From an uncultured Thermotogae bacterium (GTDB lineage: Bacteria > Bipolaricaulota > Bipolaricaulia > RBG-16-55-9): a DNA stretch of 64,000 nt. A program made the position numbers and the translations under genes. The DNA lies in contig CAZMNF010000004.1 in the NCBI GenBank assembly GCA_964567595.1, positions 3,744-67,743 on the forward strand, given 5' to 3'. Shown here in pieces: positions 1 to 64,000 of this stretch. How positions within the stretch are numbered: position 1 is the first letter of the stretch; each line of letters starts with the position of its first letter. The notes under the pieces were generated by a model. It searched no databases. It was not told the DNA's origin and was given only the letters and a program-made list of their open reading frames with translations.

Positions 1-411
1 CTGGCCGACCGCGACAGCGAGGCTTACGACCAGGTCGTGGCGGCCTGGCAAATGCCCAAAGACACGGAAGAAGCCGAGAACGAACGCCGCGAGGCCTTGC
101 AGGCCGCCTACAAGACGGCAACGGAGATTCCCCATCGCATCGCTCAGGTCTGTTCGAAGGTGCTTGAGCTGGCTGAGCGAGCCGTGCAGCGCGGCATTCG
201 GGCGGGATTGAGCGACGCCGCCACCGCGGCGGAACTGGCGGAAGCGTCGCTGCACTCCGCGCTGTTGGTGATGGACATCAACCTCAAGTCGGTCGAGGAC
301 GAGCGCTACCGGCACGTCTACCACAACAAGGTCGTCCACCTCGGCAAGCAGGCCCGCGAGCGCAAGGACGCCGTCCTCGCCATCGCCGAGAACTGGATTC
401 GGCCCGAGTAG
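1..411 (+). CDS. cyclodeaminase/cyclohydrolase family protein (FtcD-like), 5'-partial at window edge
   Basis: ORF 37..411 is in frame from nt 1 (LADRDSEAYDQVVAAWQM...). The C-terminal helical region resembles the formiminotransferase-cyclodeaminase / methenyl-THF cyclohydrolase-like family. Confidence 0.55.
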   Translation: MADRDSEAYDQVVAAWQMPKDTEEAENERREALQAAYKTATEIPHRIAQVCSKVLELAERAVQRGIRAGLSDAATAAELAEASLHSALLVMDINLKSVEDERYRHVYHNKVVHLGKQARERKDAVLAIAENWIRPE

Positions 412-424
412 TTTCTCCCCACCG

Positions 425-1219
425 ATGGCCCCAGCGGCATCCTCGCACGCCTCCTACCTCGACGTCGCCACCGAAGCCGCCCGCGGCGCGGGGGCTCTGG
501 CCCGGGCGCGCGTGGTCGGTGATACGGACTACGCCTTGAAGGGCAGCCGCCACGACCTCGTCACCGAGGTCGATCACTTGGCCGAAGCGCGCATCGTCGA
601 GCTCATCTCCGCGGCCTTCCCCGATCACGGCGTCCTGTCCGAGGAGCGCGAGCCCCATCAGCTCGATGCCCGTTTCCGCTGGGTGATTGACCCCATTGAC
701 GGCACCACCAACTTTGCCCATGGCATCCCGTTCTTTTCCGTGTCGATCGCGCTGGAGGACGAGGGGCGATTGGTTTTGGGGGTGCTCTACGACCCGATGC
801 GCGACGAGCTCTTCACGGCCGAGGCCGGCCGGGGCGCTTACCTGGACGGCCGGCCGATGCGGGCATCCGCGGTGAGCCGACTGGATCGGGCCGTGCTCGC
901 CACGGGGTTTCCGCACGAGCCCGAGCTGCGCCGGGCCAACGTGCGCAACTTCGAGCGCTTCGTCCCCGTCGCCCAGGGCCTCCGGCGCATGGGCTCGGCG
1001 GCGCTGGCGCTGGCGTACGTGGCCGCCGGCCGCCTCGACGGCTACTGGGACCTCGACCTGAGTCGCTGGGACCTGGCCGCGGGCGCGTTGCTGGTCAGCG
1101 AAGCCGGGGGCCAGGTGACCAACAGTCGAGGCGGGCCCCTAGCGACCGACGAGGGCGACGTTATCGCCGCCAACGGCCATCTGCACGAGGCGATCTTGAC
1201 GCATCTCCAAGGGGGTTGA
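425..1219 (+). CDS. inositol monophosphatase family protein (SuhB-like)
   Basis: 264 aa with the IMPase motifs EEREP...WVIDPIDGTTNF...DP..DE and a WDLAAG C-terminal motif. It lies 14 nt after the upstream gene. Confidence 0.85.
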   Translation: MAPAASSHASYLDVATEAARGAGALARARVVGDTDYALKGSRHDLVTEVDHLAEARIVELISAAFPDHGVLSEEREPHQLDARFRWVIDPIDGTTNFAHGIPFFSVSIALEDEGRLVLGVLYDPMRDELFTAEAGRGAYLDGRPMRASAVSRLDRAVLATGFPHEPELRRANVRNFERFVPVAQGLRRMGSAALALAYVAAGRLDGYWDLDLSRWDLAAGALLVSEAGGQVTNSRGGPLATDEGDVIAANGHLHEAILTHLQGG

Positions 1220-1222
1220 GCG

Positions 1223-2512
1223 ATGGAGTCGATTCGCATCCGAGAGATTCCCCACCACCTGGACGAACCGATCGAGCTGCACGGCTGGCTGCACAACCGC
1301 CGCTCCAGCGGCGGCATCCAGTTCCTCATGGTCCGGGACGGCAGCGGCGTCATCCAGAGCGTCGTCAAAGCCGAGAACGAACCGGCGTTCGAGACGGCCG
1401 AAGCGCTCTCCCAAGAGTCGGCGATCGTCGTCCGCGGCACGGCCAAGGAGGATCCACGCGCCCCGACGGGCTACGAGCTGGCCGTGGATGAGCTGGAGCT
1501 CGTCCATCAAGCCCAGGATTACCCCATCACGCCCAAGGAGCACGGGGTCGGCTTTCTCATGGATCACCGGCACCTGTGGCTGCGCTCCTACTATCAAGCC
1601 CCCGTCTTGCGCATCCGCCACGAGGTCCTGCGGGCCGTTCGCGATTATTTTGACGGCCTCGGCTTCGTCGCCACCGAAACCCCGATCTTGACATCCACGT
1701 CAGTCGAGGGGACGACGGAGCTGTTCGAGGTCGGCTACTTCGACGACACGGCGTACCTGTCGCAGAGCGGGCAGCTCTATCTGGAAGCCACAGCGATGGC
1801 GCTCGGGGAGGTCTACTGGGTCGGGCCGACGTTCCGCGCGGAGCGCTCCAAGACCCGGAAGCATTTGACGGAGTTCTGGATGGCCGAGGCGGAGATGGCC
1901 TTCTGCGATCACGAGTGCAACCTCCGTTACCAGGAAGATCTGATCCGCTTCGTCATCGAGCGGGTGTTGGAGCGGAACGCGTCGGAGCTAGCCCGCTTAG
2001 CGCGGGACACGGCCCCGTTGGAGCGTGCCCTGGAGGAGCCGTTCGCGCGGGTCACCTACGACGAATCCATTGCCATTCTCCGCTCTGAGGGCCACGAGAT
2101 CGCCTGGGGCGAGGACTACGGCGCCCCCGACGAGGAAGCGCTGGCGGCCCACTTCGGCAAGCCCGTCTTTGTGGAAAAGTTCCCCGCCCAGATGAAGGCG
2201 TTCTACATGGAGCCCGACCCCGCCAACCCCGACGTCGTCATGGCGGCCGACCTGCTGGCTCCCGAGGGCTACGGGGAGATCATCGGCGGCAGCCAGCGCA
2301 TCGACGACGAGGCGCTGCTGGTGCAGAAGCTCGAGGAGTTCGGCCTGCCACGCGAGCCCTACGAGTGGTACGTCGACCTGCGCAAATACGGCTCCGTGCC
2401 GCACTCGGGCTTCGGCATGGGCGTGGAGCGCTTGGTGGCCTGGATGGCCGGGGCCGACCATCTGCGCGAGTGCATCCCGTTCCCCCGGATGTTGTATCGG
2501 CTCACGCCGTGA
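1223..2512 (+). CDS. asnS: asparaginyl-tRNA synthetase (class IIb aaRS)
   Basis: 429 aa with class II motifs FRAERSKTRKHLTEFWMAEAEMAF and GGSQRIDDEALL...GMGVERLV. The size fits AsnRS (archaeal-type AspRS is not fully excluded). Confidence 0.8.
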   Translation: MESIRIREIPHHLDEPIELHGWLHNRRSSGGIQFLMVRDGSGVIQSVVKAENEPAFETAEALSQESAIVVRGTAKEDPRAPTGYELAVDELELVHQAQDYPITPKEHGVGFLMDHRHLWLRSYYQAPVLRIRHEVLRAVRDYFDGLGFVATETPILTSTSVEGTTELFEVGYFDDTAYLSQSGQLYLEATAMALGEVYWVGPTFRAERSKTRKHLTEFWMAEAEMAFCDHECNLRYQEDLIRFVIERVLERNASELARLARDTAPLERALEEPFARVTYDESIAILRSEGHEIAWGEDYGAPDEEALAAHFGKPVFVEKFPAQMKAFYMEPDPANPDVVMAADLLAPEGYGEIIGGSQRIDDEALLVQKLEEFGLPREPYEWYVDLRKYGSVPHSGFGMGVERLVAWMAGADHLRECIPFPRMLYRLTP

Positions 2513-2555
2513 GGATCCGTATCGCTATGGCTAGCTCTGTCCCCACTGATCCGTC

Positions 2556-3884
2556 ATGTCCACCGCACCTCGCCCCTTGAACGTCTTCGTGCTCGGATAC
2601 AACGATGCCGACGTGGCCCGGCTCCACCGCCTGCCCCGTGCCGAGACGTGTGCGTTCCATTCGGCGTTGCACCTGGATGAGATTCGCGGCGTCGCGACGT
2701 TCGAGGTCGACGAGCTGATCGAGCGGGCCGCCGAGCGCATGGCGGCCGCAGACGGCGGCCCGGACGCCGTTGTGGCCTTCTTCGACTTCCCGGCCACGAC
2801 GATCTTGCCCATCCTGGCCGAGCAGTTCGGCCTACCCGGCCCCGACCTGGAGGGCGTCCTCAAGTGCGAGCACAAGTACTGGAGCCGCCTGGAACAGCGC
2901 GAGGCGATTCCCGACCACACGCCGCCGTTTCGCCCGTTCGACCCGTGCGCCGTCGACGACGGGACGCCGTTGCCGTTGGCGTCGCCCTTCTGGATCAAGC
3001 CGATCAAGTCCTTCCGCTCGTATTTGGGGTTTATGGTCAACGATGAGGTCGAGTTCCGGCGCTACGCCGCCGAGATGTGTGAGCACCTCGGCTACGTCGT
3101 CGAGCCGTTCGTCGCCGTGTTGCAAGATTTCCATATGCCGGCCGAGATCGCCCACATGCGCGAGTCCTGCTTGGCCGAAGGCCTGATCGGCGGCGCGCAG
3201 TGCACCGCCGAGGGCTACGTCGACGACGCGGAGGACGTGGTCATCTACGGCGTCGTCGACTCGGTGCGCGAGCCGAACCGGTCTTCGTTCCAGCGCTACG
3301 AGTACCCCTCGTCGTTGCCCATGGAGGTCCAACACCGCATGGCCGAGATCGCCCGCCGACTGGTGCGCCGGATCGGCCTGCGGCGGAGCTGCTTCAACGT
3401 CGAGCTCTTCTGGAACCCGACCATCGATCAGATTTGGCTGCTGGAGATCAACCCGCGCCTGTCGCAGTCGCATGCCGGGCTGTTCGAGCGGGTGCATGGG
3501 CTCCCGCACCAGAGCCACATGCTCGACCTCGCCCTGGGGCGCCGTCCGACGGAGCTGCCCGACGCCGGACGGTTCCAGCGCGCGGCCAAGTGCTTCCTTC
3601 GGGTGTATCAGAGCGGCCGCGTCCGTCGAGTGCCGAGCGATGCCGAGATCGAACGCCTCCAGCAGGACCTGCCCGGCACGTCCGTCCAGATCCACGTCGA
3701 GCCGGGCCAGCACCTGGACGAGCTGCCCGATCAGGACAGCTACAGCTATGAGGTCGGCTACCTCGTCATCGGCGCCGACGACGAGACGGAGCTTTTGGAG
3801 ACCTACGAGGCTGCCCTGGCGCGCTTGACCTTTGAGATCGAGCGCAACGACCGCAGCCTCGACCTGCGCGGCTCGGCCGAATGA
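2556..3884 (+). CDS. ATP-grasp domain protein (carboxylate-amine ligase-like)
   Basis: 442 aa with an ATP-grasp-like core (FWIKPIKSF...E.L..NPRLSQSH...). The specific substrate is unknown. Confidence 0.55.
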   Translation: MSTAPRPLNVFVLGYNDADVARLHRLPRAETCAFHSALHLDEIRGVATFEVDELIERAAERMAAADGGPDAVVAFFDFPATTILPILAEQFGLPGPDLEGVLKCEHKYWSRLEQREAIPDHTPPFRPFDPCAVDDGTPLPLASPFWIKPIKSFRSYLGFMVNDEVEFRRYAAEMCEHLGYVVEPFVAVLQDFHMPAEIAHMRESCLAEGLIGGAQCTAEGYVDDAEDVVIYGVVDSVREPNRSSFQRYEYPSSLPMEVQHRMAEIARRLVRRIGLRRSCFNVELFWNPTIDQIWLLEINPRLSQSHAGLFERVHGLPHQSHMLDLALGRRPTELPDAGRFQRAAKCFLRVYQSGRVRRVPSDAEIERLQQDLPGTSVQIHVEPGQHLDELPDQDSYSYEVGYLVIGADDETELLETYEAALARLTFEIERNDRSLDLRGSAE

Positions 3885-3919
3885 GCGACGAGGCCCGCCC
3901 GCTGGAGGAGACCTGAACG

Positions 3920-5965
3920 ATGCGCATCAAGACCGAATTCCCGCGGCCCGTCCGTGAGATCAAGAACGCCTGGATTCCCCTGAGCGACGGCACCCGGCTC
4001 GCCGCCTCCGTCTGGCTGCCCGAAGACGCCCGCGAACGCCCCGTCCCGGCCATTCTGGAGTACATCCCGTATCGCAAATCCGACGCTACCGCACCGCGCG
4101 ACGCCCGCAACCATCCCTACTTTGCCGGCCACGGCTATGCGTCCGTCCGCGTCGACATCCGCGGCAGCGGCAATTCCGAGGGGATCCTCTACGACGAGTA
4201 TCTGCCCCAAGAACAGCTCGACGCCTTGGAGGTGCTCGGCTGGATCGCCGAGCAGCCCTGGTGCACGGGCGAAATTGGGATGATCGGCATCTCCTGGGGC
4301 GGGTTCAACGGGCTCCAGGTCGCCGCCCATCGGCCGCCGGAACTGAAGGCCGTGGTGACCGTCTGTTCCACCGACGATCGCTACGCCGACGACGTCCACT
4401 ACATGGGCGGGGCCGTGATCGCCTCGGAGATGCTGCCCTGGGCGTCGAACATGCTCGTACGCAACGCCCGACCGCCCGACCCCGGCCACGTCGGCGAGCG
4501 CTGGCGCGAAATCTGGCTCGATCGGATGGAACGGACGCCGCCCTACGTGAACACCTGGCTGGCCCACCAACGACGGGACGATTATTGGAAACAGGGCTCG
4601 GTCTGCGAGGATTTCTCAAGTATTCAGTGCCCGGTCTACGCCGTCGGCGGCTGGGCGGACGCCTACACCAACGCGATCTTCCGGCTGTTGGACGGGCTGT
4701 CCGTGCCCTGCAAGGGCTTGATCGGGCCGTGGGCCCACGCCTATCCGCACATCGCCGTGCCGGGGCCGACGATCGACTTCCTGACCGAGTGCCTACGCTG
4801 GTGGGACCACTGGCTCAAGGGCATTGACACCGGCATCATGGACGAGCCCCCGCTGCGGGCCTGGATCCAGGACGGCGTCCCGCCCCAGAGCTATTACGAG
4901 CGCCGGCCCGGTCGCTGGGCGCGGACGTCGGGGTGGCCCGTGCCCGATCAGCCCGTGCGGCGCTATCGCCTGAGCGCGGGGAGTGCCCTTCACCCCGAAT
5001 CTGACGGCGCCGACGGCGATTCCGAGGGGTCGACGGAGCTGACCGTCTCCAGCCCGCAGACGACCGGCCTGGAGGCGGGCACCTGGTGCGCCTACGGGAA
5101 GCCGGCCGAGCTGCCGCCCGACCAACGCGCCGACGACGGGCGCTCGCTCTGCTTCACGTCGGCTCCCTTGGACGAACCCATGGAGATCTTCGGGTTCCCC
5201 AAGGCCCGGTTCGTGCTGGCGGCCGACCGCCCGGTCGCGCTGGCGGCGGTCCGGCTCTGTGACGTGGCGCCCTCCGGGGCCTCGACGCTCGTCACGCGCG
5301 GGGTGCTCAACCTGACCCATCGGCGCAGCCATGAGCGACCGGAGCCCTTGGAGCCGGGCACGTTCTATGACGTGACGATCGCCCTGAACGCCATCGGCTA
5401 CGCCGTGCCGGCGGGACACCGGCTGCGGTTGGCCGTCGCCTCGAGCTACTGGCCGCTGGCCTGGCCCGCCCCCGAGCCGGTGACCCTGACCGTCCGGCCT
5501 GAGGCGAGCGGGCTGACGCTGCCGATCTGGTCGCCCGACCGCGACGCCGCCGACGGCGAGCCCCCCTTCGCCCCGCCCGAGAGCGCGGAGCCGATCGACA
5601 CGGAGACGCTCCGCCACGGCGAGCTCAATCGCTACGTCGAGCAGAACCGCGGCCGGGAGACCGCTCGCCTCGTCGTGTTGGACGACTTCGGCCGCAAACG
5701 GCTGACGGACCGAGATCTGGAGATCGAGACGGTCCAGCGCGACGTCTACACCATCGGGGAGAGCGACCCGCTCTCGGCGGACGTGACATGCGAGCGCTCA
5801 CTCAGCCTCTTCCGCGGCGACTGGCAGGTCTGCGTCGAGACGCGCAGCGTGATGAGCGGCGACCGCGAGCAGTTTCACTTGACCAACGTGCTTGACGCCT
5901 ACGAGGAAGACGTGCGCGTCTTCACCAAGACCTGGGACACGTCGATTCCGCGCGATCACACCTGA
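3920..5965 (+). CDS. CocE/NonD family hydrolase (X-Pro dipeptidyl-peptidase S15-like)
   Basis: 681 aa with the N-terminal alpha/beta-hydrolase signature typical of CocE/NonD (VRVDIRGSGNSEG...IGMIGISWGGF) and a long C-terminal beta-sandwich. Confidence 0.8.
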   Translation: MRIKTEFPRPVREIKNAWIPLSDGTRLAASVWLPEDARERPVPAILEYIPYRKSDATAPRDARNHPYFAGHGYASVRVDIRGSGNSEGILYDEYLPQEQLDALEVLGWIAEQPWCTGEIGMIGISWGGFNGLQVAAHRPPELKAVVTVCSTDDRYADDVHYMGGAVIASEMLPWASNMLVRNARPPDPGHVGERWREIWLDRMERTPPYVNTWLAHQRRDDYWKQGSVCEDFSSIQCPVYAVGGWADAYTNAIFRLLDGLSVPCKGLIGPWAHAYPHIAVPGPTIDFLTECLRWWDHWLKGIDTGIMDEPPLRAWIQDGVPPQSYYERRPGRWARTSGWPVPDQPVRRYRLSAGSALHPESDGADGDSEGSTELTVSSPQTTGLEAGTWCAYGKPAELPPDQRADDGRSLCFTSAPLDEPMEIFGFPKARFVLAADRPVALAAVRLCDVAPSGASTLVTRGVLNLTHRRSHERPEPLEPGTFYDVTIALNAIGYAVPAGHRLRLAVASSYWPLAWPAPEPVTLTVRPEASGLTLPIWSPDRDAADGEPPFAPPESAEPIDTETLRHGELNRYVEQNRGRETARLVVLDDFGRKRLTDRDLEIETVQRDVYTIGESDPLSADVTCERSLSLFRGDWQVCVETRSVMSGDREQFHLTNVLDAYEEDVRVFTKTWDTSIPRDHT

Positions 5966-6030
5966 GTCCATCAAACCAATCCGCCGTGGCCGGGTCCCCG
6001 ATGCCGTCCGTGACCGGCAGCCCCCAGGAG

Positions 6031-6059
6031 TTGCGCCCTTTCGGCGGGTCTGCTATACT
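6031..6059 (+). promoter_or_regulatory. sigma70-like promoter for rpsF-ssb-rpsR (TTGCGC-N17-TATACT)
   Basis: -35 TTGCGC at 6031-6036, a 17-nt spacer, and -10 TATACT at 6054-6059. This would give a ~100-nt leader before rpsF. Confidence 0.4.
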
Positions 6060-6166
6060 GCTCATTTGGCCGTTGCCACGGTTCAACGTCTCAGCCTCGC
6101 TAAGCAGCACTTACGGACAAAACAGAATGGTTCCGCAGCGGCCGATAATCCCAGTCTCACGTCGAG

Positions 6167-6514
6167 GTGGTCGGACTGTCACGTGCGTACGAAGTGCTCT
6201 ACATCGTTCGTCCCGATGTGGATGAGGACGAATATTCGGAAGTGATCGGAAAGTTCGAGCAAGCCGTCAAGGACGAAGGCGGCGAGGTCGCCAACATCGA
6301 GGAATGGAACGTTCGTCCCTTCGCCTACGCCATCGAGCACTACGACCGAGGATATTACGTGCTCATGACGTTTGAGGGCGAGACCGACATCGTGCCCACG
6401 CTGCACGAGCGATTCAAGCTGGACAATCGCGTTCTCCGCCAACAGATCGTCCGTGTGGATGAGAGCGAATCCACACCCGAGACGTCCGACCGGACCGCAG
6501 GCGCGGCGGCGTGA
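6167..6514 (+). CDS. rpsF: 30S ribosomal protein S6
   Basis: GTG start overlapping the GAGGTGG RBS. The N-terminus YEVLYIVRPDVDE... is typical S6. It belongs to the conserved rpsF-ssb-rpsR arrangement. Confidence 0.85.
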   Translation: MVGLSRAYEVLYIVRPDVDEDEYSEVIGKFEQAVKDEGGEVANIEEWNVRPFAYAIEHYDRGYYVLMTFEGETDIVPTLHERFKLDNRVLRQQIVRVDESESTPETSDRTAGAAA

Positions 6515-6534
6515 GCCAAGGAGGCATCTGAGCG

Positions 6535-6966
6535 GTGCTGAACCACGTTGTCCTGATCGGGAACCTGACGGAAGATCCCGAGTTGCGCTATACGCAGAAC
6601 GGGACGGCGCGCGGGCGATTCCGCATCGCCGTCAACCGGCGTTACCGGGACCGCGAGGGCGTGCTCCAAGAGGAAGCGACGTTCGTGCCGATCGTCGTCT
6701 GGGGCGCGCAGGCGGAGAACTGCGCGAACTACCTCAACAAGGGCCGCCAAGTCGCCGTGGAGGGACGCCTGCGGATCGATTCGTTCACGCCCGAGGGCGA
6801 GGAGAAGCCCGTCAAGGTCGTGGAGGTCGTGGCCAACAACGTCCAGTTCCTCGGCGGTCCGGGCAGCGAAGGTCGGCCGGGGTCCGAATCGACGGGCGAA
6901 GCGAGCGACACGGATTCGACATCGGAGCAATCGACCGGCAACGGGGATGAGGAGGTGCCGTTTTGA
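6535..6966 (+). CDS. ssb: single-stranded DNA-binding protein
   Basis: GTG start 10 nt after AAGGAGG. The OB-fold N-terminus (LNHVVLIGNLTEDPELRYT...) is followed by an acidic/Gly-rich tail ending DEEVPF. Confidence 0.9.
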   Translation: MLNHVVLIGNLTEDPELRYTQNGTARGRFRIAVNRRYRDREGVLQEEATFVPIVVWGAQAENCANYLNKGRQVAVEGRLRIDSFTPEGEEKPVKVVEVVANNVQFLGGPGSEGRPGSESTGEASDTDSTSEQSTGNGDEEVPF

Positions 6967-7181
6967 GACGTCGCAAGAAGCGATTTGTCTGTGAGATCTG
7001 CAAGCACGACATCACATTGACTTACAAGCGCCCCGACGAGCTGAAGCGCTACGTCAACCGCCTGGGCAAGATCCTGCCTCGGCGCGTCACCAAGATGTGC
7101 TCCAAGCATCAGCGTTGGCTCCGTCAGGAAGTCAAGCGCGCGCGCAACATGGCGCTCCTTCCCTACGAGATTGACCAGTAA
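6963..7181 (+). CDS. rpsR: 30S ribosomal protein S18
   Basis: TTG start overlapping the ssb stop (TTGA), with a GAGGAGG RBS 8 nt upstream. The S18 signature is RRRKKRF.CEIC...RPDELKRYV. Confidence 0.9.
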   Translation: MRRRKKRFVCEICKHDITLTYKRPDELKRYVNRLGKILPRRVTKMCSKHQRWLRQEVKRARNMALLPYEIDQ

Positions 7182-7204
7182 AGCCTGCGATCGCGCCCGT
7201 CCCC

Positions 7205-7231
7205 GAGCTGGCCTCAAGAGGCTGCCAGCTC
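7205..7231 (+). terminator. GC-rich hairpin, putative intrinsic terminator after rpsR
   Basis: GAGCTGGC...GCCAGCTC forms an 8-bp perfect stem with a CTC/GAG inner stem. It starts 24 nt after the rpsR stop and has no U-tract (common in high-GC genomes). Confidence 0.45.
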
Positions 7232-7483
7232 ACGGCGGGGCCATAGCCCTCGGGTGGTGTGAGGTTTCCTAGTTGGTTTCTCGCCCTGTCGTCGATGGGT
7301 CGTAGCCCTCAGCCCTCCCGAAAGCCTCCGAACGGCCCACCGGCACGGTCCAGCCCTCGAAGCCGGAACGGCGTGGGCAACTCTACCCGAGTTCCGCCCC
7401 AGCTGAGCGAGACGAGGGCGCCTCAGGATGTTCCCGCTTGGTCGCTAAATAGGGGACCCCGGAGGGCATGACGTGAGGCCAGG
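7232..7483 (+). other. long (~250 nt) non-coding leader upstream of the cation antiporter gene; candidate cis-regulatory RNA
   Basis: No convincing ORF: the 70-aa ORF at 7259..7471 is Pro/Arg/Ser-rich junk. The next CDS starts at 7484. Confidence 0.25.
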
Positions 7484-8827
7484 GTGCGGGAGCGACCGAC
7501 CATGAATCGCCGAACCGCCGCATCTCTCATCACTGTAACCGCCATCACGCTCCCGTGGATGGGGAGCTTCCTCGCCCAGATCGCCGCTGATTACGCCACC
7601 CTCCCCACGGTTGCGATTAGCGGCATTGCCGTTCTGGGGGCGTCGTTCCTGCTGACGTGGGGAGCCGAGACCGCCGAGAAGGACGTGCCCCGGGCGTTCG
7701 CCATTGCCGTGCTCGCGGTCTTGGCCGTGGCCCCGGAATACGCCGTGGACGCGCTGTACGCCTGGAACGCCGGCCAGTATGCAGGCACACCGGCCGGCAC
7801 CGAAGCCGGGAACCTCGCCGTCGCCAACATGACCGGGGCCAACCGGATCCTGATCGGCATCGGGTGGGCCGGCATCGCGCTGTTCACGATCCTCCGACGC
7901 GGGGCGTCCAGCGATCCGGCCGTCAAGCGGCGCTCGGGGATCTTCGCCGATGCCGTCGGGCTCGATCGTGGCCTCGGCGTCGAAGTCATCTTCCTCATGG
8001 CGGCGACGCTCTGGGCGTTCCTTGTGCCGCTCAATGGCGGAATCGACATCGCCGACACGCTGGTGCTGGTCTCGCTCTATGCCCTCTACATCATCGTTGT
8101 CCTCCGCGACGAGCGCGAGCACGCGGAGGAGCACGTCGGCGTGCCCGCCCATCTCCAGACCTTGGCCAAGCCCGTTCGCGTCAGCATCGTCATCGCGCTC
8201 TTTCTCTATTCGGGCCTGGTGATCGTAACCGCCGTTGAGCCCTTCGCCCACGGCCTGGAGGAACTCGGGGTGCAGCTCGGCATTCCGCCGTTTTTCATGA
8301 TCCAGTGGATCGCCCCGCTGGCCTCGGAGTCGCCTGAGCTGATCGTGGTGTTGGTCCTGGTCAACAAGGCCCGTTCCACCGCGGGGTTCAACGCGTTAAT
8401 CTCGTCGAAGCTCAATCAGTGGACGCTGCTGATCGGGACGCTGGCCATCGTCTATTCCATCGCGCTCGGCGGTTACGGCGAACTCCCCTTCGATCAGAAG
8501 CAGGCAGGCGAGATCTGGATCACCGCCGCGCAATCCTTCTTCGCGCTCGCGCTCATCGTGGACTTGCGCTTCTCGCTGCGTGAGGCGATGGGGCTGTTCG
8601 TGCTGTTCATTTCGCAGGTGATTATAGAGTTCCTCGTCATTCGAGACATTGTAACCATCCCCATTTCTACGTATGAGCTATTGTTGGCGTACAGCGTTGT
8701 CTACGTCGGGCTTGGTCTCGGGCTGTTTGCCCTCCGCCGGCGGGCCCTTCTGCAAATGTTCACGCAATCGGGAGCCGTGATCGGCCGTGCGCTGTCCCGG
8801 CAACCTCAGCGCCGCGAAGCCGACTGA
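7484..8827 (+). CDS. CaCA-family (sodium/calcium exchanger-like) cation antiporter membrane protein
   Basis: 447 aa and polytopic. It has two internal repeats with GxExAE / ESPEL motifs (GAETAEKDV...; LASESPELIVVLVLV) resembling CaCA alpha-repeats. Confidence 0.55.
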   Translation: MRERPTMNRRTAASLITVTAITLPWMGSFLAQIAADYATLPTVAISGIAVLGASFLLTWGAETAEKDVPRAFAIAVLAVLAVAPEYAVDALYAWNAGQYAGTPAGTEAGNLAVANMTGANRILIGIGWAGIALFTILRRGASSDPAVKRRSGIFADAVGLDRGLGVEVIFLMAATLWAFLVPLNGGIDIADTLVLVSLYALYIIVVLRDEREHAEEHVGVPAHLQTLAKPVRVSIVIALFLYSGLVIVTAVEPFAHGLEELGVQLGIPPFFMIQWIAPLASESPELIVVLVLVNKARSTAGFNALISSKLNQWTLLIGTLAIVYSIALGGYGELPFDQKQAGEIWITAAQSFFALALIVDLRFSLREAMGLFVLFISQVIIEFLVIRDIVTIPISTYELLLAYSVVYVGLGLGLFALRRRALLQMFTQSGAVIGRALSRQPQRREAD

Positions 8828-9033
8828 CGCTCACGCTTAGGGGACCGATCGTCCAGCCGGGCACCTCTCGCCCATGAGCGCGGCCTGCCTAGCCTCAACT
8901 TGGCTGGACCCGTCCGCCACGAGGAATACTCTTCAAGTCGAGGGCAGAACTTGACCGTCTTATCTGTACGAATGTTCAATAAGCCGACGCGTCAGGTAAG
9001 AAGAAGTGCCCACGCGCCCGCAGGCGGCCAGCT

Positions 9034-9201
9034 CTAGCCCTTCGAGTCCTTCTTCTCTTCCTTTTCCAGATACTCCTGGATCGCTTGAACGGCCAAGTAG
9101 TTGACCGAGCGATCCCGCTTTTGGGCGAGGTCCTGCAGTCGCTCCAGGACCTGCTCGTTCTGATACTTCTGCGGCAGGTAGATGGTAATGGTAGATCGCA
9201 C
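9034..9201 (-). CDS. ribbon-helix-helix (CopG/Arc/MetJ-like) DNA-binding protein
   Basis: GTG start at 9199-9201 lies 5 nt after an AGGGGAGAGA RBS. The product is VRSTITIYLPQKYQNEQVLERLQDLAQKRDRSVNYLAVQAIQEYL... (56 aa), a beta-strand/helix/helix pattern. The ORF-track 77-aa version is an upstream extension. Confidence 0.65.
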   Translation of the reverse strand: MRSTITIYLPQKYQNEQVLERLQDLAQKRDRSVNYLAVQAIQEYLEKEEKKDSKG

Positions 9202-9342
9202 GGTTCTCTCCCCTATCCTTTCGAAAATTCGAAGCGACGCACCCCTGAGCGTCGCTTCTGAGGACATCGTAGCGAATGGGCCGGCCGATGTGAAGGCCGA
9301 CGGCCAACGGAAAACTTGGACACGAATTCCGACCGATCCTGG

Positions 9343-10296
9343 CTAGGGGGAGGATCGTACGCTGAATCCGCCGGGCAGTCGGTCGGTGCGATAGATGCGG
9401 AACGGGGGCTCATCGGGGCTGAAGCGGCCGTCCAGAGCCACGAACGTGCCGCGCTGCGCGTACATCGTAAGGTCCGACTCCGGTTCGTCGATAATGTCCA
9501 TGTCGTAGCGGGCCGTCTCCACGGATGCGTCGCCCGCCACACTGTCCAACGTCGCGGATCCTTGATGGGCGATTTCCACCGGAACCGCCGGGATGGACTG
9601 CTCGAGCGACGGATCGGGCTCGCGGACGTCGAAGACGATGGCCGTCACGCGGCGGCGATCTCGATCGGCGATGAGCTTCGGCAGGAACGCGTACGAGGCG
9701 AGCACCCCGATGAACGTCATGGGCCCCTCCGGCAGCGACACCGTATGAGCCCGCGAGCCCGTCTTGATGCGGGCCCGTCGCTCGCTCAACTCGGCCCGGA
9801 TGTGACGGTTTCCCAGGCCGAGCGGCCCCGTCAGATCGAGTTGGTATCGCTCGGGGTGCCACGCTGAATCCATGCGAACGCGCTGCGTGTAGTGGAACTT
9901 CACGGTCGCAAACCAGAGCTTGAGCGAGAAGTGGCCGCGTGAGGCCAATTGGACCTGGCCTTGGCGAGGTTGCGAAAGCTCGTAGACCTCCTCGCCCATG
10001 CGCTCGCCGTCGATCTGCAGCGCCAGCCGACCGCGCTCCCGGGTGAGCCCGAGCCCAGCGTCTGGATCCTCGGTCCCTTCCGATGTCTCCGGCGACGACG
10101 AGGTGCTGCTCGGCGGGGCCTCGATCTGCGGAGATGCCCACAGATCGTCGAGCGGGGGATCCGTATCGACAGCCGCGATGCCCGGTGCATTCGGCAGCGA
10201 CCAGAGCTGCGGCAGGGCCCACCAGGTGCCCATGCCGATGAGCGCCAGAACACCAAGGATTGCGAGCGGAACGCGAGCTCGCCTCAGCCACGTCAT
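9343..10296 (-). CDS. hypothetical protein with N-terminal signal/TM anchor
   Basis: 317 aa with the N-terminal LAILGVLALIGMGTWWAL. Composition is ordinary, with no recognisable domain. It is co-directional with the RHH gene 141 nt downstream. Confidence 0.5.
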   Translation of the reverse strand: MTWLRRARVPLAILGVLALIGMGTWWALPQLWSLPNAPGIAAVDTDPPLDDLWASPQIEAPPSSTSSSPETSEGTEDPDAGLGLTRERGRLALQIDGERMGEEVYELSQPRQGQVQLASRGHFSLKLWFATVKFHYTQRVRMDSAWHPERYQLDLTGPLGLGNRHIRAELSERRARIKTGSRAHTVSLPEGPMTFIGVLASYAFLPKLIADRDRRRVTAIVFDVREPDPSLEQSIPAVPVEIAHQGSATLDSVAGDASVETARYDMDIIDEPESDLTMYAQRGTFVALDGRFSPDEPPFRIYRTDRLPGGFSVRSSP

Positions 10297-10396
10297 GAGG
10301 GGAGCCTAGCAAAGGGACACCCTCGCGACAACTGGCATGGTGCCGTTGTGAAGCTCGCGATCGCGCGGCTATACTTTTCCTTTGGAGGGAACCAAC

Positions 10397-11479
10397 GTGT
10401 CAACTCGCCTCGACCGCATCGCCCGACGGCTGCGCCACCGCGTTGCCGAGGCCGACGATCCGACCGCGGAGGGGTCCGAATCCGACGTAGCGTTCGGGAT
10501 GCCGGGTGTCGACGCCTCGTCGTTTCGGCGCACCATGGGGCTCAAAGGCGAGCTGCAACGGACGTTCGACGGGCGGTCCCTCTCCGAACTCTACGCCGCA
10601 GCGGAGTTGGACCACGACTACGGCGCCTGCCTGGAGATACGCCACGAGGTTCCCATCCGTCCCTCTTGGCCCGACCCGGCCCAGTGTCGAGAGCAACTGG
10701 CCGGCACGATGCGCCTGCTCCACGGCATCGGGCCGCGTGTCGAGGCCGCGTTGCAACAGTCCGGTTACGCGTCGGTCGCCGACCTCGTGGCGCACCCGCG
10801 TTGGGGACCCGAAGCCGAGCGCGTGCTCAGCCGCATTCAGTCCGGGCAGCTATCGGACGTACACGCGTTAGTTCGACGGTGGTTTCCCGTGTCTCACGCC
10901 CTGAACCTCGGGCTGATCGGCTTCGCGAGCCCCGATGATCTTGTCTTTTTCGACATCGAAAGCCTTGGTCTGTTCGGACGCCCCATTGTGTTGATCGGCA
11001 TGGCCCATTTCCATGAAGATTGGTTGGACGTTCGGCAGCTGCTCGTCCGCGACATCACCGAGGAACTGCCGGCGTTGGCGATCGCGGCCGACCGGCTCGG
11101 CACGGAGCCCGTCCTGGTGACCTACAACGGACGCGCGTTCGACGCCAACATGCTGCGCGAGCGGCTCGACTACTACGGTTTCTTTACCGATCTGGAGCCG
11201 GTCCACTTCGACCTGCTTCCGCACGCACGTCGACACTTCCAGCGCGCTGTTCCGGATGCCCGGTTGGAGACGGTTGAACGACGATTGGGGCGTTCGCGAG
11301 AGATGGACCTGCCCAGCGCGCTGGTTCCCGACTTCTACAACACGTACCTCGAAACCGACAATATCGGCCCCTTGGTGCCCATCTTGGAACACAACAAGCA
11401 CGACGTCGTGTCGTTGGCCAGGTTGCTGAAGCGGCTGCTGTCCGACCATGGGCTGGGCCCGAACGGAAAGGACAGCTGA
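10397..11479 (+). CDS. RNase H-like (DnaQ-fold) exonuclease, YprB/MrfB-like
   Basis: GTG start 6 nt after GGAGGGA. The DEDD-like motifs are FFDIESLGL (Exo I), VTYNGRAFD (Exo II) and HNKHDVVS (Exo III). It sits immediately upstream of the DUF1998 helicase. Confidence 0.65.
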   Translation: MSTRLDRIARRLRHRVAEADDPTAEGSESDVAFGMPGVDASSFRRTMGLKGELQRTFDGRSLSELYAAAELDHDYGACLEIRHEVPIRPSWPDPAQCREQLAGTMRLLHGIGPRVEAALQQSGYASVADLVAHPRWGPEAERVLSRIQSGQLSDVHALVRRWFPVSHALNLGLIGFASPDDLVFFDIESLGLFGRPIVLIGMAHFHEDWLDVRQLLVRDITEELPALAIAADRLGTEPVLVTYNGRAFDANMLRERLDYYGFFTDLEPVHFDLLPHARRHFQRAVPDARLETVERRLGRSREMDLPSALVPDFYNTYLETDNIGPLVPILEHNKHDVVSLARLLKRLLSDHGLGPNGKDS

Positions 11480-11493
11480 GGCAGTCAGACGCT

Positions 11494-13755
11494 ATGACCG
11501 CGGATCCCCATCGCCAGGCCCCACCCGTGGCCTCGTTCGTCGAGGAACTTCGAGCGACCCGTGCGTCGTCGATCGCCCACGTCGAGCGATTGCCGGGCCG
11601 CGAAGCCCAGTTCGGCCACCTGGACCCGCCGCTGGCCGAATCGTTGAGCTCGTTCCTCGACGACGGCGGCCTGCGGCTCTACACCCATCAAGCCGACACG
11701 ATCGAGCGGATCCGCAAAGGCCTCCACATCATGGTGACGACTCCCACCGCGTCCGGGAAGACGCTCGGCTTCAACCTGGCCGTGCTGGAAGGGCTGCTCG
11801 CCGATCCCCAGGCGACGGCGTTGTATCTCTACCCGCTCAAGGCGTTGACGCAAGATCAACAGGCCACGCTCGAGGACATGGCTGAATCGCTGGATGCCTC
11901 GTTAGAGCCCCACATCTACGACGGCGACACGCCGCAAGGCCGACGTGCCCGCATTCGTGAGCGCTCCCGCATCGTGCTGACGAACCCGCACGCCCTGCAC
12001 CAATACCTGCCCTGGCACCACAAGTGGCGCCGGTTTTTCAAGAACCTCCGCTACGTCGTGATCGACGAGGCCCATGCCTATCGGGGCGTGTTCGGCGCCA
12101 ACGTGGCGTTGCTGATCCGTCGGCTGCGGCGCATTGCGGCCCGATTCGGTGCCGAGCCGCAGTTCATCCTCTCGTCGGCGACGATGGCCAATCCCCGGGA
12201 GCACGGGCGCAATCTGTTGGGCGTCGACGACGTCGAGGTGATCGCCGACAACGGCGCGCCCGCGGGCGAGAGGACGATGGTCTTCTGGAACACGCTCGGT
12301 CGTCCCGGCTATTCCGCCCACCGGCAGACGAGCGACCTCCTCGCCCAATGCGTCGCATCGGGCTATCAGACGTTGTGTTTCACGGCCTCGCGCCGCATGG
12401 CTGAGCTCATCGCCCGCTGGACCCAAGAGCAGACGGGGCTCGACGGGGCGATCACGGCCTACCGAGCGGGGTACCCCCCTGCGGAACGCCGCGCCATCGA
12501 GCGTGCCCTCAAAAACGGAGAACTGCGCGGTGTGGCGTCCACCAACGCGCTGGAGCTCGGCATCGACATCGGCAGCCTCGACGCCGTTCTCATCGCGGGG
12601 TTTCCGGGGACGATCCTGTCAACATGGCAGATGGCGGGCCGCGCCGGCCGCGGCACGCAAGCCTCGCTCGTGGCGCTGCTCGGCTTTGAGAACCCGCTCG
12701 ATCAGTACTACATGACCCACCCGGACGTCTTCTTCGCCAAGCCGCACGAGCACGCCGTCGCTGACCCCCAAAATCCCCATGTCCTGTTGGGCCACGTCAT
12801 GTGTGCGGCGGCCGAGCTGCCGCTGTCGACCGAGCGAGATTCCGCGTTCTTCGGCGAGGGGTTCCCCGGGGCCATGAAGGCCCTGGAACGCCAGAAGCTC
12901 GTGCAGGGGACGCCGCTCGGCCGCGTCTATCGCGGCACATCGCGGCCCGTGGAGTCCGTCGCGCTGGAGCACCTCAGCGAGCGCGCGGTCCACGTCATCG
13001 CCGACGGCGAGTTGTTGGAGACCCTGGAGCTGCGCCGAGCGTGTGAGGAGGCCCATCCGGGGGCGGTCTTTCTCCACCGCGGCGACACCTACGTCATCGA
13101 GTCGCTAGCGTTGGACGCCGGCACGGCCCACGCCTCGCGACAGGATGTCGACTACTACACCGACACGCTGCGACGGACGGACCTGGCGATCCGACGCGAG
13201 CTCGATCGCTGGACGCGCGACTGGGGGACGCTGCACGTCGGCGAGGTCCAAGCCAGCGAGCAGGTGGTCGGCTACCGAACGCGGCAGTACGATCGAACGC
13301 TCGGCCTGCACGGTCTGGATCTGCCCGAACAGACGTTCGAGACGGTGGCGCTGTGGGTCACGCTGCCTGACGGATTGCGCCAACAGGTGGAAGCTGGCGG
13401 CGGCGATTGGGCCGGCGGACTCCACGCCGCCGAGCACGCGCTCATCGCCATGACCCCCGTCTACGCCATGTGCGATCGCTGGGACATCGGCGGGCTGTCA
13501 ACCCCTCTGCACCCCGACACGGGCGCAAGCACCGTCTTCATCTACGACGGCCATCCGGGCGGCGTGGGCATCTCGGAAAAGACGGCCGATCTGTTCCGCG
13601 AGCTGGCGCAGACAACCTACGAGCTCGTGCGAGACTGTGGCTGCGACGAGGGATGCCCCTCGTGCATCTATTCGCCCAAGTGCGGCAACAACAACGACAC
13701 GCTCGACAAAGCGGCCGCGCTCGTCGTGCTGCGGGCGCTCGCCGGGCAGGACTGA
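11494..13755 (+). CDS. DEAD/DEAH-box helicase with C-terminal DUF1998 zinc domain (MrfA/YprA-like)
   Basis: 753 aa. It has Walker A TPTASGKT, a DEAH box VVIDEAH, a helicase-C motif QMAGRAGRG, and a C-terminal CGCDEGCPSCIYSPKCGNNN four-Cys cluster typical of DUF1998. Confidence 0.8.
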   Translation: MTADPHRQAPPVASFVEELRATRASSIAHVERLPGREAQFGHLDPPLAESLSSFLDDGGLRLYTHQADTIERIRKGLHIMVTTPTASGKTLGFNLAVLEGLLADPQATALYLYPLKALTQDQQATLEDMAESLDASLEPHIYDGDTPQGRRARIRERSRIVLTNPHALHQYLPWHHKWRRFFKNLRYVVIDEAHAYRGVFGANVALLIRRLRRIAARFGAEPQFILSSATMANPREHGRNLLGVDDVEVIADNGAPAGERTMVFWNTLGRPGYSAHRQTSDLLAQCVASGYQTLCFTASRRMAELIARWTQEQTGLDGAITAYRAGYPPAERRAIERALKNGELRGVASTNALELGIDIGSLDAVLIAGFPGTILSTWQMAGRAGRGTQASLVALLGFENPLDQYYMTHPDVFFAKPHEHAVADPQNPHVLLGHVMCAAAELPLSTERDSAFFGEGFPGAMKALERQKLVQGTPLGRVYRGTSRPVESVALEHLSERAVHVIADGELLETLELRRACEEAHPGAVFLHRGDTYVIESLALDAGTAHASRQDVDYYTDTLRRTDLAIRRELDRWTRDWGTLHVGEVQASEQVVGYRTRQYDRTLGLHGLDLPEQTFETVALWVTLPDGLRQQVEAGGGDWAGGLHAAEHALIAMTPVYAMCDRWDIGGLSTPLHPDTGASTVFIYDGHPGGVGISEKTADLFRELAQTTYELVRDCGCDEGCPSCIYSPKCGNNNDTLDKAAALVVLRALAGQD

Positions 13756-14793
13756 TCAGCGCAGCTGAGCGATCTTCTCCGTTCGGGTCTCGCCAGTCTG
13801 GCAGTCGCGGACGACCGCGAGATACGTCCCCTGAGGCTCTCGATCGAGCATCCGGTCGGCGCGGTCCATGGCCGCTCTCGACGAGCAAGCGCTCCGACCA
13901 ACGCGATCCCCGCTCAGCTTGAACACCGTCACGGACGTCACGTTGAAGCGTAGGCCGTCGTCAATGGCCGCGCTCTTGAGCTTCCGTCCCGAGGTCCAGG
14001 CGTCGATGAGCTCCAAGAACAGCTCGTCGCCGACCTCGCCGGCGAGCCATTGGTCCATGGCGGTGGAGAACTCGGGGTCGTCGATGTAGCCGTTGTCGTT
14101 GGTGTCGAACCGACGCAGCGAGCCCGAGCTCGACGAGGGCGGGTTCAGCGCGTCGTCCGAGGACGTGCCGTAAATGGACCGCAACGCCTGAAGGTCGGCG
14201 GAGGTCGGGCGCAACGGCTCGGCGGAACACAGCGCCAGCATCGCGGACCAGCCGCAAGCATCCGGCCACTCGCGATAGGCGTCGCCCAAGCCGAGCGCAT
14301 GGCCGAACTCGTGCACGAGCGCGTTGAGGAGGACCCGCTCCGGCGAGGCGTCCAGTTCGCCCGCCACGTACTCGATGTTGTTGGCCTTGAGCAGGATATC
14401 CTCCTCCATCAAACGAGGGCCCTGGGTCGCGGCAACGTAGAGCCCGAAGCGCTCCGCCGGCATGGGCCTGTCCGTCCAGTAGATCTCGTTGGTGCCGTTG
14501 TTCGTGGCGGGCTCGAGACGGCAATTTCCTTGGGCGACGCTGATGCGGACTCGCGGAAATACTTCGTTCCAGACCGAGGCAGCCGATTGGGACGCTCGCA
14601 AGATCTCGCCCCGCTCGATGCCACCGAAGGCGCCCCGGCCCCGGCACTCTTTGACGGCAAAGGTGACCTCACTTCGGCCCTCATACATCGACGGGGTCTC
14701 AGCGAGCGGAACGGAGAAGCCGCTTGGCTGGGCCGACGCGATCGATCCGGCAACGACAAGGATCATGGCGGTGATGATACTGGCTCTGCGCAT
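13756..14793 (-). CDS. secreted zinc metalloprotease (metzincin/matrixin-like) with dockerin-type Ca-binding motif
   Basis: Start at ATG 14793 (MRRASIITAMILVVAGSIASA signal peptide) follows a GGAGGG RBS. The catalytic motif is HEFGHALGLGD. A DTNDNGYIDDPEF EF-hand/dockerin-like loop is also present. The ORF-track N-extension is rejected. Confidence 0.7.
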   Translation of the reverse strand: MRRASIITAMILVVAGSIASAQPSGFSVPLAETPSMYEGRSEVTFAVKECRGRGAFGGIERGEILRASQSAASVWNEVFPRVRISVAQGNCRLEPATNNGTNEIYWTDRPMPAERFGLYVAATQGPRLMEEDILLKANNIEYVAGELDASPERVLLNALVHEFGHALGLGDAYREWPDACGWSAMLALCSAEPLRPTSADLQALRSIYGTSSDDALNPPSSSSGSLRRFDTNDNGYIDDPEFSTAMDQWLAGEVGDELFLELIDAWTSGRKLKSAAIDDGLRFNVTSVTVFKLSGDRVGRSACSSRAAMDRADRMLDREPQGTYLAVVRDCQTGETRTEKIAQLR

Positions 14794-14932
14794 GCTCTCC
14801 CTCCACGCTTCGGGGCTGCCCGCAGCGTAGGTCGAGCGGTGCGAGCGGCCGACCCCGAAGCTCCACCCGTAGGCAGGCATGCGCGCCGTCACGAATGGTC
14901 ATCTGTGCCCGACAGGCTCGTCACGCGTTCGC

Positions 14933-14961
14933 TTGAAGCGCCGATAGGTGTCGGCTACAAT
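14933..14961 (+). promoter_or_regulatory. promoter of tRNA-Glu (TTGAAG-N17-TACAAT)
   Basis: -35 TTGAAG at 14933-14938, a 17-nt spacer, and -10 TACAAT at 14956-14961, 12 nt before the tRNA 5' end. Confidence 0.55.
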
Positions 14962-14973
14962 GACCCAACGCTC

Positions 14974-15049
14974 GCTCCCATCGTCTAGCGGCCTAGGACG
15001 TAGCCCTCTCAAGGCTAAGACAGGGGTTCAAATCCCCTTGGGAGCGCCA
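14974..15049 (+). tRNA. tRNA-Glu (anticodon CUC), CCA encoded
   Basis: Acceptor stem GCTCCCA/TGGGAGC, D-arm TCTAGCGGCCTAGGA, anticodon stem-loop TAGCC-CTCTCAA-GGCTA, T-arm GGGGTTCAAATCCCC, then G-CCA. Confidence 0.85.
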
Positions 15050-15056
15050 CCCCACC

Positions 15057-15854
15057 TCAGTGCTCGTTCGGCTCTCGCGGAGCGTCGGTTGAGGCGTCAT
15101 GGGCCTGCCGCCAGACCTCAACCAGCGACGACGCCCCATGGATCAGGAACGCGCCAGCCACCCCGTAATAAAGGAAGCGGGGAAAGACGAGAATCAACAC
15201 GCCGATCACGAGATAAAGCACGCCCATAAAAGCGAGGCTCGTCCGCTCCCTCTGATCCGTCGTCTCGCTCACCATATCAGCTCCCTTGATCAGTCTCTCC
15301 ACAAGCGGGCTCGAGGTCCAGGCAACTACGGGCTCGGTCGATTGACGCAGATGCGTCCGGAACGCTCGCCAGAACGAGGGAAAAAAGACGACGTTCAGCA
15401 AAAGCCCAATCACCAGGAGGCTCAAAAGGTAAGTTGCTCCGGAGTAATAGTCGCCCCACGTGAGCAAGAGCCCAATCTCGTCCATGAACAGCCCGAGCCC
15501 GATCCCGTACATCAGTGCCTGCCAACGCTGCGATAGCGACGGCACCCCGACGATTGCGCACCAGCCCGCCAACGCCATGAAGAGAATCCCGAAGTAGAAG
15601 TGATGGACGTGGTGGCCGAACAGAACGATGTTGCGCCCGATGGCAAACCGAACGTCCGGCGTGTCGCCGAACTTGGCAACTTGGGCGAACTCGCTCTCCG
15701 CGGAGCCGACGATCAACACCATCGCCCGGATGAAGAGGAAGGCCCCTAGATAGGCGATCGTGATCAAGAACGGGATTTCGCGGCTTGTGTCTCCACGGAT
15801 CATGTCGCCCCCACGGCACGTCGCCTGGCCACGTTCGCCAAGTCTGTCCCCCAT
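15057..15854 (-). CDS. integral membrane protein, unknown function
   Basis: 265 aa (or 248 aa from the internal ATG at 15803) with ~6 TM helices. It ends 8 nt from the tRNA-Glu 3' end on the opposite strand. Confidence 0.55.
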   Translation of the reverse strand: MGDRLGERGQATCRGGDMIRGDTSREIPFLITIAYLGAFLFIRAMVLIVGSAESEFAQVAKFGDTPDVRFAIGRNIVLFGHHVHHFYFGILFMALAGWCAIVGVPSLSQRWQALMYGIGLGLFMDEIGLLLTWGDYYSGATYLLSLLVIGLLLNVVFFPSFWRAFRTHLRQSTEPVVAWTSSPLVERLIKGADMVSETTDQRERTSLAFMGVLYLVIGVLILVFPRFLYYGVAGAFLIHGASSLVEVWRQAHDASTDAPREPNEH

Positions 15855-16023
15855 CGATCATCCCGCGCGCTTCGCTCCGTGTCCAGGAACCAGGCGATGC
15901 GGGCCCATCTCCGTGACGACGCCCGATCAGCCATGATCCAGAACAGCCTAGGAATTGATGGGCGTCATCGAAAGAAGATGTTTCGATCTTATACTTAACG
16001 CGGAACCAGGGAAAGGAGACGCA

Positions 16024-16464
16024 ATGACGGGACAAACGCGACGCTGGCTGCCAATGGCCGTTGCGGTCCTGCTCGGGCTAGGTGTGGCGGTGTTGCTCGG
16101 CATCGGACAGGCCATGGACCGGAATCCTTGCGACCACGATTGCCCGCTGGCCCTCGTCAAAGCCACCCTCAGCGTTGAAACGCCCGACGACCCCAACCGA
16201 ACCACGGGTCAAGTCAAGCTGGACGGGGTCATCGTCCCTCCGCGGGACTGCGCTTCCGCCACGGTCGCGATCGACGTCTATCGCGCAGGCCCGTCAAGTC
16301 AAGCCGACCGCGAATGGATCGGGCACGGTTCAGCCACGACGCGGAACCTGAGCGCTGGCCAGGATTGGCCTTTCGAGATCGTCGTATCGGGCATCGATTC
16401 CCGTGGCGACCGAGCGTACGCCTACGATCTCAGCGAACTGAGCTGTCGGCGAGCGGACCGATAG
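16024..16464 (+). CDS. hypothetical secreted/membrane-anchored protein
   Basis: ATG 16024 lies 6 nt after AAAGGAGAC. It has the signal/TM MTGQTRRWLPMAVAVLLGLGVAVLLG and is Cys-containing. The ORF-track start at 15955 is an extension. Confidence 0.5.
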   Translation: MTGQTRRWLPMAVAVLLGLGVAVLLGIGQAMDRNPCDHDCPLALVKATLSVETPDDPNRTTGQVKLDGVIVPPRDCASATVAIDVYRAGPSSQADREWIGHGSATTRNLSAGQDWPFEIVVSGIDSRGDRAYAYDLSELSCRRADR

Positions 16465-16691
16465 CTTGCCCATCCAGCGGGCGTCTCGAACCCAGCGTTT
16501 TGACCGGGGGCATGACGCACCGTCCTACTGGCCAACCTGTCGGGGAACTCGCCGGCCAGCTCCGCCGCTGTCCGGACCCATAGGCCCCCAGGTTGCCAAT
16601 CGATCCGGTCGCGTTTATCGGAAGGCCCCGCCGTCCTCATACACTCGCAGCCGGGGAATGGTTATCGTCCCGGATCGGAGGGGGACCTGAT

Positions 16692-17097
16692 ATGCGCCTG
16701 CCCAGACTGTTGGTCGTTCTCGGGCTTCTATTGATCGGCCTCGTATCGGCAAGCCAAACGGCCTTCGAGCCGGGACCGTCGAGTCCCTCCGAACCGAAGC
16801 CGACCCATCCAATCATCGCGGGGACGACTGGGGCTATTCCGGCCTCTCCTCCAACGATGACAGCTCGGGGCTGACATGGCCGCCGTTCGCGACCACGTCC
16901 GCAAGTTGCGGGCCGGCGGCTCAACCAACATGTCAGCTGGCCTCGAGATGGGAACGGATCGATTCGGTGAAGCGGAAAATGTCGATCCGTCGCAGCGCGA
17001 AAATCGGATCATCTTCCTGACCGACGCCATGCCGAACCGGGGCGTCACGGACGACAACGAGCTCGAGCTTCTCGCTGAGCTCACGTCCGTCGAATAG
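16692..17097 (+). pseudogene. decayed von Willebrand factor A (vWA)-domain gene remnant
   Basis: A strong RBS GGAGGGGGAC precedes ATG 16692 and a signal peptide MRLPRLLVVLGLLLIGLVSA. That ORF stops at 16874. A +1-frame ORF 16876..17097 encodes GGSTNMSAGLEMG...RIIFLTDAMPNRG, resembling vWA helix-3/beta-4 with no MIDAS DxSxS. The frames are broken and the total is too short for an intact vWA protein. Confidence 0.35.
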
Positions 17098-17255
17098 ACT
17101 CCGCAGCCGAGACGCTCCGTGATCGCTGGGCCCCTTCTCTGGGCGTCGGCGTCGTCCGCGCCCCCGTTCAAGCATCGGCACCTGGCGCTGCCCTGGCCCT
17201 CGTCTGCGCGTCCCGCCAGAATCCCCATAGCAAGCCTCGGGTCGGAGCGAACAGC

Positions 17256-19586
17256 TTGATCCAGGGCGTTGCTTGGCCTAAGCTACACCAAAAATACATC
17301 ATTTGGGTTGCCATGGGGCTCCGCATAAAACTTCTCGGCCAGTTTGAGGTCTATCGGGATGGGCACCCCATCGCTCAAACGGAATGGCGCACAGAGAGGA
17401 ACAAGGACGTGCTCAAGATCCTGGCCCTGTACCCGAATCAAACGCTGCCCCGAGACTGGATCATGGAGTCGCTGTGGCCGGCGCAGAACCCGGAGCGGAG
17501 CGTGCGCAACCTCCGCGGTCGGATCAGCGAAATACGACGCATTCTGGAGCCTCATCTACTCCAAGGGTCCGAGTCGACCTACGTCCAGACGCTATCCAAC
17601 GGCTATGCCCTGGCCGCCCGCTACTGCCGCATTGACACACAGGCCTTCCAGGAGGCCTACGATCACGCCGTCACGCAGGCCAAACTGGACTCCCACACCG
17701 CCATCGACGCGTTCAGACGGGCGATTGAGATCTATATCGGCGATCTCCTCCCGGCGGACCGGCACAAGGAGTGGACATTCGATCGTCGAGAGGAACTCCG
17801 GCGGCGCTATCTGGACGCGCTCCGCCAACTGACCGACCTGCTTTACCGGGAGCAGCAGTACGAAGAGGCCATCCGCTACGGCGAAAAGTCACTGCAGGTC
17901 GATCCCCACGATGAGCGGGTATACCGGACATTGATGCGCACGCACCACGAGATAGGCAATGCGCATGAGACTCTCCAACTATACGAGCGCTGCCGCCAGG
18001 CATTGGCAACTTCGGACATGGCTCCATCGGAAGCGACCGATCACCTCGCGGCGACCCTGCGCTCGCATGCCTATCGCCATTCCGAACGGATCAGCATGGA
18101 CGAGCAGCTGCGAGTTATCGAGGAGCGGCTCGCTTCGGAGCCTTCCCCGGCGGCTCGTTGGGACCTGATGGGCCAGCAGCTTGAATTGCTGCATGCCCTG
18201 AGATATCGCGCCAAGGAAGCCCGAGCGCTCGAAGCCGCTCAGGGCCTTGCTCGCGACTTGGCAGATCCGAGCAAGCTGGGGCGCGTCCTCGTCAAGTGGG
18301 CCGAATACCACCGAGCGCTCGGCAACCTGGACGCTGCCGAACGGTCTGCGCAAGAGGCACACGAGCAGTTTGCCGTCACTGAGGACCAATTGGGAATTGC
18401 CGAAGCCGTCTTTGCCTTGGGACAGTGCCGGTTTGAGCGTCATGATATCGGCACGACGCGCGAACGCTGCGAGCAGGCTCTGCGTCAAATCCGCATCATG
18501 GATAATTACCGCGCGGATCAACTCCGCGTCCGAATCTGGAATTGCCTCGGTCGACTGGCGGTCAAGGACCTGGCCTACGACGTGGCCCTCCAGTATTACG
18601 ACCAAGCTCTGAGGCTCTGTCAGTCAACCGAGGACGACCCCCAACAGGCACGCTTGTTCTTGAACCTCGGGTCGCTGCATTACTATCGCAACCGCGTCGC
18701 CGAAGCCTGGCTCCATTGGGATTATGGCCGACGCATTGCCCAGCGCATCGGACACGATCCGATCGAAGCCAAATGTCTGATCAACCTAGCGGCGCTCAAG
18801 AAAAGCCGGGCCGATCTCGCCGAGGCTTGGCGAATCATCGAGACCGTCATCGACCTCCAAGAGCGGCTCCATGACGTCGACGGCCTGGCCAAGAGCTGGA
18901 ACAACCTCGGCGCGATCCACGACGCGCTCGGTCGTCCGAACCAGGCCCTCGCCGCGTTCCGGCGATCGCGTGCTTACAGCCGTGAAGCGGATAATGACCT
19001 CGGTGTGGCGATCGCGGACATGGCCATGGCCAGCGTCCACATCCCCCAAGCCCGTTTTGACGACGCGCGACAGCGCCTGCGATCGGCCCAGGCAACCTTT
19101 CGATCCCACAGCAACACGTGGTACGAGACTCAGGCGCTCTACTACCTCGGCGAACTCGAGCTAGCACGGGGCCGTCCGACCGAGGCCAAGCGTCTAATGG
19201 ACGACGCCCAACGACTGGCCGAAGGCGTGGGAAGTCGCAAGCTCCGTGAGTACGCACAAGCCGCGTTGGCGGAGACGGAACGCGAACTTGGCCAGAGAAG
19301 CGCAGCCTTGGAGTGGGCAGAAATCGTCGAATCCTCGCTTGCCCAAACGCCGCCGGGCATCGAGGACACGCGCGTGTGTTATCGCCTCTACCGGGTGCTT
19401 CGCGATGCCGGCATGGCCGATCGGGCAGGACACCATCTGCACCGAGCTCACGCCCTCGTGAGCCACCTCGCCACCCAATTGTCAGACACCTCGCAACGAG
19501 ACGAATTCCAGCGTGTTCCGCTCTATCGCGAGATCATGGCCGCCTACGACAGCGAGGCCGGACCGACCGGATCAGAGGCTGCATGA
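17256..19586 (+). CDS. SARP-family transcriptional regulator (OmpR/PhoB-type winged helix + BTAD) with C-terminal TPR repeats
   Basis: The N-terminus LLGQFEVYRDGHPI...WRTERNKDVLKILALYPNQTLPRDWIMESLWP is a Trans_reg_C winged helix. A BTAD follows (RYCRIDTQAFQEAYDHA...). More than 400 aa of TPR-like helical repeats come after. No Walker A motif is present. The start is ambiguous (17256 or the internal ATG 17313). Confidence 0.75.
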   Translation: MIQGVAWPKLHQKYIIWVAMGLRIKLLGQFEVYRDGHPIAQTEWRTERNKDVLKILALYPNQTLPRDWIMESLWPAQNPERSVRNLRGRISEIRRILEPHLLQGSESTYVQTLSNGYALAARYCRIDTQAFQEAYDHAVTQAKLDSHTAIDAFRRAIEIYIGDLLPADRHKEWTFDRREELRRRYLDALRQLTDLLYREQQYEEAIRYGEKSLQVDPHDERVYRTLMRTHHEIGNAHETLQLYERCRQALATSDMAPSEATDHLAATLRSHAYRHSERISMDEQLRVIEERLASEPSPAARWDLMGQQLELLHALRYRAKEARALEAAQGLARDLADPSKLGRVLVKWAEYHRALGNLDAAERSAQEAHEQFAVTEDQLGIAEAVFALGQCRFERHDIGTTRERCEQALRQIRIMDNYRADQLRVRIWNCLGRLAVKDLAYDVALQYYDQALRLCQSTEDDPQQARLFLNLGSLHYYRNRVAEAWLHWDYGRRIAQRIGHDPIEAKCLINLAALKKSRADLAEAWRIIETVIDLQERLHDVDGLAKSWNNLGAIHDALGRPNQALAAFRRSRAYSREADNDLGVAIADMAMASVHIPQARFDDARQRLRSAQATFRSHSNTWYETQALYYLGELELARGRPTEAKRLMDDAQRLAEGVGSRKLREYAQAALAETERELGQRSAALEWAEIVESSLAQTPPGIEDTRVCYRLYRVLRDAGMADRAGHHLHRAHALVSHLATQLSDTSQRDEFQRVPLYREIMAAYDSEAGPTGSEAA

Positions 19587-19625
19587 TCCAGTTGTGCCGA
19601 CATCGCGACGGACACCGCGGCCGTG

Positions 19626-20543
19626 CTAGGTGAACAGCGCCTCCACGAACGCCTCCGCGTCGAAGGGCTGCAGATCCTCCGCCGTCTCGCCCACGCCGAT
19701 CAGCTTGATCGGGACGTCGAGCTCCTGAGCGATGGGCACGATGGCGCCGCCTTTGGCCGTGCCATCGAGCTTGGTGATCACAAGCCCCGTCAGGCTGACG
19801 GCCTCGTTGAACTGTCGAGCCTGCTGGAGGGCGTTCTGGCCGACCGTGCCGTCGAGGACGAGCAGCTTCTCGTCGATCGGGCGGTCGAGCCGCTTCTCCA
19901 CCACCCGATGGATCTTTTTCAGCTCCTCCATGAGGTTCTTTTTCGTCTGCAGGCGCCCGGCCGTGTCGATCAACAACACGTCCGATCCGTTCCGGACCAC
20001 GTAGTCGGCTGCGTCGTACGCGACCGCGCCGGGATCACTGCCGGCGTCGTGCTTGATCAGTCGCGCGCCGACGCGCTCGGACCAGACCTCCAGTTGCTCG
20101 ATGGCCGCGGCGCGGAACGTATCGGCCGCAGCCACGACAATGTCGTCGCGCCCTTCGGCCTGGAAGCGCTGGGCCATCTTGGCGATGCTCGTGGTCTTGC
20201 CGGATCCGTTGACGCCGAGCACGGACACGACTGTCGGTTGCCCGTCGTCCCGGAGAGCCAACGGAGCTTCAAAGCCGCCCAACAGTTCGACGAGCTCGGC
20301 CTTGAGCATGCCGTAGACCGCGTCGGTGTCCTCGGCCCCCTGCTCCTTGACGCGGGCCTTCAGGCCGTCGATGACGCTCATGGCCGCGTCGACACCGAGA
20401 TCGGCCTCAATGAGAATGGCCTCCAGATCCTCCAGCATCTCGTCGTCGACGCGACGTTTCCCGCCGATGACCGAGCTGACCTGATCGGTCAGCGCCTCGT
20501 GCGTCTTCTTGAGTCCCTGCTTGAGACGGTCAAACCAGGCCAT
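19626..20543 (-). CDS. ftsY: signal recognition particle receptor FtsY
   Basis: SRP GTPase motifs are GVNGSGKTTSIAKMA, DTAGR and TKLDGTAKGG. At 305 aa it is a short FtsY lacking the acidic A domain. Confidence 0.9.
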   Translation of the reverse strand: MAWFDRLKQGLKKTHEALTDQVSSVIGGKRRVDDEMLEDLEAILIEADLGVDAAMSVIDGLKARVKEQGAEDTDAVYGMLKAELVELLGGFEAPLALRDDGQPTVVSVLGVNGSGKTTSIAKMAQRFQAEGRDDIVVAAADTFRAAAIEQLEVWSERVGARLIKHDAGSDPGAVAYDAADYVVRNGSDVLLIDTAGRLQTKKNLMEELKKIHRVVEKRLDRPIDEKLLVLDGTVGQNALQQARQFNEAVSLTGLVITKLDGTAKGGAIVPIAQELDVPIKLIGVGETAEDLQPFDAEAFVEALFT

Positions 20544-20602
20544 GGTTGCGAGCCTCCATTGCGATACCCGGGTTGCGAGCGGCCAGACGGATGGAGCGGT
20601 CG

Positions 20603-22318
20603 TTACATGCGCTCCGGTGCGCTCATGCCGATCAGCGCGAGCCCCGTGGCGAGCACGGTCTGCGCGCTTTTCACCAGCGCCAACCGTGCCCCTTCGAGCT
20701 CCGCGTCCTCGCCGAGGACGCGACAGGTGTCGTAGAATTTGTTGACGACCGCGGCCAGGTCGCCCAAATACGCCGCGACCGTGAAGGGATCGTACGTCGC
20801 CGCCGCGTGGTGGACTCTATCAGGGAACTGCTCGATCCACTTGGCGAGAGCGACCTCATTGCGCTCGGTCAATCGCGCGTAGGCAGGCGCGTCCGGGACC
20901 TCGCGATCGGCCTTGCGGAGGACGCCGGCCATGCGGGCGTGCGTATATTGGATGTAGGGCCCGCTCTTGCCCTCGAAGTTGACCACGTCCTCCCAGCGGA
21001 AGTTGATGTCGTGCGTGCGCGAGCGGCTGATCGTGGCGTAGATGACAGCACTTACGCCCACGTCATGGGCGATCTGCTCGCGCTCGGCTTCAGGCAGATC
21101 GGCAACCTTGGCCACGTCCTCAATGATTTCGCGGGTCCGGGCGATCGCCTGTTGTGCCACGTCCTCGAAGAACACGACGCGGCCCTTGCGAGTCGACATG
21201 CGCTGGTCCTCGAAGAGCACGACGCCGAAGGCGACATGAACCAGGCGCTCGGCCCAGTCGTAGCCCATCTTCGCCAAGGCCTCGAAGAACTGCTGGAAGT
21301 GCAGCGATTGGCCCGCGTCGACGACGTAGAGCTTCCAGTCGAACGCGTACTGCTGCTGATGGTAAATGGCAGCACAGAGATCCCGCGTGGCGTAGACCGT
21401 GGCGCCGTCGCGCTTGCGCAACATCAACGGCGGTCGGTCGGCGTCGGTGTCCGCCTCGAGCGGAATGACGATCGCGCCCTCGCTCTCCTGGGCAATGCCC
21501 TCCTCCATTAGGCGATCGATCAGCGGGCTCGCCTGGTCGCGGTAGGCGCTCTCGCCGCGGATCTCTTCGAATTCGATGCCGAGCATGTCGTAGTAGGCGC
21601 GAAACGCCTCGAGGCTCTGCCCGACGAACCATTCCCACAGTTCCGTCGCTTCCGCGTCGCCGGCCTCCAGCTTCTGGAACCAATGGCGGGCCTCGGCCTC
21701 CAGCTCGGGGGTCGTCTCCGCTTCCTCGTGGAACGTCACATAGAGCCGAAAGAGCTCGTAGACGCGATCCGCTTCGACCTGCTCGCGCGAGCCCCAACGC
21801 TTGTAGGCCGCAATCAGCGCGCCGAACTGCTTGCCCCAGTCCCCCAAGTAGTTGACGCCGACGACGTCGTAGCCCAAATGACGGTGGATCAGCTTGAGCG
21901 TGTGCCCGAGCACCGTCGAGCGCAGGTGGCCGACGCTGAACGGCCGGGCGATGTTCGGGGACGAATAGTCGATGACGACCGTCTGGTTCGCGCCCTCGTC
22001 GCTGCCGCCGTAGCGCTCGCCCTCCTTGAGGACGCGACCGACGACGTGGCGCATCAGCTCGCCCCGAGCCACGGTCACGTTCAGATAGGGGCCGGCCGCT
22101 TGCGCATCCCGGATGGGCTCGCCCACGATCGCCTCGGCGAGCTCTTGGGCGATCTCGGCGGGGGCGCGCCGCAGCCGCTGGGCCAAGGCGAAGCACGGCA
22201 GCGCGTAGTCGCCCATGCTGTCGTCGGGCGGCGTCGTCATCAGCCCACGGACGTCCGCGGCCGGCATGTCCAAAACGCCGCCGACGCGCCGGGCGATCTC
22301 GTCAACGAGTGGATTCAT
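20603..22318 (-). CDS. argS: arginyl-tRNA synthetase
   Basis: 571 aa, a class I aaRS with HIGH-like SPNIARPFSVGHLRSTV, an N-terminal Arg_tRNA_synt_N region and a DALR anticodon-binding C-terminus. Confidence 0.9.
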   Translation of the reverse strand: MNPLVDEIARRVGGVLDMPAADVRGLMTTPPDDSMGDYALPCFALAQRLRRAPAEIAQELAEAIVGEPIRDAQAAGPYLNVTVARGELMRHVVGRVLKEGERYGGSDEGANQTVVIDYSSPNIARPFSVGHLRSTVLGHTLKLIHRHLGYDVVGVNYLGDWGKQFGALIAAYKRWGSREQVEADRVYELFRLYVTFHEEAETTPELEAEARHWFQKLEAGDAEATELWEWFVGQSLEAFRAYYDMLGIEFEEIRGESAYRDQASPLIDRLMEEGIAQESEGAIVIPLEADTDADRPPLMLRKRDGATVYATRDLCAAIYHQQQYAFDWKLYVVDAGQSLHFQQFFEALAKMGYDWAERLVHVAFGVVLFEDQRMSTRKGRVVFFEDVAQQAIARTREIIEDVAKVADLPEAEREQIAHDVGVSAVIYATISRSRTHDINFRWEDVVNFEGKSGPYIQYTHARMAGVLRKADREVPDAPAYARLTERNEVALAKWIEQFPDRVHHAAATYDPFTVAAYLGDLAAVVNKFYDTCRVLGEDAELEGARLALVKSAQTVLATGLALIGMSAPERM

Positions 22319-22335
22319 AGGCGTTCAGGGTCACG

Positions 22336-22602
22336 TTAAGACGGCCGATACTCCACGAAAAACCGCATCGCCGTCCGTTCGCGGCTGTCGATCTCGATCT
22401 CGATAAACCCCGGCGTCATGATCAAGTCCTGACCCTCGCGGTCGACATCGCGACGGGCGATCGCAATGGCTTTCGCCGCTTGGTTGACGGCCCCCGCGCC
22501 AATGGCATGCGCTTCCACGATCGGGTTGCTCTCCAACGCGCTGGTCAGGGCGCGGGCCACCGCGTTCGGGTTGGACGTCGAGGCGATCTTGAGCACTTCC
22601 AT
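22336..22602 (-). CDS. spoVS: SpoVS-family protein
   Basis: 88 aa: MEVLKIASTSNPNAVARALTSAL...AIGAGAVNQAAKAIAIAR...IEIEI matches the SpoVS family over its full length. It starts 17 nt after the argS stop. Confidence 0.75.
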   Translation of the reverse strand: MEVLKIASTSNPNAVARALTSALESNPIVEAHAIGAGAVNQAAKAIAIARRDVDREGQDLIMTPGFIEIEIDSRERTAMRFFVEYRPS

Positions 22603-22709
22603 GGTTCCTCCTTCTCATCCCCACCGTTATGGACGCCCCGCGTCGGGACGCGAGGTTGTGACGATGGCGAGCGTCGATGGCCACAGCTGAGCCACCGAGC
22701 TCACCTCCA

Positions 22710-23690
22710 TCATCGGTTGCGACCGACCGCGAAGTCAAACGTCCGCAGCAGCAAGCGCTTCATCTCGGAATCGGCCAACCAGGCCAGCCGCGCCTGAGCG
22801 CGATCGACGCACGCCTGCGCGCGCTCCCGCAATTGCTCCGGGATCCCGTAGGAGCGCATGCGATCCATGAGCGCCGCTTGGTCGTCCTCGCCCAGCGGGC
22901 CGTTCAGGAGTCGATCCGAGCTGTCCGGCTCGCGGCGGATCAGCTCCAGAAAGGGCCAGGTGAGCCAGCCGCCGCGCCAGTCGCTCCAGCGCGGCTTGCC
23001 CAACGCATCGTCGCCGAAGACGTCGAGCAGGTCATCGATCATTTGATACGCCAGCCCCAGCTCAACGCCGGCCTCATAGACGTCGGTCCGTCGCTCGCGG
23101 TCGAGCTCAGGGTCGCCGACCATCGCCCCCACGGCGCACGCCGCCCCGATCAACACGGCCGTTTTGCCTTCGTTGACCCGATCGTACTGGGCGTCCGTGG
23201 CGACCTCGCCTCGCAGGCTCTCCTGGAGGAGCTCCCCTTCCAGGAGCCGATCAACGGTATCGATAATCAGCTCTCGAATCTCCTCGCGATGAGGGTTGAG
23301 CAGGCCGAACGCCCGCGAAAAGATGAAGTCGCCCTCCAGGATCGCCGAGCGGTTGCTCGAGCGCTTCCACAGCGACGGACGGTCGCGCCGCTCCTCCGCT
23401 CGGTCGATGACGTCGTCGTGGGCGAGCGTCGCCATGTGGATCAGCTCAACGACCGTCGCCAACTCCAGGGCGTCGCGTTGCGGCCCACGCTCGCCCAAGA
23501 GCTTGTAGAGCAGGACCGAAAGGGCCGGGCGGAAGCGCTTGCCGCCGCTGTCAAGCGCGTACCGGCCCAGCTCCGCCACAGCCGGCACGTCCGAGTCGAG
23601 CCGCTCGCGGAGGATCGCCTCGATCTCGCCGAGCTCGTCGCGAACGTAGGGAGCGCCTTGAGCGATCAGCGGGTTTGCGGTTGCGGTCAT
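22710..23690 (-). CDS. polyprenyl diphosphate synthase (hepta/octaprenyl, IspB/HepT-like)
   Basis: Start at ATG 23690 (MTATANPLIAQ...). Motifs are FARM LIHMATLAHDDVIDRAEERR and SARM YQMIDDLLD. The 544-aa ORF-track version is a high-GC N-terminal extension overlapping menA. Confidence 0.8.
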   Translation of the reverse strand: MTATANPLIAQGAPYVRDELGEIEAILRERLDSDVPAVAELGRYALDSGGKRFRPALSVLLYKLLGERGPQRDALELATVVELIHMATLAHDDVIDRAEERRDRPSLWKRSSNRSAILEGDFIFSRAFGLLNPHREEIRELIIDTVDRLLEGELLQESLRGEVATDAQYDRVNEGKTAVLIGAACAVGAMVGDPELDRERRTDVYEAGVELGLAYQMIDDLLDVFGDDALGKPRWSDWRGGWLTWPFLELIRREPDSSDRLLNGPLGEDDQAALMDRMRSYGIPEQLRERAQACVDRAQARLAWLADSEMKRLLLRTFDFAVGRNR

Positions 23691-23807
23691 GGCGTTTATC
23701 AACTCGTTGGCAGCGATCCGATTGTACTCGGGAAGGCACGCGGCGTGCAAAAGCTGAGCTCGCTTGCGTCCGGGTCCCCCGTGCGCTATAAACGTCCCGA
23801 TATCGCT

Positions 23808-24737
23808 ATGCCGACCCATCAAGGCACCAACGCCCAACCCGACCTCAGGACGCTCGTATTGGCCACGCGGCCATGGTCGTTCGCCATGACCGCCATCTCC
23901 GTCACGAGCGCGGCCCTGATCGCCCTGCCGACGTTCAGCGTCGGGCTCTATGTTATCACGCTGCTCGGCATGGTCCTCGCTCACGCCGCAACGAACCTCA
24001 TCAACGACTATTACGACGTCAAATTCGGCATCGACCAGCCCGATGCCCCGACGGCCCGCTACCGCCCGCATCCGCTCGTCGAAGGCACACTGAAGGCCCA
24101 TCACGTGATGACGGAGTCGGTGGTGCTGTACGCGCTCGCTGGCCTGATCGGCGTTTATCTGTTGATCATTCGCGGCTGGCCCATCGCGCTGTTGGCGATC
24201 ATCGGCGGAATTGCCAGCGTCACCTACACCGCGACGCCCGTGCAGTACAAATACCGCGGATTGGGCGAGCTGTCCGTCTTCGTGATGTGGGGCCCGCTCA
24301 TGATGCTGGGCAGCCACTACGTCCAGACGAACTCCTTCGCCCAAGCGGGTGAGGTGTTGTGGGTCTCACTGCCGGTCGGCATCTGGGTCGCGCTCGTGCT
24401 GTTGGCCAACAACCTCAAGGACATCGAGTATGACCGCCGCAAGGGCGCGGAGACGCTCGGCACGCTGCTGGGACGTGAGGGGGCGCTCGGGCTGTTCATG
24501 GCGCTCGTGGTGATGATCTATCTCGTGAGCGTCTTGGCCATCGTCGCGGGCGCGCTGCCCATCTGGAGCCTGCTCGTCCTTCTGTCCGCGCCACAGGCCT
24601 ATAAAGAACTGTGCGACCTGCGCGACGCTGACGAGATTCCCGTGGACGCCGATCCTCGTACGGCCCAGCTGTCCACGCGATACGGCCTGCTGCTGGTCGG
24701 GTCGCTGATCCTGAACGCGATCGTCCCCCTCCCATGA
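23808..24737 (+). CDS. menA: 1,4-dihydroxy-2-naphthoate polyprenyltransferase (UbiA family)
   Basis: 309 aa from ATG 23808, with NLINDYYDVKFGID and KDIEYDRRKG motifs and ~8 TM helices. It is divergent from the polyprenyl synthase gene, which fits the menaquinone pathway. Confidence 0.8.
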   Translation: MPTHQGTNAQPDLRTLVLATRPWSFAMTAISVTSAALIALPTFSVGLYVITLLGMVLAHAATNLINDYYDVKFGIDQPDAPTARYRPHPLVEGTLKAHHVMTESVVLYALAGLIGVYLLIIRGWPIALLAIIGGIASVTYTATPVQYKYRGLGELSVFVMWGPLMMLGSHYVQTNSFAQAGEVLWVSLPVGIWVALVLLANNLKDIEYDRRKGAETLGTLLGREGALGLFMALVVMIYLVSVLAIVAGALPIWSLLVLLSAPQAYKELCDLRDADEIPVDADPRTAQLSTRYGLLLVGSLILNAIVPLP

Positions 24738-25366
24738 CCTCATCGCGCTCCTCAGCCGGCTTGATCATCGCCTCGCTCGGGCTCGCGTTTGCGCTCTGGT
24801 ACGCCGTATTCGGCTGGAGCAACGGAATATTCTGGGTCAAGATCGCGCTGGCGGCGGCCATCTTGGCCGCGATCTCGCTCGCCGTTATGGGCGACGCCCG
24901 CGTCCAGCTGCGGGGCATCAAGGCCCGCGACGTCAAGTTGGGCCTCGGATCGGCCGCGTTGCTCTACGCCGTCTTCTGGGTGGGCCAGCTCGTTTTGACC
25001 GCGCTCTTCCCCGAGGCCGCCGACAGCGAAATCGGGCGCGTCTACGCCCCGCGGGACGAGACGTCGCTGTGGATCATCGCGGCGCTGTTGTTGTTCGTGA
25101 CGGGCCCGTCCGAAGAGATCTACTGGCGCGGCTACTTGCAGCGCGTGCTCATGCAACGGGCCGGACCGGCCATGGGCTGGATCCTCGCAACGGCCGCGTA
25201 CGCGCTCGTCCACATCTGGACGCTCAACGTGCCGCTCATCCTGGCGGCGTTCACGGCGGGGCTCGTCTGGGGCTGGATCTATCTTATGGAACGCCGGCTG
25301 TTGCCCGTGATCATCTCGCACGCGGTCTGGAGCGTGGCGATCTTCGTCTTCCTGCCCGTTCACTAA
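24734..25366 (+). CDS. CPBP-family intramembrane metalloprotease (CAAX protease/Abi-like)
   Basis: ATGA overlap with menA. The CPBP motifs are EEIYWRGYL, ...HIW and ...HAVWS in a polytopic membrane protein. Confidence 0.75.
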   Translation: MTSSRSSAGLIIASLGLAFALWYAVFGWSNGIFWVKIALAAAILAAISLAVMGDARVQLRGIKARDVKLGLGSAALLYAVFWVGQLVLTALFPEAADSEIGRVYAPRDETSLWIIAALLLFVTGPSEEIYWRGYLQRVLMQRAGPAMGWILATAAYALVHIWTLNVPLILAAFTAGLVWGWIYLMERRLLPVIISHAVWSVAIFVFLPVH

Positions 25367-25459
25367 TCGCCGCGGGGATCAAGCGATGGCAATCGCCGTC
25401 CGACGAACGCTATCCTGAAGGCGTTCATTCATCGACGCAACCATGGAGGAGGCAACCCT

Positions 25460-26623
25460 GTGACCCATCACCCATCCTTTCAGGAAGAACATCGCATCCT
25501 GCGACGATCGGTCCGGAAGTTCGTCGACGAGGAACTCAACCCGCACGTCGACACCTGGGAAGCCGAGGGCCGTCTCCCCAAGGACGTATTCCGGAAACTG
25601 GGCGAGCTCGGCCTGCTCGGCATCCGCTATCCCGAAGCCTATGGCGGCGCCGACGGCGACATCTGGAGCACGGTCGTGTTCTGTGAAGAACTGGGCCGCT
25701 GCCGCTCGCGCGGGCTGACGATGAGCGTGTTGGTCCAGACCGACATGGCCTCGCCGTACCTCGCCAAATACGGCAGCGATCACGTCAAAGAGCAGTTCCT
25801 GGCGCCGCTGGTCCACGGCCAGAAGGTCGGAGCGATCGTGCTGAGCGAGCCGGACGTCGGCTCGGACCTGGCCAACATGCGCACCACTGCCCGGCGCGAG
25901 GGCGATCACTTCGTTCTCAATGGGAACAAGACCTACATCACCAACGCGCTCAACGCCGACCTGTTCACGGTGGCAGCCAAGACCGACCCGGATGCCGGCA
26001 AGCGTGGCGTCAGCATCTTCGTTGTGGAGCGCGACGCCGACGGGTTCTCCATCGAGTCGATGAAGAAGAAGCTGGGCATGCACGCTTCCGACACGGGGGA
26101 ACTGACCTTCGAGGAGACGCCCGTTCCCGCGGCCAACCTCGTCGGCGAGGAAAACCAGGGCTTCTACTACGTCATGGACAGCCTGCAGAACGAGCGCTTT
26201 GTCGCCTGCGTGGCCATGACGGCGGCGGCGCAGCAGGCCATCGAGGACGCGACCGAATTCGCGCAACACCGCGACGTCCAGGGACAGAAGCTGTCGGATT
26301 ACCAAGTGACGCGTCACAAACTGGCCTATCTCCAGACGCGGGTCGAGGCGGCACGGCGGCTGACGTATTACGCGGCCGAGCTCTACGACCAAGGCGAGGA
26401 CTGGACGACGGCGGTGTCGATGTGCAAGGCGTTCTGCGCCGAGGTCGCCAACGAGGTGGCCGACGAGTGCCTCCAGATCCACGGCGGCGCCGGCTACATC
26501 GAGGAATACGACATCCCGCGGCTGTACCGCGACCTGCGCCTCTGGAAGATCGGGGCCGGCACCACCGAGGTCATGAACGAGATCATCGCCAAACGGATGG
26601 GCGTTTCATCGGGCAAAACCTGA
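25460..26623 (+). CDS. acyl-CoA dehydrogenase
   Basis: GTG start 5 nt after GGAGGAGG. ACAD N-terminal, middle and C-terminal signatures are present (…GSDLANMRTTA…, …IHGGAGYIEEYDIPRLYRD). Confidence 0.85.
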   Translation: MTHHPSFQEEHRILRRSVRKFVDEELNPHVDTWEAEGRLPKDVFRKLGELGLLGIRYPEAYGGADGDIWSTVVFCEELGRCRSRGLTMSVLVQTDMASPYLAKYGSDHVKEQFLAPLVHGQKVGAIVLSEPDVGSDLANMRTTARREGDHFVLNGNKTYITNALNADLFTVAAKTDPDAGKRGVSIFVVERDADGFSIESMKKKLGMHASDTGELTFEETPVPAANLVGEENQGFYYVMDSLQNERFVACVAMTAAAQQAIEDATEFAQHRDVQGQKLSDYQVTRHKLAYLQTRVEAARRLTYYAAELYDQGEDWTTAVSMCKAFCAEVANEVADECLQIHGGAGYIEEYDIPRLYRDLRLWKIGAGTTEVMNEIIAKRMGVSSGKT

Positions 26624-26832
26624 CTCGTTGCCGATCGTCAATGATTGGCGACCGCGATCAAGGCAAGGGGGCCCGCGGCACCCCGCTCAGCCAGCGCGTG
26701 GCCCCCATGTCGCTGGCCGAGCCGACGGTGGGAGGCAGCGGCAAGCAGCCAAGCTCCCGCCGAGTATCCTGCCGTCCTGGATCCGGCGCTCAACGGTGAG
26801 TGCCGGACCGAGCGATCTCGGCGGGGGCGCGA

Positions 26833-27897
26833 TCACAACGGCGCCAGGGTGAACACGACGGGATAGAGCCCGCCGGAACGAATGTTGCGCTCCGCCAGGG
26901 GCGTCAGCTCGTTCATAGCAAACAGGGCGCGGCGCAGCGTCTCCGCTCGCGGCGTCAGCAGAACGACGCGGCCGTGCTGCGCCACGACCTGGGCCGCGCC
27001 ATGGAGAAAGCCCGAATACAGCCCCTTGAGATAGCTCGTCTTGCCCATGCGGATGCCGTAGGGCGGATTGGCCACGATCCGCTCCACGGAGGCGTCCAGA
27101 TGTTGGGACAAGGCTCGGGCGTCCAGCTCGCGGAACGCGATCCGCTCCTGCACGCCCGCCGCCTCGGCGTTCCGGCGGGCCCCCTCGAGGAACGACGAAT
27201 CCACGTCGCCGGCGATGACGCGGACGTCTGGCCAGGCTTGGGCCGCCTCGATGGCGATCGTTCCGCCGCCGCAGAACGGATCCAGGAACGTTTCGCCCGG
27301 TTGGAGCTCGGCCAAGCGCAACATCGCGTAGGCCAAGGGGGCTTTCGTGCCCGCGGGGTGGTCAAAGGGGCGGTCGAAGCGCTGCCGGTGGAGCGACTCG
27401 TCAGTGGCCTGCACGCTCAGCTCGCAGCGGACGCCGATGACGTCACAGCGGACGTCGACGTCGTAGTTCTCCAGGTCGACGTCGGTTCCGTACCGGTCCA
27501 CGAGGGCTTGGCCGACGACCTCCTGGAGGTCGATCGAGGTGTAGCTGTGCTCGCCCGAGCGCTGGCCGGTCACGCGGAAGGTGCGCGCCGATGCCATCTC
27601 GGGGATGTCGATCGTTCGGACCGCGTCGCGAATCTCGCGCAGGCCCGACGCGTCCGACGCGACGCGGAACCCGGTGAGAAATCGGGCAACGTGATACGGC
27701 GAGCGGAGCTGGGCGATCCGCGCCTCCGGGGCGTCCGTGTCGACGACCACGCGACCCCGCATCCCCATCTGTTGGTCCTGGACGCGGGCACGGAGCTTTT
27801 CCGTCGCCTCCGCGGCGACGATGTCTTCCAGCCCGGGGTTGGTGGTAAGCAGCCACTCCATGGACCTATCGTAGGGCATGGCCCGCCCGTCGGCCAT
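26833..27897 (-). CDS. THUMP-domain SAM-dependent RNA (guanine-N2) methyltransferase
   Basis: A THUMP-like N-terminal half is followed by the methyltransferase motif I LDPFCGGGTIAIEAA and motif IV IVANPPYG. The start may be an internal ATG (27879 or 27861). Confidence 0.75.
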   Translation of the reverse strand: MADGRAMPYDRSMEWLLTTNPGLEDIVAAEATEKLRARVQDQQMGMRGRVVVDTDAPEARIAQLRSPYHVARFLTGFRVASDASGLREIRDAVRTIDIPEMASARTFRVTGQRSGEHSYTSIDLQEVVGQALVDRYGTDVDLENYDVDVRCDVIGVRCELSVQATDESLHRQRFDRPFDHPAGTKAPLAYAMLRLAELQPGETFLDPFCGGGTIAIEAAQAWPDVRVIAGDVDSSFLEGARRNAEAAGVQERIAFRELDARALSQHLDASVERIVANPPYGIRMGKTSYLKGLYSGFLHGAAQVVAQHGRVVLLTPRAETLRRALFAMNELTPLAERNIRSGGLYPVVFTLAPL

Positions 27898-27983
27898 GTC
27901 GCGCCCTTGCTTGCAAACCGCCGGACCGTCAGGGACGATGGACGAGGCCGCACTTTCGACCCCATCAACTGAGGTGACCCCCG

Positions 27984-28364
27984 ATGAAGCTGAACGTGAT
28001 CTACCCGAAGGCGTTTGCGGACGAAGGCCAGGTCAACCTGTCCGCCGTCCCGCCGGAGCGCGAATTCGAGGAGAACGACGACCACCTTGCCGCGGAAATC
28101 CAGCTGCACGACGGGTCCTACTACGTCGGGCTCAATGGCGAGCACAAGATCGGCGTCTTCCCCACAGAGCCGCGCATGACCGACGGCCACGTCTACGTGC
28201 GCCTCGACGTCGAGGGCAACACCGCGACCGTCCACAACTACGGCGGCACCCGCCTGGGCGAACAGGACTTGGGCCCCGGCGAGTCGGTCTCGCTGGACCA
28301 GGGAGACACGCTCGGGTTCCCGCACAAAGGCGAAACGGCCTGGTCCGTCCGCCGGGCGGAGTGA
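27984..28364 (+). CDS. hypothetical protein (possible FHA-like fold)
   Basis: ATG lies 7 nt after GAGGTGA. At 126 aa, the segment HDGSYYVGLNGEHKIGV...GDTLGF loosely resembles FHA beta-strands. The family assignment is weak. Confidence 0.45.
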   Translation: MKLNVIYPKAFADEGQVNLSAVPPEREFEENDDHLAAEIQLHDGSYYVGLNGEHKIGVFPTEPRMTDGHVYVRLDVEGNTATVHNYGGTRLGEQDLGPGESVSLDQGDTLGFPHKGETAWSVRRAE

Positions 28365-28420
28365 TGCAGCGCCTCGGGCGTCTGGCAGCAAGCGACGTTT
28401 GACGAGCCGGGCCAGCAGAT

Positions 28421-28440
28421 GCTACAATAAATGTTGTAGC
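28421..28440. repeat. AT-rich perfect hairpin GCTACAA-TAAATG-TTGTAGC between convergent genes
   Basis: A 7-bp inverted repeat in a locally AT-rich patch of a ~69% GC genome. It lies between the stops of convergent CDS 27984..28364 and 28562..28975. Confidence 0.3.
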
Positions 28441-28561
28441 GTTGAACATCTGGCCCGTCTCGCACTAACTTCCTAACGCCAACAGGCCGCTCGGACTGCC
28501 TTTGTCGCAAGGGCTCGTTTCGTCTTATCTGATGTTCTCGCCAACTTACGATTTGGGACAG

Positions 28562-28975
28562 TCAAGACCGGAGCCGACGGAGCGCGTCCTCGACGCGATC
28601 CAGAAGCGCCTCCCGTTCCTGACGCAGACGCATCAGGCGCCGCTCGAACTTGCGATGAACGGACTGGGGGATGTAGTCGGCAGGCAGCTTGGGCTCCTTG
28701 CCCCAATAGACCGTCCGGACCCGACCGTCCTGGTCTCGATATGAGGCGTAGGCGTACGGGCCGTGCTTCTGGCCTTGATTGCAGCGACAGTTCCGCTTGC
28801 CGCAGCGCACGTACTTGAAGTAGAGCTTGGCCTGCGGGGTCATCTCGCGCAACTCCAACCGCGCTCGCTCGATCTCCGCGTCCAGCTCGCCCAGACGGGC
28901 ATCGAGCTCATCGAGCGCCGCCAGGATGGCGCGCCGCATGGAGCTCAGTTGGCTAGGTTTGGGGTCGTCGGCCAT
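28562..28975 (-). CDS. coiled-coil protein with central Cys-rich zinc-ribbon-like motif (CGKRNCRC...HGPYAY), unknown function
   Basis: 137 aa with helical, heptad-like segments ILAALDELDARLGELDAEIERARLEL and RKFERRLMRLRQEREALLDRVEDALRRL. These flank YFKYVRCGKRNCRCNQGQKHGPYAYASY...VYWGK. Intergenic spaces of 197 and 350 bp isolate the gene. Confidence 0.5.
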   Translation of the reverse strand: MADDPKPSQLSSMRRAILAALDELDARLGELDAEIERARLELREMTPQAKLYFKYVRCGKRNCRCNQGQKHGPYAYASYRDQDGRVRTVYWGKEPKLPADYIPQSVHRKFERRLMRLRQEREALLDRVEDALRRLRS

Positions 28976-29326
28976 CGCAAATCTTGGCTATCATGAGCCA
29001 TCGCGTTCGATACGTTGTCAGCTAAGATAGCGCACGACGCCCTTCACGACAAGCTGCCACATTCAATGGGCTCAGCGCACGACATCGCCTGATCCAGATC
29101 ATTCCATCTGCTATTAAGCTGCCCTAAGCTCGAGCCCCTGGCGGTGATCGAGAGCCCATGACGTAACCCAACTGATCGCAAGCGCCTTGATCGAGGTCGG
29201 CCTCATCTTGTTGGGGTGGCTGAGCTTGCTGTCATGTCTGGTCGATCAGGCGGCCCATTTGGACGGGCAGAGGCGCACCGGACAGCATGTGAGAACGCGT
29301 GGAACACCGTCTGAGGAGGATGAGCA

Positions 29327-30073
29327 ATGGGCAAGCAACAGAATCAGAAGGCCAATCGGAGTGACAGCCGGGCAACCCAAAAGCAGGATCGAGATCAACA
29401 GGTGCAACGCCTGATCACCTACGTTGGCCTTGGCGCCGTGGCGTTGATCCTGGTCTTCGTGGGGATTTTCGTCCTGGACGACATCGGCTCGGGCATCACG
29501 GGCGAGACCGCGCTCAGCACCGAGGGCCAGCCGACCATGGGCGCGCCGGACGCGCCCGTGGAGGTCGTGGAGTTTGCCGACTTCAAGTGCCCGGCCTGCG
29601 CCGTCTTTAAAACCGACATCTTTCCCCAACTCAAGGCCAACTACATCGACACGGGCCGCATCCGCTTTTCCTTCTTGAACTTCCCGTTGCCCATCGGGGA
29701 GGACTCCTGGACTGCCGCCGTCGCGACCGAATGCGTCTATCATCAAGTGGGCAACGAGGCCTTTTGGGATTACTACAACGGGATCTTCGCCAACCAAGGC
29801 CCAGAACGCCAGGCCTGGGCAACGCCCGATCTGTTGGTCCAACTGGCTCAGGACTACATCAACCGGCCGATCGACTCGGGCGAGCTGCGCCGTTGCATCG
29901 TTGACGAGGACTATCGGACCGAGGCGGAGCGTGATCGCCAGATGGGCGTCAACGCCGAAATCCCGGGCACGCCGTCGATCTTCGTCGACGGCCAGAGGCT
30001 GAGCGACTTCCGCTACGGCACGATCGCCGGCGCCATCGATCAGGCTCTGGAACAGGCCAACGCCGCAGATTGA
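29327..30073 (+). CDS. DsbA-family thiol:disulfide oxidoreductase (membrane-anchored)
   Basis: ATG lies 6 nt after GAGGAGG. An N-terminal TM anchor is followed by a thioredoxin fold with the CPAC active site (FADFKCPACAVF) and a DsbA-like helical insert. Confidence 0.8.
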   Translation: MGKQQNQKANRSDSRATQKQDRDQQVQRLITYVGLGAVALILVFVGIFVLDDIGSGITGETALSTEGQPTMGAPDAPVEVVEFADFKCPACAVFKTDIFPQLKANYIDTGRIRFSFLNFPLPIGEDSWTAAVATECVYHQVGNEAFWDYYNGIFANQGPERQAWATPDLLVQLAQDYINRPIDSGELRRCIVDEDYRTEAERDRQMGVNAEIPGTPSIFVDGQRLSDFRYGTIAGAIDQALEQANAAD

Positions 30074-30580
30074 CCGTCGAGCTCGACACGTCGGTCGCGG
30101 TGACGATCCTCAATTAAACCGACCGATCAGCTCGGCAGCCGGCGATGACGGGCAGGCGATCCCGGTCGCGCCGGCCACCTTGGAAGCGCAAGTTGCCCCC
30201 CGATGCCCCGAACAACACCGTCTTCGGCGTGTGCAGCGACGGATCGGGGCCGGATTCCGTCGATATCGGGCTCGGCTTCACGGTAGAATGGCCCCCTCAT
30301 ATAGGAAAATTGGCCCGCGTTCGACGACGTCGTCGCGCTCGGACAACGCCCGCGACGAGGACACCGGATAATCCCGCCAACGTCTGGACAGTTCGAGATT
30401 CGAGCCGTCGCGTTACCTCGCACGCATGGCCCCAGCGTGATACCCTGATGCCACAAGCTGAGGCGCTTCATGGAGTGGCCCAGTCATGGCGAGGCTGGGT
30501 CACTCGGCGTCTCCCTTGGCGCGAGGCGATCGTTTGATCGTTCGTCCGTTCCCCGTGATGCGTTAGGAGCAAACCGACCC

Positions 30581-31276
30581 ATGAAAATTCTTGGCCTGAT
30601 CGGCGGCATGAGTTCCGAATCCACCGTGCCGTATTATCAGATCATCAATCGGACCGTGAACGAACGCCTGGGCGGGCACCACTCGGCCCGCCTCCTGCTC
30701 TACAACGTCGACTTCGCGCCCATCGTGGCCAGCCTCAACGAGGCCCGCTGGCCGGACGTCTTGAGCACCCTGGAATCGGCCGCCTGCGCCCTGGAGCGCG
30801 CAGGCGCCGAGGGGCTCGTCATCTGCACGAACACCATCCACGCCATCGCCCCGGATCTGGCCGCACGCATCGACATGCCCTTGCTGCACATCGTCGATCC
30901 CACAGCCGAAGCCGTGCGCCAAGCGGGCCTGGACACCGTGGGGCTGCTCGGCACGCGCTTCACCATGGAGGAGCCCTTCTTCCGCGAACGGCTGCGCGAC
31001 CAACACGAGATCGAGGCGATGACTCCGGACGAGGCCGAGCGCGAGCTCATCCATCGCGTGATCTACGACGAACTCTGCCGCGGCGTCGTTCGCGAGGAAT
31101 CCCGCCAGGCTTACCAGCGGATCATCGCCGACCTCGCCGCACAGGGTGCCCAAGGGATCATCCTCGGATGCACGGAGATCTCGCTGCTGATCGGCCCGAA
31201 CGACGCGTCCGTACCGACGTTCGACACCACCGAGCTCCACGCGCGATACGCCGCGAACTGGGCGCTGGCCGAATAG
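30581..31276 (+). CDS. aspartate/glutamate racemase family protein (Asp/Glu/hydantoin racemase)
   Basis: ATG 30581 follows AGGAGC. The family motifs are MKILGLIGGMSSESTVPYY and CTNTIH, with a second catalytic Cys region at GCTEISLL. The ORF-track start at 30470 is an extension. Confidence 0.8.
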   Translation: MKILGLIGGMSSESTVPYYQIINRTVNERLGGHHSARLLLYNVDFAPIVASLNEARWPDVLSTLESAACALERAGAEGLVICTNTIHAIAPDLAARIDMPLLHIVDPTAEAVRQAGLDTVGLLGTRFTMEEPFFRERLRDQHEIEAMTPDEAERELIHRVIYDELCRGVVREESRQAYQRIIADLAAQGAQGIILGCTEISLLIGPNDASVPTFDTTELHARYAANWALAE

Positions 31277-31315
31277 ACGTCAGCTCGCTCCCCAATGGAC
31301 AGACCCCGTTGATTG

Positions 31316-32179
31316 ATGCTCTGGCTTGTGCTCGCGTTCGGCTCAGCCCTTTTCGAGTCGCTCAAGGACCTGTTCAGCAAGAAGGGACTCCAACAGATCG
31401 ATCCCTACATCGTCGCCTGGGCGATGCCGCTCTACGCCCTTCCCTTTCTGCTGGCGACGTTGCCCGTCATCGAGGTTCCGGAGATCGGCCCCCGCTTCTG
31501 GCCGGCGCTCGCGGGCAGCGGCCTCATGAACGTCGGCGCGGCCGTGTTGTTCATGAAAGCCATTCAGCGGTCAGATCTCTCAGTTACTGTGCCGCTCGTG
31601 ACGTTTACGCCCATCTTTCTGCTCGCCACCTCGCCGATCATGGTGGGCGAATTCCCGCGCCCGCTCGGGCTGGCGGGCGTCGTGCTGATCGTGCTCGGCT
31701 CCTACGCGCTGCACCTGCGCGAATGGCGCAACGGCATCCTTGCGCCGTTTCGCGCCCTCTTGGCCGACCGCGGGCCGCAACTGATGCTCTTGGCCGCGTT
31801 GCTGTGGAGCGTCACGGCCAACTTCGACAAGATCGCGATCCAGGCCTCCTCGCCGCGCTTCTACGCCGTGGCGGTGATCGCGTTCGTGGCGACGGCGCTG
31901 GGCCCGATCGCGATCTGGCGCAGCCAGGGCCAGGCCCGTGTCGTTGTCACGCGCTGGCGGGCGTTATTGCCGGTGGGCTTCTTCGTCGCGCTGACGCTGA
32001 GCGTGCAGTTCACGGCGATCAGCCTGGCGCTGGTCGCCTACGTGATCGCCATTAAGCGCCTCAGCACGGTGCTCTCCGTGCTCTGGGGGCACCTCGTCTT
32101 CGGCGAGCGCGGCGTGGGCGAGCGGGCGCTCGGCGCGGGCGTGATGGTGGTTGGGGTGTTTCTGATTGCGGTGTCGTGA
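31316..32179 (+). CDS. EamA-family (DMT superfamily) transporter
   Basis: ~287 aa with 10 predicted TM helices and two EamA repeats. It ends with ...GVFLIAVS*. Its last 83 bp are duplicated at 33150..33232. Confidence 0.8.
   Translation: MLWLVLAFGSALFESLKDLFSKKGLQQIDPYIVAWAMPLYALPFLLATLPVIEVPEIGPRFWPALAGSGLMNVGAAVLFMKAIQRSDLSVTVPLVTFTPIFLLATSPIMVGEFPRPLGLAGVVLIVLGSYALHLREWRNGILAPFRALLADRGPQLMLLAALLWSVTANFDKIAIQASSPRFYAVAVIAFVATALGPIAIWRSQGQARVVVTRWRALLPVGFFVALTLSVQFTAISLALVAYVIAIKRLSTVLSVLWGHLVFGERGVGERALGAGVMVVGVFLIAVS
32097..32179. repeat. direct repeat copy 1 (83 bp, perfect), the native 3' end of the EamA gene
   Basis: Identical to 33150..33232. Degenerate similarity (4-6 mismatches) continues ~35 bp further upstream (32064-32096 versus 33117-33149). 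Identity stops exactly at the TGA. Confidence 0.85.
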
Positions 32180-32227
32180 TCACGACACCGCTCGAAATTC
32201 CGTCCTGTGCCGCCTCGCGACTGGAGA

Positions 32228-32255
32228 TTGACAAGGTCGAGGAAGGCGTTATGCT
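32228..32255 (+). promoter_or_regulatory. candidate promoter for the AbrB-type antitoxin operon (TTGACA-N16-TATGCT)
   Basis: A perfect -35 TTGACA at 32228-32233 and -10 TATGCT at 32250-32255. The transcript would begin at the start of the 105-nt repeated element. Confidence 0.4.
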
Positions 32256-32271
32256 GTTCCTAGACTAGGAA

Positions 32272-32380
32272 TTTACTGATCACCGCGAAAGACGGGTTAA
32301 GCGATGACCGCGACGTAGGCGCTAGCGGACATGGCGTCACTCGACTCATGCAGTGGTCAATAGTAATCACGGGGGCCTAC
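32272..32380 (+). repeat. ~105-nt repeated intergenic element, copy A (5' leader of the antitoxin gene)
   Basis: tactgatcaccgcgaaagacgggttaagcgatgaccgcgacgtaggcg...catgcagtggtcaatagtaatcac aligns at ~75% identity with 41828..41938 in the same orientation. It contains the 8-bp palindrome CGCTAGCG. Confidence 0.6.
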
Positions 32381-32381
32381 G

Positions 32382-32675
32382 ATGCCGATCGTCAAGATCA
32401 CCCGAAACCGCCAAGTCACGATCCCGAAGGAACTCTTTGAACAACTGGATCTCCACCAGGGGGCCTACGTCGAAATCTCGCGCGACGGCGATCAACTGAT
32501 CTTGCGGCCCAAGGAGCTGATCGACCGTCAACGTGAGGATGCGAAGCAAGCGTTCTTTGAGACCGTCGATCGTATCTGGGAACGCAACCGCGATGTCGAT
32601 CCCGAACGGATCGAACGGGAAGTCGAGAAGGCCCTCGATGAGGTACGCGATCGCGGGTCCGCGGACTCAGACTGA
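32382..32675 (+). CDS. AbrB/MazE/SpoVT-type antitoxin (swapped-hairpin DNA-binding domain)
   Basis: 97 aa with the N-terminus MPIVKITRNRQVTIPKELFEQLDLHQGAYVEI, a classic AbrB-N looped-hinge motif, and an acidic C-terminal tail. RBS GGGGGC. Confidence 0.75.
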   Translation: MPIVKITRNRQVTIPKELFEQLDLHQGAYVEISRDGDQLILRPKELIDRQREDAKQAFFETVDRIWERNRDVDPERIEREVEKALDEVRDRGSADSD

Positions 32676-32687
32676 CGCGGCAATCCG

Positions 32688-33116
32688 ATGGTCCGCGTCG
32701 TTCTCGACACGAACGTCCTCGTCAGCGCAACGATTTCTCCTGAAGGGGCATCAGCCCGCATCCTGCAAGTTTGGCGTGACGGTGACATTGAACTCGCGAC
32801 ATCGTTCCCCTTGCTGAGCGAGTTCAAAACCGTCCTCTCGCGTCCGCGCATCCAGAAGCATCAGTGGATGAGGACCGACGAGATCGACGCGCTACAGAAT
32901 GACCTACAGGATGCAGCGATCGTGGGGTCCGGCGAGCGGCTCGTCACCGTCATTGAGGATGATCCCGACGACGACTGGGTCCTCAACGCCGCGCTCGAAA
33001 CCGACGCAGACTTGATCATCAGCGGCGATCCACATCTCACCGACCTCCATCAATACGAAGGAATCGACATCCTCACCCCGACTGAGTTCATGGGACGTTT
33101 GGAGACTTCCGAATGA
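32688..33116 (+). CDS. PIN-domain toxin (VapC-like ribonuclease)
   Basis: 142 aa beginning VVLDTNVLVSA (first PIN Asp), with later conserved acidic residues (…EDDPDDDWVLNAAL…ISGD). It sits 12 nt after the antitoxin stop. Confidence 0.75.
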   Translation: MVRVVLDTNVLVSATISPEGASARILQVWRDGDIELATSFPLLSEFKTVLSRPRIQKHQWMRTDEIDALQNDLQDAAIVGSGERLVTVIEDDPDDDWVLNAALETDADLIISGDPHLTDLHQYEGIDILTPTEFMGRLETSE

Positions 33117-33149
33117 GCATGTTGCTGAGCGTCCTCTGAGGGCATCTCA

Positions 33150-33232
33150 TCTTCGGCGAGCGCGGCGTGGGCGAGCGGGCGCTCGGCGCGGGCGTGATGG
33201 TGGTTGGGGTGTTTCTGATTGCGGTGTCGTGA
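33150..33232. repeat. direct repeat copy 2 (83 bp, perfect), a displaced/pseudo 3' end of the EamA gene
   Basis: In frame it would read SMLLSVL*GHLIFGERGVGERALGAGVMVVGVFLIAVS*, a diverged, stop-interrupted copy of the EamA C-terminus. It begins immediately at the PIN gene stop. Confidence 0.85.
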
Positions 33233-33339
33233 GCAACATTCATTGGCACCAAAGACTTGCGTCAATCATCACCACGGTTGAATGGTGCCAGATGACGCAG
33301 GAGGTGATATCAATTCTCCGCTGGGCAATCCATGTCGAA

Positions 33340-34275
33340 AAGTAAGAGCACCTAACAAAACCGGGGGATGAGATGCTACGGTGGTCCCACGATGGCGAAG
33401 CCGTTACTGCCGGACGAGCTGTGGGCGGAGATCGAGCCGTTGCTGCCGCCGGAACCGCCAAAGCCGAAGGGCGGACGGCCGCGCATTTCGGATCGGGCGG
33501 CGCTGACCGGTATGCTGTTCGTGCTCAGAAGCGGGATCGCTTGGGAGCTGCTGCCCCAGGAGATGGGATGTGGCTCCGGGATGACCTGCTGGCGACGGCT
33601 ACAGGAATGGCACCAAGCTGGGGTGTGGGACGACCTCGTTCAGCTGTTGCAGCGCCGCCTGGGCGAGGCGGATCGGATCGATGGGAGCCGGGCATCGTTG
33701 GACGCCCAGAGCGTACCTGCTCCAAAAGGGGGCGAAAACCGGGCCGAACCCGACCGACCGCGGCAAGCGAGGCACGAAACACCACCTCCTCGTCGACCAC
33801 CACGGCCTCCCGCTCGGGGTGACGAGCTCCGGGGCGAACGTGCATGACTCCCGGATGCTGGAGGCGATCCTGGACGTCGTGACGCCTATCAAGAAACCGC
33901 GTCGCGGACGGCCTCGTAAGCGACCGAAGAAGCTGCATGCGGACAAAGCGTATGACGCGGAATCCTGCCGACGTGCCTGTGGCCATCGTGGCATTGTTCC
34001 CCGGATTGCGTGGCGTGGGGTCGAGATTTCCGCGAGACTCGGCCAACATCGCTGGATGGTGGAGCGGACCTTTGCTTGGCTCAACCGCTACCGGCGACTG
34101 CGGGTGCGGGATGAGCGACGGGCTGACATCCATGAAGCGTTCCTCAACCTGGGCTCGGCGCTCGTGTTGTTCAACCGGGTCCAAGAGTTCTGTTAGATGC
34201 TCTTAGCTTCGTGACGCTAGCTGAAAACAGAGTCATCGCTCCTTGACACCACTATCCCCCTTGATAAGCTGAATC
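33340..34275 (+). mobile_element. IS5-family (IS427/IS1031-group-like) insertion sequence; boundaries approximate
   Basis: It contains a two-ORF DDE transposase. The candidate imperfect terminal IRs are caaaaccgggggatgag (left) and ctatcccccttga (right). Possible TAA target duplication (cacctaa|...|taagctg). The ends were not rigorously determined. Confidence 0.4.
33392..34196 (+). CDS. IS5-family DDE transposase, split into orfA/orfB by a +1 frame change (programmed frameshift or indel)
   Basis: orfA is MAKPLLPDELWAEIEPLLPP...GRPRISDRAALTGMLFVLRSGIAWELLP (HTH). orfB is ...GTKHHLLVDHHGLPLGVTSSGANVHDSRML...HADKAYDAESCRRAC...MVERTFAWLNRYRRL (DDE_Tnp_1). The frames overlap around the CCAAAAGGGGGCG run at ~33722-33734, with orfB +1 relative to orfA. 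Confidence 0.75.
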
Positions 34276-34338
34276 GGAATCGTTTGCTCCGTCCTTATGC
34301 GCACGGACCGATTCTCACGATCGAAGGGAGGCAATGCC

Positions 34339-34608
34339 GTGGCCACCAAGAAGGTTGAACTCCACCTCCCCGAAGGCCTGTTCGACGCTCTGGGCGGTGA
34401 GAAAGACGCAGAACGGAAAGCCCTCCAGGCCTTACTGCTCTCCCTCATCCAAGAGGGGGAAGTCACCGCCTCATACGCGGCGGAAGTGCTCGGCATCAGC
34501 TATCACCAGATGTTGGATATCATGGCCGAGCACAACGTTGCGCTGGTCAACTACAGCCCGGACGAACTCGCAGAGGAGATTGAAAACCTGAACAAGCTTC
34601 TCGATTGA
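34339..34608 (+). CDS. UPF0175-family antitoxin-like protein
   Basis: GTG start 7 nt after AAGGGAGG, giving (M)ATKKVELHLPEGLFDALGGEKDAERKALQALLLSLIQEGEVTASYAAEVLGISYHQMLDIMAEHNV.... The family is usually paired with DUF3368 PIN-like toxins. Confidence 0.65.
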   Translation: MATKKVELHLPEGLFDALGGEKDAERKALQALLLSLIQEGEVTASYAAEVLGISYHQMLDIMAEHNVALVNYSPDELAEEIENLNKLLD

Positions 34609-35123
34609 GCCCACCTATGGTTGTGGTGTCCGACGCAAGCCCGCTCGTTATCCTGTCCAAGATCGGACACTTCACTCTGCTGAGGGAACTCTTCGCTGAG
34701 ATTCAACTCCCGGAAGCCATCGATGACGAGGTCACCCAAGCGGGCTCGGGCCAACCGGGCAGCCAAGATCTTGCCGATGCCCGCAGCGTTTGGGTAACGG
34801 TGCATCCCACTCCGCTCCCCGAACCGCGTGAACGGCTCAGACAACATCAGGGCCTAAGCCAACAGGATACCTCGGTCATCGTTCTCGCGGAGGCATTGGC
34901 GGCCGATCTTATTCTCGTGGACGAACGTCCCCTGCGAAGGACGGCTCGTGCCAAAGGGTTCACGGTGACCGGCGTCGGCGGGATTCTCCATCGGGCGAAA
35001 CGGGAGAACCTTGTCGCGAGCCTGCATGAGCCGCTCGATCACGCGATCGCCGAAGGCCTTTATCTCTCCGATCCCCTCCGAGACTATCTGTTGCAGCTCG
35101 CTGGAGAAACAGACCAGGACTGA
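34605..35123 (+). CDS. DUF3368 (PIN-like) toxin-type nuclease domain protein
   Basis: ATGA overlap with the upstream gene. The N-terminus MVVVSDASPLVILSKIGHFTLLRELFAEIQLPEAIDDEV matches DUF3368/COG2405 (172 aa). Confidence 0.7.
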   Translation: MSPPMVVVSDASPLVILSKIGHFTLLRELFAEIQLPEAIDDEVTQAGSGQPGSQDLADARSVWVTVHPTPLPEPRERLRQHQGLSQQDTSVIVLAEALAADLILVDERPLRRTARAKGFTVTGVGGILHRAKRENLVASLHEPLDHAIAEGLYLSDPLRDYLLQLAGETDQD

Positions 35124-35124
35124 A

Positions 35125-36333
35125 CTACGCCCCCAACGCCCGATCCAAATCCGCCATCAGGTCCTCGGGATCTTCGATCCCCACCGAAAGTCGGATCAGC
35201 CCGTCGGTGATCCCCTTCGCCTCGCGCTCGGCCTTCGGCGTGATGTAGTTCGTCGTCGAGGCCGGATGCGTGACCAGCGTCTTGACGTCGCCGAGGCTGA
35301 CGGCCTGCGTGCAGATCTCGACGTTGTCGATCAGATCCACGCCCGCTTGATAGCCGCCCTTCAATTCAAAACTCACCATGCCGCCGTAGCCGCCCTTCAT
35401 CTGGCGGCGAGCGGTCTGATGGCCGGGATGGTCGGTCAGCGCCGGATGGAAGACGCGAGCCACCTTCGGGCGATTGTCCAGATGGAAGGCGATCTGCTGG
35501 GCGCCCTCGTTGTGCCGGGCCATGCGGAGCCCGAGCGTCCGGATCCCGCGCAGCGTCAGCCAAGCCGTCATGGGGCTCATGACCCCGCCCAGGTCGCGAT
35601 GCAAGCTCCGAATGTTGTCGACGAGATCGCGACGGCCCATGATCGCCCCGCCGAGCGTGTCACCGTGGCCCGAGAGGTACTTCGTCGTCGCGTGCAGCGC
35701 TAAGTCGATGCCGAGGCTGAGCGGTTGTTGGTTGTAGGGCGTGGCGAAGGTATTGTCGATCATCGTCCAGAGGTCGTGCGCCTGGGCCAGGTCGGCCACC
35801 GCCGCGATGTCGGTGATCTCCAGCGTCGGGTTGCTCGGCGTCTCAATGTAGACGAGCTTCGTCTCGGGGCGAATCGCCTCGGCAACGTTGTCAACGTGGG
35901 TCGGATCGACGAACGTCGTCTCGATCCCCAGTTCCGGCATCTTCCCGTTCAGAAAATGCATCGTGCCGGAGTAGAGCTGGTGCCCCGCCACGACGTGGTC
36001 GCCCTGGCTCAGGGCGGCCATCAGGGACGTCGTGATGGCCGCCATGCCGCTGGAGGTCGCGATGGCGGCTTCGGCCCCTTCGAGCGTCGCCAGCTTGGCC
36101 TCCAGAGCCTCCACCGTCGGGTTGCCCCAGCGGGAGTAGAGATAGACCCCGCGCTCGCCCGACTGGATCCCCTCGGTGACGCGCGCGGTCTCGTCGGACG
36201 AGCCGGGCGCGAACGTGCTGGTCTGATAGATCGGCACGTCGACCGAGCCCGTCGTCGGATCGACGGCCTCGCCGGCGTGGACGGCGTCGGTGTCGAAGCC
36301 CGTCTCGGAGCGCTGATCCGCCCGGTCGGTCAT
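35125..36333 (-). CDS. cystathionine gamma-synthase/gamma-lyase family PLP enzyme (Cys/Met metabolism)
   Basis: 402 aa carrying the PLP-lysine region ATKYLSGHGDTLGGAI and the family motif YSRWGNPT. Its stop lies 1 nt from the DUF3368 stop on the opposite strand. Confidence 0.85.
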   Translation of the reverse strand: MTDRADQRSETGFDTDAVHAGEAVDPTTGSVDVPIYQTSTFAPGSSDETARVTEGIQSGERGVYLYSRWGNPTVEALEAKLATLEGAEAAIATSSGMAAITTSLMAALSQGDHVVAGHQLYSGTMHFLNGKMPELGIETTFVDPTHVDNVAEAIRPETKLVYIETPSNPTLEITDIAAVADLAQAHDLWTMIDNTFATPYNQQPLSLGIDLALHATTKYLSGHGDTLGGAIMGRRDLVDNIRSLHRDLGGVMSPMTAWLTLRGIRTLGLRMARHNEGAQQIAFHLDNRPKVARVFHPALTDHPGHQTARRQMKGGYGGMVSFELKGGYQAGVDLIDNVEICTQAVSLGDVKTLVTHPASTTNYITPKAEREAKGITDGLIRLSVGIEDPEDLMADLDRALGA

Positions 36334-37493
36334 GCCAGCACCTTTCGCAGTCGCTGGAGCCCTTCCTCGATCTCCGCCATCGAGGCGGCATAGGAGAAGC
36401 GCACATGCCCGTCACGGCCGAACGCCAACCCGGTGACGGTCACGAGCCCGGCCTCCTCCAACAGATGCGTGGCGAACGCCGTGGCGTCGGGGATGTCGTC
36501 CGTCAGGTGGTCGCTGATGTCGGGGAAAACGTAGAACGCCCCCTGGGGCGTGTTGCACGACACGCCCGGCAGCTCGTTCAGCCCCTCGACGATGACGTCG
36601 CGGCGCTCGCGATAGGCGCCGATCATGTCCGCGACACACGACTGATCGCCCGTGAGGGCCTCCACGGCCGCTTTCTGCGCGATGGAGGTCGGGTTGGAGG
36701 TCGACTGGCTCTGGATCTTCTCCATGGCTTTGATGACTTCCGAGGGACCCGCTGCCCAGCCGACCCGCCAGCCCGTCATGGCATACGTCTTGGAGCACGA
36801 TCCGACGATGATCACGTGGTCGTCCTCGAACTCGGCCGCCGACAAGGGCTGGCCCTCGTAGATGAAGCGCTCGTAGGTCTCGTCGGAAATGAGATACGCG
36901 TCGTGCTCGCGCGCCAACTCGACCATCTTTCCCAGCTCGTCGCGCTCGATGACCGCGCCCGAGGGGTTGTTCGGAAAATTGAGGATGATCAGTTTGGTGC
37001 GCTCGTTCAGCACGGATGCCAGGTCGTCAGCCGTGATGGCAAACTCCTGGTCAGACGAGGGATCGACTTGGACGACCTCCGCACCGCAGAGCACCGCCTG
37101 TTGCGGGAACGTGACCCAGTAGGGCGCGGGCAGCACGACCTCGTCGCCGTCGTCGAGCAGCGCCAGCGCCGCGTTGAACAGCGCCTGCTTGCCGCCGACG
37201 CTGATCACGACCTCGGTCCGGGGATCGAACGACGCGCCCGAGTCGCGCTCGTACTTCGTCGCCACGGCCTCGCGCAGCTCGGCGATGCCGCCGGCGCTCG
37301 TGTAGCCCGTAAAGTTGTCGTCGATCGCGCGTTGGGCAGCTCGTTTGATGTGATCGGGGGTCGGAAAATCGGGCTCGCCGATGCCGAAGTTGACGAGCTT
37401 GGCGCCCTCGGCCCGCAGCTCCGCCGCGCGGGCCTGCACGGCCATCGTCGCGGAGGGCGCAAGGCGGGAGACGCGTTGGGACAGGGCCGGCAT
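36330..37493 (-). CDS. aspartate aminotransferase (class I/II aminotransferase)
   Basis: Start at ATG 37493, 9 nt after AAGGAG. Motifs are NPSGAV, SCSKTYAMTGWRVGW (PLP Lys) and GEPDFPTP. There is a 4-bp overlap with the downstream gene. Confidence 0.85.
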   Translation of the reverse strand: MPALSQRVSRLAPSATMAVQARAAELRAEGAKLVNFGIGEPDFPTPDHIKRAAQRAIDDNFTGYTSAGGIAELREAVATKYERDSGASFDPRTEVVISVGGKQALFNAALALLDDGDEVVLPAPYWVTFPQQAVLCGAEVVQVDPSSDQEFAITADDLASVLNERTKLIILNFPNNPSGAVIERDELGKMVELAREHDAYLISDETYERFIYEGQPLSAAEFEDDHVIIVGSCSKTYAMTGWRVGWAAGPSEVIKAMEKIQSQSTSNPTSIAQKAAVEALTGDQSCVADMIGAYRERRDVIVEGLNELPGVSCNTPQGAFYVFPDISDHLTDDIPDATAFATHLLEEAGLVTVTGLAFGRDGHVRFSYAASMAEIEEGLQRLRKVLA

Positions 37494-37672
37494 GGGCATC
37501 CACTCCTTGGGCAAAACTCGGAAAACAAATATTGTAGCCAGGCTGCTTGCAGACCGTCAACGCGACACGACCGCTCGGCTCTGTGACCGAGGTAACGTAC
37601 GCGCGCGCTGACGACGTCCTAGACTGCGTCCGGTTTGCACCCGACAAAGCATGCGTTAGGAGGCAAGTGACC

Positions 37673-38539
37673 ATGCAGGAAACTCCCAACCTTCCCGTCT
37701 CCCTGATTTTGGCGTTGTTGCTCGGCACGGGCGTCGTCGCGGCATCCGACTCGCTGGGCGTCAGCGTGTCCGTGCCCTTCGACGCCGAGGGTGTCGCCTC
37801 GGAGCAGGCGTCGTTCGTCGGCTCCGCCGAGGGCAGCTACGAGGGCGTCGGCCTGGAGGCGCGCGCCGTCATGGGCCTGACCGGGCTCAACACCGCCACG
37901 CTGAGCGCAAACACGGCATTCGAGGGCGCCGACGTCTCCGCCAGCACGAACTTCACCATGGACGGGTTCGCCTCAGCGAACATCCAATTGGCTCGCACCG
38001 TCGACCAGTTCAACCTGTCCGCGACGACCGTGGTCGGTCCGCAAGGGTTCGGCAGCGCGACGTTCGAAGGGGCCACCCGTACCGCCGAGGGCGTGTCGCT
38101 ATCGTCCAGCACGACGATCACGCCCGACGGCTTCTCCCAGGAGGTCTTAACGCTGGGACTCGCCGTGAGCGGCCTGTCGGTCTCGCGCACGACCGTCGTC
38201 ACGGACGGCGGCCTTGCGCAAGAGCGCTGGGACATGCGCGCGAGCGTCGGGGACTATCAGCTGAGCCGCACGTCGGTCTACACCTCGGACGGGTTCTCCC
38301 GCGAGCGCATCGAGGTCGCCACGGCAATGGCGGGCACGGACCTCAGCCTGACCTCCGACTTCGGCACGGAAGGCCTGTCCACCGTGACGCTGCAGGCGCA
38401 GCGGCCCATCGACCGGGTCAACGTCTCGAGCGAGTTCATCCTGGCCCCGAGCGGCTTCCAGGGCGGCTCGATCCTGTTCAACTCGAGCTTTGACGGGCTC
38501 GGGCTGATCGGCGGCGCCCCCGAAGCCGACGCCGAGTAA
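37673..38539 (+). CDS. secreted Ser/Thr/Gly-rich protein with degenerate ~35-aa tandem repeats
   Basis: ATG 37673 follows AGGAGG, with the signal peptide MQETPNLPVSLILALLLGTGVVAA. A recurring T..DGF(S/A).E.....L..S..TVV repeat appears at least 5 times. The ORF-track start at 37547 is an extension. Confidence 0.5.
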   Translation: MQETPNLPVSLILALLLGTGVVAASDSLGVSVSVPFDAEGVASEQASFVGSAEGSYEGVGLEARAVMGLTGLNTATLSANTAFEGADVSASTNFTMDGFASANIQLARTVDQFNLSATTVVGPQGFGSATFEGATRTAEGVSLSSSTTITPDGFSQEVLTLGLAVSGLSVSRTTVVTDGGLAQERWDMRASVGDYQLSRTSVYTSDGFSRERIEVATAMAGTDLSLTSDFGTEGLSTVTLQAQRPIDRVNVSSEFILAPSGFQGGSILFNSSFDGLGLIGGAPEADAE

Positions 38540-38575
38540 TCCCCGTCCAAGCACGAAAGCGAGGAGGGCGGGTCG

Positions 38576-40387
38576 CTACCGCCGGCCGAACGCGCGTTCC
38601 AACTCGGCCAGCGGGTAGTGGAGCACGATGGGGCGGCCGTGCGGACAGCGGTACGGGTTGTCCAGGGTCCGCAGCTCGGCCACCAACTGACCCATCTCGG
38701 CCTCCGATAGCCGGGTGTGCTGGACCACGGCCGCCCCGCACGCTCGATCGGCCGCCAACGCTTTGGCGAGCGCTTCGGGATCAAGCTCGGCCTCATGGGC
38801 CAGCGTTGCCATCAGCCGTTCCAACGTTGCACGCACGTCGTCCTTCGTCAGGTCTTTGGCGAAGACGTCGGGCCAGTCGCGCACGACGAACGTCCCACCG
38901 CCGAACGGCTCCAGGCCGATGCCCATCTCGCGATCCAGGGTTTCAACGTGAGGTTCCAACCGCTCAGCCTCGTCAGCTGAGAGCTCCAGCGTCATGGGAA
39001 TCAGCAGCCGCTGGCGGCGGATCTCGCCCTGAGTCATCTGCTTCAGGAAACGCTCGTAGAGGATCCGCTCATGAGCGACGTGCTGATCGATCAACTCCAA
39101 CCCTTCGTCGGTCTGGACCAAGAGATACGTCCCGTGGAGCTGGCCGATGACGCGATCGGCGCTCTCCTCGCTCGAGGGATCGGACGGCGCCGAGGCCGAC
39201 GATGGGTCTTGCCGTTGGGGGGGCGCGTCCTCGGTCGATACGTCTGGCGAGGCGGCCTGCGCGTCGCTGATGGCTTTGCGCAGGTCGAACGAGCGCGGCA
39301 CGTTGCTCGGCTTCGCGTCAAGTTGGCGCTTGGCGGGCGGCGCCGAGCCGGGCGGCTCGCCGGCGACAGCGTTCGGGGCAGGGATCGACGTCTGCGCGCC
39401 GCCCCTTAGCAGCGCATCGCTGACGGCCCGTTTCAGTTCGCCCTGGACCGTGCGCACGTCGGCAAAGCGAACCTCTTCCTTCTTGGGATGAACGTTGACA
39501 TCCACCTGCTCGGGATCGACGCGCAGGAACAGAACCGCGATCGGGTGGCGGTCCTTATCGATCAACCCCTCGTACGCGCGCTTGAGGGCGTACCCGAGCG
39601 CGGCGTCGCGGACGTAGCGCCCATTGACGAAGAGGAATTGCTCGTTGCGGTCGGTGCGCGTCCGATCCGCGGGCGCGACGAAGCCGTGGACGCGGGCGCT
39701 CTCGCCCTCGGAACGGGCCTCCACGAGCGCCTTGGCGAGGCTCGCGTCGTAGAGATGAGCGATGGCGTCGCGGGTGTCGCGCGCGGGCGGCGACTCCAGG
39801 ACCGTCTTGGCTCCGCTCGTCAGCTTGAAGTGGACGTGGGGATATGCCAGCGCGAACCGCTTGACCGCCCGCGAGATGTGCATGGACTCCGTCCGTTCGG
39901 TCTTGAGGAATTTCCGACGGGCCGGCGTGTTGAAGAACAGCTCGCGGATCTCGATCGTCGTGCCGGGGCGGCGGCCCTCCGAGCGCGGCTCGCCGACGAC
40001 GCCGCCGTCGACGTCAACGCGCGTGGCCGCCTCGTCATCCGCGCTTCGCGACGTGATCGTCGCCCGGGAGACCTCGACGATGCTGGCGAGCGCCTCACCG
40101 CGGAAGCCGAGCGTGTCGATGCGCTCGAGGTCCCGCTCGGTGCGGATCTTGCTCGTCGTGTGGCGCCGGATCGCCAACAATAAGTCCTCGCTCGTCATCC
40201 CGGCGCCGTCGTCGACGATCTGGATCCGGTCGATGCCGCCGCTGTCGACGGCGATCTCAATGCGCCCGCTGCCCGCGTCGAGGCTGTTCTCAATGAGTTC
40301 CTTGACGACGGACGCCGGCCGTTCGATGACCTCGCCGGCGGCGATCTTGTTGACCAGGTGCGCGTCGAGCTCCTCGATGCGCGTCAC
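38576..40387 (-). CDS. mutL: DNA mismatch repair protein MutL
   Basis: GTG start 8 nt after GGAGGAG, overlapping the CorC stop (GTGA). The GHKL ATPase motif is KIAAGEVIERPASVVKELIENSLDAG, followed by the transducer and C-terminal dimerisation domains. Confidence 0.9.
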   Translation of the reverse strand: MTRIEELDAHLVNKIAAGEVIERPASVVKELIENSLDAGSGRIEIAVDSGGIDRIQIVDDGAGMTSEDLLLAIRRHTTSKIRTERDLERIDTLGFRGEALASIVEVSRATITSRSADDEAATRVDVDGGVVGEPRSEGRRPGTTIEIRELFFNTPARRKFLKTERTESMHISRAVKRFALAYPHVHFKLTSGAKTVLESPPARDTRDAIAHLYDASLAKALVEARSEGESARVHGFVAPADRTRTDRNEQFLFVNGRYVRDAALGYALKRAYEGLIDKDRHPIAVLFLRVDPEQVDVNVHPKKEEVRFADVRTVQGELKRAVSDALLRGGAQTSIPAPNAVAGEPPGSAPPAKRQLDAKPSNVPRSFDLRKAISDAQAASPDVSTEDAPPQRQDPSSASAPSDPSSEESADRVIGQLHGTYLLVQTDEGLELIDQHVAHERILYERFLKQMTQGEIRRQRLLIPMTLELSADEAERLEPHVETLDREMGIGLEPFGGGTFVVRDWPDVFAKDLTKDDVRATLERLMATLAHEAELDPEALAKALAADRACGAAVVQHTRLSEAEMGQLVAELRTLDNPYRCPHGRPIVLHYPLAELERAFGRR

Positions 40388-41760
40388 TCCTCGAACTCCT
40401 CCTCCAGCTGCTCCTCGAGCGTCGGCGGCTCCGGCGTGGCGAGGACCTTGTCGACGCGATGGCCGTCCATATCCATCACCTCGAAGTGCCACTGGCCCCA
40501 GTCGAAGACTTGGCCCTCCTGCGGGATGTCCTCCAGGCGCAACACGACGAACCCGGCCAGCGTTTCGTAATTGTGCCGTTCTTCCTCAGGCACGTCGGGA
40601 AGCCCCAGCAGATCCTTCAATTCCTCAATGGGGAGCATGCCGTCCAGGAGCCAGGAGCCGTCGTCGCGGCGGGTGGCGCGCGGCTCGGCCGGGCTCTCGG
40701 CCATGGGCAGCTCGCCCACGATCGCCTCCATGAGGTCGTTGAGCGTCACGAGCCCCTCGATGCCGCCGTGTTCGTCGACCACCAACGCCAAGTGAGTGCG
40801 CGCGTGTTTGAACCGATCCAGGACCTTGAGCGCCGACATCGTCTCCGGAACGAACAGCGGCTGGCGCAACGCCCGCTCCAAATCTAGGCGTTGGCCGGCC
40901 AGGTTGCGGTCAAGCAGCTCCTTCGCCTTCACGATTCCCTGGATGCCGTCCAGGCTCTCGCGGGCGACCGGGAAGCGCGAAAACCCGGTCTCTTGGATCC
41001 GATCCAGGTTATCATCGAGGGAGTGCTCCAGGTCGAGCCAGACGATCTCGGTCCGCGGGGTCATGAGCGCGCCGACGCGCTGCTCGCGGAGCCGGAGCAC
41101 GCTGTCGACCATGGCCTCCTCCCGCTCGGCCAGGACGCCCGCGTCGCGGCTGGAGTCCATCAGCGTCTTCAGCTCGTCGATGGAGTGGACGAGGCTGTGC
41201 TCGCTGGCGGGCCGCAGGCCGAAGCCGCGCAACAGCAAGTTCCCCAGCCCGTTGAGTCCCATGATCGCGGGCCGGAAGATCTTCAGATAGATCTCCAAGG
41301 GCCGCGCGGTCCAGAGCGCGGTCCGCTCGGACAGCTGAATGGCCAAGCTCTTGGGCGCCAGCTCGCCCAGCACGATGTGGAGCGTCGTGATGATCGAAAA
41401 CGCCACGGCGATCGCCAGCCCGTGGGCGCCAACGTTGGCCCAGGGCGTCGGAAGCGCAGCGAACAAGGGCTCGATCAGATGGGCCAACGCGGGCTCGCCG
41501 ATCCAACCGAGCGCCAGCGACGCCATGGTGATGCCGAGCTGGCAGGCGGCCAGGTAGGCGTCCAAGTTCCGCGTGCCGCGCTCGACGGCTCCCGACATCG
41601 GTACGCCGTCCTCGACGAGCTGGGCCACGCGGCTGCGCCGCACCGACACGAGCGCGAACTCGGCGGCCACAAAGAAGCCGTTGGCCAACGCCAACACCAG
41701 CACGGCAACAAGCTTGAAGCCGGTCAATAAAGCACCTGACGGATCCTCCAACGCACTCAC
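40384..41760 (-). CDS. CNNM/CorC-HlyC family transporter (DUF21-CBS pair-CorC_HlyC)
   Basis: 458 aa with 4 N-terminal TM helices (DUF21), tandem CBS domains, and the C-terminal transporter-associated domain (GQWHFEVMDMDGHRVDKV). Confidence 0.85.
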   Translation of the reverse strand: MSALEDPSGALLTGFKLVAVLVLALANGFFVAAEFALVSVRRSRVAQLVEDGVPMSGAVERGTRNLDAYLAACQLGITMASLALGWIGEPALAHLIEPLFAALPTPWANVGAHGLAIAVAFSIITTLHIVLGELAPKSLAIQLSERTALWTARPLEIYLKIFRPAIMGLNGLGNLLLRGFGLRPASEHSLVHSIDELKTLMDSSRDAGVLAEREEAMVDSVLRLREQRVGALMTPRTEIVWLDLEHSLDDNLDRIQETGFSRFPVARESLDGIQGIVKAKELLDRNLAGQRLDLERALRQPLFVPETMSALKVLDRFKHARTHLALVVDEHGGIEGLVTLNDLMEAIVGELPMAESPAEPRATRRDDGSWLLDGMLPIEELKDLLGLPDVPEEERHNYETLAGFVVLRLEDIPQEGQVFDWGQWHFEVMDMDGHRVDKVLATPEPPTLEEQLEEEFEE

Positions 41761-41827
41761 CTCACGGGTGGATTGTCTCTGAAGCTTACCGAGTCCGCGG
41801 TTGGCCTGTAAACGGGCCGCGGGGTTG

Positions 41828-41938
41828 GGCTACTGATCACCGCGAAAGAAAGGTCAAGCGATTGCCGCTACGTAGGCGAAACCTGCGGGCATTGGGTAAC
41901 CCTACTTGTGCAGTGGTCAATAACAACACCAAGCGGCA
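41828..41938 (+). repeat. ~105-nt repeated intergenic element, copy B (between MFS stop and CorC start)
   Basis: ctactgatcaccgcgaaagaaaggtcaagcgattgccgctacgtaggcg...gtgcagtggtcaataacaacacc is ~75% identical to 32272..32380 in the same orientation. It is antisense to the flanking minus-strand genes. Confidence 0.6.
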
Positions 41939-43135
41939 TTAGGGCTGGACCGGTTGCAACGCTGCCGGCCGCCTCAGCGTCAACAGGACGGTCAATATCA
42001 ACGCGCTGAGCGTGACCGCCCCGAGGGCCCAACCGACGCTCGACCAGGCGTCGGCGAGCACGCCGACGACGTTGACGAGCAGGCTTGCCATGCCCCAGGC
42101 GAAGCCCATGACGACGGCCGACGCTGTCCCCGTTTGCGCCGGCAGGAGCTCTTGGGCTTGGGTGACGATGACGGGGTTGCTGGCGTTGAGCAACCCGCCG
42201 CCCAATAGCAACAGCAGCAGCGAAACGGCGCCGCTCGAGGCCAGAAAGCCGAGCGTGGCCGCCATGCCGAGCGTCAGCGCGCCGACGGTCACGGGCCAGC
42301 GGCCCCAGCGGTCCGAGACGTAACCGCCGGCGATTCCGCCTAGCGCCGCCATGAAGACAAACCCGAACAGCGCCAGGTTGCCCGCCAGATAATCCAGGCC
42401 GCGGGTCTCCAACAGGATGACGACGAAGCCAAGCACGCCCAGATGGACGGTATGCCGCAGCACGACCAGCCCCCAGAGCCTTGCCAGCGGCGCCCAGGGC
42501 AGGTCCGGACGGCGCAGCGACAGGCCCGGGCTCCGCGACGTCGTCCCGTCGGCGGTCGAGGCCGACCGGAACGGCCAATGGCAGAGCCAGAACGTCGTGC
42601 CCAACGCGGCCAGCGGCAGCAGCGCCAAGGGGCTCTGTGCGACGCCCCAGCGGTCGATGAACAGCCCCATCAGCGCCGGTCCGAGCGCAAACCCGACCGT
42701 CCCGCCGGCGACGAACAGCGACACGGCGAGTCCGCGGCGCGCCCCGCCGAGCTGGCCCGCGCCCGCGGCGCCGCTCGGGTGGAACGCGGCCGTCCCCAGC
42801 GAGGCCCCCAACAGCGCGACCACCACGAGCGCGTAGCTCGGCATCACCCCGACCAGGCTCATGAACGCGCCCGTCACGAGCGGCCCGATCAGCGCAAACG
42901 GCACGGCCGGCCAGCGGTCGGCGAGCCAGCCGAAGCCGATCTGGAGGAACGACCCGGCCGCATGGAACGTCGACAGCAGCACCGCCGTCATGGTGTAGTT
43001 CAGCTCGAAGGTCGACTTGAGCACGGGCAGGAAGCTGGGCAGGAAGTTGGCGTAGAGGTCGTTCGTGAAGTGGGCCAGCAACAACCCGACGAGCGGGAGC
43101 GTGCCGGTCGAAACGGCAGTCGAGGAACGGCTCAT
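41939..43135 (-). CDS. MFS transporter
   Basis: 398 aa with 12 predicted TM helices and MFS-like loop motifs. Confidence 0.8.
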   Translation of the reverse strand: MSRSSTAVSTGTLPLVGLLLAHFTNDLYANFLPSFLPVLKSTFELNYTMTAVLLSTFHAAGSFLQIGFGWLADRWPAVPFALIGPLVTGAFMSLVGVMPSYALVVVALLGASLGTAAFHPSGAAGAGQLGGARRGLAVSLFVAGGTVGFALGPALMGLFIDRWGVAQSPLALLPLAALGTTFWLCHWPFRSASTADGTTSRSPGLSLRRPDLPWAPLARLWGLVVLRHTVHLGVLGFVVILLETRGLDYLAGNLALFGFVFMAALGGIAGGYVSDRWGRWPVTVGALTLGMAATLGFLASSGAVSLLLLLLGGGLLNASNPVIVTQAQELLPAQTGTASAVVMGFAWGMASLLVNVVGVLADAWSSVGWALGAVTLSALILTVLLTLRRPAALQPVQP

Positions 43136-43175
43136 AATCGAACGAATCTAGGTCCGTGACTTGGCCCTCACAACC

Positions 43176-44381
43176 TCAGCGCCGCACGGCGAACAGCCGC
43201 TCCATGAGCTGGTGGCCATGCTCGATGAAGATGCCGGTGTCGCGCGCAGCCCGCTCGTGATAGCGCTCCGCTCCGGCGGCAAACGACGCATCCGAACGGT
43301 GCAGCACGAACGGCACGGGATCGGCCGTGTGGACGCGCGTCGTCAAGGACGTCGGATGATCGGGCAGCACCAGGACAGCCGCGTCCTTGAAGTCCCCGAG
43401 GCCATCGACGATTGGCCCGACGATGCGGGCATCGAAATCCTGGATCGCCCGTAGCTTCTTGTCGAGGTCTCCCTCGTGGCTCACCTCGTCGGGCGCCTCC
43501 ACATGGACGAGAACGAGGTCGTCGCCCTCGCGAAGCACCTCCAGCGCCCCGCCGGCCTTGGCCTCGTAGTTCGTGTCGATATACCCCGTCATACCGGGAA
43601 CCTCGATAATGTCCAACCCCGCCAACGCGCCCAAGCCACGCACGATATCGACCGCCGAGATCACTGATCCCTCCAACTCGAATCGCTCGGGAATCGTCGG
43701 CAGCGACGGACTCGGGCCGGCCCCCCAGAGCCAAATCGCGTTGGCGTCGGTGCTGTGGTCGAGGTTGGCCAGGGCAGCCCGACCTCGATCCATCAGCTCG
43801 CGCAACGCTCGCGCGCCCTCGGCGTCGCTCGGCTGCGGCAGATGGGATTCGATCGGCTCGCCGGGAATGTCGTGAGGGCCGACGAAGGTCAAGTCCCTCA
43901 TCAATTCGGCCCCATCGCGCCAGACGAGCAAGTGGCGGTACCCGACGCCTTGGTGGAGTTCGATCCCATCGGTCTGCAGCTCCCGTTTGAGCGCCCGGAC
44001 CAGCGGCTGGGCCTGTTGGTCGGTGAGGTGGCCGCCGCTGTGGTCAACCATGACGGTCTGGTCCTCGCGGTCATCGAGCGTCACCAGGTTGCAACGGATG
44101 GCGACGTCGTCGGGGCCGAGCTCGATCCCTTGGCTGGCAGCCTCGATGGGCGCCCGCCCCGTGAAGTAGACGTCCGGATCGTAGCCGAGAATGCTCAGGT
44201 GGCCGATGTCGCTTCCCGAGGTGAAGCCACCGGGAATGGTCCGAACCATCCCCATCAGGCTCGCATGTTGGGCGAGCGCATCCATGCGCGGCGTTTCGGC
44301 GACCTCCAAGGGCGTCCGCCCGTTGAGCGCTTCAACGGGATCGTCGGCGATGCCGTCGCCGACCAGGATGACGTACTTCAT
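43176..44381 (-). CDS. apgM: 2,3-bisphosphoglycerate-independent phosphoglycerate mutase, archaeal-type
   Basis: Start at ATG 44381 ([16 protein letters not shown]...), overlapping the thrC stop (ATGA). It has metalloenzyme-superfamily motifs typical of ApgM (…DHSGGHLT…, …[14 protein letters not shown]…). The 439-aa ORF-track form is an Arg/Gly-rich extension. Confidence 0.8.
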
Positions 44382-45436
44382 AAGTCCATCGCCTCCACGA
44401 GCGCGTCCTGGTCCGCCTCGACGCGCTTCGGCTTGACCGACGCCGTCTCGATTGCGCGATCGGGATCCTTCAGGCCGTGGCCCGTCAGCGTGCACACGAC
44501 CGTCGAGCCGTCCTTGAAGTAGCCGTCCGAAGCCAACTTAAAGACGCCCGCCACACTGGCAGCCGAGGCCGGTTCGCAGAAGACGCCTTCCTTGGCGGCC
44601 AGCAGGCCATACGCCTCGACGATCTCCTCGTCGGTGACGATCCCGATTCGGCCGTGGGATTCGTCCTTGGCGGCCACGGCGTTGCGCCAGCTGGCTGGGT
44701 TCCCGATCTTGATCGCCGTCGCGACGGTGTCGGGATGCGCCACCGCATGGCCGTGCGCGATGGGCGCCGCGCCCTGGGCCTGGAAGCCGAGCATGCTAGG
44801 AACGCAGTCGATGACGCCGGCGTCGTGATAGTCGCGATAGCCCTTCCAATACGCCGTGATGTTGCCCGCATTGCCCACGGGCATCGCGTGGAAGTCGGGC
44901 ATCCGGCCGAGCGCGTCGCAGATCTCGAACGCCGCCGTCTTCTGGCCCTCGATCCGATACGGGTTGACCGAGTTGACCAGCGTCACGGGATGCCGCTCGG
45001 CGATCTCGCGAACCGCCTTCAGGGCATCATCGAACAGTCCCGTGATCTGCAGGACGCGCGCGCCGTGCATCGTCGACTGGGCCAGCTTGCCGAGCGCGAT
45101 GTTCCCCTCGGGCACGACGACGAAGCAGTCCAGGCCGGCGCGGGCCGCATAGGCCGCGGCCGACGCAGCCGTGTTGCCCGTTGAGGCACAAATGACGGCC
45201 TGCGCCCCCTCGTCGACAGCCCGCGAGACCGCCACCGTCATGCCGCGATCTTTGAATGAGCACGTCGGGTTGAGCCCCTCAAACTTGACGTAGAGGGTCA
45301 CATTGACCGCGAGCCGGGCTTCCAGGGACGCCGCTCGGACAAGCGGGGTGTTGCCCTCCGAGAGCGTCACAATGGATTGATCATCCAGTGCCGGCAAGTG
45401 ATCGCGATAGCGTTCAATGACGCCGACTTCGTTCAT
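44378..45436 (-). CDS. thrC: threonine synthase
   Basis: 352 aa with the PLP-lysine motif FKDRG and [19 protein letters not shown], typical of short-form ThrC. Confidence 0.9.
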
Positions 45437-45532
45437 GGCAATCCCTTCTCAGATCGTTCCCTTTGGCTCATTCTGGATGGACACCATCGTGCCCGGGCCC
45501 GGGTCAAATGCGCTATGGAGATCCTGCGGGAT

Positions 45533-45561
45533 TTGACACCCGCCCGAGGCGCTCGTATATG
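45533..45561 (+). promoter_or_regulatory. promoter of asd-lysC-hom operon (TTGACA-N17-TATATG)
   Basis: A perfect -35 at 45533-45538, a 17-nt spacer, and -10 TATATG at 45556-45561, ~40 nt upstream of the asd ATG. Confidence 0.45.
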
Positions 45562-45599
45562 TTTACCTTACGCTTTGCTTGAGAGGCAACCGAATCATC

Positions 45600-46661
45600 A
45601 TGACGCAACGAGTTGAAGTTGGCATTCTTGGCGCAACGGGAACCGTGGGGCAGCGCTTCGTCCAGCTGCTGGACGGCCACCCATGGTTTGAGATCAGCGC
45701 TCTGGCCGCCTCCGAGCGCTCGGCCGGGCAGCGCTACGCCGACGCCTGTGCCTGGAAGTTGCCGACGCCCATGCCGGAGGGCGCTCGAGACCTCGTCGTC
45801 TCGGAGCCGACGCCCGACGCCATCGACGCCCCCGTCGTCTTCTCGGGGCTGACGAGCGATGCGGCGACGTCCGTCGAGCCGGCTTTCGCGGAGGCGAGCC
45901 ATGCCGTCATCAGCAACGCCAGCTCCTTCCGCATGGCGCCCGATGTGCCGCTGTTGATCCCGGAAATCAACGCCGATCACGTTGACCTGATCGAGACGCA
46001 ACGCCGGACCCGCGGCTGGCCCGGTTTCATCGTGACGAACCCGAACTGTTCCACGATCGCGCTCTGCCTCGCGCTAGCGCCCTTGGAGGATCAGTTCGGC
46101 ATCGAGCAGGTCGTGGCAACGACCCTGCAAGCCATCTCCGGCGCCGGATATCCGGGCCTGCCCTCGCTCGACATTATGGGAAACGTTCTCCCGAACATTC
46201 CGAAAGAAGAGACAAAGATGGAGAGCGAGACCCGCAAAATTTTCGGCCAGCTCGCGGGAGATCAATTGGAAGCACACGAGATGGCCTTGAGCGTCACCAC
46301 AACCCGCGTTCCCGTCGTCGAGGGTCACACGGAGAGCGCCTCGATCGGGATGGCAGAACAGCCCGCCATGGAGGACGTCCGGTCCGCGCTCCATGCGTAC
46401 CGATCGTTGCCGCAGAAGCAGGACTTGCCGAGTGCCCCGTGTCGACCTGTCGTTGTCACGGACGATCCCGATCGCCCACAGCCCCGCTTGGACAACGACC
46501 TCGAAGCCGGGATGGCGACCGTGGTCGGGCGACTTCGGCCCTGCCCGGTGCTCGGGGTCAAGCTGGTGCTGCTGGGCCACAACACCCTGCGCGGCGCCGC
46601 CGGCGCGTCGGTGCTCAACGCCGAACTGCTGCACGCGCAAGGAGTTCTGCCTCCCTCATGA
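45600..46661 (+). CDS. asd: aspartate-semialdehyde dehydrogenase
   Basis: The N-terminus VGILGATGTVGQRFVQLL is a Rossmann fold. The catalytic Cys region is NPNCSTIAL, and HTESA provides the active-site His. Start is ATG 45600, although the ORF track offers TTG 45579. Confidence 0.9.
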   Translation: MTQRVEVGILGATGTVGQRFVQLLDGHPWFEISALAASERSAGQRYADACAWKLPTPMPEGARDLVVSEPTPDAIDAPVVFSGLTSDAATSVEPAFAEASHAVISNASSFRMAPDVPLLIPEINADHVDLIETQRRTRGWPGFIVTNPNCSTIALCLALAPLEDQFGIEQVVATTLQAISGAGYPGLPSLDIMGNVLPNIPKEETKMESETRKIFGQLAGDQLEAHEMALSVTTTRVPVVEGHTESASIGMAEQPAMEDVRSALHAYRSLPQKQDLPSAPCRPVVVTDDPDRPQPRLDNDLEAGMATVVGRLRPCPVLGVKLVLLGHNTLRGAAGASVLNAELLHAQGVLPPS

Positions 46662-48058
46662 TCGTCATGAAGTTCGGCGGCACCTCCGTCGGCGGGGCGG
46701 CCGCCATGGAGGCCGCCATGCGGGCCGTCGAGTCCCGTCGGGATCGCCAGCCGGTCGTCGTGGCATCGGCGATGCGCGGCGTGACGGACGCGCTCAGCGC
46801 TTGCGCCGACGCCGCCCAGCGTGGGGACGAGAGCGGCGCCGTCGGCCATTTGGACAAGCTCGCCGAGCGCCACCGGACCGCCGCCCGCCAGCTGCTCGAC
46901 GACGGCGAGGCGCTGACGGAGCTCCAATCGTGGCTGGCATCCCAGTTCGAAGAGATGCGGACGCTCCTGAAAGGGTTGGCCATCCTGGGCGAACTCACGC
47001 CCCGCTCGCTCGACGCGCTGCTGGCCTACGGCGAACGCCTCTCGACGCGGATCCTCCAGGCAGCCATGACCGAGCGCGGGCTGGCGGCCCGGTGGATCGA
47101 CGCCCGCGAGGTCGTCGTGACCGATCGCCACTTCGGACAGGCAACGCCGCTCGTGGCCGAGAGCCGCGAGCGGGCTGAGCGGCTGCGAGCGGCGGCAGAG
47201 GCGGGACAGATTCCCGTGACTCAGGGCTTTGTTGGCGCCACAACCGACGGAACGACCGCGACGCTCGGGCGCGGCGGCTCCGACTACTCCGCCGCGCTTT
47301 TGGCCCAGGTGTGCGACGCTGACGAGATCGAGATCTGGACGGACGTCAAGGGGGTCATGACGGCCGATCCCAGCGTCGTGCCGGAGGCCCATCCCGTGCC
47401 GGAGCTGTCCTATGCCGAGGCCGCCGAGCTGGCCTACTTCGGCGCCAAGGTGCTCCATCCGCTGACGGTCGCCCCGGCCGTGGAAGCGAACATTCCGCTC
47501 GCCATTCTGAACACCTTCGAGCCGGAATCCCCGGGCACGCGCGTCGTTCGTGACGCCCGTTACGACGATCACGCCGTGAAAGCGATCACGGCGATCCACG
47601 GGCTCAGCCTGGTGACCATCGCCGGTCGCGGCATGCTCGGCATCCCGGGCGTGGCGGCACGCGTCTTCTCCGCGGTGGCTGAGGAGGGGATCAACGTGCT
47701 GATGATCTCGCAAGCGTCGTCGGAGCAGAGCATCTGTTTCTTGGTCGACTCGACCGACGCCGACCGCGCCATCGAAGCCCTCCAATCGGCGTTTGAGCGC
47801 GAGCGCCATCGCCACACAGTCGATCGCATCGACGCCCAGGCCGAGGTGGCGATCCTGGCGGTCGTCGGCGCCGGCATGAAGGGAACGCCGGGCATCGCCG
47901 GGAAGCTCTTCGGGGCGCTCGGCGCCCATGGCATTAACGTCGTCTCCATCGCTCAAGGGTCGTCGGAGTACAACCTCTCGGTCGTCGTCGCCGAGGGCGA
48001 CGCGGACGGCGCGATGCGCCAGATCCACCGCGAGTTCAACTTGGGGGAGGGGAAATGA
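46658..48058 (+). CDS. lysC: aspartate kinase
   Basis: ATGA overlap with asd. The N-terminus MIVMKFGGTSVG is the AA-kinase fold, and C-terminal tandem ACT domains (…ISQASSEQSICFLV…, …IAQGSSEYNLSVVV…) follow. The ORF-track start at 46439 is an extension. Confidence 0.85.
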   Translation: MIVMKFGGTSVGGAAAMEAAMRAVESRRDRQPVVVASAMRGVTDALSACADAAQRGDESGAVGHLDKLAERHRTAARQLLDDGEALTELQSWLASQFEEMRTLLKGLAILGELTPRSLDALLAYGERLSTRILQAAMTERGLAARWIDAREVVVTDRHFGQATPLVAESRERAERLRAAAEAGQIPVTQGFVGATTDGTTATLGRGGSDYSAALLAQVCDADEIEIWTDVKGVMTADPSVVPEAHPVPELSYAEAAELAYFGAKVLHPLTVAPAVEANIPLAILNTFEPESPGTRVVRDARYDDHAVKAITAIHGLSLVTIAGRGMLGIPGVAARVFSAVAEEGINVLMISQASSEQSICFLVDSTDADRAIEALQSAFERERHRHTVDRIDAQAEVAILAVVGAGMKGTPGIAGKLFGALGAHGINVVSIAQGSSEYNLSVVVAEGDADGAMRQIHREFNLGEGK

Positions 48059-49146
48059 CGCAAGCGATCTCCGTCGTGCTGTTGGGAGCCGGTGGCGTCG
48101 GTCGGGCGCTCCTGCGCCAGGTGATGGAGACCCGCCAGCGCCACGCCGAGCGACTGGGCCTGCGATTCGACGTCGCCGCCGTCACCGATCGGGACGGCGT
48201 CGCGATGGCGGACTCCGGCCTGACGGACGACGATTTGACGGAACTGATCAACGCCAAGGCCCAGGGAACGTGCCTCAAGGATCAGCCAAACGGGCAGGCC
48301 TGGGACGGCGAGGCCGGCCTGTTGGATGAGGTCGCCGCGCCGGCGATTCTGGTTGACGCCTCGGCCACGGATGCCACGGTCCCGCTGTTGTTGCAGGCCC
48401 GCCGGCGCCATTGGGGGCTCGTCCTGGCCAACAAGATCCCGCTTGCAGGCCCCTGGGAGACGTTCCAGGAGCTTGCGTCCAGTCCGCGGACGCGCTTTGA
48501 GACAACGGTCGCTGCGGCATTGCCCGTGCTGTCGACGCTGCAGACGTATCTGCTCGACACGGGCGATCGCGTCACGCGCGCGCGCGGCTGCGTCTCCGGC
48601 ACGCTCAACATCGTCTGTCGGCGTCTCGAAGCGGGCGAGACGCTGAGCGAGATCGTCACCGACGCGCGCGACCACGGCCACACCGAACCCGATCCCCGCG
48701 AGGACCTGGCCGGGCGAGATGCCGCGCGCAAGGCCCTCATCCTCGCCCGCCTCATGGGCCACCGCCGGGACTTCGAGGACGTGGAGGTCGAGCCGCTCTA
48801 TCCCAGCGAGATGGACGAGCTGGACGTGGACGACTTCATGGCCCACCTGACGGAAATGGACGTTCCGTACCGCGAGCTATCGAAGGAAGCACGGGCGGCC
48901 GGCCGCTCGTTGCGCTACGTCATCGAGGTCACGCCCGAGACCTGTCGCGCCCGTCTGGAACAGCTGGAGCCCCACGACGAGCTCGTCCGCCCCGGCGCCT
49001 CCGACAGCGTCGTGGCATTGACGAGCGAGCGCTACCGCGACGACCCGCTCATCGTGCGCGGCATGGGCTCGGGGCCCGACCTGACGGCCTCGGGCGTGTT
49101 GGCCGATCTGTTGACGCTGGCCCCCCGGATGGCCGAGACGGCCTAG
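48055..49146 (+). CDS. hom: homoserine dehydrogenase
   Basis: ATGA overlap with lysC. The NAD-binding N-terminus is VVLLGAGGVGRALL, followed by the homoserine DH catalytic domain. Confidence 0.85.
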   Translation: MTQAISVVLLGAGGVGRALLRQVMETRQRHAERLGLRFDVAAVTDRDGVAMADSGLTDDDLTELINAKAQGTCLKDQPNGQAWDGEAGLLDEVAAPAILVDASATDATVPLLLQARRRHWGLVLANKIPLAGPWETFQELASSPRTRFETTVAAALPVLSTLQTYLLDTGDRVTRARGCVSGTLNIVCRRLEAGETLSEIVTDARDHGHTEPDPREDLAGRDAARKALILARLMGHRRDFEDVEVEPLYPSEMDELDVDDFMAHLTEMDVPYRELSKEARAAGRSLRYVIEVTPETCRARLEQLEPHDELVRPGASDSVVALTSERYRDDPLIVRGMGSGPDLTASGVLADLLTLAPRMAETA

Positions 49147-49171
49147 ATGGCCCAGACAGGGGCGATTGTGG

Positions 49172-49525
49172 CTATTCGGGGACCGGCGTCACGGCCGCTT
49201 CGTCCTCCTCACCCGTCCGGATCCGGTGGACGCTTTCGACGGGCAGCACGAAGATCTTGCCGTCGCCGACCTCGCCCGTTCGGGCTGCGCTCTGAATGGC
49301 CGCCACGGTGCGGTCGACGAACGACTCGGAGACGCCGATCTCGAACCGCACTTTCTCCTGCAGCACCATTTTCGCGGATGTGCCGCGATAGGTGCGCACG
49401 AACTCCAACTCGCCGCCGTGTCCCTGGATGCGGCTCATGCTCAGCCCGCGAACGTCGGCGTCGAACAGCGCGGTCAGGACCGCGTTGACCCGGTCCGGCC
49501 GCACGATGGCCACGATCAGCTTCAC
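49172..49525 (-). CDS. glnB: nitrogen regulatory protein P-II
   Basis: GTG start 6 nt after GGAGGAGG, giving (M)KLIVAIVRPDRVNAVLTAL...RIQGHGGE...RTYRGT (T-loop Tyr)...GDGKIFVLPVESVHRIRTGE. It lies immediately downstream of amt, so it is a GlnK-type paralogue. Confidence 0.85.
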   Translation of the reverse strand: MKLIVAIVRPDRVNAVLTALFDADVRGLSMSRIQGHGGELEFVRTYRGTSAKMVLQEKVRFEIGVSESFVDRTVAAIQSAARTGEVGDGKIFVLPVESVHRIRTGEEDEAAVTPVPE

Positions 49526-49526
49526 G

Positions 49527-50909
49527 CTATCCCTCCTCCGCGGCAACCGATTCCGAGGCCTGCGTCGAGCGCGTCAGGTCGCCGCCGGTCAACAGCACGG
49601 CGCCTTCGCCGGTGTTGTAGGCGTCCTCGCCATGGAGACCCACGTCCAGGCCATATCCTTCGATCGTCTCGTCGGCCCGTAGCGGGACGACGGCCCCAAT
49701 GGCTTTGAGCAACCCGAACGAGACGAGGCCACTGTAGGCGATCGCCGCCAGCGACGCGATCGCCTGGATCCCCAACTGGGCGACGTTGCCCTCGATGAGG
49801 CCCGACGAGCCGCCCCACGCGGCACTGGCAAAGACGCCCGTCAACAGCGCCCCGCTCAGGCCGCCCAGGCCGTGCGCGCCGACCACATCCAGCGAGTCGT
49901 CGAGGGCCGTCCGCGTCCGCCACTGGACGAACAGATACGAGGGCACCGCCGCCAGCGCCCCGAGTGCCAGTGCCCCGACGGGCGAGACGAAGCCGGCCGC
50001 CGGCGTGATCGCGACGAGGCCGACGACGATGGCCGTTGCCGCTCCGACGGCGGTGATGCGCCGGGTGCCGGCGCGATCGAGCGCCATCCAGACGAGCATC
50101 GTCGCCATCGGCGCCAGCATCGTGTTGACGAACGCCAGCGCCGCGGATGCGTCCGACGCCAGCGCGCTGCCGCCGTTGAAGCCGAACCAGCCGAACCAGA
50201 GCAGCGCCGCGCCGAGGACGACGAACGGGACGTTGTGAGGCAGAATCGCTTGGCGACTGTAGTCGTTGCGGGTGCCGACCGCCATCGCAGCGACGAGCGC
50301 CGCAACTCCCGCATTGATGTGGACGACCGTGCCGCCGGCGAAGTCGAGTGCGCCCAGATCGCCGAGCCAGCCGCCGCCCCAGACCCAGTGGGCAATGGGC
50401 GCGTAGACGACGAGCGACCAGAGCGCGATGAAGGCGAGGTACGGCCCGAAGCGCATCCGTTCCACAACCGCGCCCGATATCAGCGCGGCGGTGATGATGG
50501 CGAACGTCCCTTGGAATCCCATGAACAACACGTCGGGGAACGCGCCCCCCTGGCCCGTGCTCAACCCGACGCCCGACACGAGCAGATGATTCAGGCCGCC
50601 AATCCAGGCCTGCCACGCTCCGCCGTCCGCAAATGCCAAGCTGTACCCAACGAGTGTCCAGGCGGCGCCGACCACGGCGATCGCCCCTAGGCTCATCATG
50701 ATCGTGTTGAGCGCATTTTTTGCGCGGACGAGGCCGCTGTAGAAAAACGCCAATCCCGGCGTCATGAGCAGCACCAACGCTGTGGCCACGAGCATCCAGG
50801 CCGTGTCGCCCGAGGAGACATTGTCCGCTTGGGCGCCCCAAGCAGAAGCAGCCGGTCCCATCGCCATGACTCCCGACGTGAACGCCATCTGAAATGGACG
50901 TATGATCAT
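49527..50909 (-). CDS. amt: ammonium transporter
   Basis: 460 aa and 11 TM helices, with the Amt signatures DFAGGTVVHINAG and GAHGLGGLSGALLTG. The RBS GAGGTGA lies 7 nt upstream. Its stop is 1 nt from the glnK start. Confidence 0.9.
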   Translation of the reverse strand: MIIRPFQMAFTSGVMAMGPAASAWGAQADNVSSGDTAWMLVATALVLLMTPGLAFFYSGLVRAKNALNTIMMSLGAIAVVGAAWTLVGYSLAFADGGAWQAWIGGLNHLLVSGVGLSTGQGGAFPDVLFMGFQGTFAIITAALISGAVVERMRFGPYLAFIALWSLVVYAPIAHWVWGGGWLGDLGALDFAGGTVVHINAGVAALVAAMAVGTRNDYSRQAILPHNVPFVVLGAALLWFGWFGFNGGSALASDASAALAFVNTMLAPMATMLVWMALDRAGTRRITAVGAATAIVVGLVAITPAAGFVSPVGALALGALAAVPSYLFVQWRTRTALDDSLDVVGAHGLGGLSGALLTGVFASAAWGGSSGLIEGNVAQLGIQAIASLAAIAYSGLVSFGLLKAIGAVVPLRADETIEGYGLDVGLHGEDAYNTGEGAVLLTGGDLTRSTQASESVAAEEG

Positions 50910-50966
50910 GAGATTATCACCTCATATGGAGGATGGCCACGTTTATATCATTGAACATGGAGAGCG

Positions 50967-50998
50967 TCAATATGAACGTCCTTGACGTTGACATATGA
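50967..50998. promoter_or_regulatory. 32-bp imperfect palindrome (core AACGTC-CTT-GACGTT) in the amt / DUF423 divergent region; candidate operator
   Basis: tcaatatgAACGTCcttGACGTTgacatatga has a perfect 6-bp inverted repeat with a 3-bp spacer and extended ATATG arms. It sits 60-90 nt upstream of the amt ATG in a locally AT-rich patch. Confidence 0.4.
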
Positions 50999-51135
50999 TC
51001 AATTCATGGCCATTCTCAATGTGTAAACAACCGCTCTTTGGGTTCATAACTGGAAATGGGAACCTTCCGATCGGTATCCCCGTCCACGGATCAGCCCCTT
51101 GCGCCGCAGCGGGCGGGACGGTTCAATGGAGCCGT

Positions 51136-51504
51136 ATGGATCGACTCTTCTTCGCCCTCGGCGCCCTGTTGGCGGGGATCGGCGTCGCTGCCGGGGCATT
51201 CGGCGCGCACGGCCTCCGCGACCGACTCTCGGCCGAGATGCTCGCCATCTTTGAGACCGGCGTCCGCTACCACTTGATTCACGCGTTGGCGTTGCTCGTC
51301 ACCGCGTGGGCCTCGACCCGCTGGTCCGAAGGCCTCATCACCGGCGCCGGCTGGCTCTTCGTCGTCGGGATCGTCGTCTTTTCCGGAAGTCTGTATCTGC
51401 TCAGCCTCACCGGGACCCGTTGGCTCGGCGCAATCACGCCGATCGGCGGCGTGGCGTTCCTCGTCGGCTGGGCGCTTTTGGCCTGGGCGGCGCTGCGAGG
51501 CTGA
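51136..51504 (+). CDS. DUF423 family membrane protein
   Basis: ATG 51136 follows GGAG. It is 122 aa with 4 TM helices and AGAFGAHGL...YH motifs typical of DUF423/YgdD. Confidence 0.7.
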   Translation: MDRLFFALGALLAGIGVAAGAFGAHGLRDRLSAEMLAIFETGVRYHLIHALALLVTAWASTRWSEGLITGAGWLFVVGIVVFSGSLYLLSLTGTRWLGAITPIGGVAFLVGWALLAWAALRG

Positions 51505-51511
51505 GGCGGCC

Positions 51512-52495
51512 ATGGCCCTGACCGTCTACTGGCCACGCGACCAACGCCCGGACGCGGTGGAGGTGTTGCACGACAACCTCCGGTCGGACGTCGAGCTCGT
51601 CTGGGGGCCGACCCCGCCCGCTCGCTACGACGTGCTGATCGCCGGGCGTCCCGATCGCGAGCAGCTCGCCGCTAGTCGGGATTTGGACGCGTTGATCATC
51701 CCCTTTGCCGGGATTCCCCTCTCCACCCGAGAGACGCTCGCGGATTTCCCCGGGTTGCGCATCCACAACCTGCACCACAACGCGGCGTCGACCGCGGAAA
51801 TGGCGATTGCGCTGCTGATGGCCACGGCCAAGCGCCTGCTGCCGTTTGATCGAGCCTTCCGCCGCCGCAATTGGCAAGCGCGCTTCGAGGCGGCGCCGTC
51901 GGCCATGCTGCTCGACGGCAAGCGGGCGCTGGTGCTCGGCTACGGGGCCATCGGCCAACGGATTGCCCATGTTCTCAGCGCGCTCGGCCTCGCCGTGACG
52001 GCCGTCTGCCGCGACCCGAGCAAGCACCCCGACGCATCCGAGTTCGGGGTCGACGTTCGGGCCGTGGAAGAACTCCATCGGCTCTGGCCGCAGGCCGACG
52101 TGCTCATGATCGCGCTGCCGCAGACGCCCGAGACCGAAGGCCTCGTCGGCGAGGCCCAGCTCGACGGCATGCCGGACGCCGCCCTGCTGGTCAACGTCGG
52201 GCGGGCGGCCGTCGTCGACCAAGCGGCGCTCTACGACGCCCTGAGCAACGGGAATTTAGGTGGGGCCGGAATCGACGTCTGGTACAACTACCCCAGCGGT
52301 CCCGACGAACGCGCGGCCACTCCACCGGCGGACTACCCCTTCCACGACCTCGACAACGTCGTCATGAGCCCGCACCGTGCGGGCGGAGGCGACACGATCG
52401 AAGCGCGGCGCATGGCCGAGTTGGCCGAGCTGCTGAACGCCTTGGCCCGCGGCGAGACCGACACGCAACGCGTCGACCTCAACGCGGGCTACTGA
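51512..52495 (+). CDS. D-isomer-specific 2-hydroxyacid dehydrogenase family protein
   Basis: The NAD-binding motif is LVLGYGAIGQRIA. Catalytic Arg/Glu/His pattern (…VGRAAVVDQAAL…, …MSPHRAGG…). Confidence 0.8.
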   Translation: MALTVYWPRDQRPDAVEVLHDNLRSDVELVWGPTPPARYDVLIAGRPDREQLAASRDLDALIIPFAGIPLSTRETLADFPGLRIHNLHHNAASTAEMAIALLMATAKRLLPFDRAFRRRNWQARFEAAPSAMLLDGKRALVLGYGAIGQRIAHVLSALGLAVTAVCRDPSKHPDASEFGVDVRAVEELHRLWPQADVLMIALPQTPETEGLVGEAQLDGMPDAALLVNVGRAAVVDQAALYDALSNGNLGGAGIDVWYNYPSGPDERAATPPADYPFHDLDNVVMSPHRAGGGDTIEARRMAELAELLNALARGETDTQRVDLNAGY

Positions 52496-52530
52496 GCGAG
52501 CCGATCGATCCTCGGAGCTTGAGCCTGCGC

Positions 52531-53718
52531 TTAGGGCGTGGTGACCCGATAGATGCCGCCGCCCCTATCGACGGCGTACAACTCGCCGGCGGCATCGGTC
52601 CCGAACGACGTCAGCTCGCGGTCGGTCTCGAGGAGCTGGTTCATGCTCCAGTCGCCCGACTCGTCTAGATGTGCCGACCAGACGCGCCCGCTGCAGAAGT
52701 CAGCGAACAGATAATGGCCAACCAGCTCAGGAACCGCAGAGCCACGGTAGACGTAGCCGCCGGTGATGGAACAACCCTGGTCGTGGCTGTACTCCGCGAT
52801 CGGCAGCTCCAGGCCGCTCTCGTCGCAGTTGGCCGAGCGGAAGCAGTGGGCGCCCTCCATGACGTTCCAGCCGTAGTTGCCGCCCTTTTCGATCAGATCG
52901 ACCTCTTCCCACTGGTTCTGTCCCACATCGGCGGCGTACAGATCGCCCGTGCAGCGGTCGAAGGAGAACCGCCACGGGTTGCGGAGGCCGTAGGCGTAGA
53001 TCTCGTCCCGTGCCCCGGCGCGGTCGACGAACGGGTTGTCCGCGGGGATGCCGTAAGGTTGGCCGTTCTGGGGATCGACGTCGATCCGCAGGAGCGCGCC
53101 CAAGAGCGTTCCCAAATCCTGACCGTTGTTTCTCGGATCGCCGCCGGCGCCGCCGTCGCCCATGCCGACGTAGAGATGCCCATCAGGGCCGAACTGGAGC
53201 TGACCGCCATTGTGGTTCCGGAACGGCTGCTCGATCGTCAACAGCACCCGCTCGGTCTCCCCGTCGACGCGGTCGGCGCTCTCGTCCGCGAGAAACTCTG
53301 AGACGACCGTGGCCCCGTCGCTGGCGCGCGTGTAGTTGACGTACAGGCGGTTGTCTGTCGGGAAGTCCGGATGGAAGGCGACGCTCAACAGGCCCTGCTC
53401 GCCGCCGAAGGCCACTCGGTCCCGTATGTCGAGGTACGGCGCTGAGCGCACCTCGCCGTCGTGCAGAACGCGGATGACGCCGGGCTGCTCCACGACGAAC
53501 AAGCGCCCGGAGCCGTCGCCCGCGTGCGTCAGATACGCGGGCGACTCAAACCCGTCGGCAACGCGCTCCAGAGCGATCGTCGGCTGAGCGACGCTCGGCG
53601 CGACGACCTCGCAGGGATCGTCCACCTGCGCCGCCAGTTCCGTGCCGCATCCCGTCAACACCCCGACGAGCAAGACCGCCACCATGACCGAGCGCACCGA
53701 CGAGACCACGCGAATCAC
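52531..53718 (-). CDS. PQQ-dependent soluble sugar (aldose) dehydrogenase family lipoprotein (SGL/GDH-B beta-propeller)
   Basis: Start at GTG 53718 (or ATG 53685), with the lipobox LTGC. Beta-propeller motifs are HNGGQLQFGPDGHLYVGMGDGG and YAYGLRNPWRFSFD. The 542-aa ORF-track N-extension is Arg/Pro junk. Confidence 0.75.
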   Translation of the reverse strand: MIRVVSSVRSVMVAVLLVGVLTGCGTELAAQVDDPCEVVAPSVAQPTIALERVADGFESPAYLTHAGDGSGRLFVVEQPGVIRVLHDGEVRSAPYLDIRDRVAFGGEQGLLSVAFHPDFPTDNRLYVNYTRASDGATVVSEFLADESADRVDGETERVLLTIEQPFRNHNGGQLQFGPDGHLYVGMGDGGAGGDPRNNGQDLGTLLGALLRIDVDPQNGQPYGIPADNPFVDRAGARDEIYAYGLRNPWRFSFDRCTGDLYAADVGQNQWEEVDLIEKGGNYGWNVMEGAHCFRSANCDESGLELPIAEYSHDQGCSITGGYVYRGSAVPELVGHYLFADFCSGRVWSAHLDESGDWSMNQLLETDRELTSFGTDAAGELYAVDRGGGIYRVTTP

Positions 53719-53786
53719 CTCAATTTCCAGATGCGAGCACGGTAGCGGCGTGACCTCCGGCGCGCAATGGTCACGTTGAAGGCGGC

Positions 53787-55226
53787 ATGGAGCCGGGGCA
53801 CAATGGACATATGGGGCTCCTTGAGCGAGTCGAGGCGACGCTGCGCCGCGAAGAGATGTTGGCCGGCGGCGAGCGCGTGCTCGTCGCGGTGTCGGGCGGC
53901 GTCGACTCCATGACGCTTTTGCATGGGCTGCGCGAGCTGGCGACGAAGTGGGACCTGACGCTCGGCGTCGCGCATCTGGACCATCAATTGCGTGCCGACT
54001 CCGCCGAGGATGCGCGCTTCGTCCGGGACCACGCTCGGTCGCTCGGGTTGCCCGTGTTCGAGGATGCCGCCGACGTTGCGGGCTACATCGCCCGTCACGG
54101 CCTCTCGCCGGAGGCCGGGGCCCGCGAGCTGCGCTACGAGGCCCTGCGCGAGGCAGCAAGCGCGTTTCGGGCGCCGATCGTTGCGCTCGGGCACACGCTC
54201 GACGACCGCGCGGAGACGTTCGTCCTCAACCTTCTGCGAGGATCCGGCGTCGATGGCCTCGCCGGGATGCCCGCGACTCGATCGACGTGTGATCTACGTT
54301 ACGTTCGGCCCTTAATTGACTGTTTCCGTGAGCAGATCGAGACGTACGCTAAGACGAACCGCATCCCCTACCGCGAGGATCCGAGCAACCGCGATCCGCG
54401 CTACGAACGCAATCGGGTGCGTCACGAGCTGATGCCGTTGTTGGAGACGTTCAATCCGAGCGTCCGCGACGCCGTGGCCCGGGCCAGCGATGCGCTGACC
54501 GACGTGAGCGACTACCTCAACGACGAAGCCGACAAGCTTCTGCAGCGCGCTTACGTCCAATCCGACGGCGTGGGCTGTGCCTGGGACGCTCGGACGCTGC
54601 GCCGGGCGCAACGAGCGCTGCAACGCCAAGCGCTCCGGCAGGCGATCCGTCGGGTTAAGACCGACCTGGACGGCATCACCGCGGACCACCTCGAGGCCGT
54701 GTCCGGCTTGCTCCGCGAGGCCCGCTCGGGCCGATCCGTGGCGTTGCCCGATGCTCTGAATGCCCGATATCAAGCAGACCGCTTGGTCATCGAGCGCGCC
54801 GCCCCGACCGAAGCCCCGATGGCCCGCATTGAGGTCCCGCTCTCTCGGGACGGCACGACCGACGTCCCGCAGCTCGGCTGGCGGTTGGCCGTGGACACGA
54901 TGCGCGGCTCGCATCCGCACCCGTCGGGGCGGTTGGAAGCGCGACTCGATGCCGATACAATGGTCGGACCGCTCGCCGTGCGCAACAGACGAGCCGGCGA
55001 TCGCATTCGACCGCTTGGACTGGGAGGCACAAAGAAGTTGCAGGATATTTTCGTCGACGCCAAAACCCCTCGACACCATCGCGATCAGGTGCCCTTGATT
55101 TGCGATCAGCAAGGCATCCTCTGGGTTCCCGGCCACTGCATTGACGATCGCGGCCAGGTCACGCCGGCCACCCGACGGACCGTGCGGATCCGGGCCGAAC
55201 GCATGACTCCGCAGGAGGCGCGCTGA
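53787..55226 (+). CDS. tilS: tRNA(Ile)-lysidine synthetase
   Basis: The PP-loop SGGVDS lies in VLVAVSGGVDSMTLL. A substrate-binding middle domain and a C-terminal TilS_C region follow. The start may be the internal ATG 53811. Confidence 0.85.
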   Translation: MEPGHNGHMGLLERVEATLRREEMLAGGERVLVAVSGGVDSMTLLHGLRELATKWDLTLGVAHLDHQLRADSAEDARFVRDHARSLGLPVFEDAADVAGYIARHGLSPEAGARELRYEALREAASAFRAPIVALGHTLDDRAETFVLNLLRGSGVDGLAGMPATRSTCDLRYVRPLIDCFREQIETYAKTNRIPYREDPSNRDPRYERNRVRHELMPLLETFNPSVRDAVARASDALTDVSDYLNDEADKLLQRAYVQSDGVGCAWDARTLRRAQRALQRQALRQAIRRVKTDLDGITADHLEAVSGLLREARSGRSVALPDALNARYQADRLVIERAAPTEAPMARIEVPLSRDGTTDVPQLGWRLAVDTMRGSHPHPSGRLEARLDADTMVGPLAVRNRRAGDRIRPLGLGGTKKLQDIFVDAKTPRHHRDQVPLICDQQGILWVPGHCIDDRGQVTPATRRTVRIRAERMTPQEAR

Positions 55227-55228
55227 TC

Positions 55229-56851
55229 ATGGCCGAAATCCTCGACGCGCTCCTCTCGGTTGCCCAGGTCGTGCTCATCTTCGGCGTCACGATCAGCTTC
55301 CTCGTCTTTATCCACGAGGGCGGCCACTTCCTCGTGGCCAAGTGGGCCGGCGTCTGGGTCCACGAGTTCGCCATCGGCATGGGGCCGGCCGCCTGGCGCC
55401 GCCAGCGCGGCGAGACGGAATACACCTTCCGCATTCTGCCCATCGGCGGCTACGTCCGCATGGCCGGCGAGGACGGCCTCGGCGACGAGGACAGCGAGAT
55501 CCCGGAGGACCGGCTCTTCAGCAGCAAGTCCGGCTGGACCCGTTCGGCGATCATCTTCGCGGGCCCGTTCGTCAACGTCGTGGCGGCGCTCGCGCTCATG
55601 ATCGCCTTCGTCAGCCTGGCCGGCATGTCCTACGTCGAGGTGGCCGAAGTGGCCCCCAATTCGCCCGCACAGGGCGTTTTGGAAAGCGGCGACAAGATCG
55701 TCGAGCTCAACGGCGAGGCGATCTACAGCGATCGACAAATCCCCACGATCGTGCAGAACTCCGAAGGCGAACCGATAAGCGCCGTCGTCCAACGCGGCGA
55801 CACGACCGAACAGGTCCAGCTCGATCCCTACCTCAACGAGGACCAAGGGCGATACCTCATTGGCGTCTACTTCGCCTATCCGCTCAACCGCGTTGCGGAC
55901 GCCCCGGAGGGGTCGACGCTTGCCGCCCAAGGCCTCCAGTCCGGCGACGAGATTCTGTCCGTGGGCGGCACGCCCGTGGGAAGCTGGACCGAGGTCATCA
56001 ACGCCTTCGACCGGGCCCAACGTTCGGACGGGTCGAGCGTGGCCGTTCAGGTCCGCCGCGACGGGGCCCGGCAGGAGCTGACCGTTGATGCAGGCCAGCT
56101 CGATCTCTCGGCCATCCAGGACTCGAGCGTGGCCATGCGCGTGCCGCCGACCTGGTCGACGGTCCGCAACGTCGAGTCGGGCTCCATCTGGGCGGAGGCC
56201 GGCCTTCAAGCGGGGGATCGACTGCTGACTGCCAACGGCCGACCGATCCATGGATCGGTCGATCTCGTCAAGGCGATCGAGCGAGCCCGCAGCGAGGACG
56301 ACGCGGGAGCGCTCCAACTGGAGGTCAACCGGGATGGCCAAACCTCGACGTTGTCGGTCTCCTTGGCTGGCGCCGAGCTGGAGGCCATCATGGGGAATCT
56401 CCAGTTGGATCCGGCCCGGCGGCAGCCCGAGACGCTTTGGGCCGGCGTGCGGATCGGCAGCCAACAGATCTGGGACATCCTCGCGCTGACGTACTTCGGG
56501 CTCAAGCAGGTCTTCACCGGCCAGATGGAAGCCGGGCAGGCGTTCGTCGGTCCGGTCGGCATTGCCGACTTGTTGGGCCAGAGCATCGATCTCGGCTTCG
56601 GGTACTTCTTGCGGCTGGTCGCGCTGCTCAGCCTGATGCTCGGGGTCTTCAACATTCTGCCCTTCCCCGCGCTCGACGGCAGTCGCATCGTCCTGAACGG
56701 CATCAACGGCGTGCTCAAGATGGTCATCGGTCGGCCGATTCCACCGGAGAAGGAAGGCGTGCTCCACTACGTGGGCTTCGCGCTGCTCATGGCGCTGGTG
56801 CTGTTTATCACGTGGAACGACATCGAACGACTGTTCAGCGGCGGCTTCTGA
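55229..56851 (+). CDS. rseP: RIP metalloprotease RseP (site-2 protease, M50)
   Basis: HEGGHFLVAK is the HExxH motif in TM1. Tandem PDZ domains follow, and the C-terminal LDG motif is FNILPFPALDGSRI. Confidence 0.85.
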   Translation: MAEILDALLSVAQVVLIFGVTISFLVFIHEGGHFLVAKWAGVWVHEFAIGMGPAAWRRQRGETEYTFRILPIGGYVRMAGEDGLGDEDSEIPEDRLFSSKSGWTRSAIIFAGPFVNVVAALALMIAFVSLAGMSYVEVAEVAPNSPAQGVLESGDKIVELNGEAIYSDRQIPTIVQNSEGEPISAVVQRGDTTEQVQLDPYLNEDQGRYLIGVYFAYPLNRVADAPEGSTLAAQGLQSGDEILSVGGTPVGSWTEVINAFDRAQRSDGSSVAVQVRRDGARQELTVDAGQLDLSAIQDSSVAMRVPPTWSTVRNVESGSIWAEAGLQAGDRLLTANGRPIHGSVDLVKAIERARSEDDAGALQLEVNRDGQTSTLSVSLAGAELEAIMGNLQLDPARRQPETLWAGVRIGSQQIWDILALTYFGLKQVFTGQMEAGQAFVGPVGIADLLGQSIDLGFGYFLRLVALLSLMLGVFNILPFPALDGSRIVLNGINGVLKMVIGRPIPPEKEGVLHYVGFALLMALVLFITWNDIERLFSGGF

Positions 56852-56871
56852 CGCGTGAGCGAATCCAACAG

Positions 56872-56900
56872 TTGACAGGTGCAGCGGCCTCCACTATCAT
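56872..56900 (+). promoter_or_regulatory. promoter of tRNA-Gln (TTGACA-N17-TATCAT)
   Basis: A perfect -35 at 56872-56877 and -10 TATCAT at 56895-56900, 14 nt before the tRNA 5' end. Confidence 0.55.
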
Positions 56901-56914
56901 CTCGATACAAGCAC

Positions 56915-56988
56915 TGGGAGATCGTCTAATGGCAGGACGACGGGTTCTGGTCCCGTTAGTGGAGGTTCGAATCCTCCTCTCCCAGCCA
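56915..56988 (+). tRNA. tRNA-Gln (anticodon CUG), CCA encoded
   Basis: Acceptor stem TGGGAGA/TCTCCCA, anticodon stem-loop ACGGG-TTCTGGT-CCCGT, T-arm GGAGGTTCGAATCCTCC, then G-CCA. Confidence 0.85.
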
Positions 56989-57049
56989 GGCCCAATCCTC
57001 GACCGGCCATTCCCCGCAACCGAGGCATTCTGTACGCTCGCCTCCGCCG

Positions 57050-57736
57050 ATGGATATCTGGATCGTTGAGTGGGCGGCGTTCAACGCCGCTGCCCTCCAC
57101 CGCCATTTGAGCGACGAGGAACGGGAGCGAGCCGAACGCGCCACCCATGGTTCCGCGCGATCTCGCTTCGTCATCGCCCGCGCGCTCTTGCGCTGCTTGC
57201 TCGCTCGAGAACTGGACATCGCGCCCATCGATATTGGCATCGTGCGCAGCTCGCAGGGCAAACCGCAGCTCCAAAGTCCCTCGAACGGCATCGGCCTGCA
57301 GTTCAGCGTCAGCCACGCGGACCGATTCGGGGTGATCGGGCTGGCCCGAGGCACCGCGCTCGGCGTTGACGTCGAATCTCGCCATCCGGAGCGTTCCGTT
57401 GGGCGTCTAACAGAGCGGTACTTCACTGACCTCGAGGTGGCCGAGCTGCGCGGCCTGCCTGAGCAACGCCGCCATAACGCCTTCCTCACGATCTGGACGG
57501 CGAAGGAAGCCTTGATCAAGGCGCACGGCGAAACCGTGCCGCGCGCGCTCAAGGATCACGAACTGGCCCTGCTCGACGACGGCTCGGCATCGCTGAGAAA
57601 GCTCCATGGCGATGTCGAGCGGGCGGCCGCGTGGCAGCTCGATACGGTCCGACTGGGAACGGATCATACGGCCACCGTTGCCGCGAAAGATCCGCATGCC
57701 GAGATCCGCTGGCAACGCCTGACCGACCCGCCCTAA
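57050..57736 (+). CDS. 4'-phosphopantetheinyl transferase (Sfp/EntD type)
   Basis: The PPTase motifs are FSVSHA, GVDVE and WTAKEALIKAHG. Confidence 0.75.
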   Translation: MDIWIVEWAAFNAAALHRHLSDEERERAERATHGSARSRFVIARALLRCLLARELDIAPIDIGIVRSSQGKPQLQSPSNGIGLQFSVSHADRFGVIGLARGTALGVDVESRHPERSVGRLTERYFTDLEVAELRGLPEQRRHNAFLTIWTAKEALIKAHGETVPRALKDHELALLDDGSASLRKLHGDVERAAAWQLDTVRLGTDHTATVAAKDPHAEIRWQRLTDPP

Positions 57737-57752
57737 CGGACACGGGCAGCGT

Positions 57753-58973
57753 TCAGGTCGGTGACGTCGACAGCATGGGGGCAACCCGTGCCAAGATCTC
57801 GCGAGCTAACGCCCGTTTGGTCTGACGCGGCAGCTCCTCGCTGCGGCCGTCAGGGTAGACGAGCGTCACGACGTTGTCGTCGCTCTCGGCCCCGACATGG
57901 GGTCCAGAGACGTCGTTGGCGACGACGAGATCGAGCCCTTTGTCACTCAGCTTGGAGCGCGCTTTGTCCAGCAGATCGTCGCTCTCCGCGGCAAATCCGA
58001 CGATCAAGGGCCGTGTCGATTCGCCGCCCAGCGCGACGTGGATCTCCCGCAAGATATCCGGAGTTGGCTCCAGCTCGATCGTCAGTCCCTTGCCGGAGAG
58101 CTTGCTCGTTTTCGCTTCGGCTACGTCTCTCGGCCGCCAATCCGATACAGCCGCCGCCATGACGAGAACGTCGTGGGACGTGAGCAAGCGAAGGACGGCG
58201 TCACGCATCTCGGCAGCGCTTTCCACTCGCTCGGTCGCCACGCCCGCCGGCTCCGACAGTTGGGTCGGCCCGCTCACGAGCGTGACGCTTGCCGCGCCCG
58301 CGTCGCGCGCCGCCTCGGCCAGCGCGTACCCCATCTTTCCCGACGACCGATTGGTGATCGCGCGCATGGGATCGAGCCGCTCGCGCGTCGGTCCCGCCGT
58401 CACGAGCACCGACCGCCCCGCCAGCCGCGAGCCATGAGCCAGCATCAACTCGGCCTCGCTCAAAATACGGTCCTCATCCGGGAATCGCCCCCGCCCGGAT
58501 CGGCCACTGGCCAGCGCGCCCCGCTCGGCTTCCAGAAAGCGATAGCCGCGGGCCTCGAGCGTGCGCTGATTGCGCCGATAAATCGGATTGTCGATCATCG
58601 TCGTCTCCATGGCGGGCACCACAAGCGTCGGGGCCCGGCTCGCGGCCATGAGCGTGGTGAGATAGTCGTCCGCCAAGCCGTGGGCAAGCTTGCCCACGAC
58701 GTCGAACGTGGCCGGCATGATGATCGCAAGGTCGGCCCGATGGGCCAACCGGACGTGCTCCAACGGAGCGTCCTGCCACAGGTCGCTCAGTACGGGGTGA
58801 TGCGAAAGGGCTTCGAACGTGAGGGGCGTGACGAACTGCCGCGCGGCGTCGGTCATGACGACGTGGACGTCGGCGCCGCGCTGACGGAGTTGGCTGATGA
58901 CGCCCGCGGCTTTATAGGCGGCAATGCCGCCGCAGATGCCGCAGACGATCGTCGTTTTCGACATATCAGTCAT
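57753..58973 (-). CDS. coaBC: bifunctional phosphopantothenoylcysteine decarboxylase / phosphopantothenate-cysteine ligase
   Basis: The N-terminal flavoprotein domain is IVCGICGGIAAYKA and the C-terminal DFP ligase domain is ITNRSSGKMG (406 aa). Confidence 0.9.
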   Translation of the reverse strand: MTDMSKTTIVCGICGGIAAYKAAGVISQLRQRGADVHVVMTDAARQFVTPLTFEALSHHPVLSDLWQDAPLEHVRLAHRADLAIIMPATFDVVGKLAHGLADDYLTTLMAASRAPTLVVPAMETTMIDNPIYRRNQRTLEARGYRFLEAERGALASGRSGRGRFPDEDRILSEAELMLAHGSRLAGRSVLVTAGPTRERLDPMRAITNRSSGKMGYALAEAARDAGAASVTLVSGPTQLSEPAGVATERVESAAEMRDAVLRLLTSHDVLVMAAAVSDWRPRDVAEAKTSKLSGKGLTIELEPTPDILREIHVALGGESTRPLIVGFAAESDDLLDKARSKLSDKGLDLVVANDVSGPHVGAESDDNVVTLVYPDGRSEELPRQTKRALAREILARVAPMLSTSPT

Positions 58974-59078
58974 ATCGGGGGCAAGCCTACGCGCGATCGG
59001 GGAACGGCATCAAGCGCCCACCGCGTTGGCAACATCGACATCCGGGCGTGTCGCGCCAGTGAGAGGGAGGCCTCGTTC

Positions 59079-60197
59079 TCAGAACTCGAGGTCGAGGCCG
59101 AGGCTTGACTCCTGGAAGCCCTGTGGTGTTAGCAGCGTCGAAAACGTCAATCCTTCCCAGAACGCCTCCAGCTTGAACTGTTGTTGGCCCGTGTTGTTGA
59201 GAATTGAGGCCTGGCCCGTGAAATCGACCGACCCGAGCTGGGCGGTCAGCTGGAAGCGCTGCTCCTCGACGCCCTCGCCGCGGCTGAAGGTCGTGGTGCT
59301 TTTCAGGGTGTTGGATCCGAAGTCGTAGTCGACGGCGAACTTTCCTTGCTTGAGCTGGACTTTATCCTCCGCAGGCTCGAGTTCAGCTTGGCTGGTGACG
59401 TCACCGTTGCTGATCTTGACCGTCACCTCGCCGATGTTGAGCGCGCTCGGCAAGTCGTGTTGTTCTTTTGTGCGCTGTAGCACCGTGGACACGTCCAGCC
59501 CACTGACGCTTCGGTCCATGTTGAACACCAGCGTGACCTCGTCACCCGACTCCGGCAGGGGCACGTCCGCGTTCATGAGGCTCCGAGCCAGGTACTGCGT
59601 CAACCCCGACATGAAGTCGGCCTTGGCTTCCAGCGTCGTACCGCCCAACTGGAGGGACAACTCTTGCGGCACGCGCTCGCCCAGGGTCGCATCGCTCGGA
59701 GGCATGTCGGACACCTGGACGAAGGTTCGGACCAGATCCTTGGTGACGTCCGGGTGGCGGGCCAAAAGGCTGATGTTCTCGCCGAACTGCATCTGGAGAT
59801 CGGAGGCGGATCCCGGATTCGCCGAGGCTTCGTTGTGTTCCATGAGGCCCGATAGCGTGTAGTTCCGATTGAGCGGGACCTCGCTCGTCGGGTCGTCCGA
59901 CGGCAGGCTCAGCCGCGAGCCATCGCGATCCGAGGAACGCTCGCTGTCCGTCTCGGCCGCCAGGCAATCGGCGTCGGCGTCGGGCTCGTCGCTCGACCGA
60001 GGCACGAGCCAACTGACCAGCGACGAAAGCATCTCCTCGACGGTTTCGGAATCGCCGTCCGGGGCGCCACACCGGGGCAAGGTTTCCGAGTTCTCGGCAG
60101 CAGCAGTGGCGGCCAACGGCCACGACATGGCGATCACGGCCCCGACCACAAGCGCCATGATCCCCCATCGACGCCAACCAGTCCATGCCGTTTCCAT
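59079..60197 (-). CDS. hypothetical secreted protein
   Basis: Start at ATG 60197 with the signal peptide METAWTGWRRWGIMALVVGAVIAMSWPLAATAAA. The N-terminal third is acidic and Ser-rich, and no domain is recognised. The ORF-track start at 60251 is an extension. Confidence 0.5.
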   Translation of the reverse strand: METAWTGWRRWGIMALVVGAVIAMSWPLAATAAAENSETLPRCGAPDGDSETVEEMLSSLVSWLVPRSSDEPDADADCLAAETDSERSSDRDGSRLSLPSDDPTSEVPLNRNYTLSGLMEHNEASANPGSASDLQMQFGENISLLARHPDVTKDLVRTFVQVSDMPPSDATLGERVPQELSLQLGGTTLEAKADFMSGLTQYLARSLMNADVPLPESGDEVTLVFNMDRSVSGLDVSTVLQRTKEQHDLPSALNIGEVTVKISNGDVTSQAELEPAEDKVQLKQGKFAVDYDFGSNTLKSTTTFSRGEGVEEQRFQLTAQLGSVDFTGQASILNNTGQQQFKLEAFWEGLTFSTLLTPQGFQESSLGLDLEF

Positions 60198-60314
60198 TGA
60201 AAACACTTCCCGGAAGCTAATCTTAGCGCTGGCCCTTATTCGAATCAACACCCGACGTCACATTCCGCGACCGGATTGATATTCTGGAGGCGCGTGTCTA
60301 AACTCCGATCGGCC

Positions 60315-61784
60315 ATGAATGCCCGGTTCGGCCTGCGGAGCAAGTTCATCTGGACGCTGGCACTCTTCACCATTGTGCTATCGGTTTCCTTCGGCGTCAT
60401 CTCAGTATACCAGCTCCGAGGCGAGTTGGAACAGCAGGTGATCAACCGAGGCGAGCGGTTGGCCAACTCGCTCGCCTTGAGCGTCTTTCCACCCAGCGAC
60501 ACGCGCGAGGAACTCTCGTACAATCTTGGCATTTACAGCGAAATCTTCAATCAACCTATCGGGTCCGAATTCGTGTTCGTGCAGGCAGTCAAGGGAGAGA
60601 ACAGCGCCATCTATCCCCCAGAGATGAGCGACCAACTGGATCTTCCCATCACTGAGTCTTCGTCCCAGAAACTGGCCAAGCGGCGCCTGCCGAATGAGGG
60701 CATTCCGTATTTCGACTTGATCGTGCCGGTGGAGTCGAGTCCGGACGGCACGGCTTATCCGGACCCGACCTATCTCCGGATTGGGCTATCCCGCCAGTAC
60801 GTTCAACAGACGGTCCAACAGGAGTGGACCCGAACGGCGGGGCTGAGTGCGATCTACATCATGGTCGGGTTGGCCCTGGCGTTTGGGCTTTACAAGAACA
60901 TTTTGGGGCCGGTCGAAAGCCTGACTCAGTCGGTGAAGCGCTTCAAGCGCGACATGGCCTCCCGCGCCCAGGTCAACAGCGGGGACGAGCTCCAGACGCT
61001 CGCCGAGGAGTTCAACCGCATGGCCGACACCATCCAAGAGCGCGACGAGCGCCTGGAGCAGGTCAACGAGGAACTCCGGCGCGCCAACCAAGTGAAAAGC
61101 GAGTTCCTCTCTGTCATGGGCCATGAGCTGAAAACCCCGCTGCATGCGATTCGCGGGTATGCGCAGTTGCTCAAGGAGGGCATCGACGGCCCCGTCACGG
61201 ATGCCCAGGACGAGGACCTGGACAACATCGTGACATCCGGAGATCACCTACGCGCGCTTATCGACAACATTCTCCACTTCAGCAAGCTCGAATCCGGCGA
61301 AGAGACGCTCCACCCCGACGTCGTCGAAGTCGGCAGGTTGATCAACGAGGCCATGCAGAACGTCCAGGTCATCGCTCGCGAAAAAGGCGTCGAGCTGAGA
61401 GCCGACGTCAACGGCCTCCACGTCCAAGCCGATGCCACGAAGCTGAAGCAGATCTTGATCAACTTGCTGAGCAACGCGCTCAAGTGCACCGACGAAGGGC
61501 ACATCGAGGTCAGCGCTGAGCAACAGAACGGTCAAGTGGTCTTCGCCGTGCAGGATACGGGCACCGGCATTCCGGAAAGTCACCGAGAGCAGATCTTCCA
61601 GCCCTTTACCCAAATCGACTCCTCGACGACGCGCCCATGGGCCGGCATCGGCTTGGGGCTGTCCATCGTCAAGACGTACGTCGAGATGCACGGTGGCCGG
61701 GTGTGGGTCCAGAGCCGCGAGGGCGAGGGCAGCGCATTCTACTTTACGATCCCCACCGACGCGAGCGAAGGGGGCGAGTCATGA
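60315..61784 (+). CDS. sensor histidine kinase (TM-HAMP-HisKA-HATPase_c)
   Basis: The H-box is LSVMGHELKTPLHAIRGYAQ, the N-box is LLSNALKCT, and the G-boxes are DTGTGI and GIGLGLSIV. There are 2 TM segments. The ORF track offers an alternative TTG at 60276. Confidence 0.8.
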   Translation: MNARFGLRSKFIWTLALFTIVLSVSFGVISVYQLRGELEQQVINRGERLANSLALSVFPPSDTREELSYNLGIYSEIFNQPIGSEFVFVQAVKGENSAIYPPEMSDQLDLPITESSSQKLAKRRLPNEGIPYFDLIVPVESSPDGTAYPDPTYLRIGLSRQYVQQTVQQEWTRTAGLSAIYIMVGLALAFGLYKNILGPVESLTQSVKRFKRDMASRAQVNSGDELQTLAEEFNRMADTIQERDERLEQVNEELRRANQVKSEFLSVMGHELKTPLHAIRGYAQLLKEGIDGPVTDAQDEDLDNIVTSGDHLRALIDNILHFSKLESGEETLHPDVVEVGRLINEAMQNVQVIAREKGVELRADVNGLHVQADATKLKQILINLLSNALKCTDEGHIEVSAEQQNGQVVFAVQDTGTGIPESHREQIFQPFTQIDSSTTRPWAGIGLGLSIVKTYVEMHGGRVWVQSREGEGSAFYFTIPTDASEGGES

Positions 61785-62446
61785 AGATCCTCATCGCTGA
61801 GGACGACGCCCAATCGATGGCGCTGTTGACGAAGTATCTCCAGTCGCGCGGGCACACGATCCTGCCCGCGGAGGACGGCCAAGTCGCCCTGGAGATCCTC
61901 GAGGCCGAGGATCCGGATCTCATCCTGTTGGACGTCATGATGCCGAACGTCGACGGCTGGCAGGTGCTAGAGCACGTCCGCGACCTCGGCGACATTCCCG
62001 TCATCATGGTGACGGTCAAGGACACGACCGAGGACAAGGTGCGCGGGCTCTCGAGCGGCGTGGACGACTACATCACCAAGCCGTTCGACCTCCAGGAGGT
62101 CGAGGCCCGCATTGAAGCCGTTATGCGGCGCTACGGCCCCCCCAGTCACACCGAGGTCGGGCCGTTGGTCATCGACGACGAGACCAAGGAGGTCAAGCTC
62201 CACGGCGAGCCGATCGAACTCTCGCCCAAGGAGTACGAGCTCCTGTCCTACTTGGCCTCCAAGCCGGGCCGGGTCTTCTCGCAGGACGAGATCCTCGGTC
62301 ACGTGTGGTCGGACAGTCCGTACGCCGGCGCGGAGGACGTCAAGAAGTACGTTTATCTCCTGCGGAATAAGCTCAAGGAACGCGGCGCCGAGGAGCTCGT
62401 CAAGACCGTCCGGGGGTTCGGCTATAAGCTGAACGTCTCGGAATGA
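61781..62446 (+). CDS. OmpR-family response regulator
   Basis: ATGA overlap with the kinase gene. The receiver is MKILIAEDD...LILLDVMMP...K, and the C-terminal winged helix is ELSPKEYELLSYLASKPGRVFSQDEIL. Confidence 0.85.
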   Translation: MKILIAEDDAQSMALLTKYLQSRGHTILPAEDGQVALEILEAEDPDLILLDVMMPNVDGWQVLEHVRDLGDIPVIMVTVKDTTEDKVRGLSSGVDDYITKPFDLQEVEARIEAVMRRYGPPSHTEVGPLVIDDETKEVKLHGEPIELSPKEYELLSYLASKPGRVFSQDEILGHVWSDSPYAGAEDVKKYVYLLRNKLKERGAEELVKTVRGFGYKLNVSE

Positions 62447-62454
62447 GCACAGCG

Positions 62455-63477
62455 TCAGCGGAGACGCCGAACGACCCCGACGAGCCCGACCCCGAACACA
62501 AGCCCGAGAATTCCTGGCACGTCCGCGCTGGTCTGCTCCGCTTCTGATGTCCCGTCACAGACGGGATAGAGAAAGTTACGCCCGCCGAGGTCATCGGGAC
62601 GCAGATGGGCCCGATCGTAGCCTAACTGTCGATGGAAGTAGTTCGACGAATACCCGCGTGCCATGATCGCCGCCGCGTCGTAATCGTCGATGACCTCGAG
62701 GCCGCGCTGCGGATTCTCGCAGTTGATCTCGATCGGCTGGGTGGGGTCATCCCCGCTGTGATAATTGGGAGACTCGTGCGGATGGCTCAGCCCAAGCGTG
62801 TGACCGATCTCGTGCATCATCAACCCGGGGAAGTAGGAACAGGTCGTCTCAAACGTTCCGGTTAGTTCGGGATCGATGTACCAACAACGACGGGTGTCCA
62901 CGACGATGTCGACTCCCGTGAGTGTTCCTCCCGGGAGCCGCTCCCCATTGGTGCCCCGTGGCGAGCGAGCCGTTGACTTCCAGCGGGCGTACGCCCCGGC
63001 GTCTTGGTTCCTCGGATTGTGCTCCTGAAACCGCTTCGACGCGAAGACGTCGATCTCCGCGCCGCCGCCGTTCGGGCTCTCGCGGGTTGCTAGACGAGGT
63101 GGGACGTCGTCGCTCACATTGACGAAGTTAATGTCAGGGTGATCGGTTCCCCAGTTATCAAATGCGCGGCCGACAGCCGATTCGATGTCCTCGCAGCTCG
63201 GCGCCGGCTCGTCGGCGACATAGGGCTTCATCCAGTCGCAGAACTGATCGTCGATCGCGTATTCGAGGCCGCCGCCCAATCCGCGCGACCCGGTGTCCAC
63301 AAAGGCATTGTCGGTGGCGGACCAGCGAAGGGCGTGGTCAAGTCCCCTCACGCCATCGTCCGGATCCCAAGAGATCAACGAAAACCCGGACGCCGACGAC
63401 GTCGGGAGGGCGATGACGCCGACCACCAGTCCCAGGACAAGCCCCCACCTCGCGCCTCGTCGCTTTGAACGTGTCAT
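62455..63477 (-). CDS. secreted metzincin (matrixin-like) zinc metalloprotease with C-terminal hydrophobic anchor
   Basis: ATG 63477 lies 7 nt after AAGGAGG, with the signal MTRSKRRGARWGLVLGLVVGVIALP. The catalytic motif is HEIGHTLGLSHP. The C-terminal PGILGLVFGVGLVGVVRRLR is a TM segment plus basic tail, a sorting-signal-like anchor. Confidence 0.75.
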   Translation of the reverse strand: MTRSKRRGARWGLVLGLVVGVIALPTSSASGFSLISWDPDDGVRGLDHALRWSATDNAFVDTGSRGLGGGLEYAIDDQFCDWMKPYVADEPAPSCEDIESAVGRAFDNWGTDHPDINFVNVSDDVPPRLATRESPNGGGAEIDVFASKRFQEHNPRNQDAGAYARWKSTARSPRGTNGERLPGGTLTGVDIVVDTRRCWYIDPELTGTFETTCSYFPGLMMHEIGHTLGLSHPHESPNYHSGDDPTQPIEINCENPQRGLEVIDDYDAAAIMARGYSSNYFHRQLGYDRAHLRPDDLGGRNFLYPVCDGTSEAEQTSADVPGILGLVFGVGLVGVVRRLR

Positions 63478-63548
63478 CGTTTTGCCTCCTTTCGCACCGG
63501 AGGCTAACACGTCAAGGTCGACGCCTCTGTGACGTCAGTGGACCGACG

Positions 63549-64000
63549 TTAGGGAACCAGCACGAGCTTGCCGAAGAAGTCCCCGCTCGCCATCGTCTCG
63601 TGCGCCGGCTTGGCCTCGTCGAGCGAGAACGTCTGATGGACGATCGGCTCCAGCTTGCGCTCCCAGACCAGATTCATGACGTCGTCGAACTCGGCGCGCG
63701 TGCCCATCGTCGAGCCGATCAGTTCCAGCTGCTTCCAGAACAGCACGCGCAAGTCAACTTCGCCCTTGGGGCCCGTCGTGGCGCCACAGCAGACGAGCCG
63801 ACCGCCCTTGCGCAGACAGCGGACGCTTCCCTGGAACGTCGCCTCGCCCACGCTTTCCACGACGACGTCGACGCCGCGCTTGCCGGTCCGATGGTAGACG
63901 TCCTTGCTGAAGTCGACCTCGTGGTAGTTGATGAGCTCGTCGGCGCCGAGTTCCTGGAGGCGTTGGAGTTTCTCATCGCTGCCGGCGGTCACGAACACAC
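63549..64000 (-). CDS. medium-chain (zinc-type alcohol dehydrogenase-like) oxidoreductase, 5' end beyond window
   Basis: The C-terminal Rossmann half of an MDR-family protein (…GKRGVDVVVESVGEATF…GGRLVCCGATTG…). The ORF runs to the window edge. Confidence 0.7.
   Translation of the reverse strand, partial: VFVTAGSDEKLQRLQELGADELINYHEVDFSKDVYHRTGKRGVDVVVESVGEATFQGSVRCLRKGGRLVCCGATTGPKGEVDLRVLFWKQLELIGSTMGTRAEFDDVMNLVWERKLEPIVHQTFSLDEAKPAHETMASGDFFGKLVLVP

Follow-up and report, generated by a model that had tools for sequence, protein, structure and literature searches.

According to Belot et al. (2026, PMC13617665), it is still unclear how chromosomal toxin-antitoxin (TA) systems come to occupy core-genome positions in which no mobile element is visible. 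Experimental evidence on a possible route comes from Escherichia coli, where a selection for integration through one-sided homology yielded mostly single-crossover products in which 109-950 bp from the end of the homologous locus were duplicated (Amarir-Bouhram et al. 2011, PMC3240628). That article cites homology-facilitated illegitimate recombination (HFIR) as known in S. pneumoniae, A. baylyi, and P. stutzeri. The locus described here shares with insertion-duplication and HFIR the position of foreign DNA beside a homologous anchor, the lack of a dedicated recombinase, and a partial direct duplication of the anchor, which measures ~92-130 nt here and 109-950 bp in the experiments. It differs in that the event appears to be natural and ancient, took place in uncultured Bipolaricaulia, and delivered a TA operon as cargo. 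The duplicated segment was also homogenized later by gene conversion.

Displacement by homology-anchored insertion has likewise been proposed for type VI secretion system (T6SS) effector-immunity arrays and Rhs orphans (Kirchberger et al. 2017, PMC5361080). The Rhs/CDI orphans and the T6SS arrays of V. cholerae resemble the present locus in three respects. The upstream anchor is conserved and new cargo enters behind it, whereby the former 3' fragment and earlier cargo move downstream and anchor remnants come to lie within the array; later spread proceeds via flanking homologous recombination. Here, however, a gene unrelated to the toxin, with a housekeeping or transport role (EamA or metB), serves as the anchor in place of the toxin gene itself, the cargo consists of type II TA pairs, and the displaced fragment encodes nothing useful.

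A third group comprises elements that integrate at gene 3' ends and supply a replacement for the part they cut off, including e14 and phage 21 (icd), islands in tRNA and tmRNA genes, and the integrase-less CIMEs of streptococci. The likeness lies in the order of intact target, element, and direct-oriented pseudo-3' end, and in the empty sites found in relatives. Unlike these elements, the present locus has no integrase, its repeats are not conserved between lineages, its boundaries vary, and its payload amounts to ~0.94 kb.

Two further systems offer partial parallels. In Microcystis aeruginosa, a ParE/ParD-like pair follows MaOC1 and is accompanied by 152-bp intergenic repeats (PMC7935541). 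Both loci place a type II TA module behind a host gene with identical direct repeats of ~100-150 bp; the Microcystis repeats are intergenic and contain internal inverted repeats, whereas those described here are coding sequence, taken from the 3' end of the gene upstream. Integron cassettes are comparable in that small, promoter-bearing TA cassettes are arrayed at one site with the older ones distal, each followed by a repeat of ~100 nt. The repeat in our case, however, is a gene fragment and not an attC-like imperfect palindrome, and neither an integron integrase nor attI was seen. A literature search for TA insertions associated with truncated copies of the upstream gene returned nothing specific.

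Organization of the EamA locus

The window, meaning the whole 64-kb stretch of DNA that was analyzed, carries on its forward strand a gene for an EamA/DMT-family transporter (31313..32179; Pfam EamA, 5.9e-27). Its likely start is the ATG at 31316, which yields a protein of 287 aa and matches the length of orthologues that are 90-91% identical. Exact look-ups of this protein with both candidate starts retrieved no record, yet entry P0130 in the cluster list is the same protein. All sequence data, for the window and for its relatives, are metagenome assemblies.

The 936-bp payload downstream of EamA (32180-33115) contains a promoter-like site, an AbrB/MazE antitoxin gene, and a PIN toxin gene, all on the plus strand. 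The promoter-like site and an adjacent palindrome lie at 32228..32271. The former, TTGACA-16-TATGCT (32228-32255), matches at 10 of 12 positions, with one such site found against 0.5 expected. The latter, the 15-nt palindrome TTCCTAGaCTAGGAA (32257-32271), is a candidate antitoxin operator. In the related locus L020, the TTGACA box is kept, the -10 hexamer reads TAAGCT instead of TATGCT, and the palindrome is imperfect (TTCCTAGAATAGGAA).

The antitoxin gene (32382..32675) encodes 97 aa of the AbrB/MazE/SpoVT type (PF04014, 6.4e-13, 48.9 bits against a cut-off of 24.7; TIGR01439). After a gap of 12 nt, the toxin gene (32688..33116) follows in the same orientation and encodes a PIN-domain protein (PIN_3 / TIGR00305) of 142 aa, with 71.6 bits for PF13470 (cut-off 27) and 59 bits for TIGR00305 (cut-off 29). 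Its acidic residues D7, E45, D94/D95, and D114, which we take from general knowledge of PIN domains to be the catalytic-site residues, are invariant among 13 homologues. Comparison with L020 gave dN/dS values of ~0.11 for the antitoxin and ~0.26 for the toxin, indicating purifying selection on both. Gene order and domains thus predict an intact, VapBC-like type II TA operon. These two are the only proteins encoded in the payload and no recombinase is among them, so that domain searches agree with an earlier reading of the sequence alone, which had described a TA pair plus leader with no integrase. The payload has 58% GC and a GC3 of ~0.71, compared with 65% and ~0.89 in neighboring core genes, and blastn against the PLSDB plasmids gave no match. 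More distant PIN homologues (56-61% identity; L025 and L029) lie in unrelated contexts that show no host-gene 3' duplications. The architecture is therefore not general to this PIN family.

A direct duplication of the EamA 3' end brackets the cassette. Positions 32097-32179 and 33150-33232 are identical at 83 of 83 nt, and the match is extendable by not even one base on either side. Upstream of this exact block, a further 34 nt of diverged homology (32063-32096 versus 33116-33149; 25 identical, nine mismatched) opens in copy 2 at 33116, the final base of the PIN stop codon. Copy 1 (32063..32179, plus strand) is the functional last 117 nt of EamA and terminates with its stop codon (32177-32179); the duplication keeps EamA intact. 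Copy 2 (33116..33232, plus strand), a displaced pseudo-3' end composed of the diverged part and the exact block, has an in-frame TGA (33137-33139) where copy 1 has TGG. The downstream flanks of the two copies are unlike, apart from a 'CA' at +2/+3. The window contains no other direct repeat that reaches 40 nt with its copies less than 6 kb apart. The sequence-only reading had reported the perfect 83-nt duplication, the degenerate homology of ~35 bp from the PIN stop onward, the change from tryptophan to a stop codon in copy 2, and the lack of a shared downstream flank. All four observations hold, the last with the small exception of the 'CA'.

Fold calculations revealed a 24-nt perfect palindrome, GCGGTGTCGTGA joined to TCACGACACCGC, centered on the EamA stop codon (32168..32191, without strand assignment). 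EamA contributes its final 12 nt and the insert its initial 12 nt. The palindrome forms a 10-bp stem (z = -4) and occurs at copy 1 only. The palindrome is weaker in L020 and L023 and missing in L036 and in the empty sites. Copy 2 folded no better than shuffled controls (z = 0.06 and -0.26 on the two strands). The sole strong hairpin is accordingly specific to copy 1, and no special DNA fold is common to both copies. An integron-like attC, considered as a candidate, was ruled out on the basis of these folds.

Empty, occupied, and differently filled sites in relatives

Two relatives, L007 and L037, present an empty site in which EamA is followed after 18 or 69 bp by a convergent metB-like gene. 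These loci support the earlier claim that the TA cassette is an insertion. The same cassette, sought in other strains, was found in L020, L039, and L023, where EamA, MazE, PIN, and the pseudo-copy follow one another with a 'CCGAATGAGCA' junction identical to that of the window. An ancestral duplication in relatives that have no empty site had been named as one finding that would refute the sequence-only reading. Such a refutation applies in part, since diverged lineages share the duplication, although empty sites also exist.

Two other loci display the same design with different content. In L036, a UPF0175/DUF3368 pair lies between EamA and a pseudo-copy that starts 130 nt before the stop. In L038, metB is followed by BrnT, a partner gene, and a 92-nt pseudo-3' end of metB with 83% identity. 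An intact anchor, cargo, and a dead fragment of the same gene in direct orientation therefore recur in the window, L020, L023, and L036 at EamA and in L038 at metB. For all three kinds of cargo, the pseudo-copy begins ~0-15 nt from the stop codon of the last cassette gene, and the cargo operon is co-oriented with the duplicated host gene. Taken together, the compared loci identify the EamA/metB gap as a probable TA hotspot in the Candidatus Bipolaricaulia clade.

Recombination has continued to act on this position. Over 10.8 kb, 53 SNPs distinguish L020 from L039, and their distribution is highly uneven, with 8 falling in a 70-nt part of copy 1 and 33 in a 176-nt part of metB; homologous recombination is therefore active at the locus. 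The tract in copy 1 continues into the leader and antitoxin, and three of its eight changes are unlike the pseudo-copy. It therefore looks like allelic import. Conversion from pseudo-copy to functional copy, considered as the cause of the C-terminal polymorphism between P0001 and P0128, was not supported as such. The window EamA itself is mildly mosaic, with a dS at codon-alignment positions 451-747 of 0.17 against L020 and 0.27-0.38 against other lineages. The species tree is nearly star-like, and loss from an ancestral occupied state can therefore not be cleanly separated from spread by flanking recombination. Beyond these relatives, JGI metagenome contigs contained no exact match to a 27-nt pattern from the EamA 3' end, and a scan of the same contigs guided by the EamA protein gave nothing closer than 51% identity.

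Age of the duplication and recent homogenization

Synonymous divergence between the window and L020 is 0.34 for AbrB, 0.65 for PIN, and 0.41 for both EamA and metB. Cassette and host genes are thus similarly diverged, and the cassette has therefore co-diverged with its host. These values do not support the idea that the window lineage acquired the cassette recently by lateral transfer. The identical junction in lineages separated by ~0.4 synonymous substitutions per site indicates that the cassette and the pseudo-EamA fragment are old. Repeat identity in the diverged occupied lineages is 79-83%. The two copies in L020 agree at 92 of 117 positions (79%), with mismatches spread over their length (9 in the first 34 nt and 16 in the last 83), and the pseudo-copy carries an in-frame TAG. 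Deletions of 15 nt in L023 and 30 nt in L036 also affect the pseudo-copy. These patterns are those of a fragment decaying as non-coding DNA.

The window deviates from this distribution. None of its nine mismatches lies beyond position 34 of the 117 (P = 6e-6 under random placement), and 83 identical positions have a probability below 2e-4 at a divergence of at least 10%. Both window copies carry a T (32152/33205) that every other functional copy lacks. In L001 and L002, from the same sample set, the pseudo-copy shows five differences clustered in 29 nt, and outside the pseudo-copy both are 99.3% identical to the window. This evidence indicates that the last 83 nt of the two window copies were recently equalized by recombination, that is, by gene conversion. 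The most likely direction is from the functional copy onto the pseudo-copy. Since diverged lineages share the junction with decaying repeats, the perfect identity reflects a recent, strain-specific homogenization. A perfect repeat around a small cassette should therefore be read with caution, as it can arise through gene conversion in an old structure and need not denote recent site-specific integration.

Homology-anchored insertion as the favored mechanism

The best explanation, which we hold to be reasonably probable, is that the locus is a TA-collecting spot where an old homology-anchored insertion displaced the EamA 3' end and gene conversion acted later. The sequence-only reading had mentioned homologous recombination in brackets, as its second option; it is the one favored here. 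Under this model, incoming DNA with an EamA 3' segment and a TA operon would have recombined with the recipient, the EamA 3' end being the only homology. If the incoming molecule was circular, the route could have been a single crossover of the RecA type; if it was linear, homology-facilitated illegitimate recombination. With EamA and metB facing each other across only 18-69 bp, few products would be harmless. Those that spare both genes may include one in which the non-homologous end lands inside the recipient EamA 3' end. In this product the cargo would be preceded by the new, intact 3' end and followed by the old, displaced one. Older cargo, represented by the UPF0175/DUF3368 pair, would have been pushed further downstream, and an insertion sequence would later have split that pair from the pseudo-copy. 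A dedicated recombinase would not be needed.

As a test of this model, junction positions were compared, and they vary among independent events, with duplicated segments of 117 and 130 nt at EamA and ~92 nt at metB. The motifs AGCA/TGAGCA and GAGCGC are common to the joints. The microhomology of the original joint is unreadable because no donor sequence was found for comparison; likewise, the donor-type arrangement, EamA followed by TA genes with no pseudo-copy, did not appear among the relatives' loci compared. Two features count against the model. The pseudo-copy starts within ~0-15 nt of the last stop codon, which is tighter than random illegitimate joining predicts, and therefore later deletional trimming or a defined cassette end is needed. 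In addition, the co-orientation of cargo and host gene in three of three cases is not required by the model.

If this explanation is correct, the locus represents a readable scar of TA acquisition in the form of the displaced 3' end of a neighboring gene. Like scars in relatives, with other TA families and another host gene, support a recombination route that requires neither integrase nor transposase. The arrangement also provides a simple signature for large-scale surveys, in which the final stop codon of a TA operon is followed immediately by a pseudo-3' fragment that derives from the co-oriented gene upstream.

Alternative explanations

An unlikely alternative is a mobile cassette that moves by homology and needs no integrase. 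The pseudo-3' end would serve as a portable homology arm, through which RecA pops out a circle of ~1.05 kb (the TA genes and one repeat) that re-enters by single crossover. After transfer, re-entry could occur into any naive EamA allele, and the gene would always be restored. The perfect block would then mark a recent cycle of excision and reintegration, and the empty sites would be precise excisions. Such a cassette is consistent with the recurrence of the architecture in three TA families and two host genes, with patchy occupancy over lineages and intact EamA in the empty sites, and with pseudo-copies that abut the last stop codon. A 10-nt similarity between the copy 2 flank and the EamA-downstream flank of the empty L007 site (GCAACATTCA versus GCAAACATTA) points in the same direction. 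The perfect identity to the right of a sharp breakpoint is also as this model would have it, and gene conversion predicts it equally well. However, the origin of the first copy is unexplained, and the decay and deletions of the pseudo-copies reveal no selection for arm function. TA divergence is in line with host divergence, so that no recent transfer is evident, and recombination over ~100 nt at 80% identity would be very inefficient. Were this cycling nevertheless to occur, selfish TA modules would enter and leave core-gene 3' ends by homology, and the recurrent architecture would be their footprint.

Site-specific integration, with the EamA 3' end serving as attB, an attP and a replacement 3' end brought by the cassette, and an integrase that is encoded elsewhere or lost, is improbable in our assessment. 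The 83-nt repeats would be attL and attR. An intact target with a displaced 3' fragment, as left by e14 and phage 21 in icd and by tRNA-gene islands, is the classic signature of such events, and direct repeats are present at both ends. Empty sites exist (18 bp in L007, 69 bp in L037), the duplication ends at the stop codon (+3 nt), and the other TA cargo in the L036 EamA bracket might reflect an exchange of cassettes at a single site. Against this, the 936-bp payload has no recombinase and no space for a remnant of one, with the pseudo-copy abutting the toxin stop, and a search of 10 atypical ORFs elsewhere in the window gave no recombinase domain. The repeats are not maintained, as the 79% identity in L020 and the internal deletions in L023 and L036 attest. 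Moreover, the left boundary shifts between 117 and 130 nt and the third case uses metB; copy 2, with a fold no better than shuffles, lacks the strong hairpin of copy 1; and the cassette has co-diverged with its host. The reading of the 83-nt block as the attL/attR core of a recent integration is thus not supported, given a junction shared at dS 0.34-0.65, decaying repeats, and varying boundaries. The related proposals of a minimal integrase-mobilized cassette or a decayed island are likewise not supported, in view of the missing remnant space and the differing boundaries and host gene.

We likewise give little weight to an in-situ rearrangement, in which a cassette already situated behind EamA was duplicated together with the 3' end through unequal exchange or slippage at TGAGCA, and the second cassette was then lost. 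TGAGCA does occur at the PIN stop, and it closes window copy 2 as well as the first copies of L020 and L023; copy 1 of the window ends in TGATCA instead. The scheme needs two steps, the second a precise deletion, and L036 as well as metB in L038 would each require it again. Its tandem intermediate is present in no relative.

A collapsed or chimeric assembly, which the sequence-only reading had kept in view and which might be suggested by metagenome-derived data in which P0001 and P0128, as well as P0122 and P0123, differ only in the repeat region, has a negligible chance of being correct and is therefore excluded, since independent Logan assemblies of at least six SRA runs and three diverged lineages show the same arrangement, in several of the Logan assemblies contigs end 30 nt into the repeat, which is where a k=31 graph should break if the perfect repeat is genuine, and the difference between L020 and L039 reaches the leader and antitoxin as an allelic recombination tract.

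Downstream part of the variable spot

The variable spot extends over 2.95 kb, from the EamA stop (32179) to the stop of the convergent metB-like gene (35125). Outside the repeat bracket lies an IS5-family insertion sequence of 863 bp (33343..34205, plus strand) with 19-nt terminal inverted repeats (17/19). It is present as a single copy in the window, and its transposase is split over two frames, with a DUF4096 part from ~33368 and a DDE part to 34196. This element separates the pseudo-copy from a second TA-like pair (34297..35123, plus strand), which comprises a UPF0175 antitoxin (34297-34608; PF03683, 2.3e-13) and a DUF3368/PIN-like partner (34605-35123; PF11848, 4.9e-5, under Pfam's cut-off). 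The pair is 46-55% identical to the one inside the EamA bracket of L036, and it stops 1 nt short of the stop codon of the convergent gene.

The right border is formed by this convergent gene (35125..36333, minus strand), which encodes a metB-like PLP-dependent enzyme of Cys/Met metabolism (cystathionine gamma-synthase / methionine gamma-lyase family). The border is ragged: the C-terminal tails of metB vary by lineage, as expected for illegitimate joints.

A toxin-antitoxin cassette between two copies of the EamA gene end

The 3' end of the EamA/DMT transporter gene (31313/31316-32179; Pfam EamA) occurs twice in the window. An exact direct repeat of 83 nt (32097-32179 and 33150-33232), which cannot be extended by one base at either side, is preceded 5' by a related stretch of 34 nt with 25 identical positions. 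A scan of all 64 kb identified it as the sole direct repeat of at least 40 nt within 6 kb. The second copy begins at the last base of the PIN gene's stop codon and reads TGA in frame (33137-33139) at the position of a TGG codon of EamA. The copies enclose a promoter-like site (TTGACA-16-TATGCT, 32228-32255), an operator-like 15-nt palindrome (32257-32271), an AbrB/MazE antitoxin gene (32382-32675), and a PIN_3/TIGR00305 toxin gene (32688-33116). The sequence-only reading had described this repeat and its cassette correctly.

Downstream follow an IS5-family element of 863 bp (33343-34205; 19-nt inverted repeats, two-frame transposase), a second TA-like pair comprising UPF0175 and a DUF3368-like gene (34297-35123), and a convergent PLP-dependent Cys/Met-metabolism gene (metB-like, 35125-36333) whose stop lies 1 base beyond that pair. 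GC3 is 0.65-0.75 in the inserted genes versus ~0.89 in adjacent core genes. The IS5-family element, present once in the window and also in L001, a Logan contig from a co-occurring strain, separates the pseudo-EamA copy from the second pair.

An assembly artefact, which the same reading had considered, is excluded: independent Logan assemblies from at least six SRA runs (SRR14300213-226) carry the cassette in the same arrangement at 99.3-100% identity, and several contigs end 30 nt into the repeat, as expected of a true perfect repeat in a k=31 graph. The contigs L001 and L002, both from co-occurring strains, continue unbroken through copy 2 because copy 2 there differs from the window at five positions, clustered in 29 nt.

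By domain content, gene order, conserved residues, and selection, the TA pair is predicted to be an ordinary AbrB/MazE-PIN (VapBC-like) module. Acidic residues of the PIN domain (D7, E45, D94/95, and D114) do not vary across homologues. Values of dN/dS against the related locus L020 (antitoxin 0.11, toxin 0.26) indicate that the cassette is subject to purifying selection.

Several smaller features accompany this layout. A 24-nt perfect palindrome lies over the EamA stop codon (32168-32191), with 12 nt contributed by the end of EamA and 12 nt by the start of the insert. L020 and L023 have a weaker version, and the empty sites and L036 have none; the palindrome may act as a terminator-like hairpin or be left over from the joining event. 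The cassette leader (32276-32381) exceeds that of L020 by ~86 nt (106 versus 20 nt from palindrome region to antitoxin start). Elsewhere in the window, long ORFs with GC3 below that of core genes and no Pfam match (19623-20735, 26800-27972, 46325-48028, and 55106-56767) may be spurious or further accessory genes.

Occupancy of the EamA/metB spot in related loci

Eight informative related loci were obtained through the EamA protein cluster and PIN homologues. Within the species-level collection, the nearest genome is a Candidatus Bipolaricaulia MAG (L007, 84-91% nucleotide identity), which has an empty site with EamA and metB 18 bp apart; L037 is likewise empty, with 69 bp. These are the empty sites that the sequence-only reading had proposed to look for. 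In L022, the space holds a 1.1-kb AT-rich insert without the repeat, including an ORF of 217 aa that weakly matches RiboL-PSP-HEPN (L022:6887-7540).

The same AbrB/PIN cassette occupies L020 and L039, near-identical 491-kb contigs from different samples, joined to a pseudo-EamA fragment by an identical 'CCGAATGAGCA' junction. Downstream lie an ORF of 427 aa that weakly matches AAA/STAND NTPases (L020:11934-13217) and an orphan BrnT-system partner gene. This partner (L020:13318-13632; 85% nucleotide identity to that of L038) adjoins metB without BrnT, which looks like TA erosion through toxin loss; ~18 nt of pseudo-metB remain. In L023 (JGI 3300028615), feoAB and all of EamA except its last 58 nt are deleted. 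Cassette and pseudo-copy, the latter with a 15-nt deletion, are kept there (L023:2420-3540), so the TA pair has outlasted its host gene.

Two further loci carry different cargo. L036 (ENA ERZ23491536 scaffold_92, 6865-7856) has a UPF0175/DUF3368 pair in place of AbrB/PIN, 46-55% identical to the window's second pair, followed by a pseudo-EamA that starts 130 rather than 117 nt before the stop and has an internal deletion of 30 nt. L038 (Logan SRR12601634, 1883-2673) lacks the EamA repeat and presents a mirror image on the opposite strand: metB, 25 nt, BrnT, its partner gene (100 aa), and a pseudo-metB 3' end. The pseudo-metB spans 92 nt at 83% identity and begins inside the partner gene's stop codon. 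Beside this cassette, an 80-aa ORF (1646-1888) represents a YgiT/MqsA-type zinc-finger fragment. Given the ORFs in L020 and L022, the spot may collect defence-type genes besides TA pairs. Its right border appears to cut into the end of the metB-like gene: the C-terminal tail (window 35125-35145 and orthologues) is unlike in every lineage (…LDRALGA, …LDGALERGSSL, …LDQALHIAMSENLNHLMI, …LDGALAS).

Age, decay, and homogenisation of the repeat

Across 3.5 kb of core genes further downstream, identity to the window is 88-90% for L007 and L022 and 82% for L020. Relative to L020, EamA and metB of the window each have a dS of 0.41, the antitoxin gene 0.34, and the toxin gene 0.65; these values indicate that the cassette diverged together with its host. 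The junction common to these lineages implies a structure older than their split, or one exchanged long ago through flanking recombination. In L020, the two copies match at 92 of 117 positions, with mismatches throughout: 9 within the leading 34 nt and 16 within the remaining 83. A TAG also stands in frame there. Together with the internal deletions in L023 and L036, this pattern indicates that the pseudo-copy behaves as decaying non-coding DNA and not as a maintained recombination site.

Against such decay, the perfect 83 bases of the window stand out. Placed at random, all nine mismatches would fall in the first 34 of 117 positions with a probability of 6e-6; 83 identical bases have a probability of <2e-4 at a divergence of at least 10%. 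Both window copies carry a T at 32152/33205 where the functional copies of L007, L022, L037, L020, L036, L038, and the L002 strain have C, and a diverged pseudo-copy persists in co-occurring strains. The perfect block reflects concerted evolution, either by gene conversion over this tract in the recent past or by excision and re-entry to the same effect. The homogenised tract is limited at the left by 33149/33150 and at the right by the end of homology.

Judging from nucleotide variation, the locus evidently undergoes homologous recombination often. Between L020 and L039, 10.8 kb contain 53 SNPs, nearly all within a few tight clusters, which look like imports from diverged alleles. One cluster places 33 SNPs in 176 nt of metB (L039:9310-9485), and another 15 SNPs over the EamA 3' end, leader, and antitoxin (L039:5759-6128). 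Separately, the last 114 nt of functional EamA (32066-32179 and orthologues; ~32 synonymous sites) show dS of 0.14-0.26 in five of six comparisons and 0.41 against L038, below the 0.39-0.87 of the gene's first 450 nt. Constraint, or conversion and recombination, could account for this.

Origin of the duplication

The locus architecture matches the product of homology-anchored insertion. The 3' end of EamA (or metB) would serve as anchor, and the non-homologous end of the incoming fragment would join within the recipient's own 3' end of that gene. Since EamA and metB converge only 18-69 bp apart, such joining is one of few outcomes harming neither gene. The predicted order is intact gene, cargo, displaced pseudo-3' end, and older cargo; the window agrees, with EamA, AbrB/PIN, pseudo-EamA, (IS), and UPF0175/DUF3368. 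The ragged right border, with metB tails varying by lineage, points to illegitimate joints. Short strings common to the joints (AGCA/TGAGCA; GAGCGC in L038) could reflect microhomology. In E. coli, integration selected on one-sided homology yields mainly single-crossover products, with 109-950-bp duplications of the homologous locus end (PMC3240628). For T6SS effector-immunity arrays and Rhs orphans, in which the old 3' fragment and older cargo moved downstream, the proposed mechanisms are homology-facilitated illegitimate recombination and 'displacement' (PMC5361080).

Two points sit less easily with this model. In all three cases, the pseudo-copy starts within ~0-15 nt of the cassette's final stop codon, and cargo and duplicated host gene have the same orientation. 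The former could result from deletional trimming and the latter from chance (n=3). Taken together, they leave room for the pseudo-3' end acting as a portable homology arm, by which TA cassettes exit and re-enter naive alleles through RecA recombination alone; we regard this as improbable.

A site-specific integrase-type origin, the attL/attR-like integration favored by the sequence-only reading, is not supported. The payload encodes no recombinase, and 10 ORFs of atypical composition elsewhere in the window yielded no recombinase domain. Since the pseudo-copy directly adjoins the stop codon of the toxin gene, no space is left for an integrase remnant. Repeats decay in relatives, and their lengths vary among independent cases (117, 130, and ~92 nt, the last in metB rather than EamA). 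A common fold is also missing: copy 1 has a single-strand z of -4, owing to the palindrome at the EamA stop only, and copy 2 of ~0. A shared duplication had been expected to count against integration; it occurs in L020, L039, and L023, but the empty sites of L007 and L037 weigh the other way. The observation itself was real, but the main interpretation of the sequence-only reading is largely replaced; homologous recombination, which that reading gave as an alternative, is the favored route of insertion.

Comparison with known systems

Integrative elements that target gene 3' ends include e14 or phage 21 in icd, tRNA islands, and CIMEs. The bracket described here resembles them in layout but has no recombinase in its payload, no conserved core, and no fixed boundaries. 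Its mechanism would instead be that of insertion-duplication or C-terminal displacement, the anchor being a housekeeping gene and the cargo TA operons; we found no description of this variant in the literature. The route by which TA modules integrate into chromosomes is still held to be unclear (PMC13617665). The locus may represent a naturally occurring and repeated trace of TA acquisition without an integrase, at a hotspot between convergent genes.

TA pairs enclosed by intergenic direct repeats are already known (PMC7935541). In an unrelated organism (L025:3692-6418, ENA ERZ23500020), adjacent MazE/PIN and FitA-like/PIN pairs lie within a 103-nt direct repeat, 89% identical. That repeat belongs to a small intergenic family rather than to a host-gene 3' end, and 9-nt periodic repeat runs occur nearby.

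Follow-up and report, generated by a model that had tools for sequence, protein, structure and literature searches.

The 64-kb window analyzed here (the whole stretch of DNA, 64,000 nucleotides) contains two copies of a short palindromic unit, A and B, which very probably represent a non-autonomous MITE inserted at two unrelated intergenic sites, and which we regard as a new family of a well-known kind. This view is based on filled and empty alleles among related genomes, terminal inverted repeats, TA flanks, the occurrence of the unit at unrelated loci and the disruption of a gene. In addition, the unit is small and non-coding and carries a target-site duplication, properties that match those of bacterial MITEs as reviewed in PMC2229807. 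A first-pass annotation of this DNA had proposed either a structured RNA or a mobile or att-like element. Of these proposals the mobile element is supported and the structured RNA is not. The two copies are located as follows.

32274-32362, + strand: MITE copy A, 89 nt including the TA at each end
32276-32360, + strand: core of copy A, 85 nt, with the flanking TAs at 32274-32275 and 32361-32362
41831-41922, + strand: MITE copy B, 92 nt, in the MFS-CorC spacer
41833-41920, + strand: core of copy B, 88 nt, with TA on either side

Upon global alignment, copies A and B were identical in 79.3% of the aligned columns (73 of 92), whereas 200 shuffles of copy B yielded a mean identity of 48% and a maximum of 56%. 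The longest exact blocks common to both copies are TACTGATCACCGCGAAAGA and TGCAGTGGTCAATA. Even when mismatches were allowed, these blocks were found nowhere else in the window, the numbers of window matches expected by chance being 0.00 and 0.11, respectively. A profile built from copies A and B detected no third copy in the 64-kb window. These results agree with the first-pass annotation, which had described a repeat of about 105 nt, present twice on the same strand at about 75% identity with nothing comparable elsewhere in the 64 kb; its positions and its assignment of both copies to the + strand were also right.

The two-copy profile also matched the reverse complement of each copy (E-values of 5e-5 and 2e-4), which means that the unit is imperfectly palindromic from end to end. 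Each copy is 59-64% identical to its own reverse complement (shuffle maximum 58%). The outermost paired segments of copy A are the following.

32274-32287, + strand: left terminal inverted repeat of copy A with the flanking TA included, TACTGATCACCGCG, pairing with 32349-32362 in predicted hairpins
32349-32362, + strand: right terminal inverted repeat of copy A with the flanking TA included, TGCAGTGGTCAATA

The pairing of these 14-nt ends continues inward. The first 19 nt of copy A recur unchanged in copy B, and a third copy from a related genome (L052, see below) agrees with them at 17 of 19 positions. The element ends can be written as imperfect terminal inverted repeats, 5'-CTGATCACYGCGRAAG ... 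GCRRTGGTCRR-3', and the end pattern of the family as TACTGATCACYGCGRAAG ... GCRRTGGTCRRTA. The cores of 85-89 nt are G+C-rich and non-coding, no ORF fitting within them, and all three known copies have TA on both sides. This flanking TA pair is best read as a 2-bp target-site duplication. Single-sequence folds of copies A and B on either strand gave -32 to -37 kcal/mol with modest z-scores (-0.7 to -2.3), and no strand preference was consistent across copies. In the three-copy alignment the full-length hairpin had 91% of its cells paired versus 33-56% with slid partners; a column-shuffle control already gave 87.5% pairing, the observed value being reached in 41 of 500 shuffles. The hairpin palindrome is a property of the element family: the ends are conserved, the interior has diverged, and a long hairpin on either strand is kept in every copy.

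For the comparison of filled and empty sites, we made use of the syntenic loci of six related Bipolaricaulia genomes. Two of these are 0.5-Mb ENA contigs (L050 and L051), whose CorC proteins are 89% and 87% identical to that of the window. The others, with CorC more than 90% identical, are a 411-kb JGI contig (L052) and three loci from Logan, a collection of public read-set assemblies, and NCBI (L053-L055). For the window CorC protein itself, a 100%-identical database entry exists. The element profile detected no copy at the orthologous sites A and B in any of the six relatives.

The features surrounding copy A are listed here.

32228-32255, + strand: sigma-70-type promoter of the toxin-antitoxin operon, TTGACA-16-TATGCT, kept in relatives without the element
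32257-32271, + strand: perfect palindrome TTCCTAGACTAGGAA, visible in the sequence itself; putative AbrB-type antitoxin operator
32382-32675, + strand: AbrB/MazE-fold antitoxin of a type II toxin-antitoxin pair
32688-33116, + strand: PIN_3 toxin of the same pair, which spans 32382-33116

Copy A is inserted between the promoter/operator and the ribosome-binding site (RBS) of the AbrB/PIN operon. It starts 18 nt past the promoter and 2 nt past the palindrome TTCCTAGACTAGGAA, from which we infer a likely operator of the antitoxin, and it ends 19 nt upstream of the antitoxin ATG (32382). The first-pass annotation was accurate in placing it just after a near-consensus promoter and up to the antitoxin RBS, in the 5' UTR of the operon. 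L050 and L051 share the same EamA-AbrB-PIN arrangement; there, promoter, palindrome and RBS are contiguous, the element is absent, and TTCCTAGAATAGGAA occupies the place of the window palindrome. With a slash marking the junction, their empty leader reads ...CTAGAATAGGAAGTTA/GGAATATCC... (with the right side extended, CTAGAATAGGAAGTTA/GGAATATCCGGGAGGTCGACATG), and the filled leader of the window reads ...CTAGACTAGGAATTTA[CTGATCACC...GGTCAA]TAGTAATCACGGGGGCCTACGATG. At the junction itself, ...GTTA/GGAAT... in L050 and L051 compares with ...TTTA[CTGATC..GGTCAA]TAGTAAT... in the window. Site A has cleanly gained the 85-nt core together with one additional TA, as a TA target-site duplication would leave it. 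The insertion appears to have left promoter, palindrome and RBS intact, while lengthening the 5' UTR from about 40 to about 130 nt and adding a hairpin with a predicted folding energy of -34 kcal/mol. The location of copy A in the AbrB/PIN 5' UTR is probably an accident of insertion, and any regulatory effect would be secondary.

Copy B is located in the spacer between two genes on the minus strand, as was originally annotated, and is antisense to both of them.

41939-43135, - strand: MFS transporter gene, its stop bordering the copy B spacer
40384-41760, - strand: CNNM/CorC gene, its start bordering the copy B spacer

The MFS-CorC spacer measures 178 nt in the window versus 93 nt in L052-L055, and a profile search combined with alignment showed that the element is absent from this site in six of six relatives (L050-L055). 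The flanks of site B align with those of the relatives on either side of the element (GGTGTTG... and ...AACCC.GG.CCGTTTACAGG). At the junction, 5-7 bases differ (AAGAC versus TTAGCCC, that is T-TA/TA-GCCC). Among the relatives, too, this short patch is variable. Site B is an insertion, the duplication being less cleanly readable than at site A. In the mRNA sense, copy B forms a hairpin of -37 kcal/mol between the co-directional MFS and CorC genes, and since this hairpin has no U-tract it is not an intrinsic terminator.

The same spacer contains a different palindrome in two of the relatives. This palindrome of 82-83 nt (L050 9895-9976 and L051 9894-9976) is TA-flanked, reads TACTGACAAGAGGC...GCCTCTTGCGGTGGCAGTA with the tips TACTG...CAGTA, and lies about 60 nt from the copy B site; it is absent in the window and in L052-L055. 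Read on the other strand, one of its tips (TACTGCCACCGCAAGAGG) is similar to the end of the MITE. With 48-55% identity to copies A, B and the L052 copy, however, it does no better than shuffled sequence, and we did not count it as a family member; it may represent a second MITE family in the same spacer or else be distantly related. L050 additionally has an extra PIN-domain gene (7852-8241) between phosphoglycerate mutase and MFS that is missing in the window, L051 and L052, and that is probably another sign of the turnover of small toxin-antitoxin-type genes in this region.

The search for further copies that the first-pass annotation had suggested was successful in one of the relatives, where a third copy resides at an unrelated site.

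L052 21081-21173, other strand: third, diverged family member, detected with the two-copy profile (E-value 2e-5)

Its ends read TA/CTGATCACTGCGGAAG...CTGCGATGGTCGG/TA, the ends shared with the other copies being TACTGATCACTGCGGAAG ... GCGATGGTCGGTA. Overall it is 61-63% identical to copies A and B (shuffle maximum 56%); its interior is almost wholly different, and it folds into a long hairpin of -37.3 kcal/mol (z-score -3.6). The L052 copy splits a DsbA/thioredoxin-like gene (20753-21356) into fragments of 108 and 62 amino acids. This ORF is intact, with 248 amino acids, in L053 and in the window (29327-30073). The bases beside the element are TGGTG versus TAGAG between the filled and empty alleles. 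Since the adjacent bases differ both at this site and at site B, the TA duplication is clean only at site A; the other two sites agree with such a duplication, but substitutions close by obscure it. There are now three independent loci (the toxin-antitoxin leader, the MFS-CorC spacer and the DsbA-like ORF of L052), each of which is empty in other relatives. The location within the DsbA-like gene means that the family inserts at unrelated loci, coding sequence included, in different genomes of the lineage. Two more syntenic loci of relatives (L107 and L108, 37 kb in total) contained no copies. Taken together, the empty sites, the L052 copy, the inverted repeats and the TA flanks support the small non-autonomous mobile element that had been suggested at the outset.

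Mobilization most likely proceeds in trans: a DDE transposase encoded elsewhere in the genome would recognize the inverted repeats by binding the ends of about 16 nt, and would integrate the element at TA dinucleotides. One such event would have placed the element between the promoter/operator and the RBS of the AbrB/PIN operon, the mRNA of which would as a consequence now start with a hairpin of about 90 nt, and another event would have placed it in the MFS-CorC spacer. Neither the window, nor about 190 kb of related loci, nor scans with the end pattern yielded an autonomous element with matching inverted repeats. Searches of the window and the related loci likewise gave no IS630-family transposase and no matching inverted repeat, and no transposase domain was found in ten further window ORFs with low third-position GC.

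The only transposase-bearing element seen in the window is an IS5-family insertion sequence (IS) of about 863 bp (33343-34205). It has two overlapping frames, one for a DUF4096 N-terminal part and one for a DDE part, both of which match NF033580, and this organization suggests a programmed frameshift or a pseudogene. Its ends read TA/AGAGCACCTAACAAAAC...GTTCTGTTAGATGCTCT/TA, with inverted repeats of 17-19 nt. No database sequence came closer to ORF1 than 69% identity, and no extra loci were reached through the transposase. A Logan contig from the same organism as the window (L048) breaks off within the IS, which is therefore probably multi-copy. Its TA flanks mark this IS as a candidate parent of the MITE, but the parentage is unproven, as the terminal repeats match weakly, at about 11 of 19 positions with one gap when compared by eye. 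By analogy with other transcribed MITEs, copies A and B may affect mRNA stability or processing. It seems unlikely, however, that the hairpins at the AbrB/PIN 5' end and between MFS and CorC have been co-opted in this way, for instance via RNase III cleavage as suggested for Correia elements, with a retuned antitoxin:toxin output in this lineage as a result, or, in a related proposal, that the family is moved by the IS5 transposase. In the latter case it would constitute an IS5-driven MITE of a prokaryote whose TA duplication is 2 bp long.

An alternative to cut-and-paste movement by a DDE enzyme is that the palindromic repeat is moved by a tyrosine (Y1/HUH) transposase, as in the REP/RAYT or IS200/IS605 'PATE' type. 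The entire unit, and not just its tips, forms a hairpin, which would suit a single-stranded-DNA mechanism, and no DDE-type parent IS sharing these ends was detected. In elements of the IS200/IS605 type the hairpins are subterminal, terminal inverted repeats and target duplications are missing, and insertion takes place 3' of a specific target of 4-5 nt; REPs measure 20-40 nt and are usually clustered. Here, the inverted repeats extend to the very termini with TA at both junctions, the left flanks GGAATT, GTTGGGC and CTACCTC have only TA in common, the copies are solitary and about 90 nt long, and no Y1 transposase was present among the window ORFs checked. We therefore consider this mode of movement to be distinctly improbable.

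Still less probable is that both copies are functional RNA loci, either as a cis-regulatory leader of the toxin-antitoxin operon or as a small RNA gene. Provided that the promoter in front of it is active, transcription of copy A is certain in view of its position between promoter and RBS, and every copy can form a stable hairpin (-32 to -37 kcal/mol). Against this, the toxin-antitoxin operons of L050 and L051 keep promoter, operator and RBS in the absence of the element, copy B is antisense to both neighbors with no promoter-like site upstream on its own strand, and the L052 copy interrupts a coding sequence. The three known copies thus include both orientations relative to genes as well as a location inside an ORF. 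The folding z-scores are modest with neither strand consistently better, and compensatory changes in the three available sequences were no more frequent than in shuffles, so that the covariation check proposed with the first-pass annotation gave no significant signal; these three sequences provide no statistical evidence for selection on an RNA structure. Rfam produced no match at the gathering thresholds, and at relaxed thresholds only matches with E-values of at least 0.4 to eukaryotic miRNA and snoRNA models. The idea of a structured RNA or toxin-antitoxin leader is accordingly not supported.

The EamA transporter gene (31313-32179) has its last ~120 nt duplicated immediately behind the stop of the PIN toxin (32063-32182 and 33116-33235); the two direct repeats are 92% identical, with the last ~88 nt fully identical. 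These repeats on either side make the AbrB/PIN cassette a unit of about 1053 bp bracketed by direct repeats. The duplication of the EamA 3' end is also present in L050 and L051; in L052 and L053, which are more closely related to the window, the cassette is missing and the EamA 3' end occurs once. Recombination between the EamA repeats, through which the cassette was precisely lost or gained, would fit this pattern. A second toxin-antitoxin-like pair, consisting of a UPF0175 antitoxin-like and a DUF3368 PIN-like gene, is located just past the IS (34297-35123); it was named from the Pfam marks on identical genes in L048. The entire block 32180-35124, which comprises the first cassette, the EamA repeat, the IS and the second pair, is absent in L053, where EamA abuts a Cys/Met-metabolism gene. 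Elsewhere in the window, the ORFs at 15057-17228, 26800-27972, 45513-48028 and 54312-56767 have a third-position GC of 0.64-0.77 versus about 0.85-0.9 for most genes and no Pfam match at E-values of 1e-5 or lower; they are possibly lineage-specific or horizontally acquired genes.

The AbrB/PIN cassette is itself variable, occurring in the window, L050 and L051 but not in L052 and L053, and it is bounded by a 120-nt direct repeat. We nevertheless give hardly any credence to the view that copy B is what is left of a second, degraded cassette or that the unit is an att or recombination site that moves the cassette. The cassette boundaries are the duplicated EamA 3' end and not the 90-nt unit, the L050 and L051 cassettes lack the unit, and the sequence on either side of copy B aligns collinearly with the MFS-CorC spacer found in six relatives, to which only about 90 nt have been added with no remnant of a toxin-antitoxin gene. 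The scenario by which the original annotation might have failed, namely that copy B is a fragment of a degraded toxin-antitoxin leader, is thereby excluded. An identity as integron attC site was rejected on the same grounds, and also because reading the sequences revealed no conserved integron core sites R''/R' (RYYYAAC ... GTTRRRY) common to the copies.

With respect to copy number, two Logan contigs that derive from the window's own organism but from different runs (L048 and L049) begin exactly 30 nt inside copy B, the 30-mer in question being TACTGATCACCGCGAAAGAAAGGTCAAGCG. Logan assemblies presumably use k = 31, in which case a break at 30 nt equals k-1. De Bruijn assemblers break at k-1 within a repeat when one 30-mer continues into several contexts. 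From this break we infer a repeat with at least one further locus in the sample. As copy A matches only the first 20 nt of copy B, another B-like copy should exist there. Database searches gave the following picture. In the species-representative genomes, which evidently do not include the source genome, the pattern TGATCACCGCG-N(48-78)-GCAGTGGTCA had 29 matches, all attributable to chance and none extending past the anchors under the profile. A 16-mer scan of viral contigs gave 16 matches, again all by chance, and blastn of copies A and B against plasmids gave none. In metagenome contigs, the two-anchor degenerate pattern had 0 matches (the L052 contig being outside the scanned set) and the single-end pattern TACTGATCACYGCGRAAG had 49, all by chance. 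The known tally is three clear copies plus one doubtful related pair, the palindrome of L050 and L051. Based on the chance-only matches in these scans and the lack of copies in L107 and L108, the family looks confined to a narrow Bipolaricaulia lineage, in which it is sparse at about one copy per 20-30 kb of sampled DNA.

The MITE explains the repeat without invoking a new class of RNA, and it cautions against misreading the toxin-antitoxin leader as a conserved regulatory structure. As far as the literature could be searched, MITEs have not been described from Bipolaricaulota (Acetothermia/OP1), an uncultured phylum, and by that measure this is the first MITE-type element reported for it. Recent transposition is evident in these Bipolaricaulia genomes, including one gene disruption in a relative, and the element accounts for the contig breaks of short-read assemblies at this sequence in the organism. 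Moreover, the leaders of the window and of L050/L051 constitute a natural before/after pair for the effect of a MITE hairpin on toxin-antitoxin expression.

Bacterial MITEs are smaller than 200 bp, have terminal inverted repeats with terminal 5'-TA-3', generate target-site duplications and form long stem-loops when transcribed (PMC2229807). Two examples are the Correia/NEMIS elements of Neisseria, for whose transcribed hairpins cleavage by RNase III has been proposed, and RUP of Streptococcus pneumoniae, which inserts at TA and whose repeats are like those of IS630-Spn1 (PMC2229807). Like both of them, the present element measures about 100 nt, is non-coding, ends in inverted repeats and carries TA at either junction; further similarities are its intergenic and sometimes co-transcribed location, its long stem-loop and its filled versus empty sites in related genomes (PMC2229807). 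It differs from both in having no sequence similarity to them, in its host from an uncultured phylum, in being G+C-rich rather than A+T-rich, in the small number of copies sampled, 2 in 64 kb, and in that no IHF site or outward promoter was detected within it. Unlike RUP, for which IS630-Spn1 is the parent, it has no known parent. Its 2-bp TA duplication and short inverted repeats are shared with the Stowaway/Tc1-mariner/IS630-derived MITEs, for example those of cyanobacteria, and like these it is presumably moved in trans by a DDE transposase. The IS5-family IS of the NF033580 type shares its genome with the MITE, lies 1 kb away from copy A and likewise has TA on both sides; its tips resemble those of the MITE weakly (GA-N-CAYC ... 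purine-rich), and the MITE interior has no similarity to it. Finally, REP/BIME and ERIC sequences are, like the present element, intergenic palindromes, and as transcribed repeats they can alter mRNA stability, as the present element may; but REPs are shorter, clustered and RAYT-linked and ERIC is restricted to enterobacteria, whereas the units described here are solitary and TA-flanked, and one of them lies within a gene.
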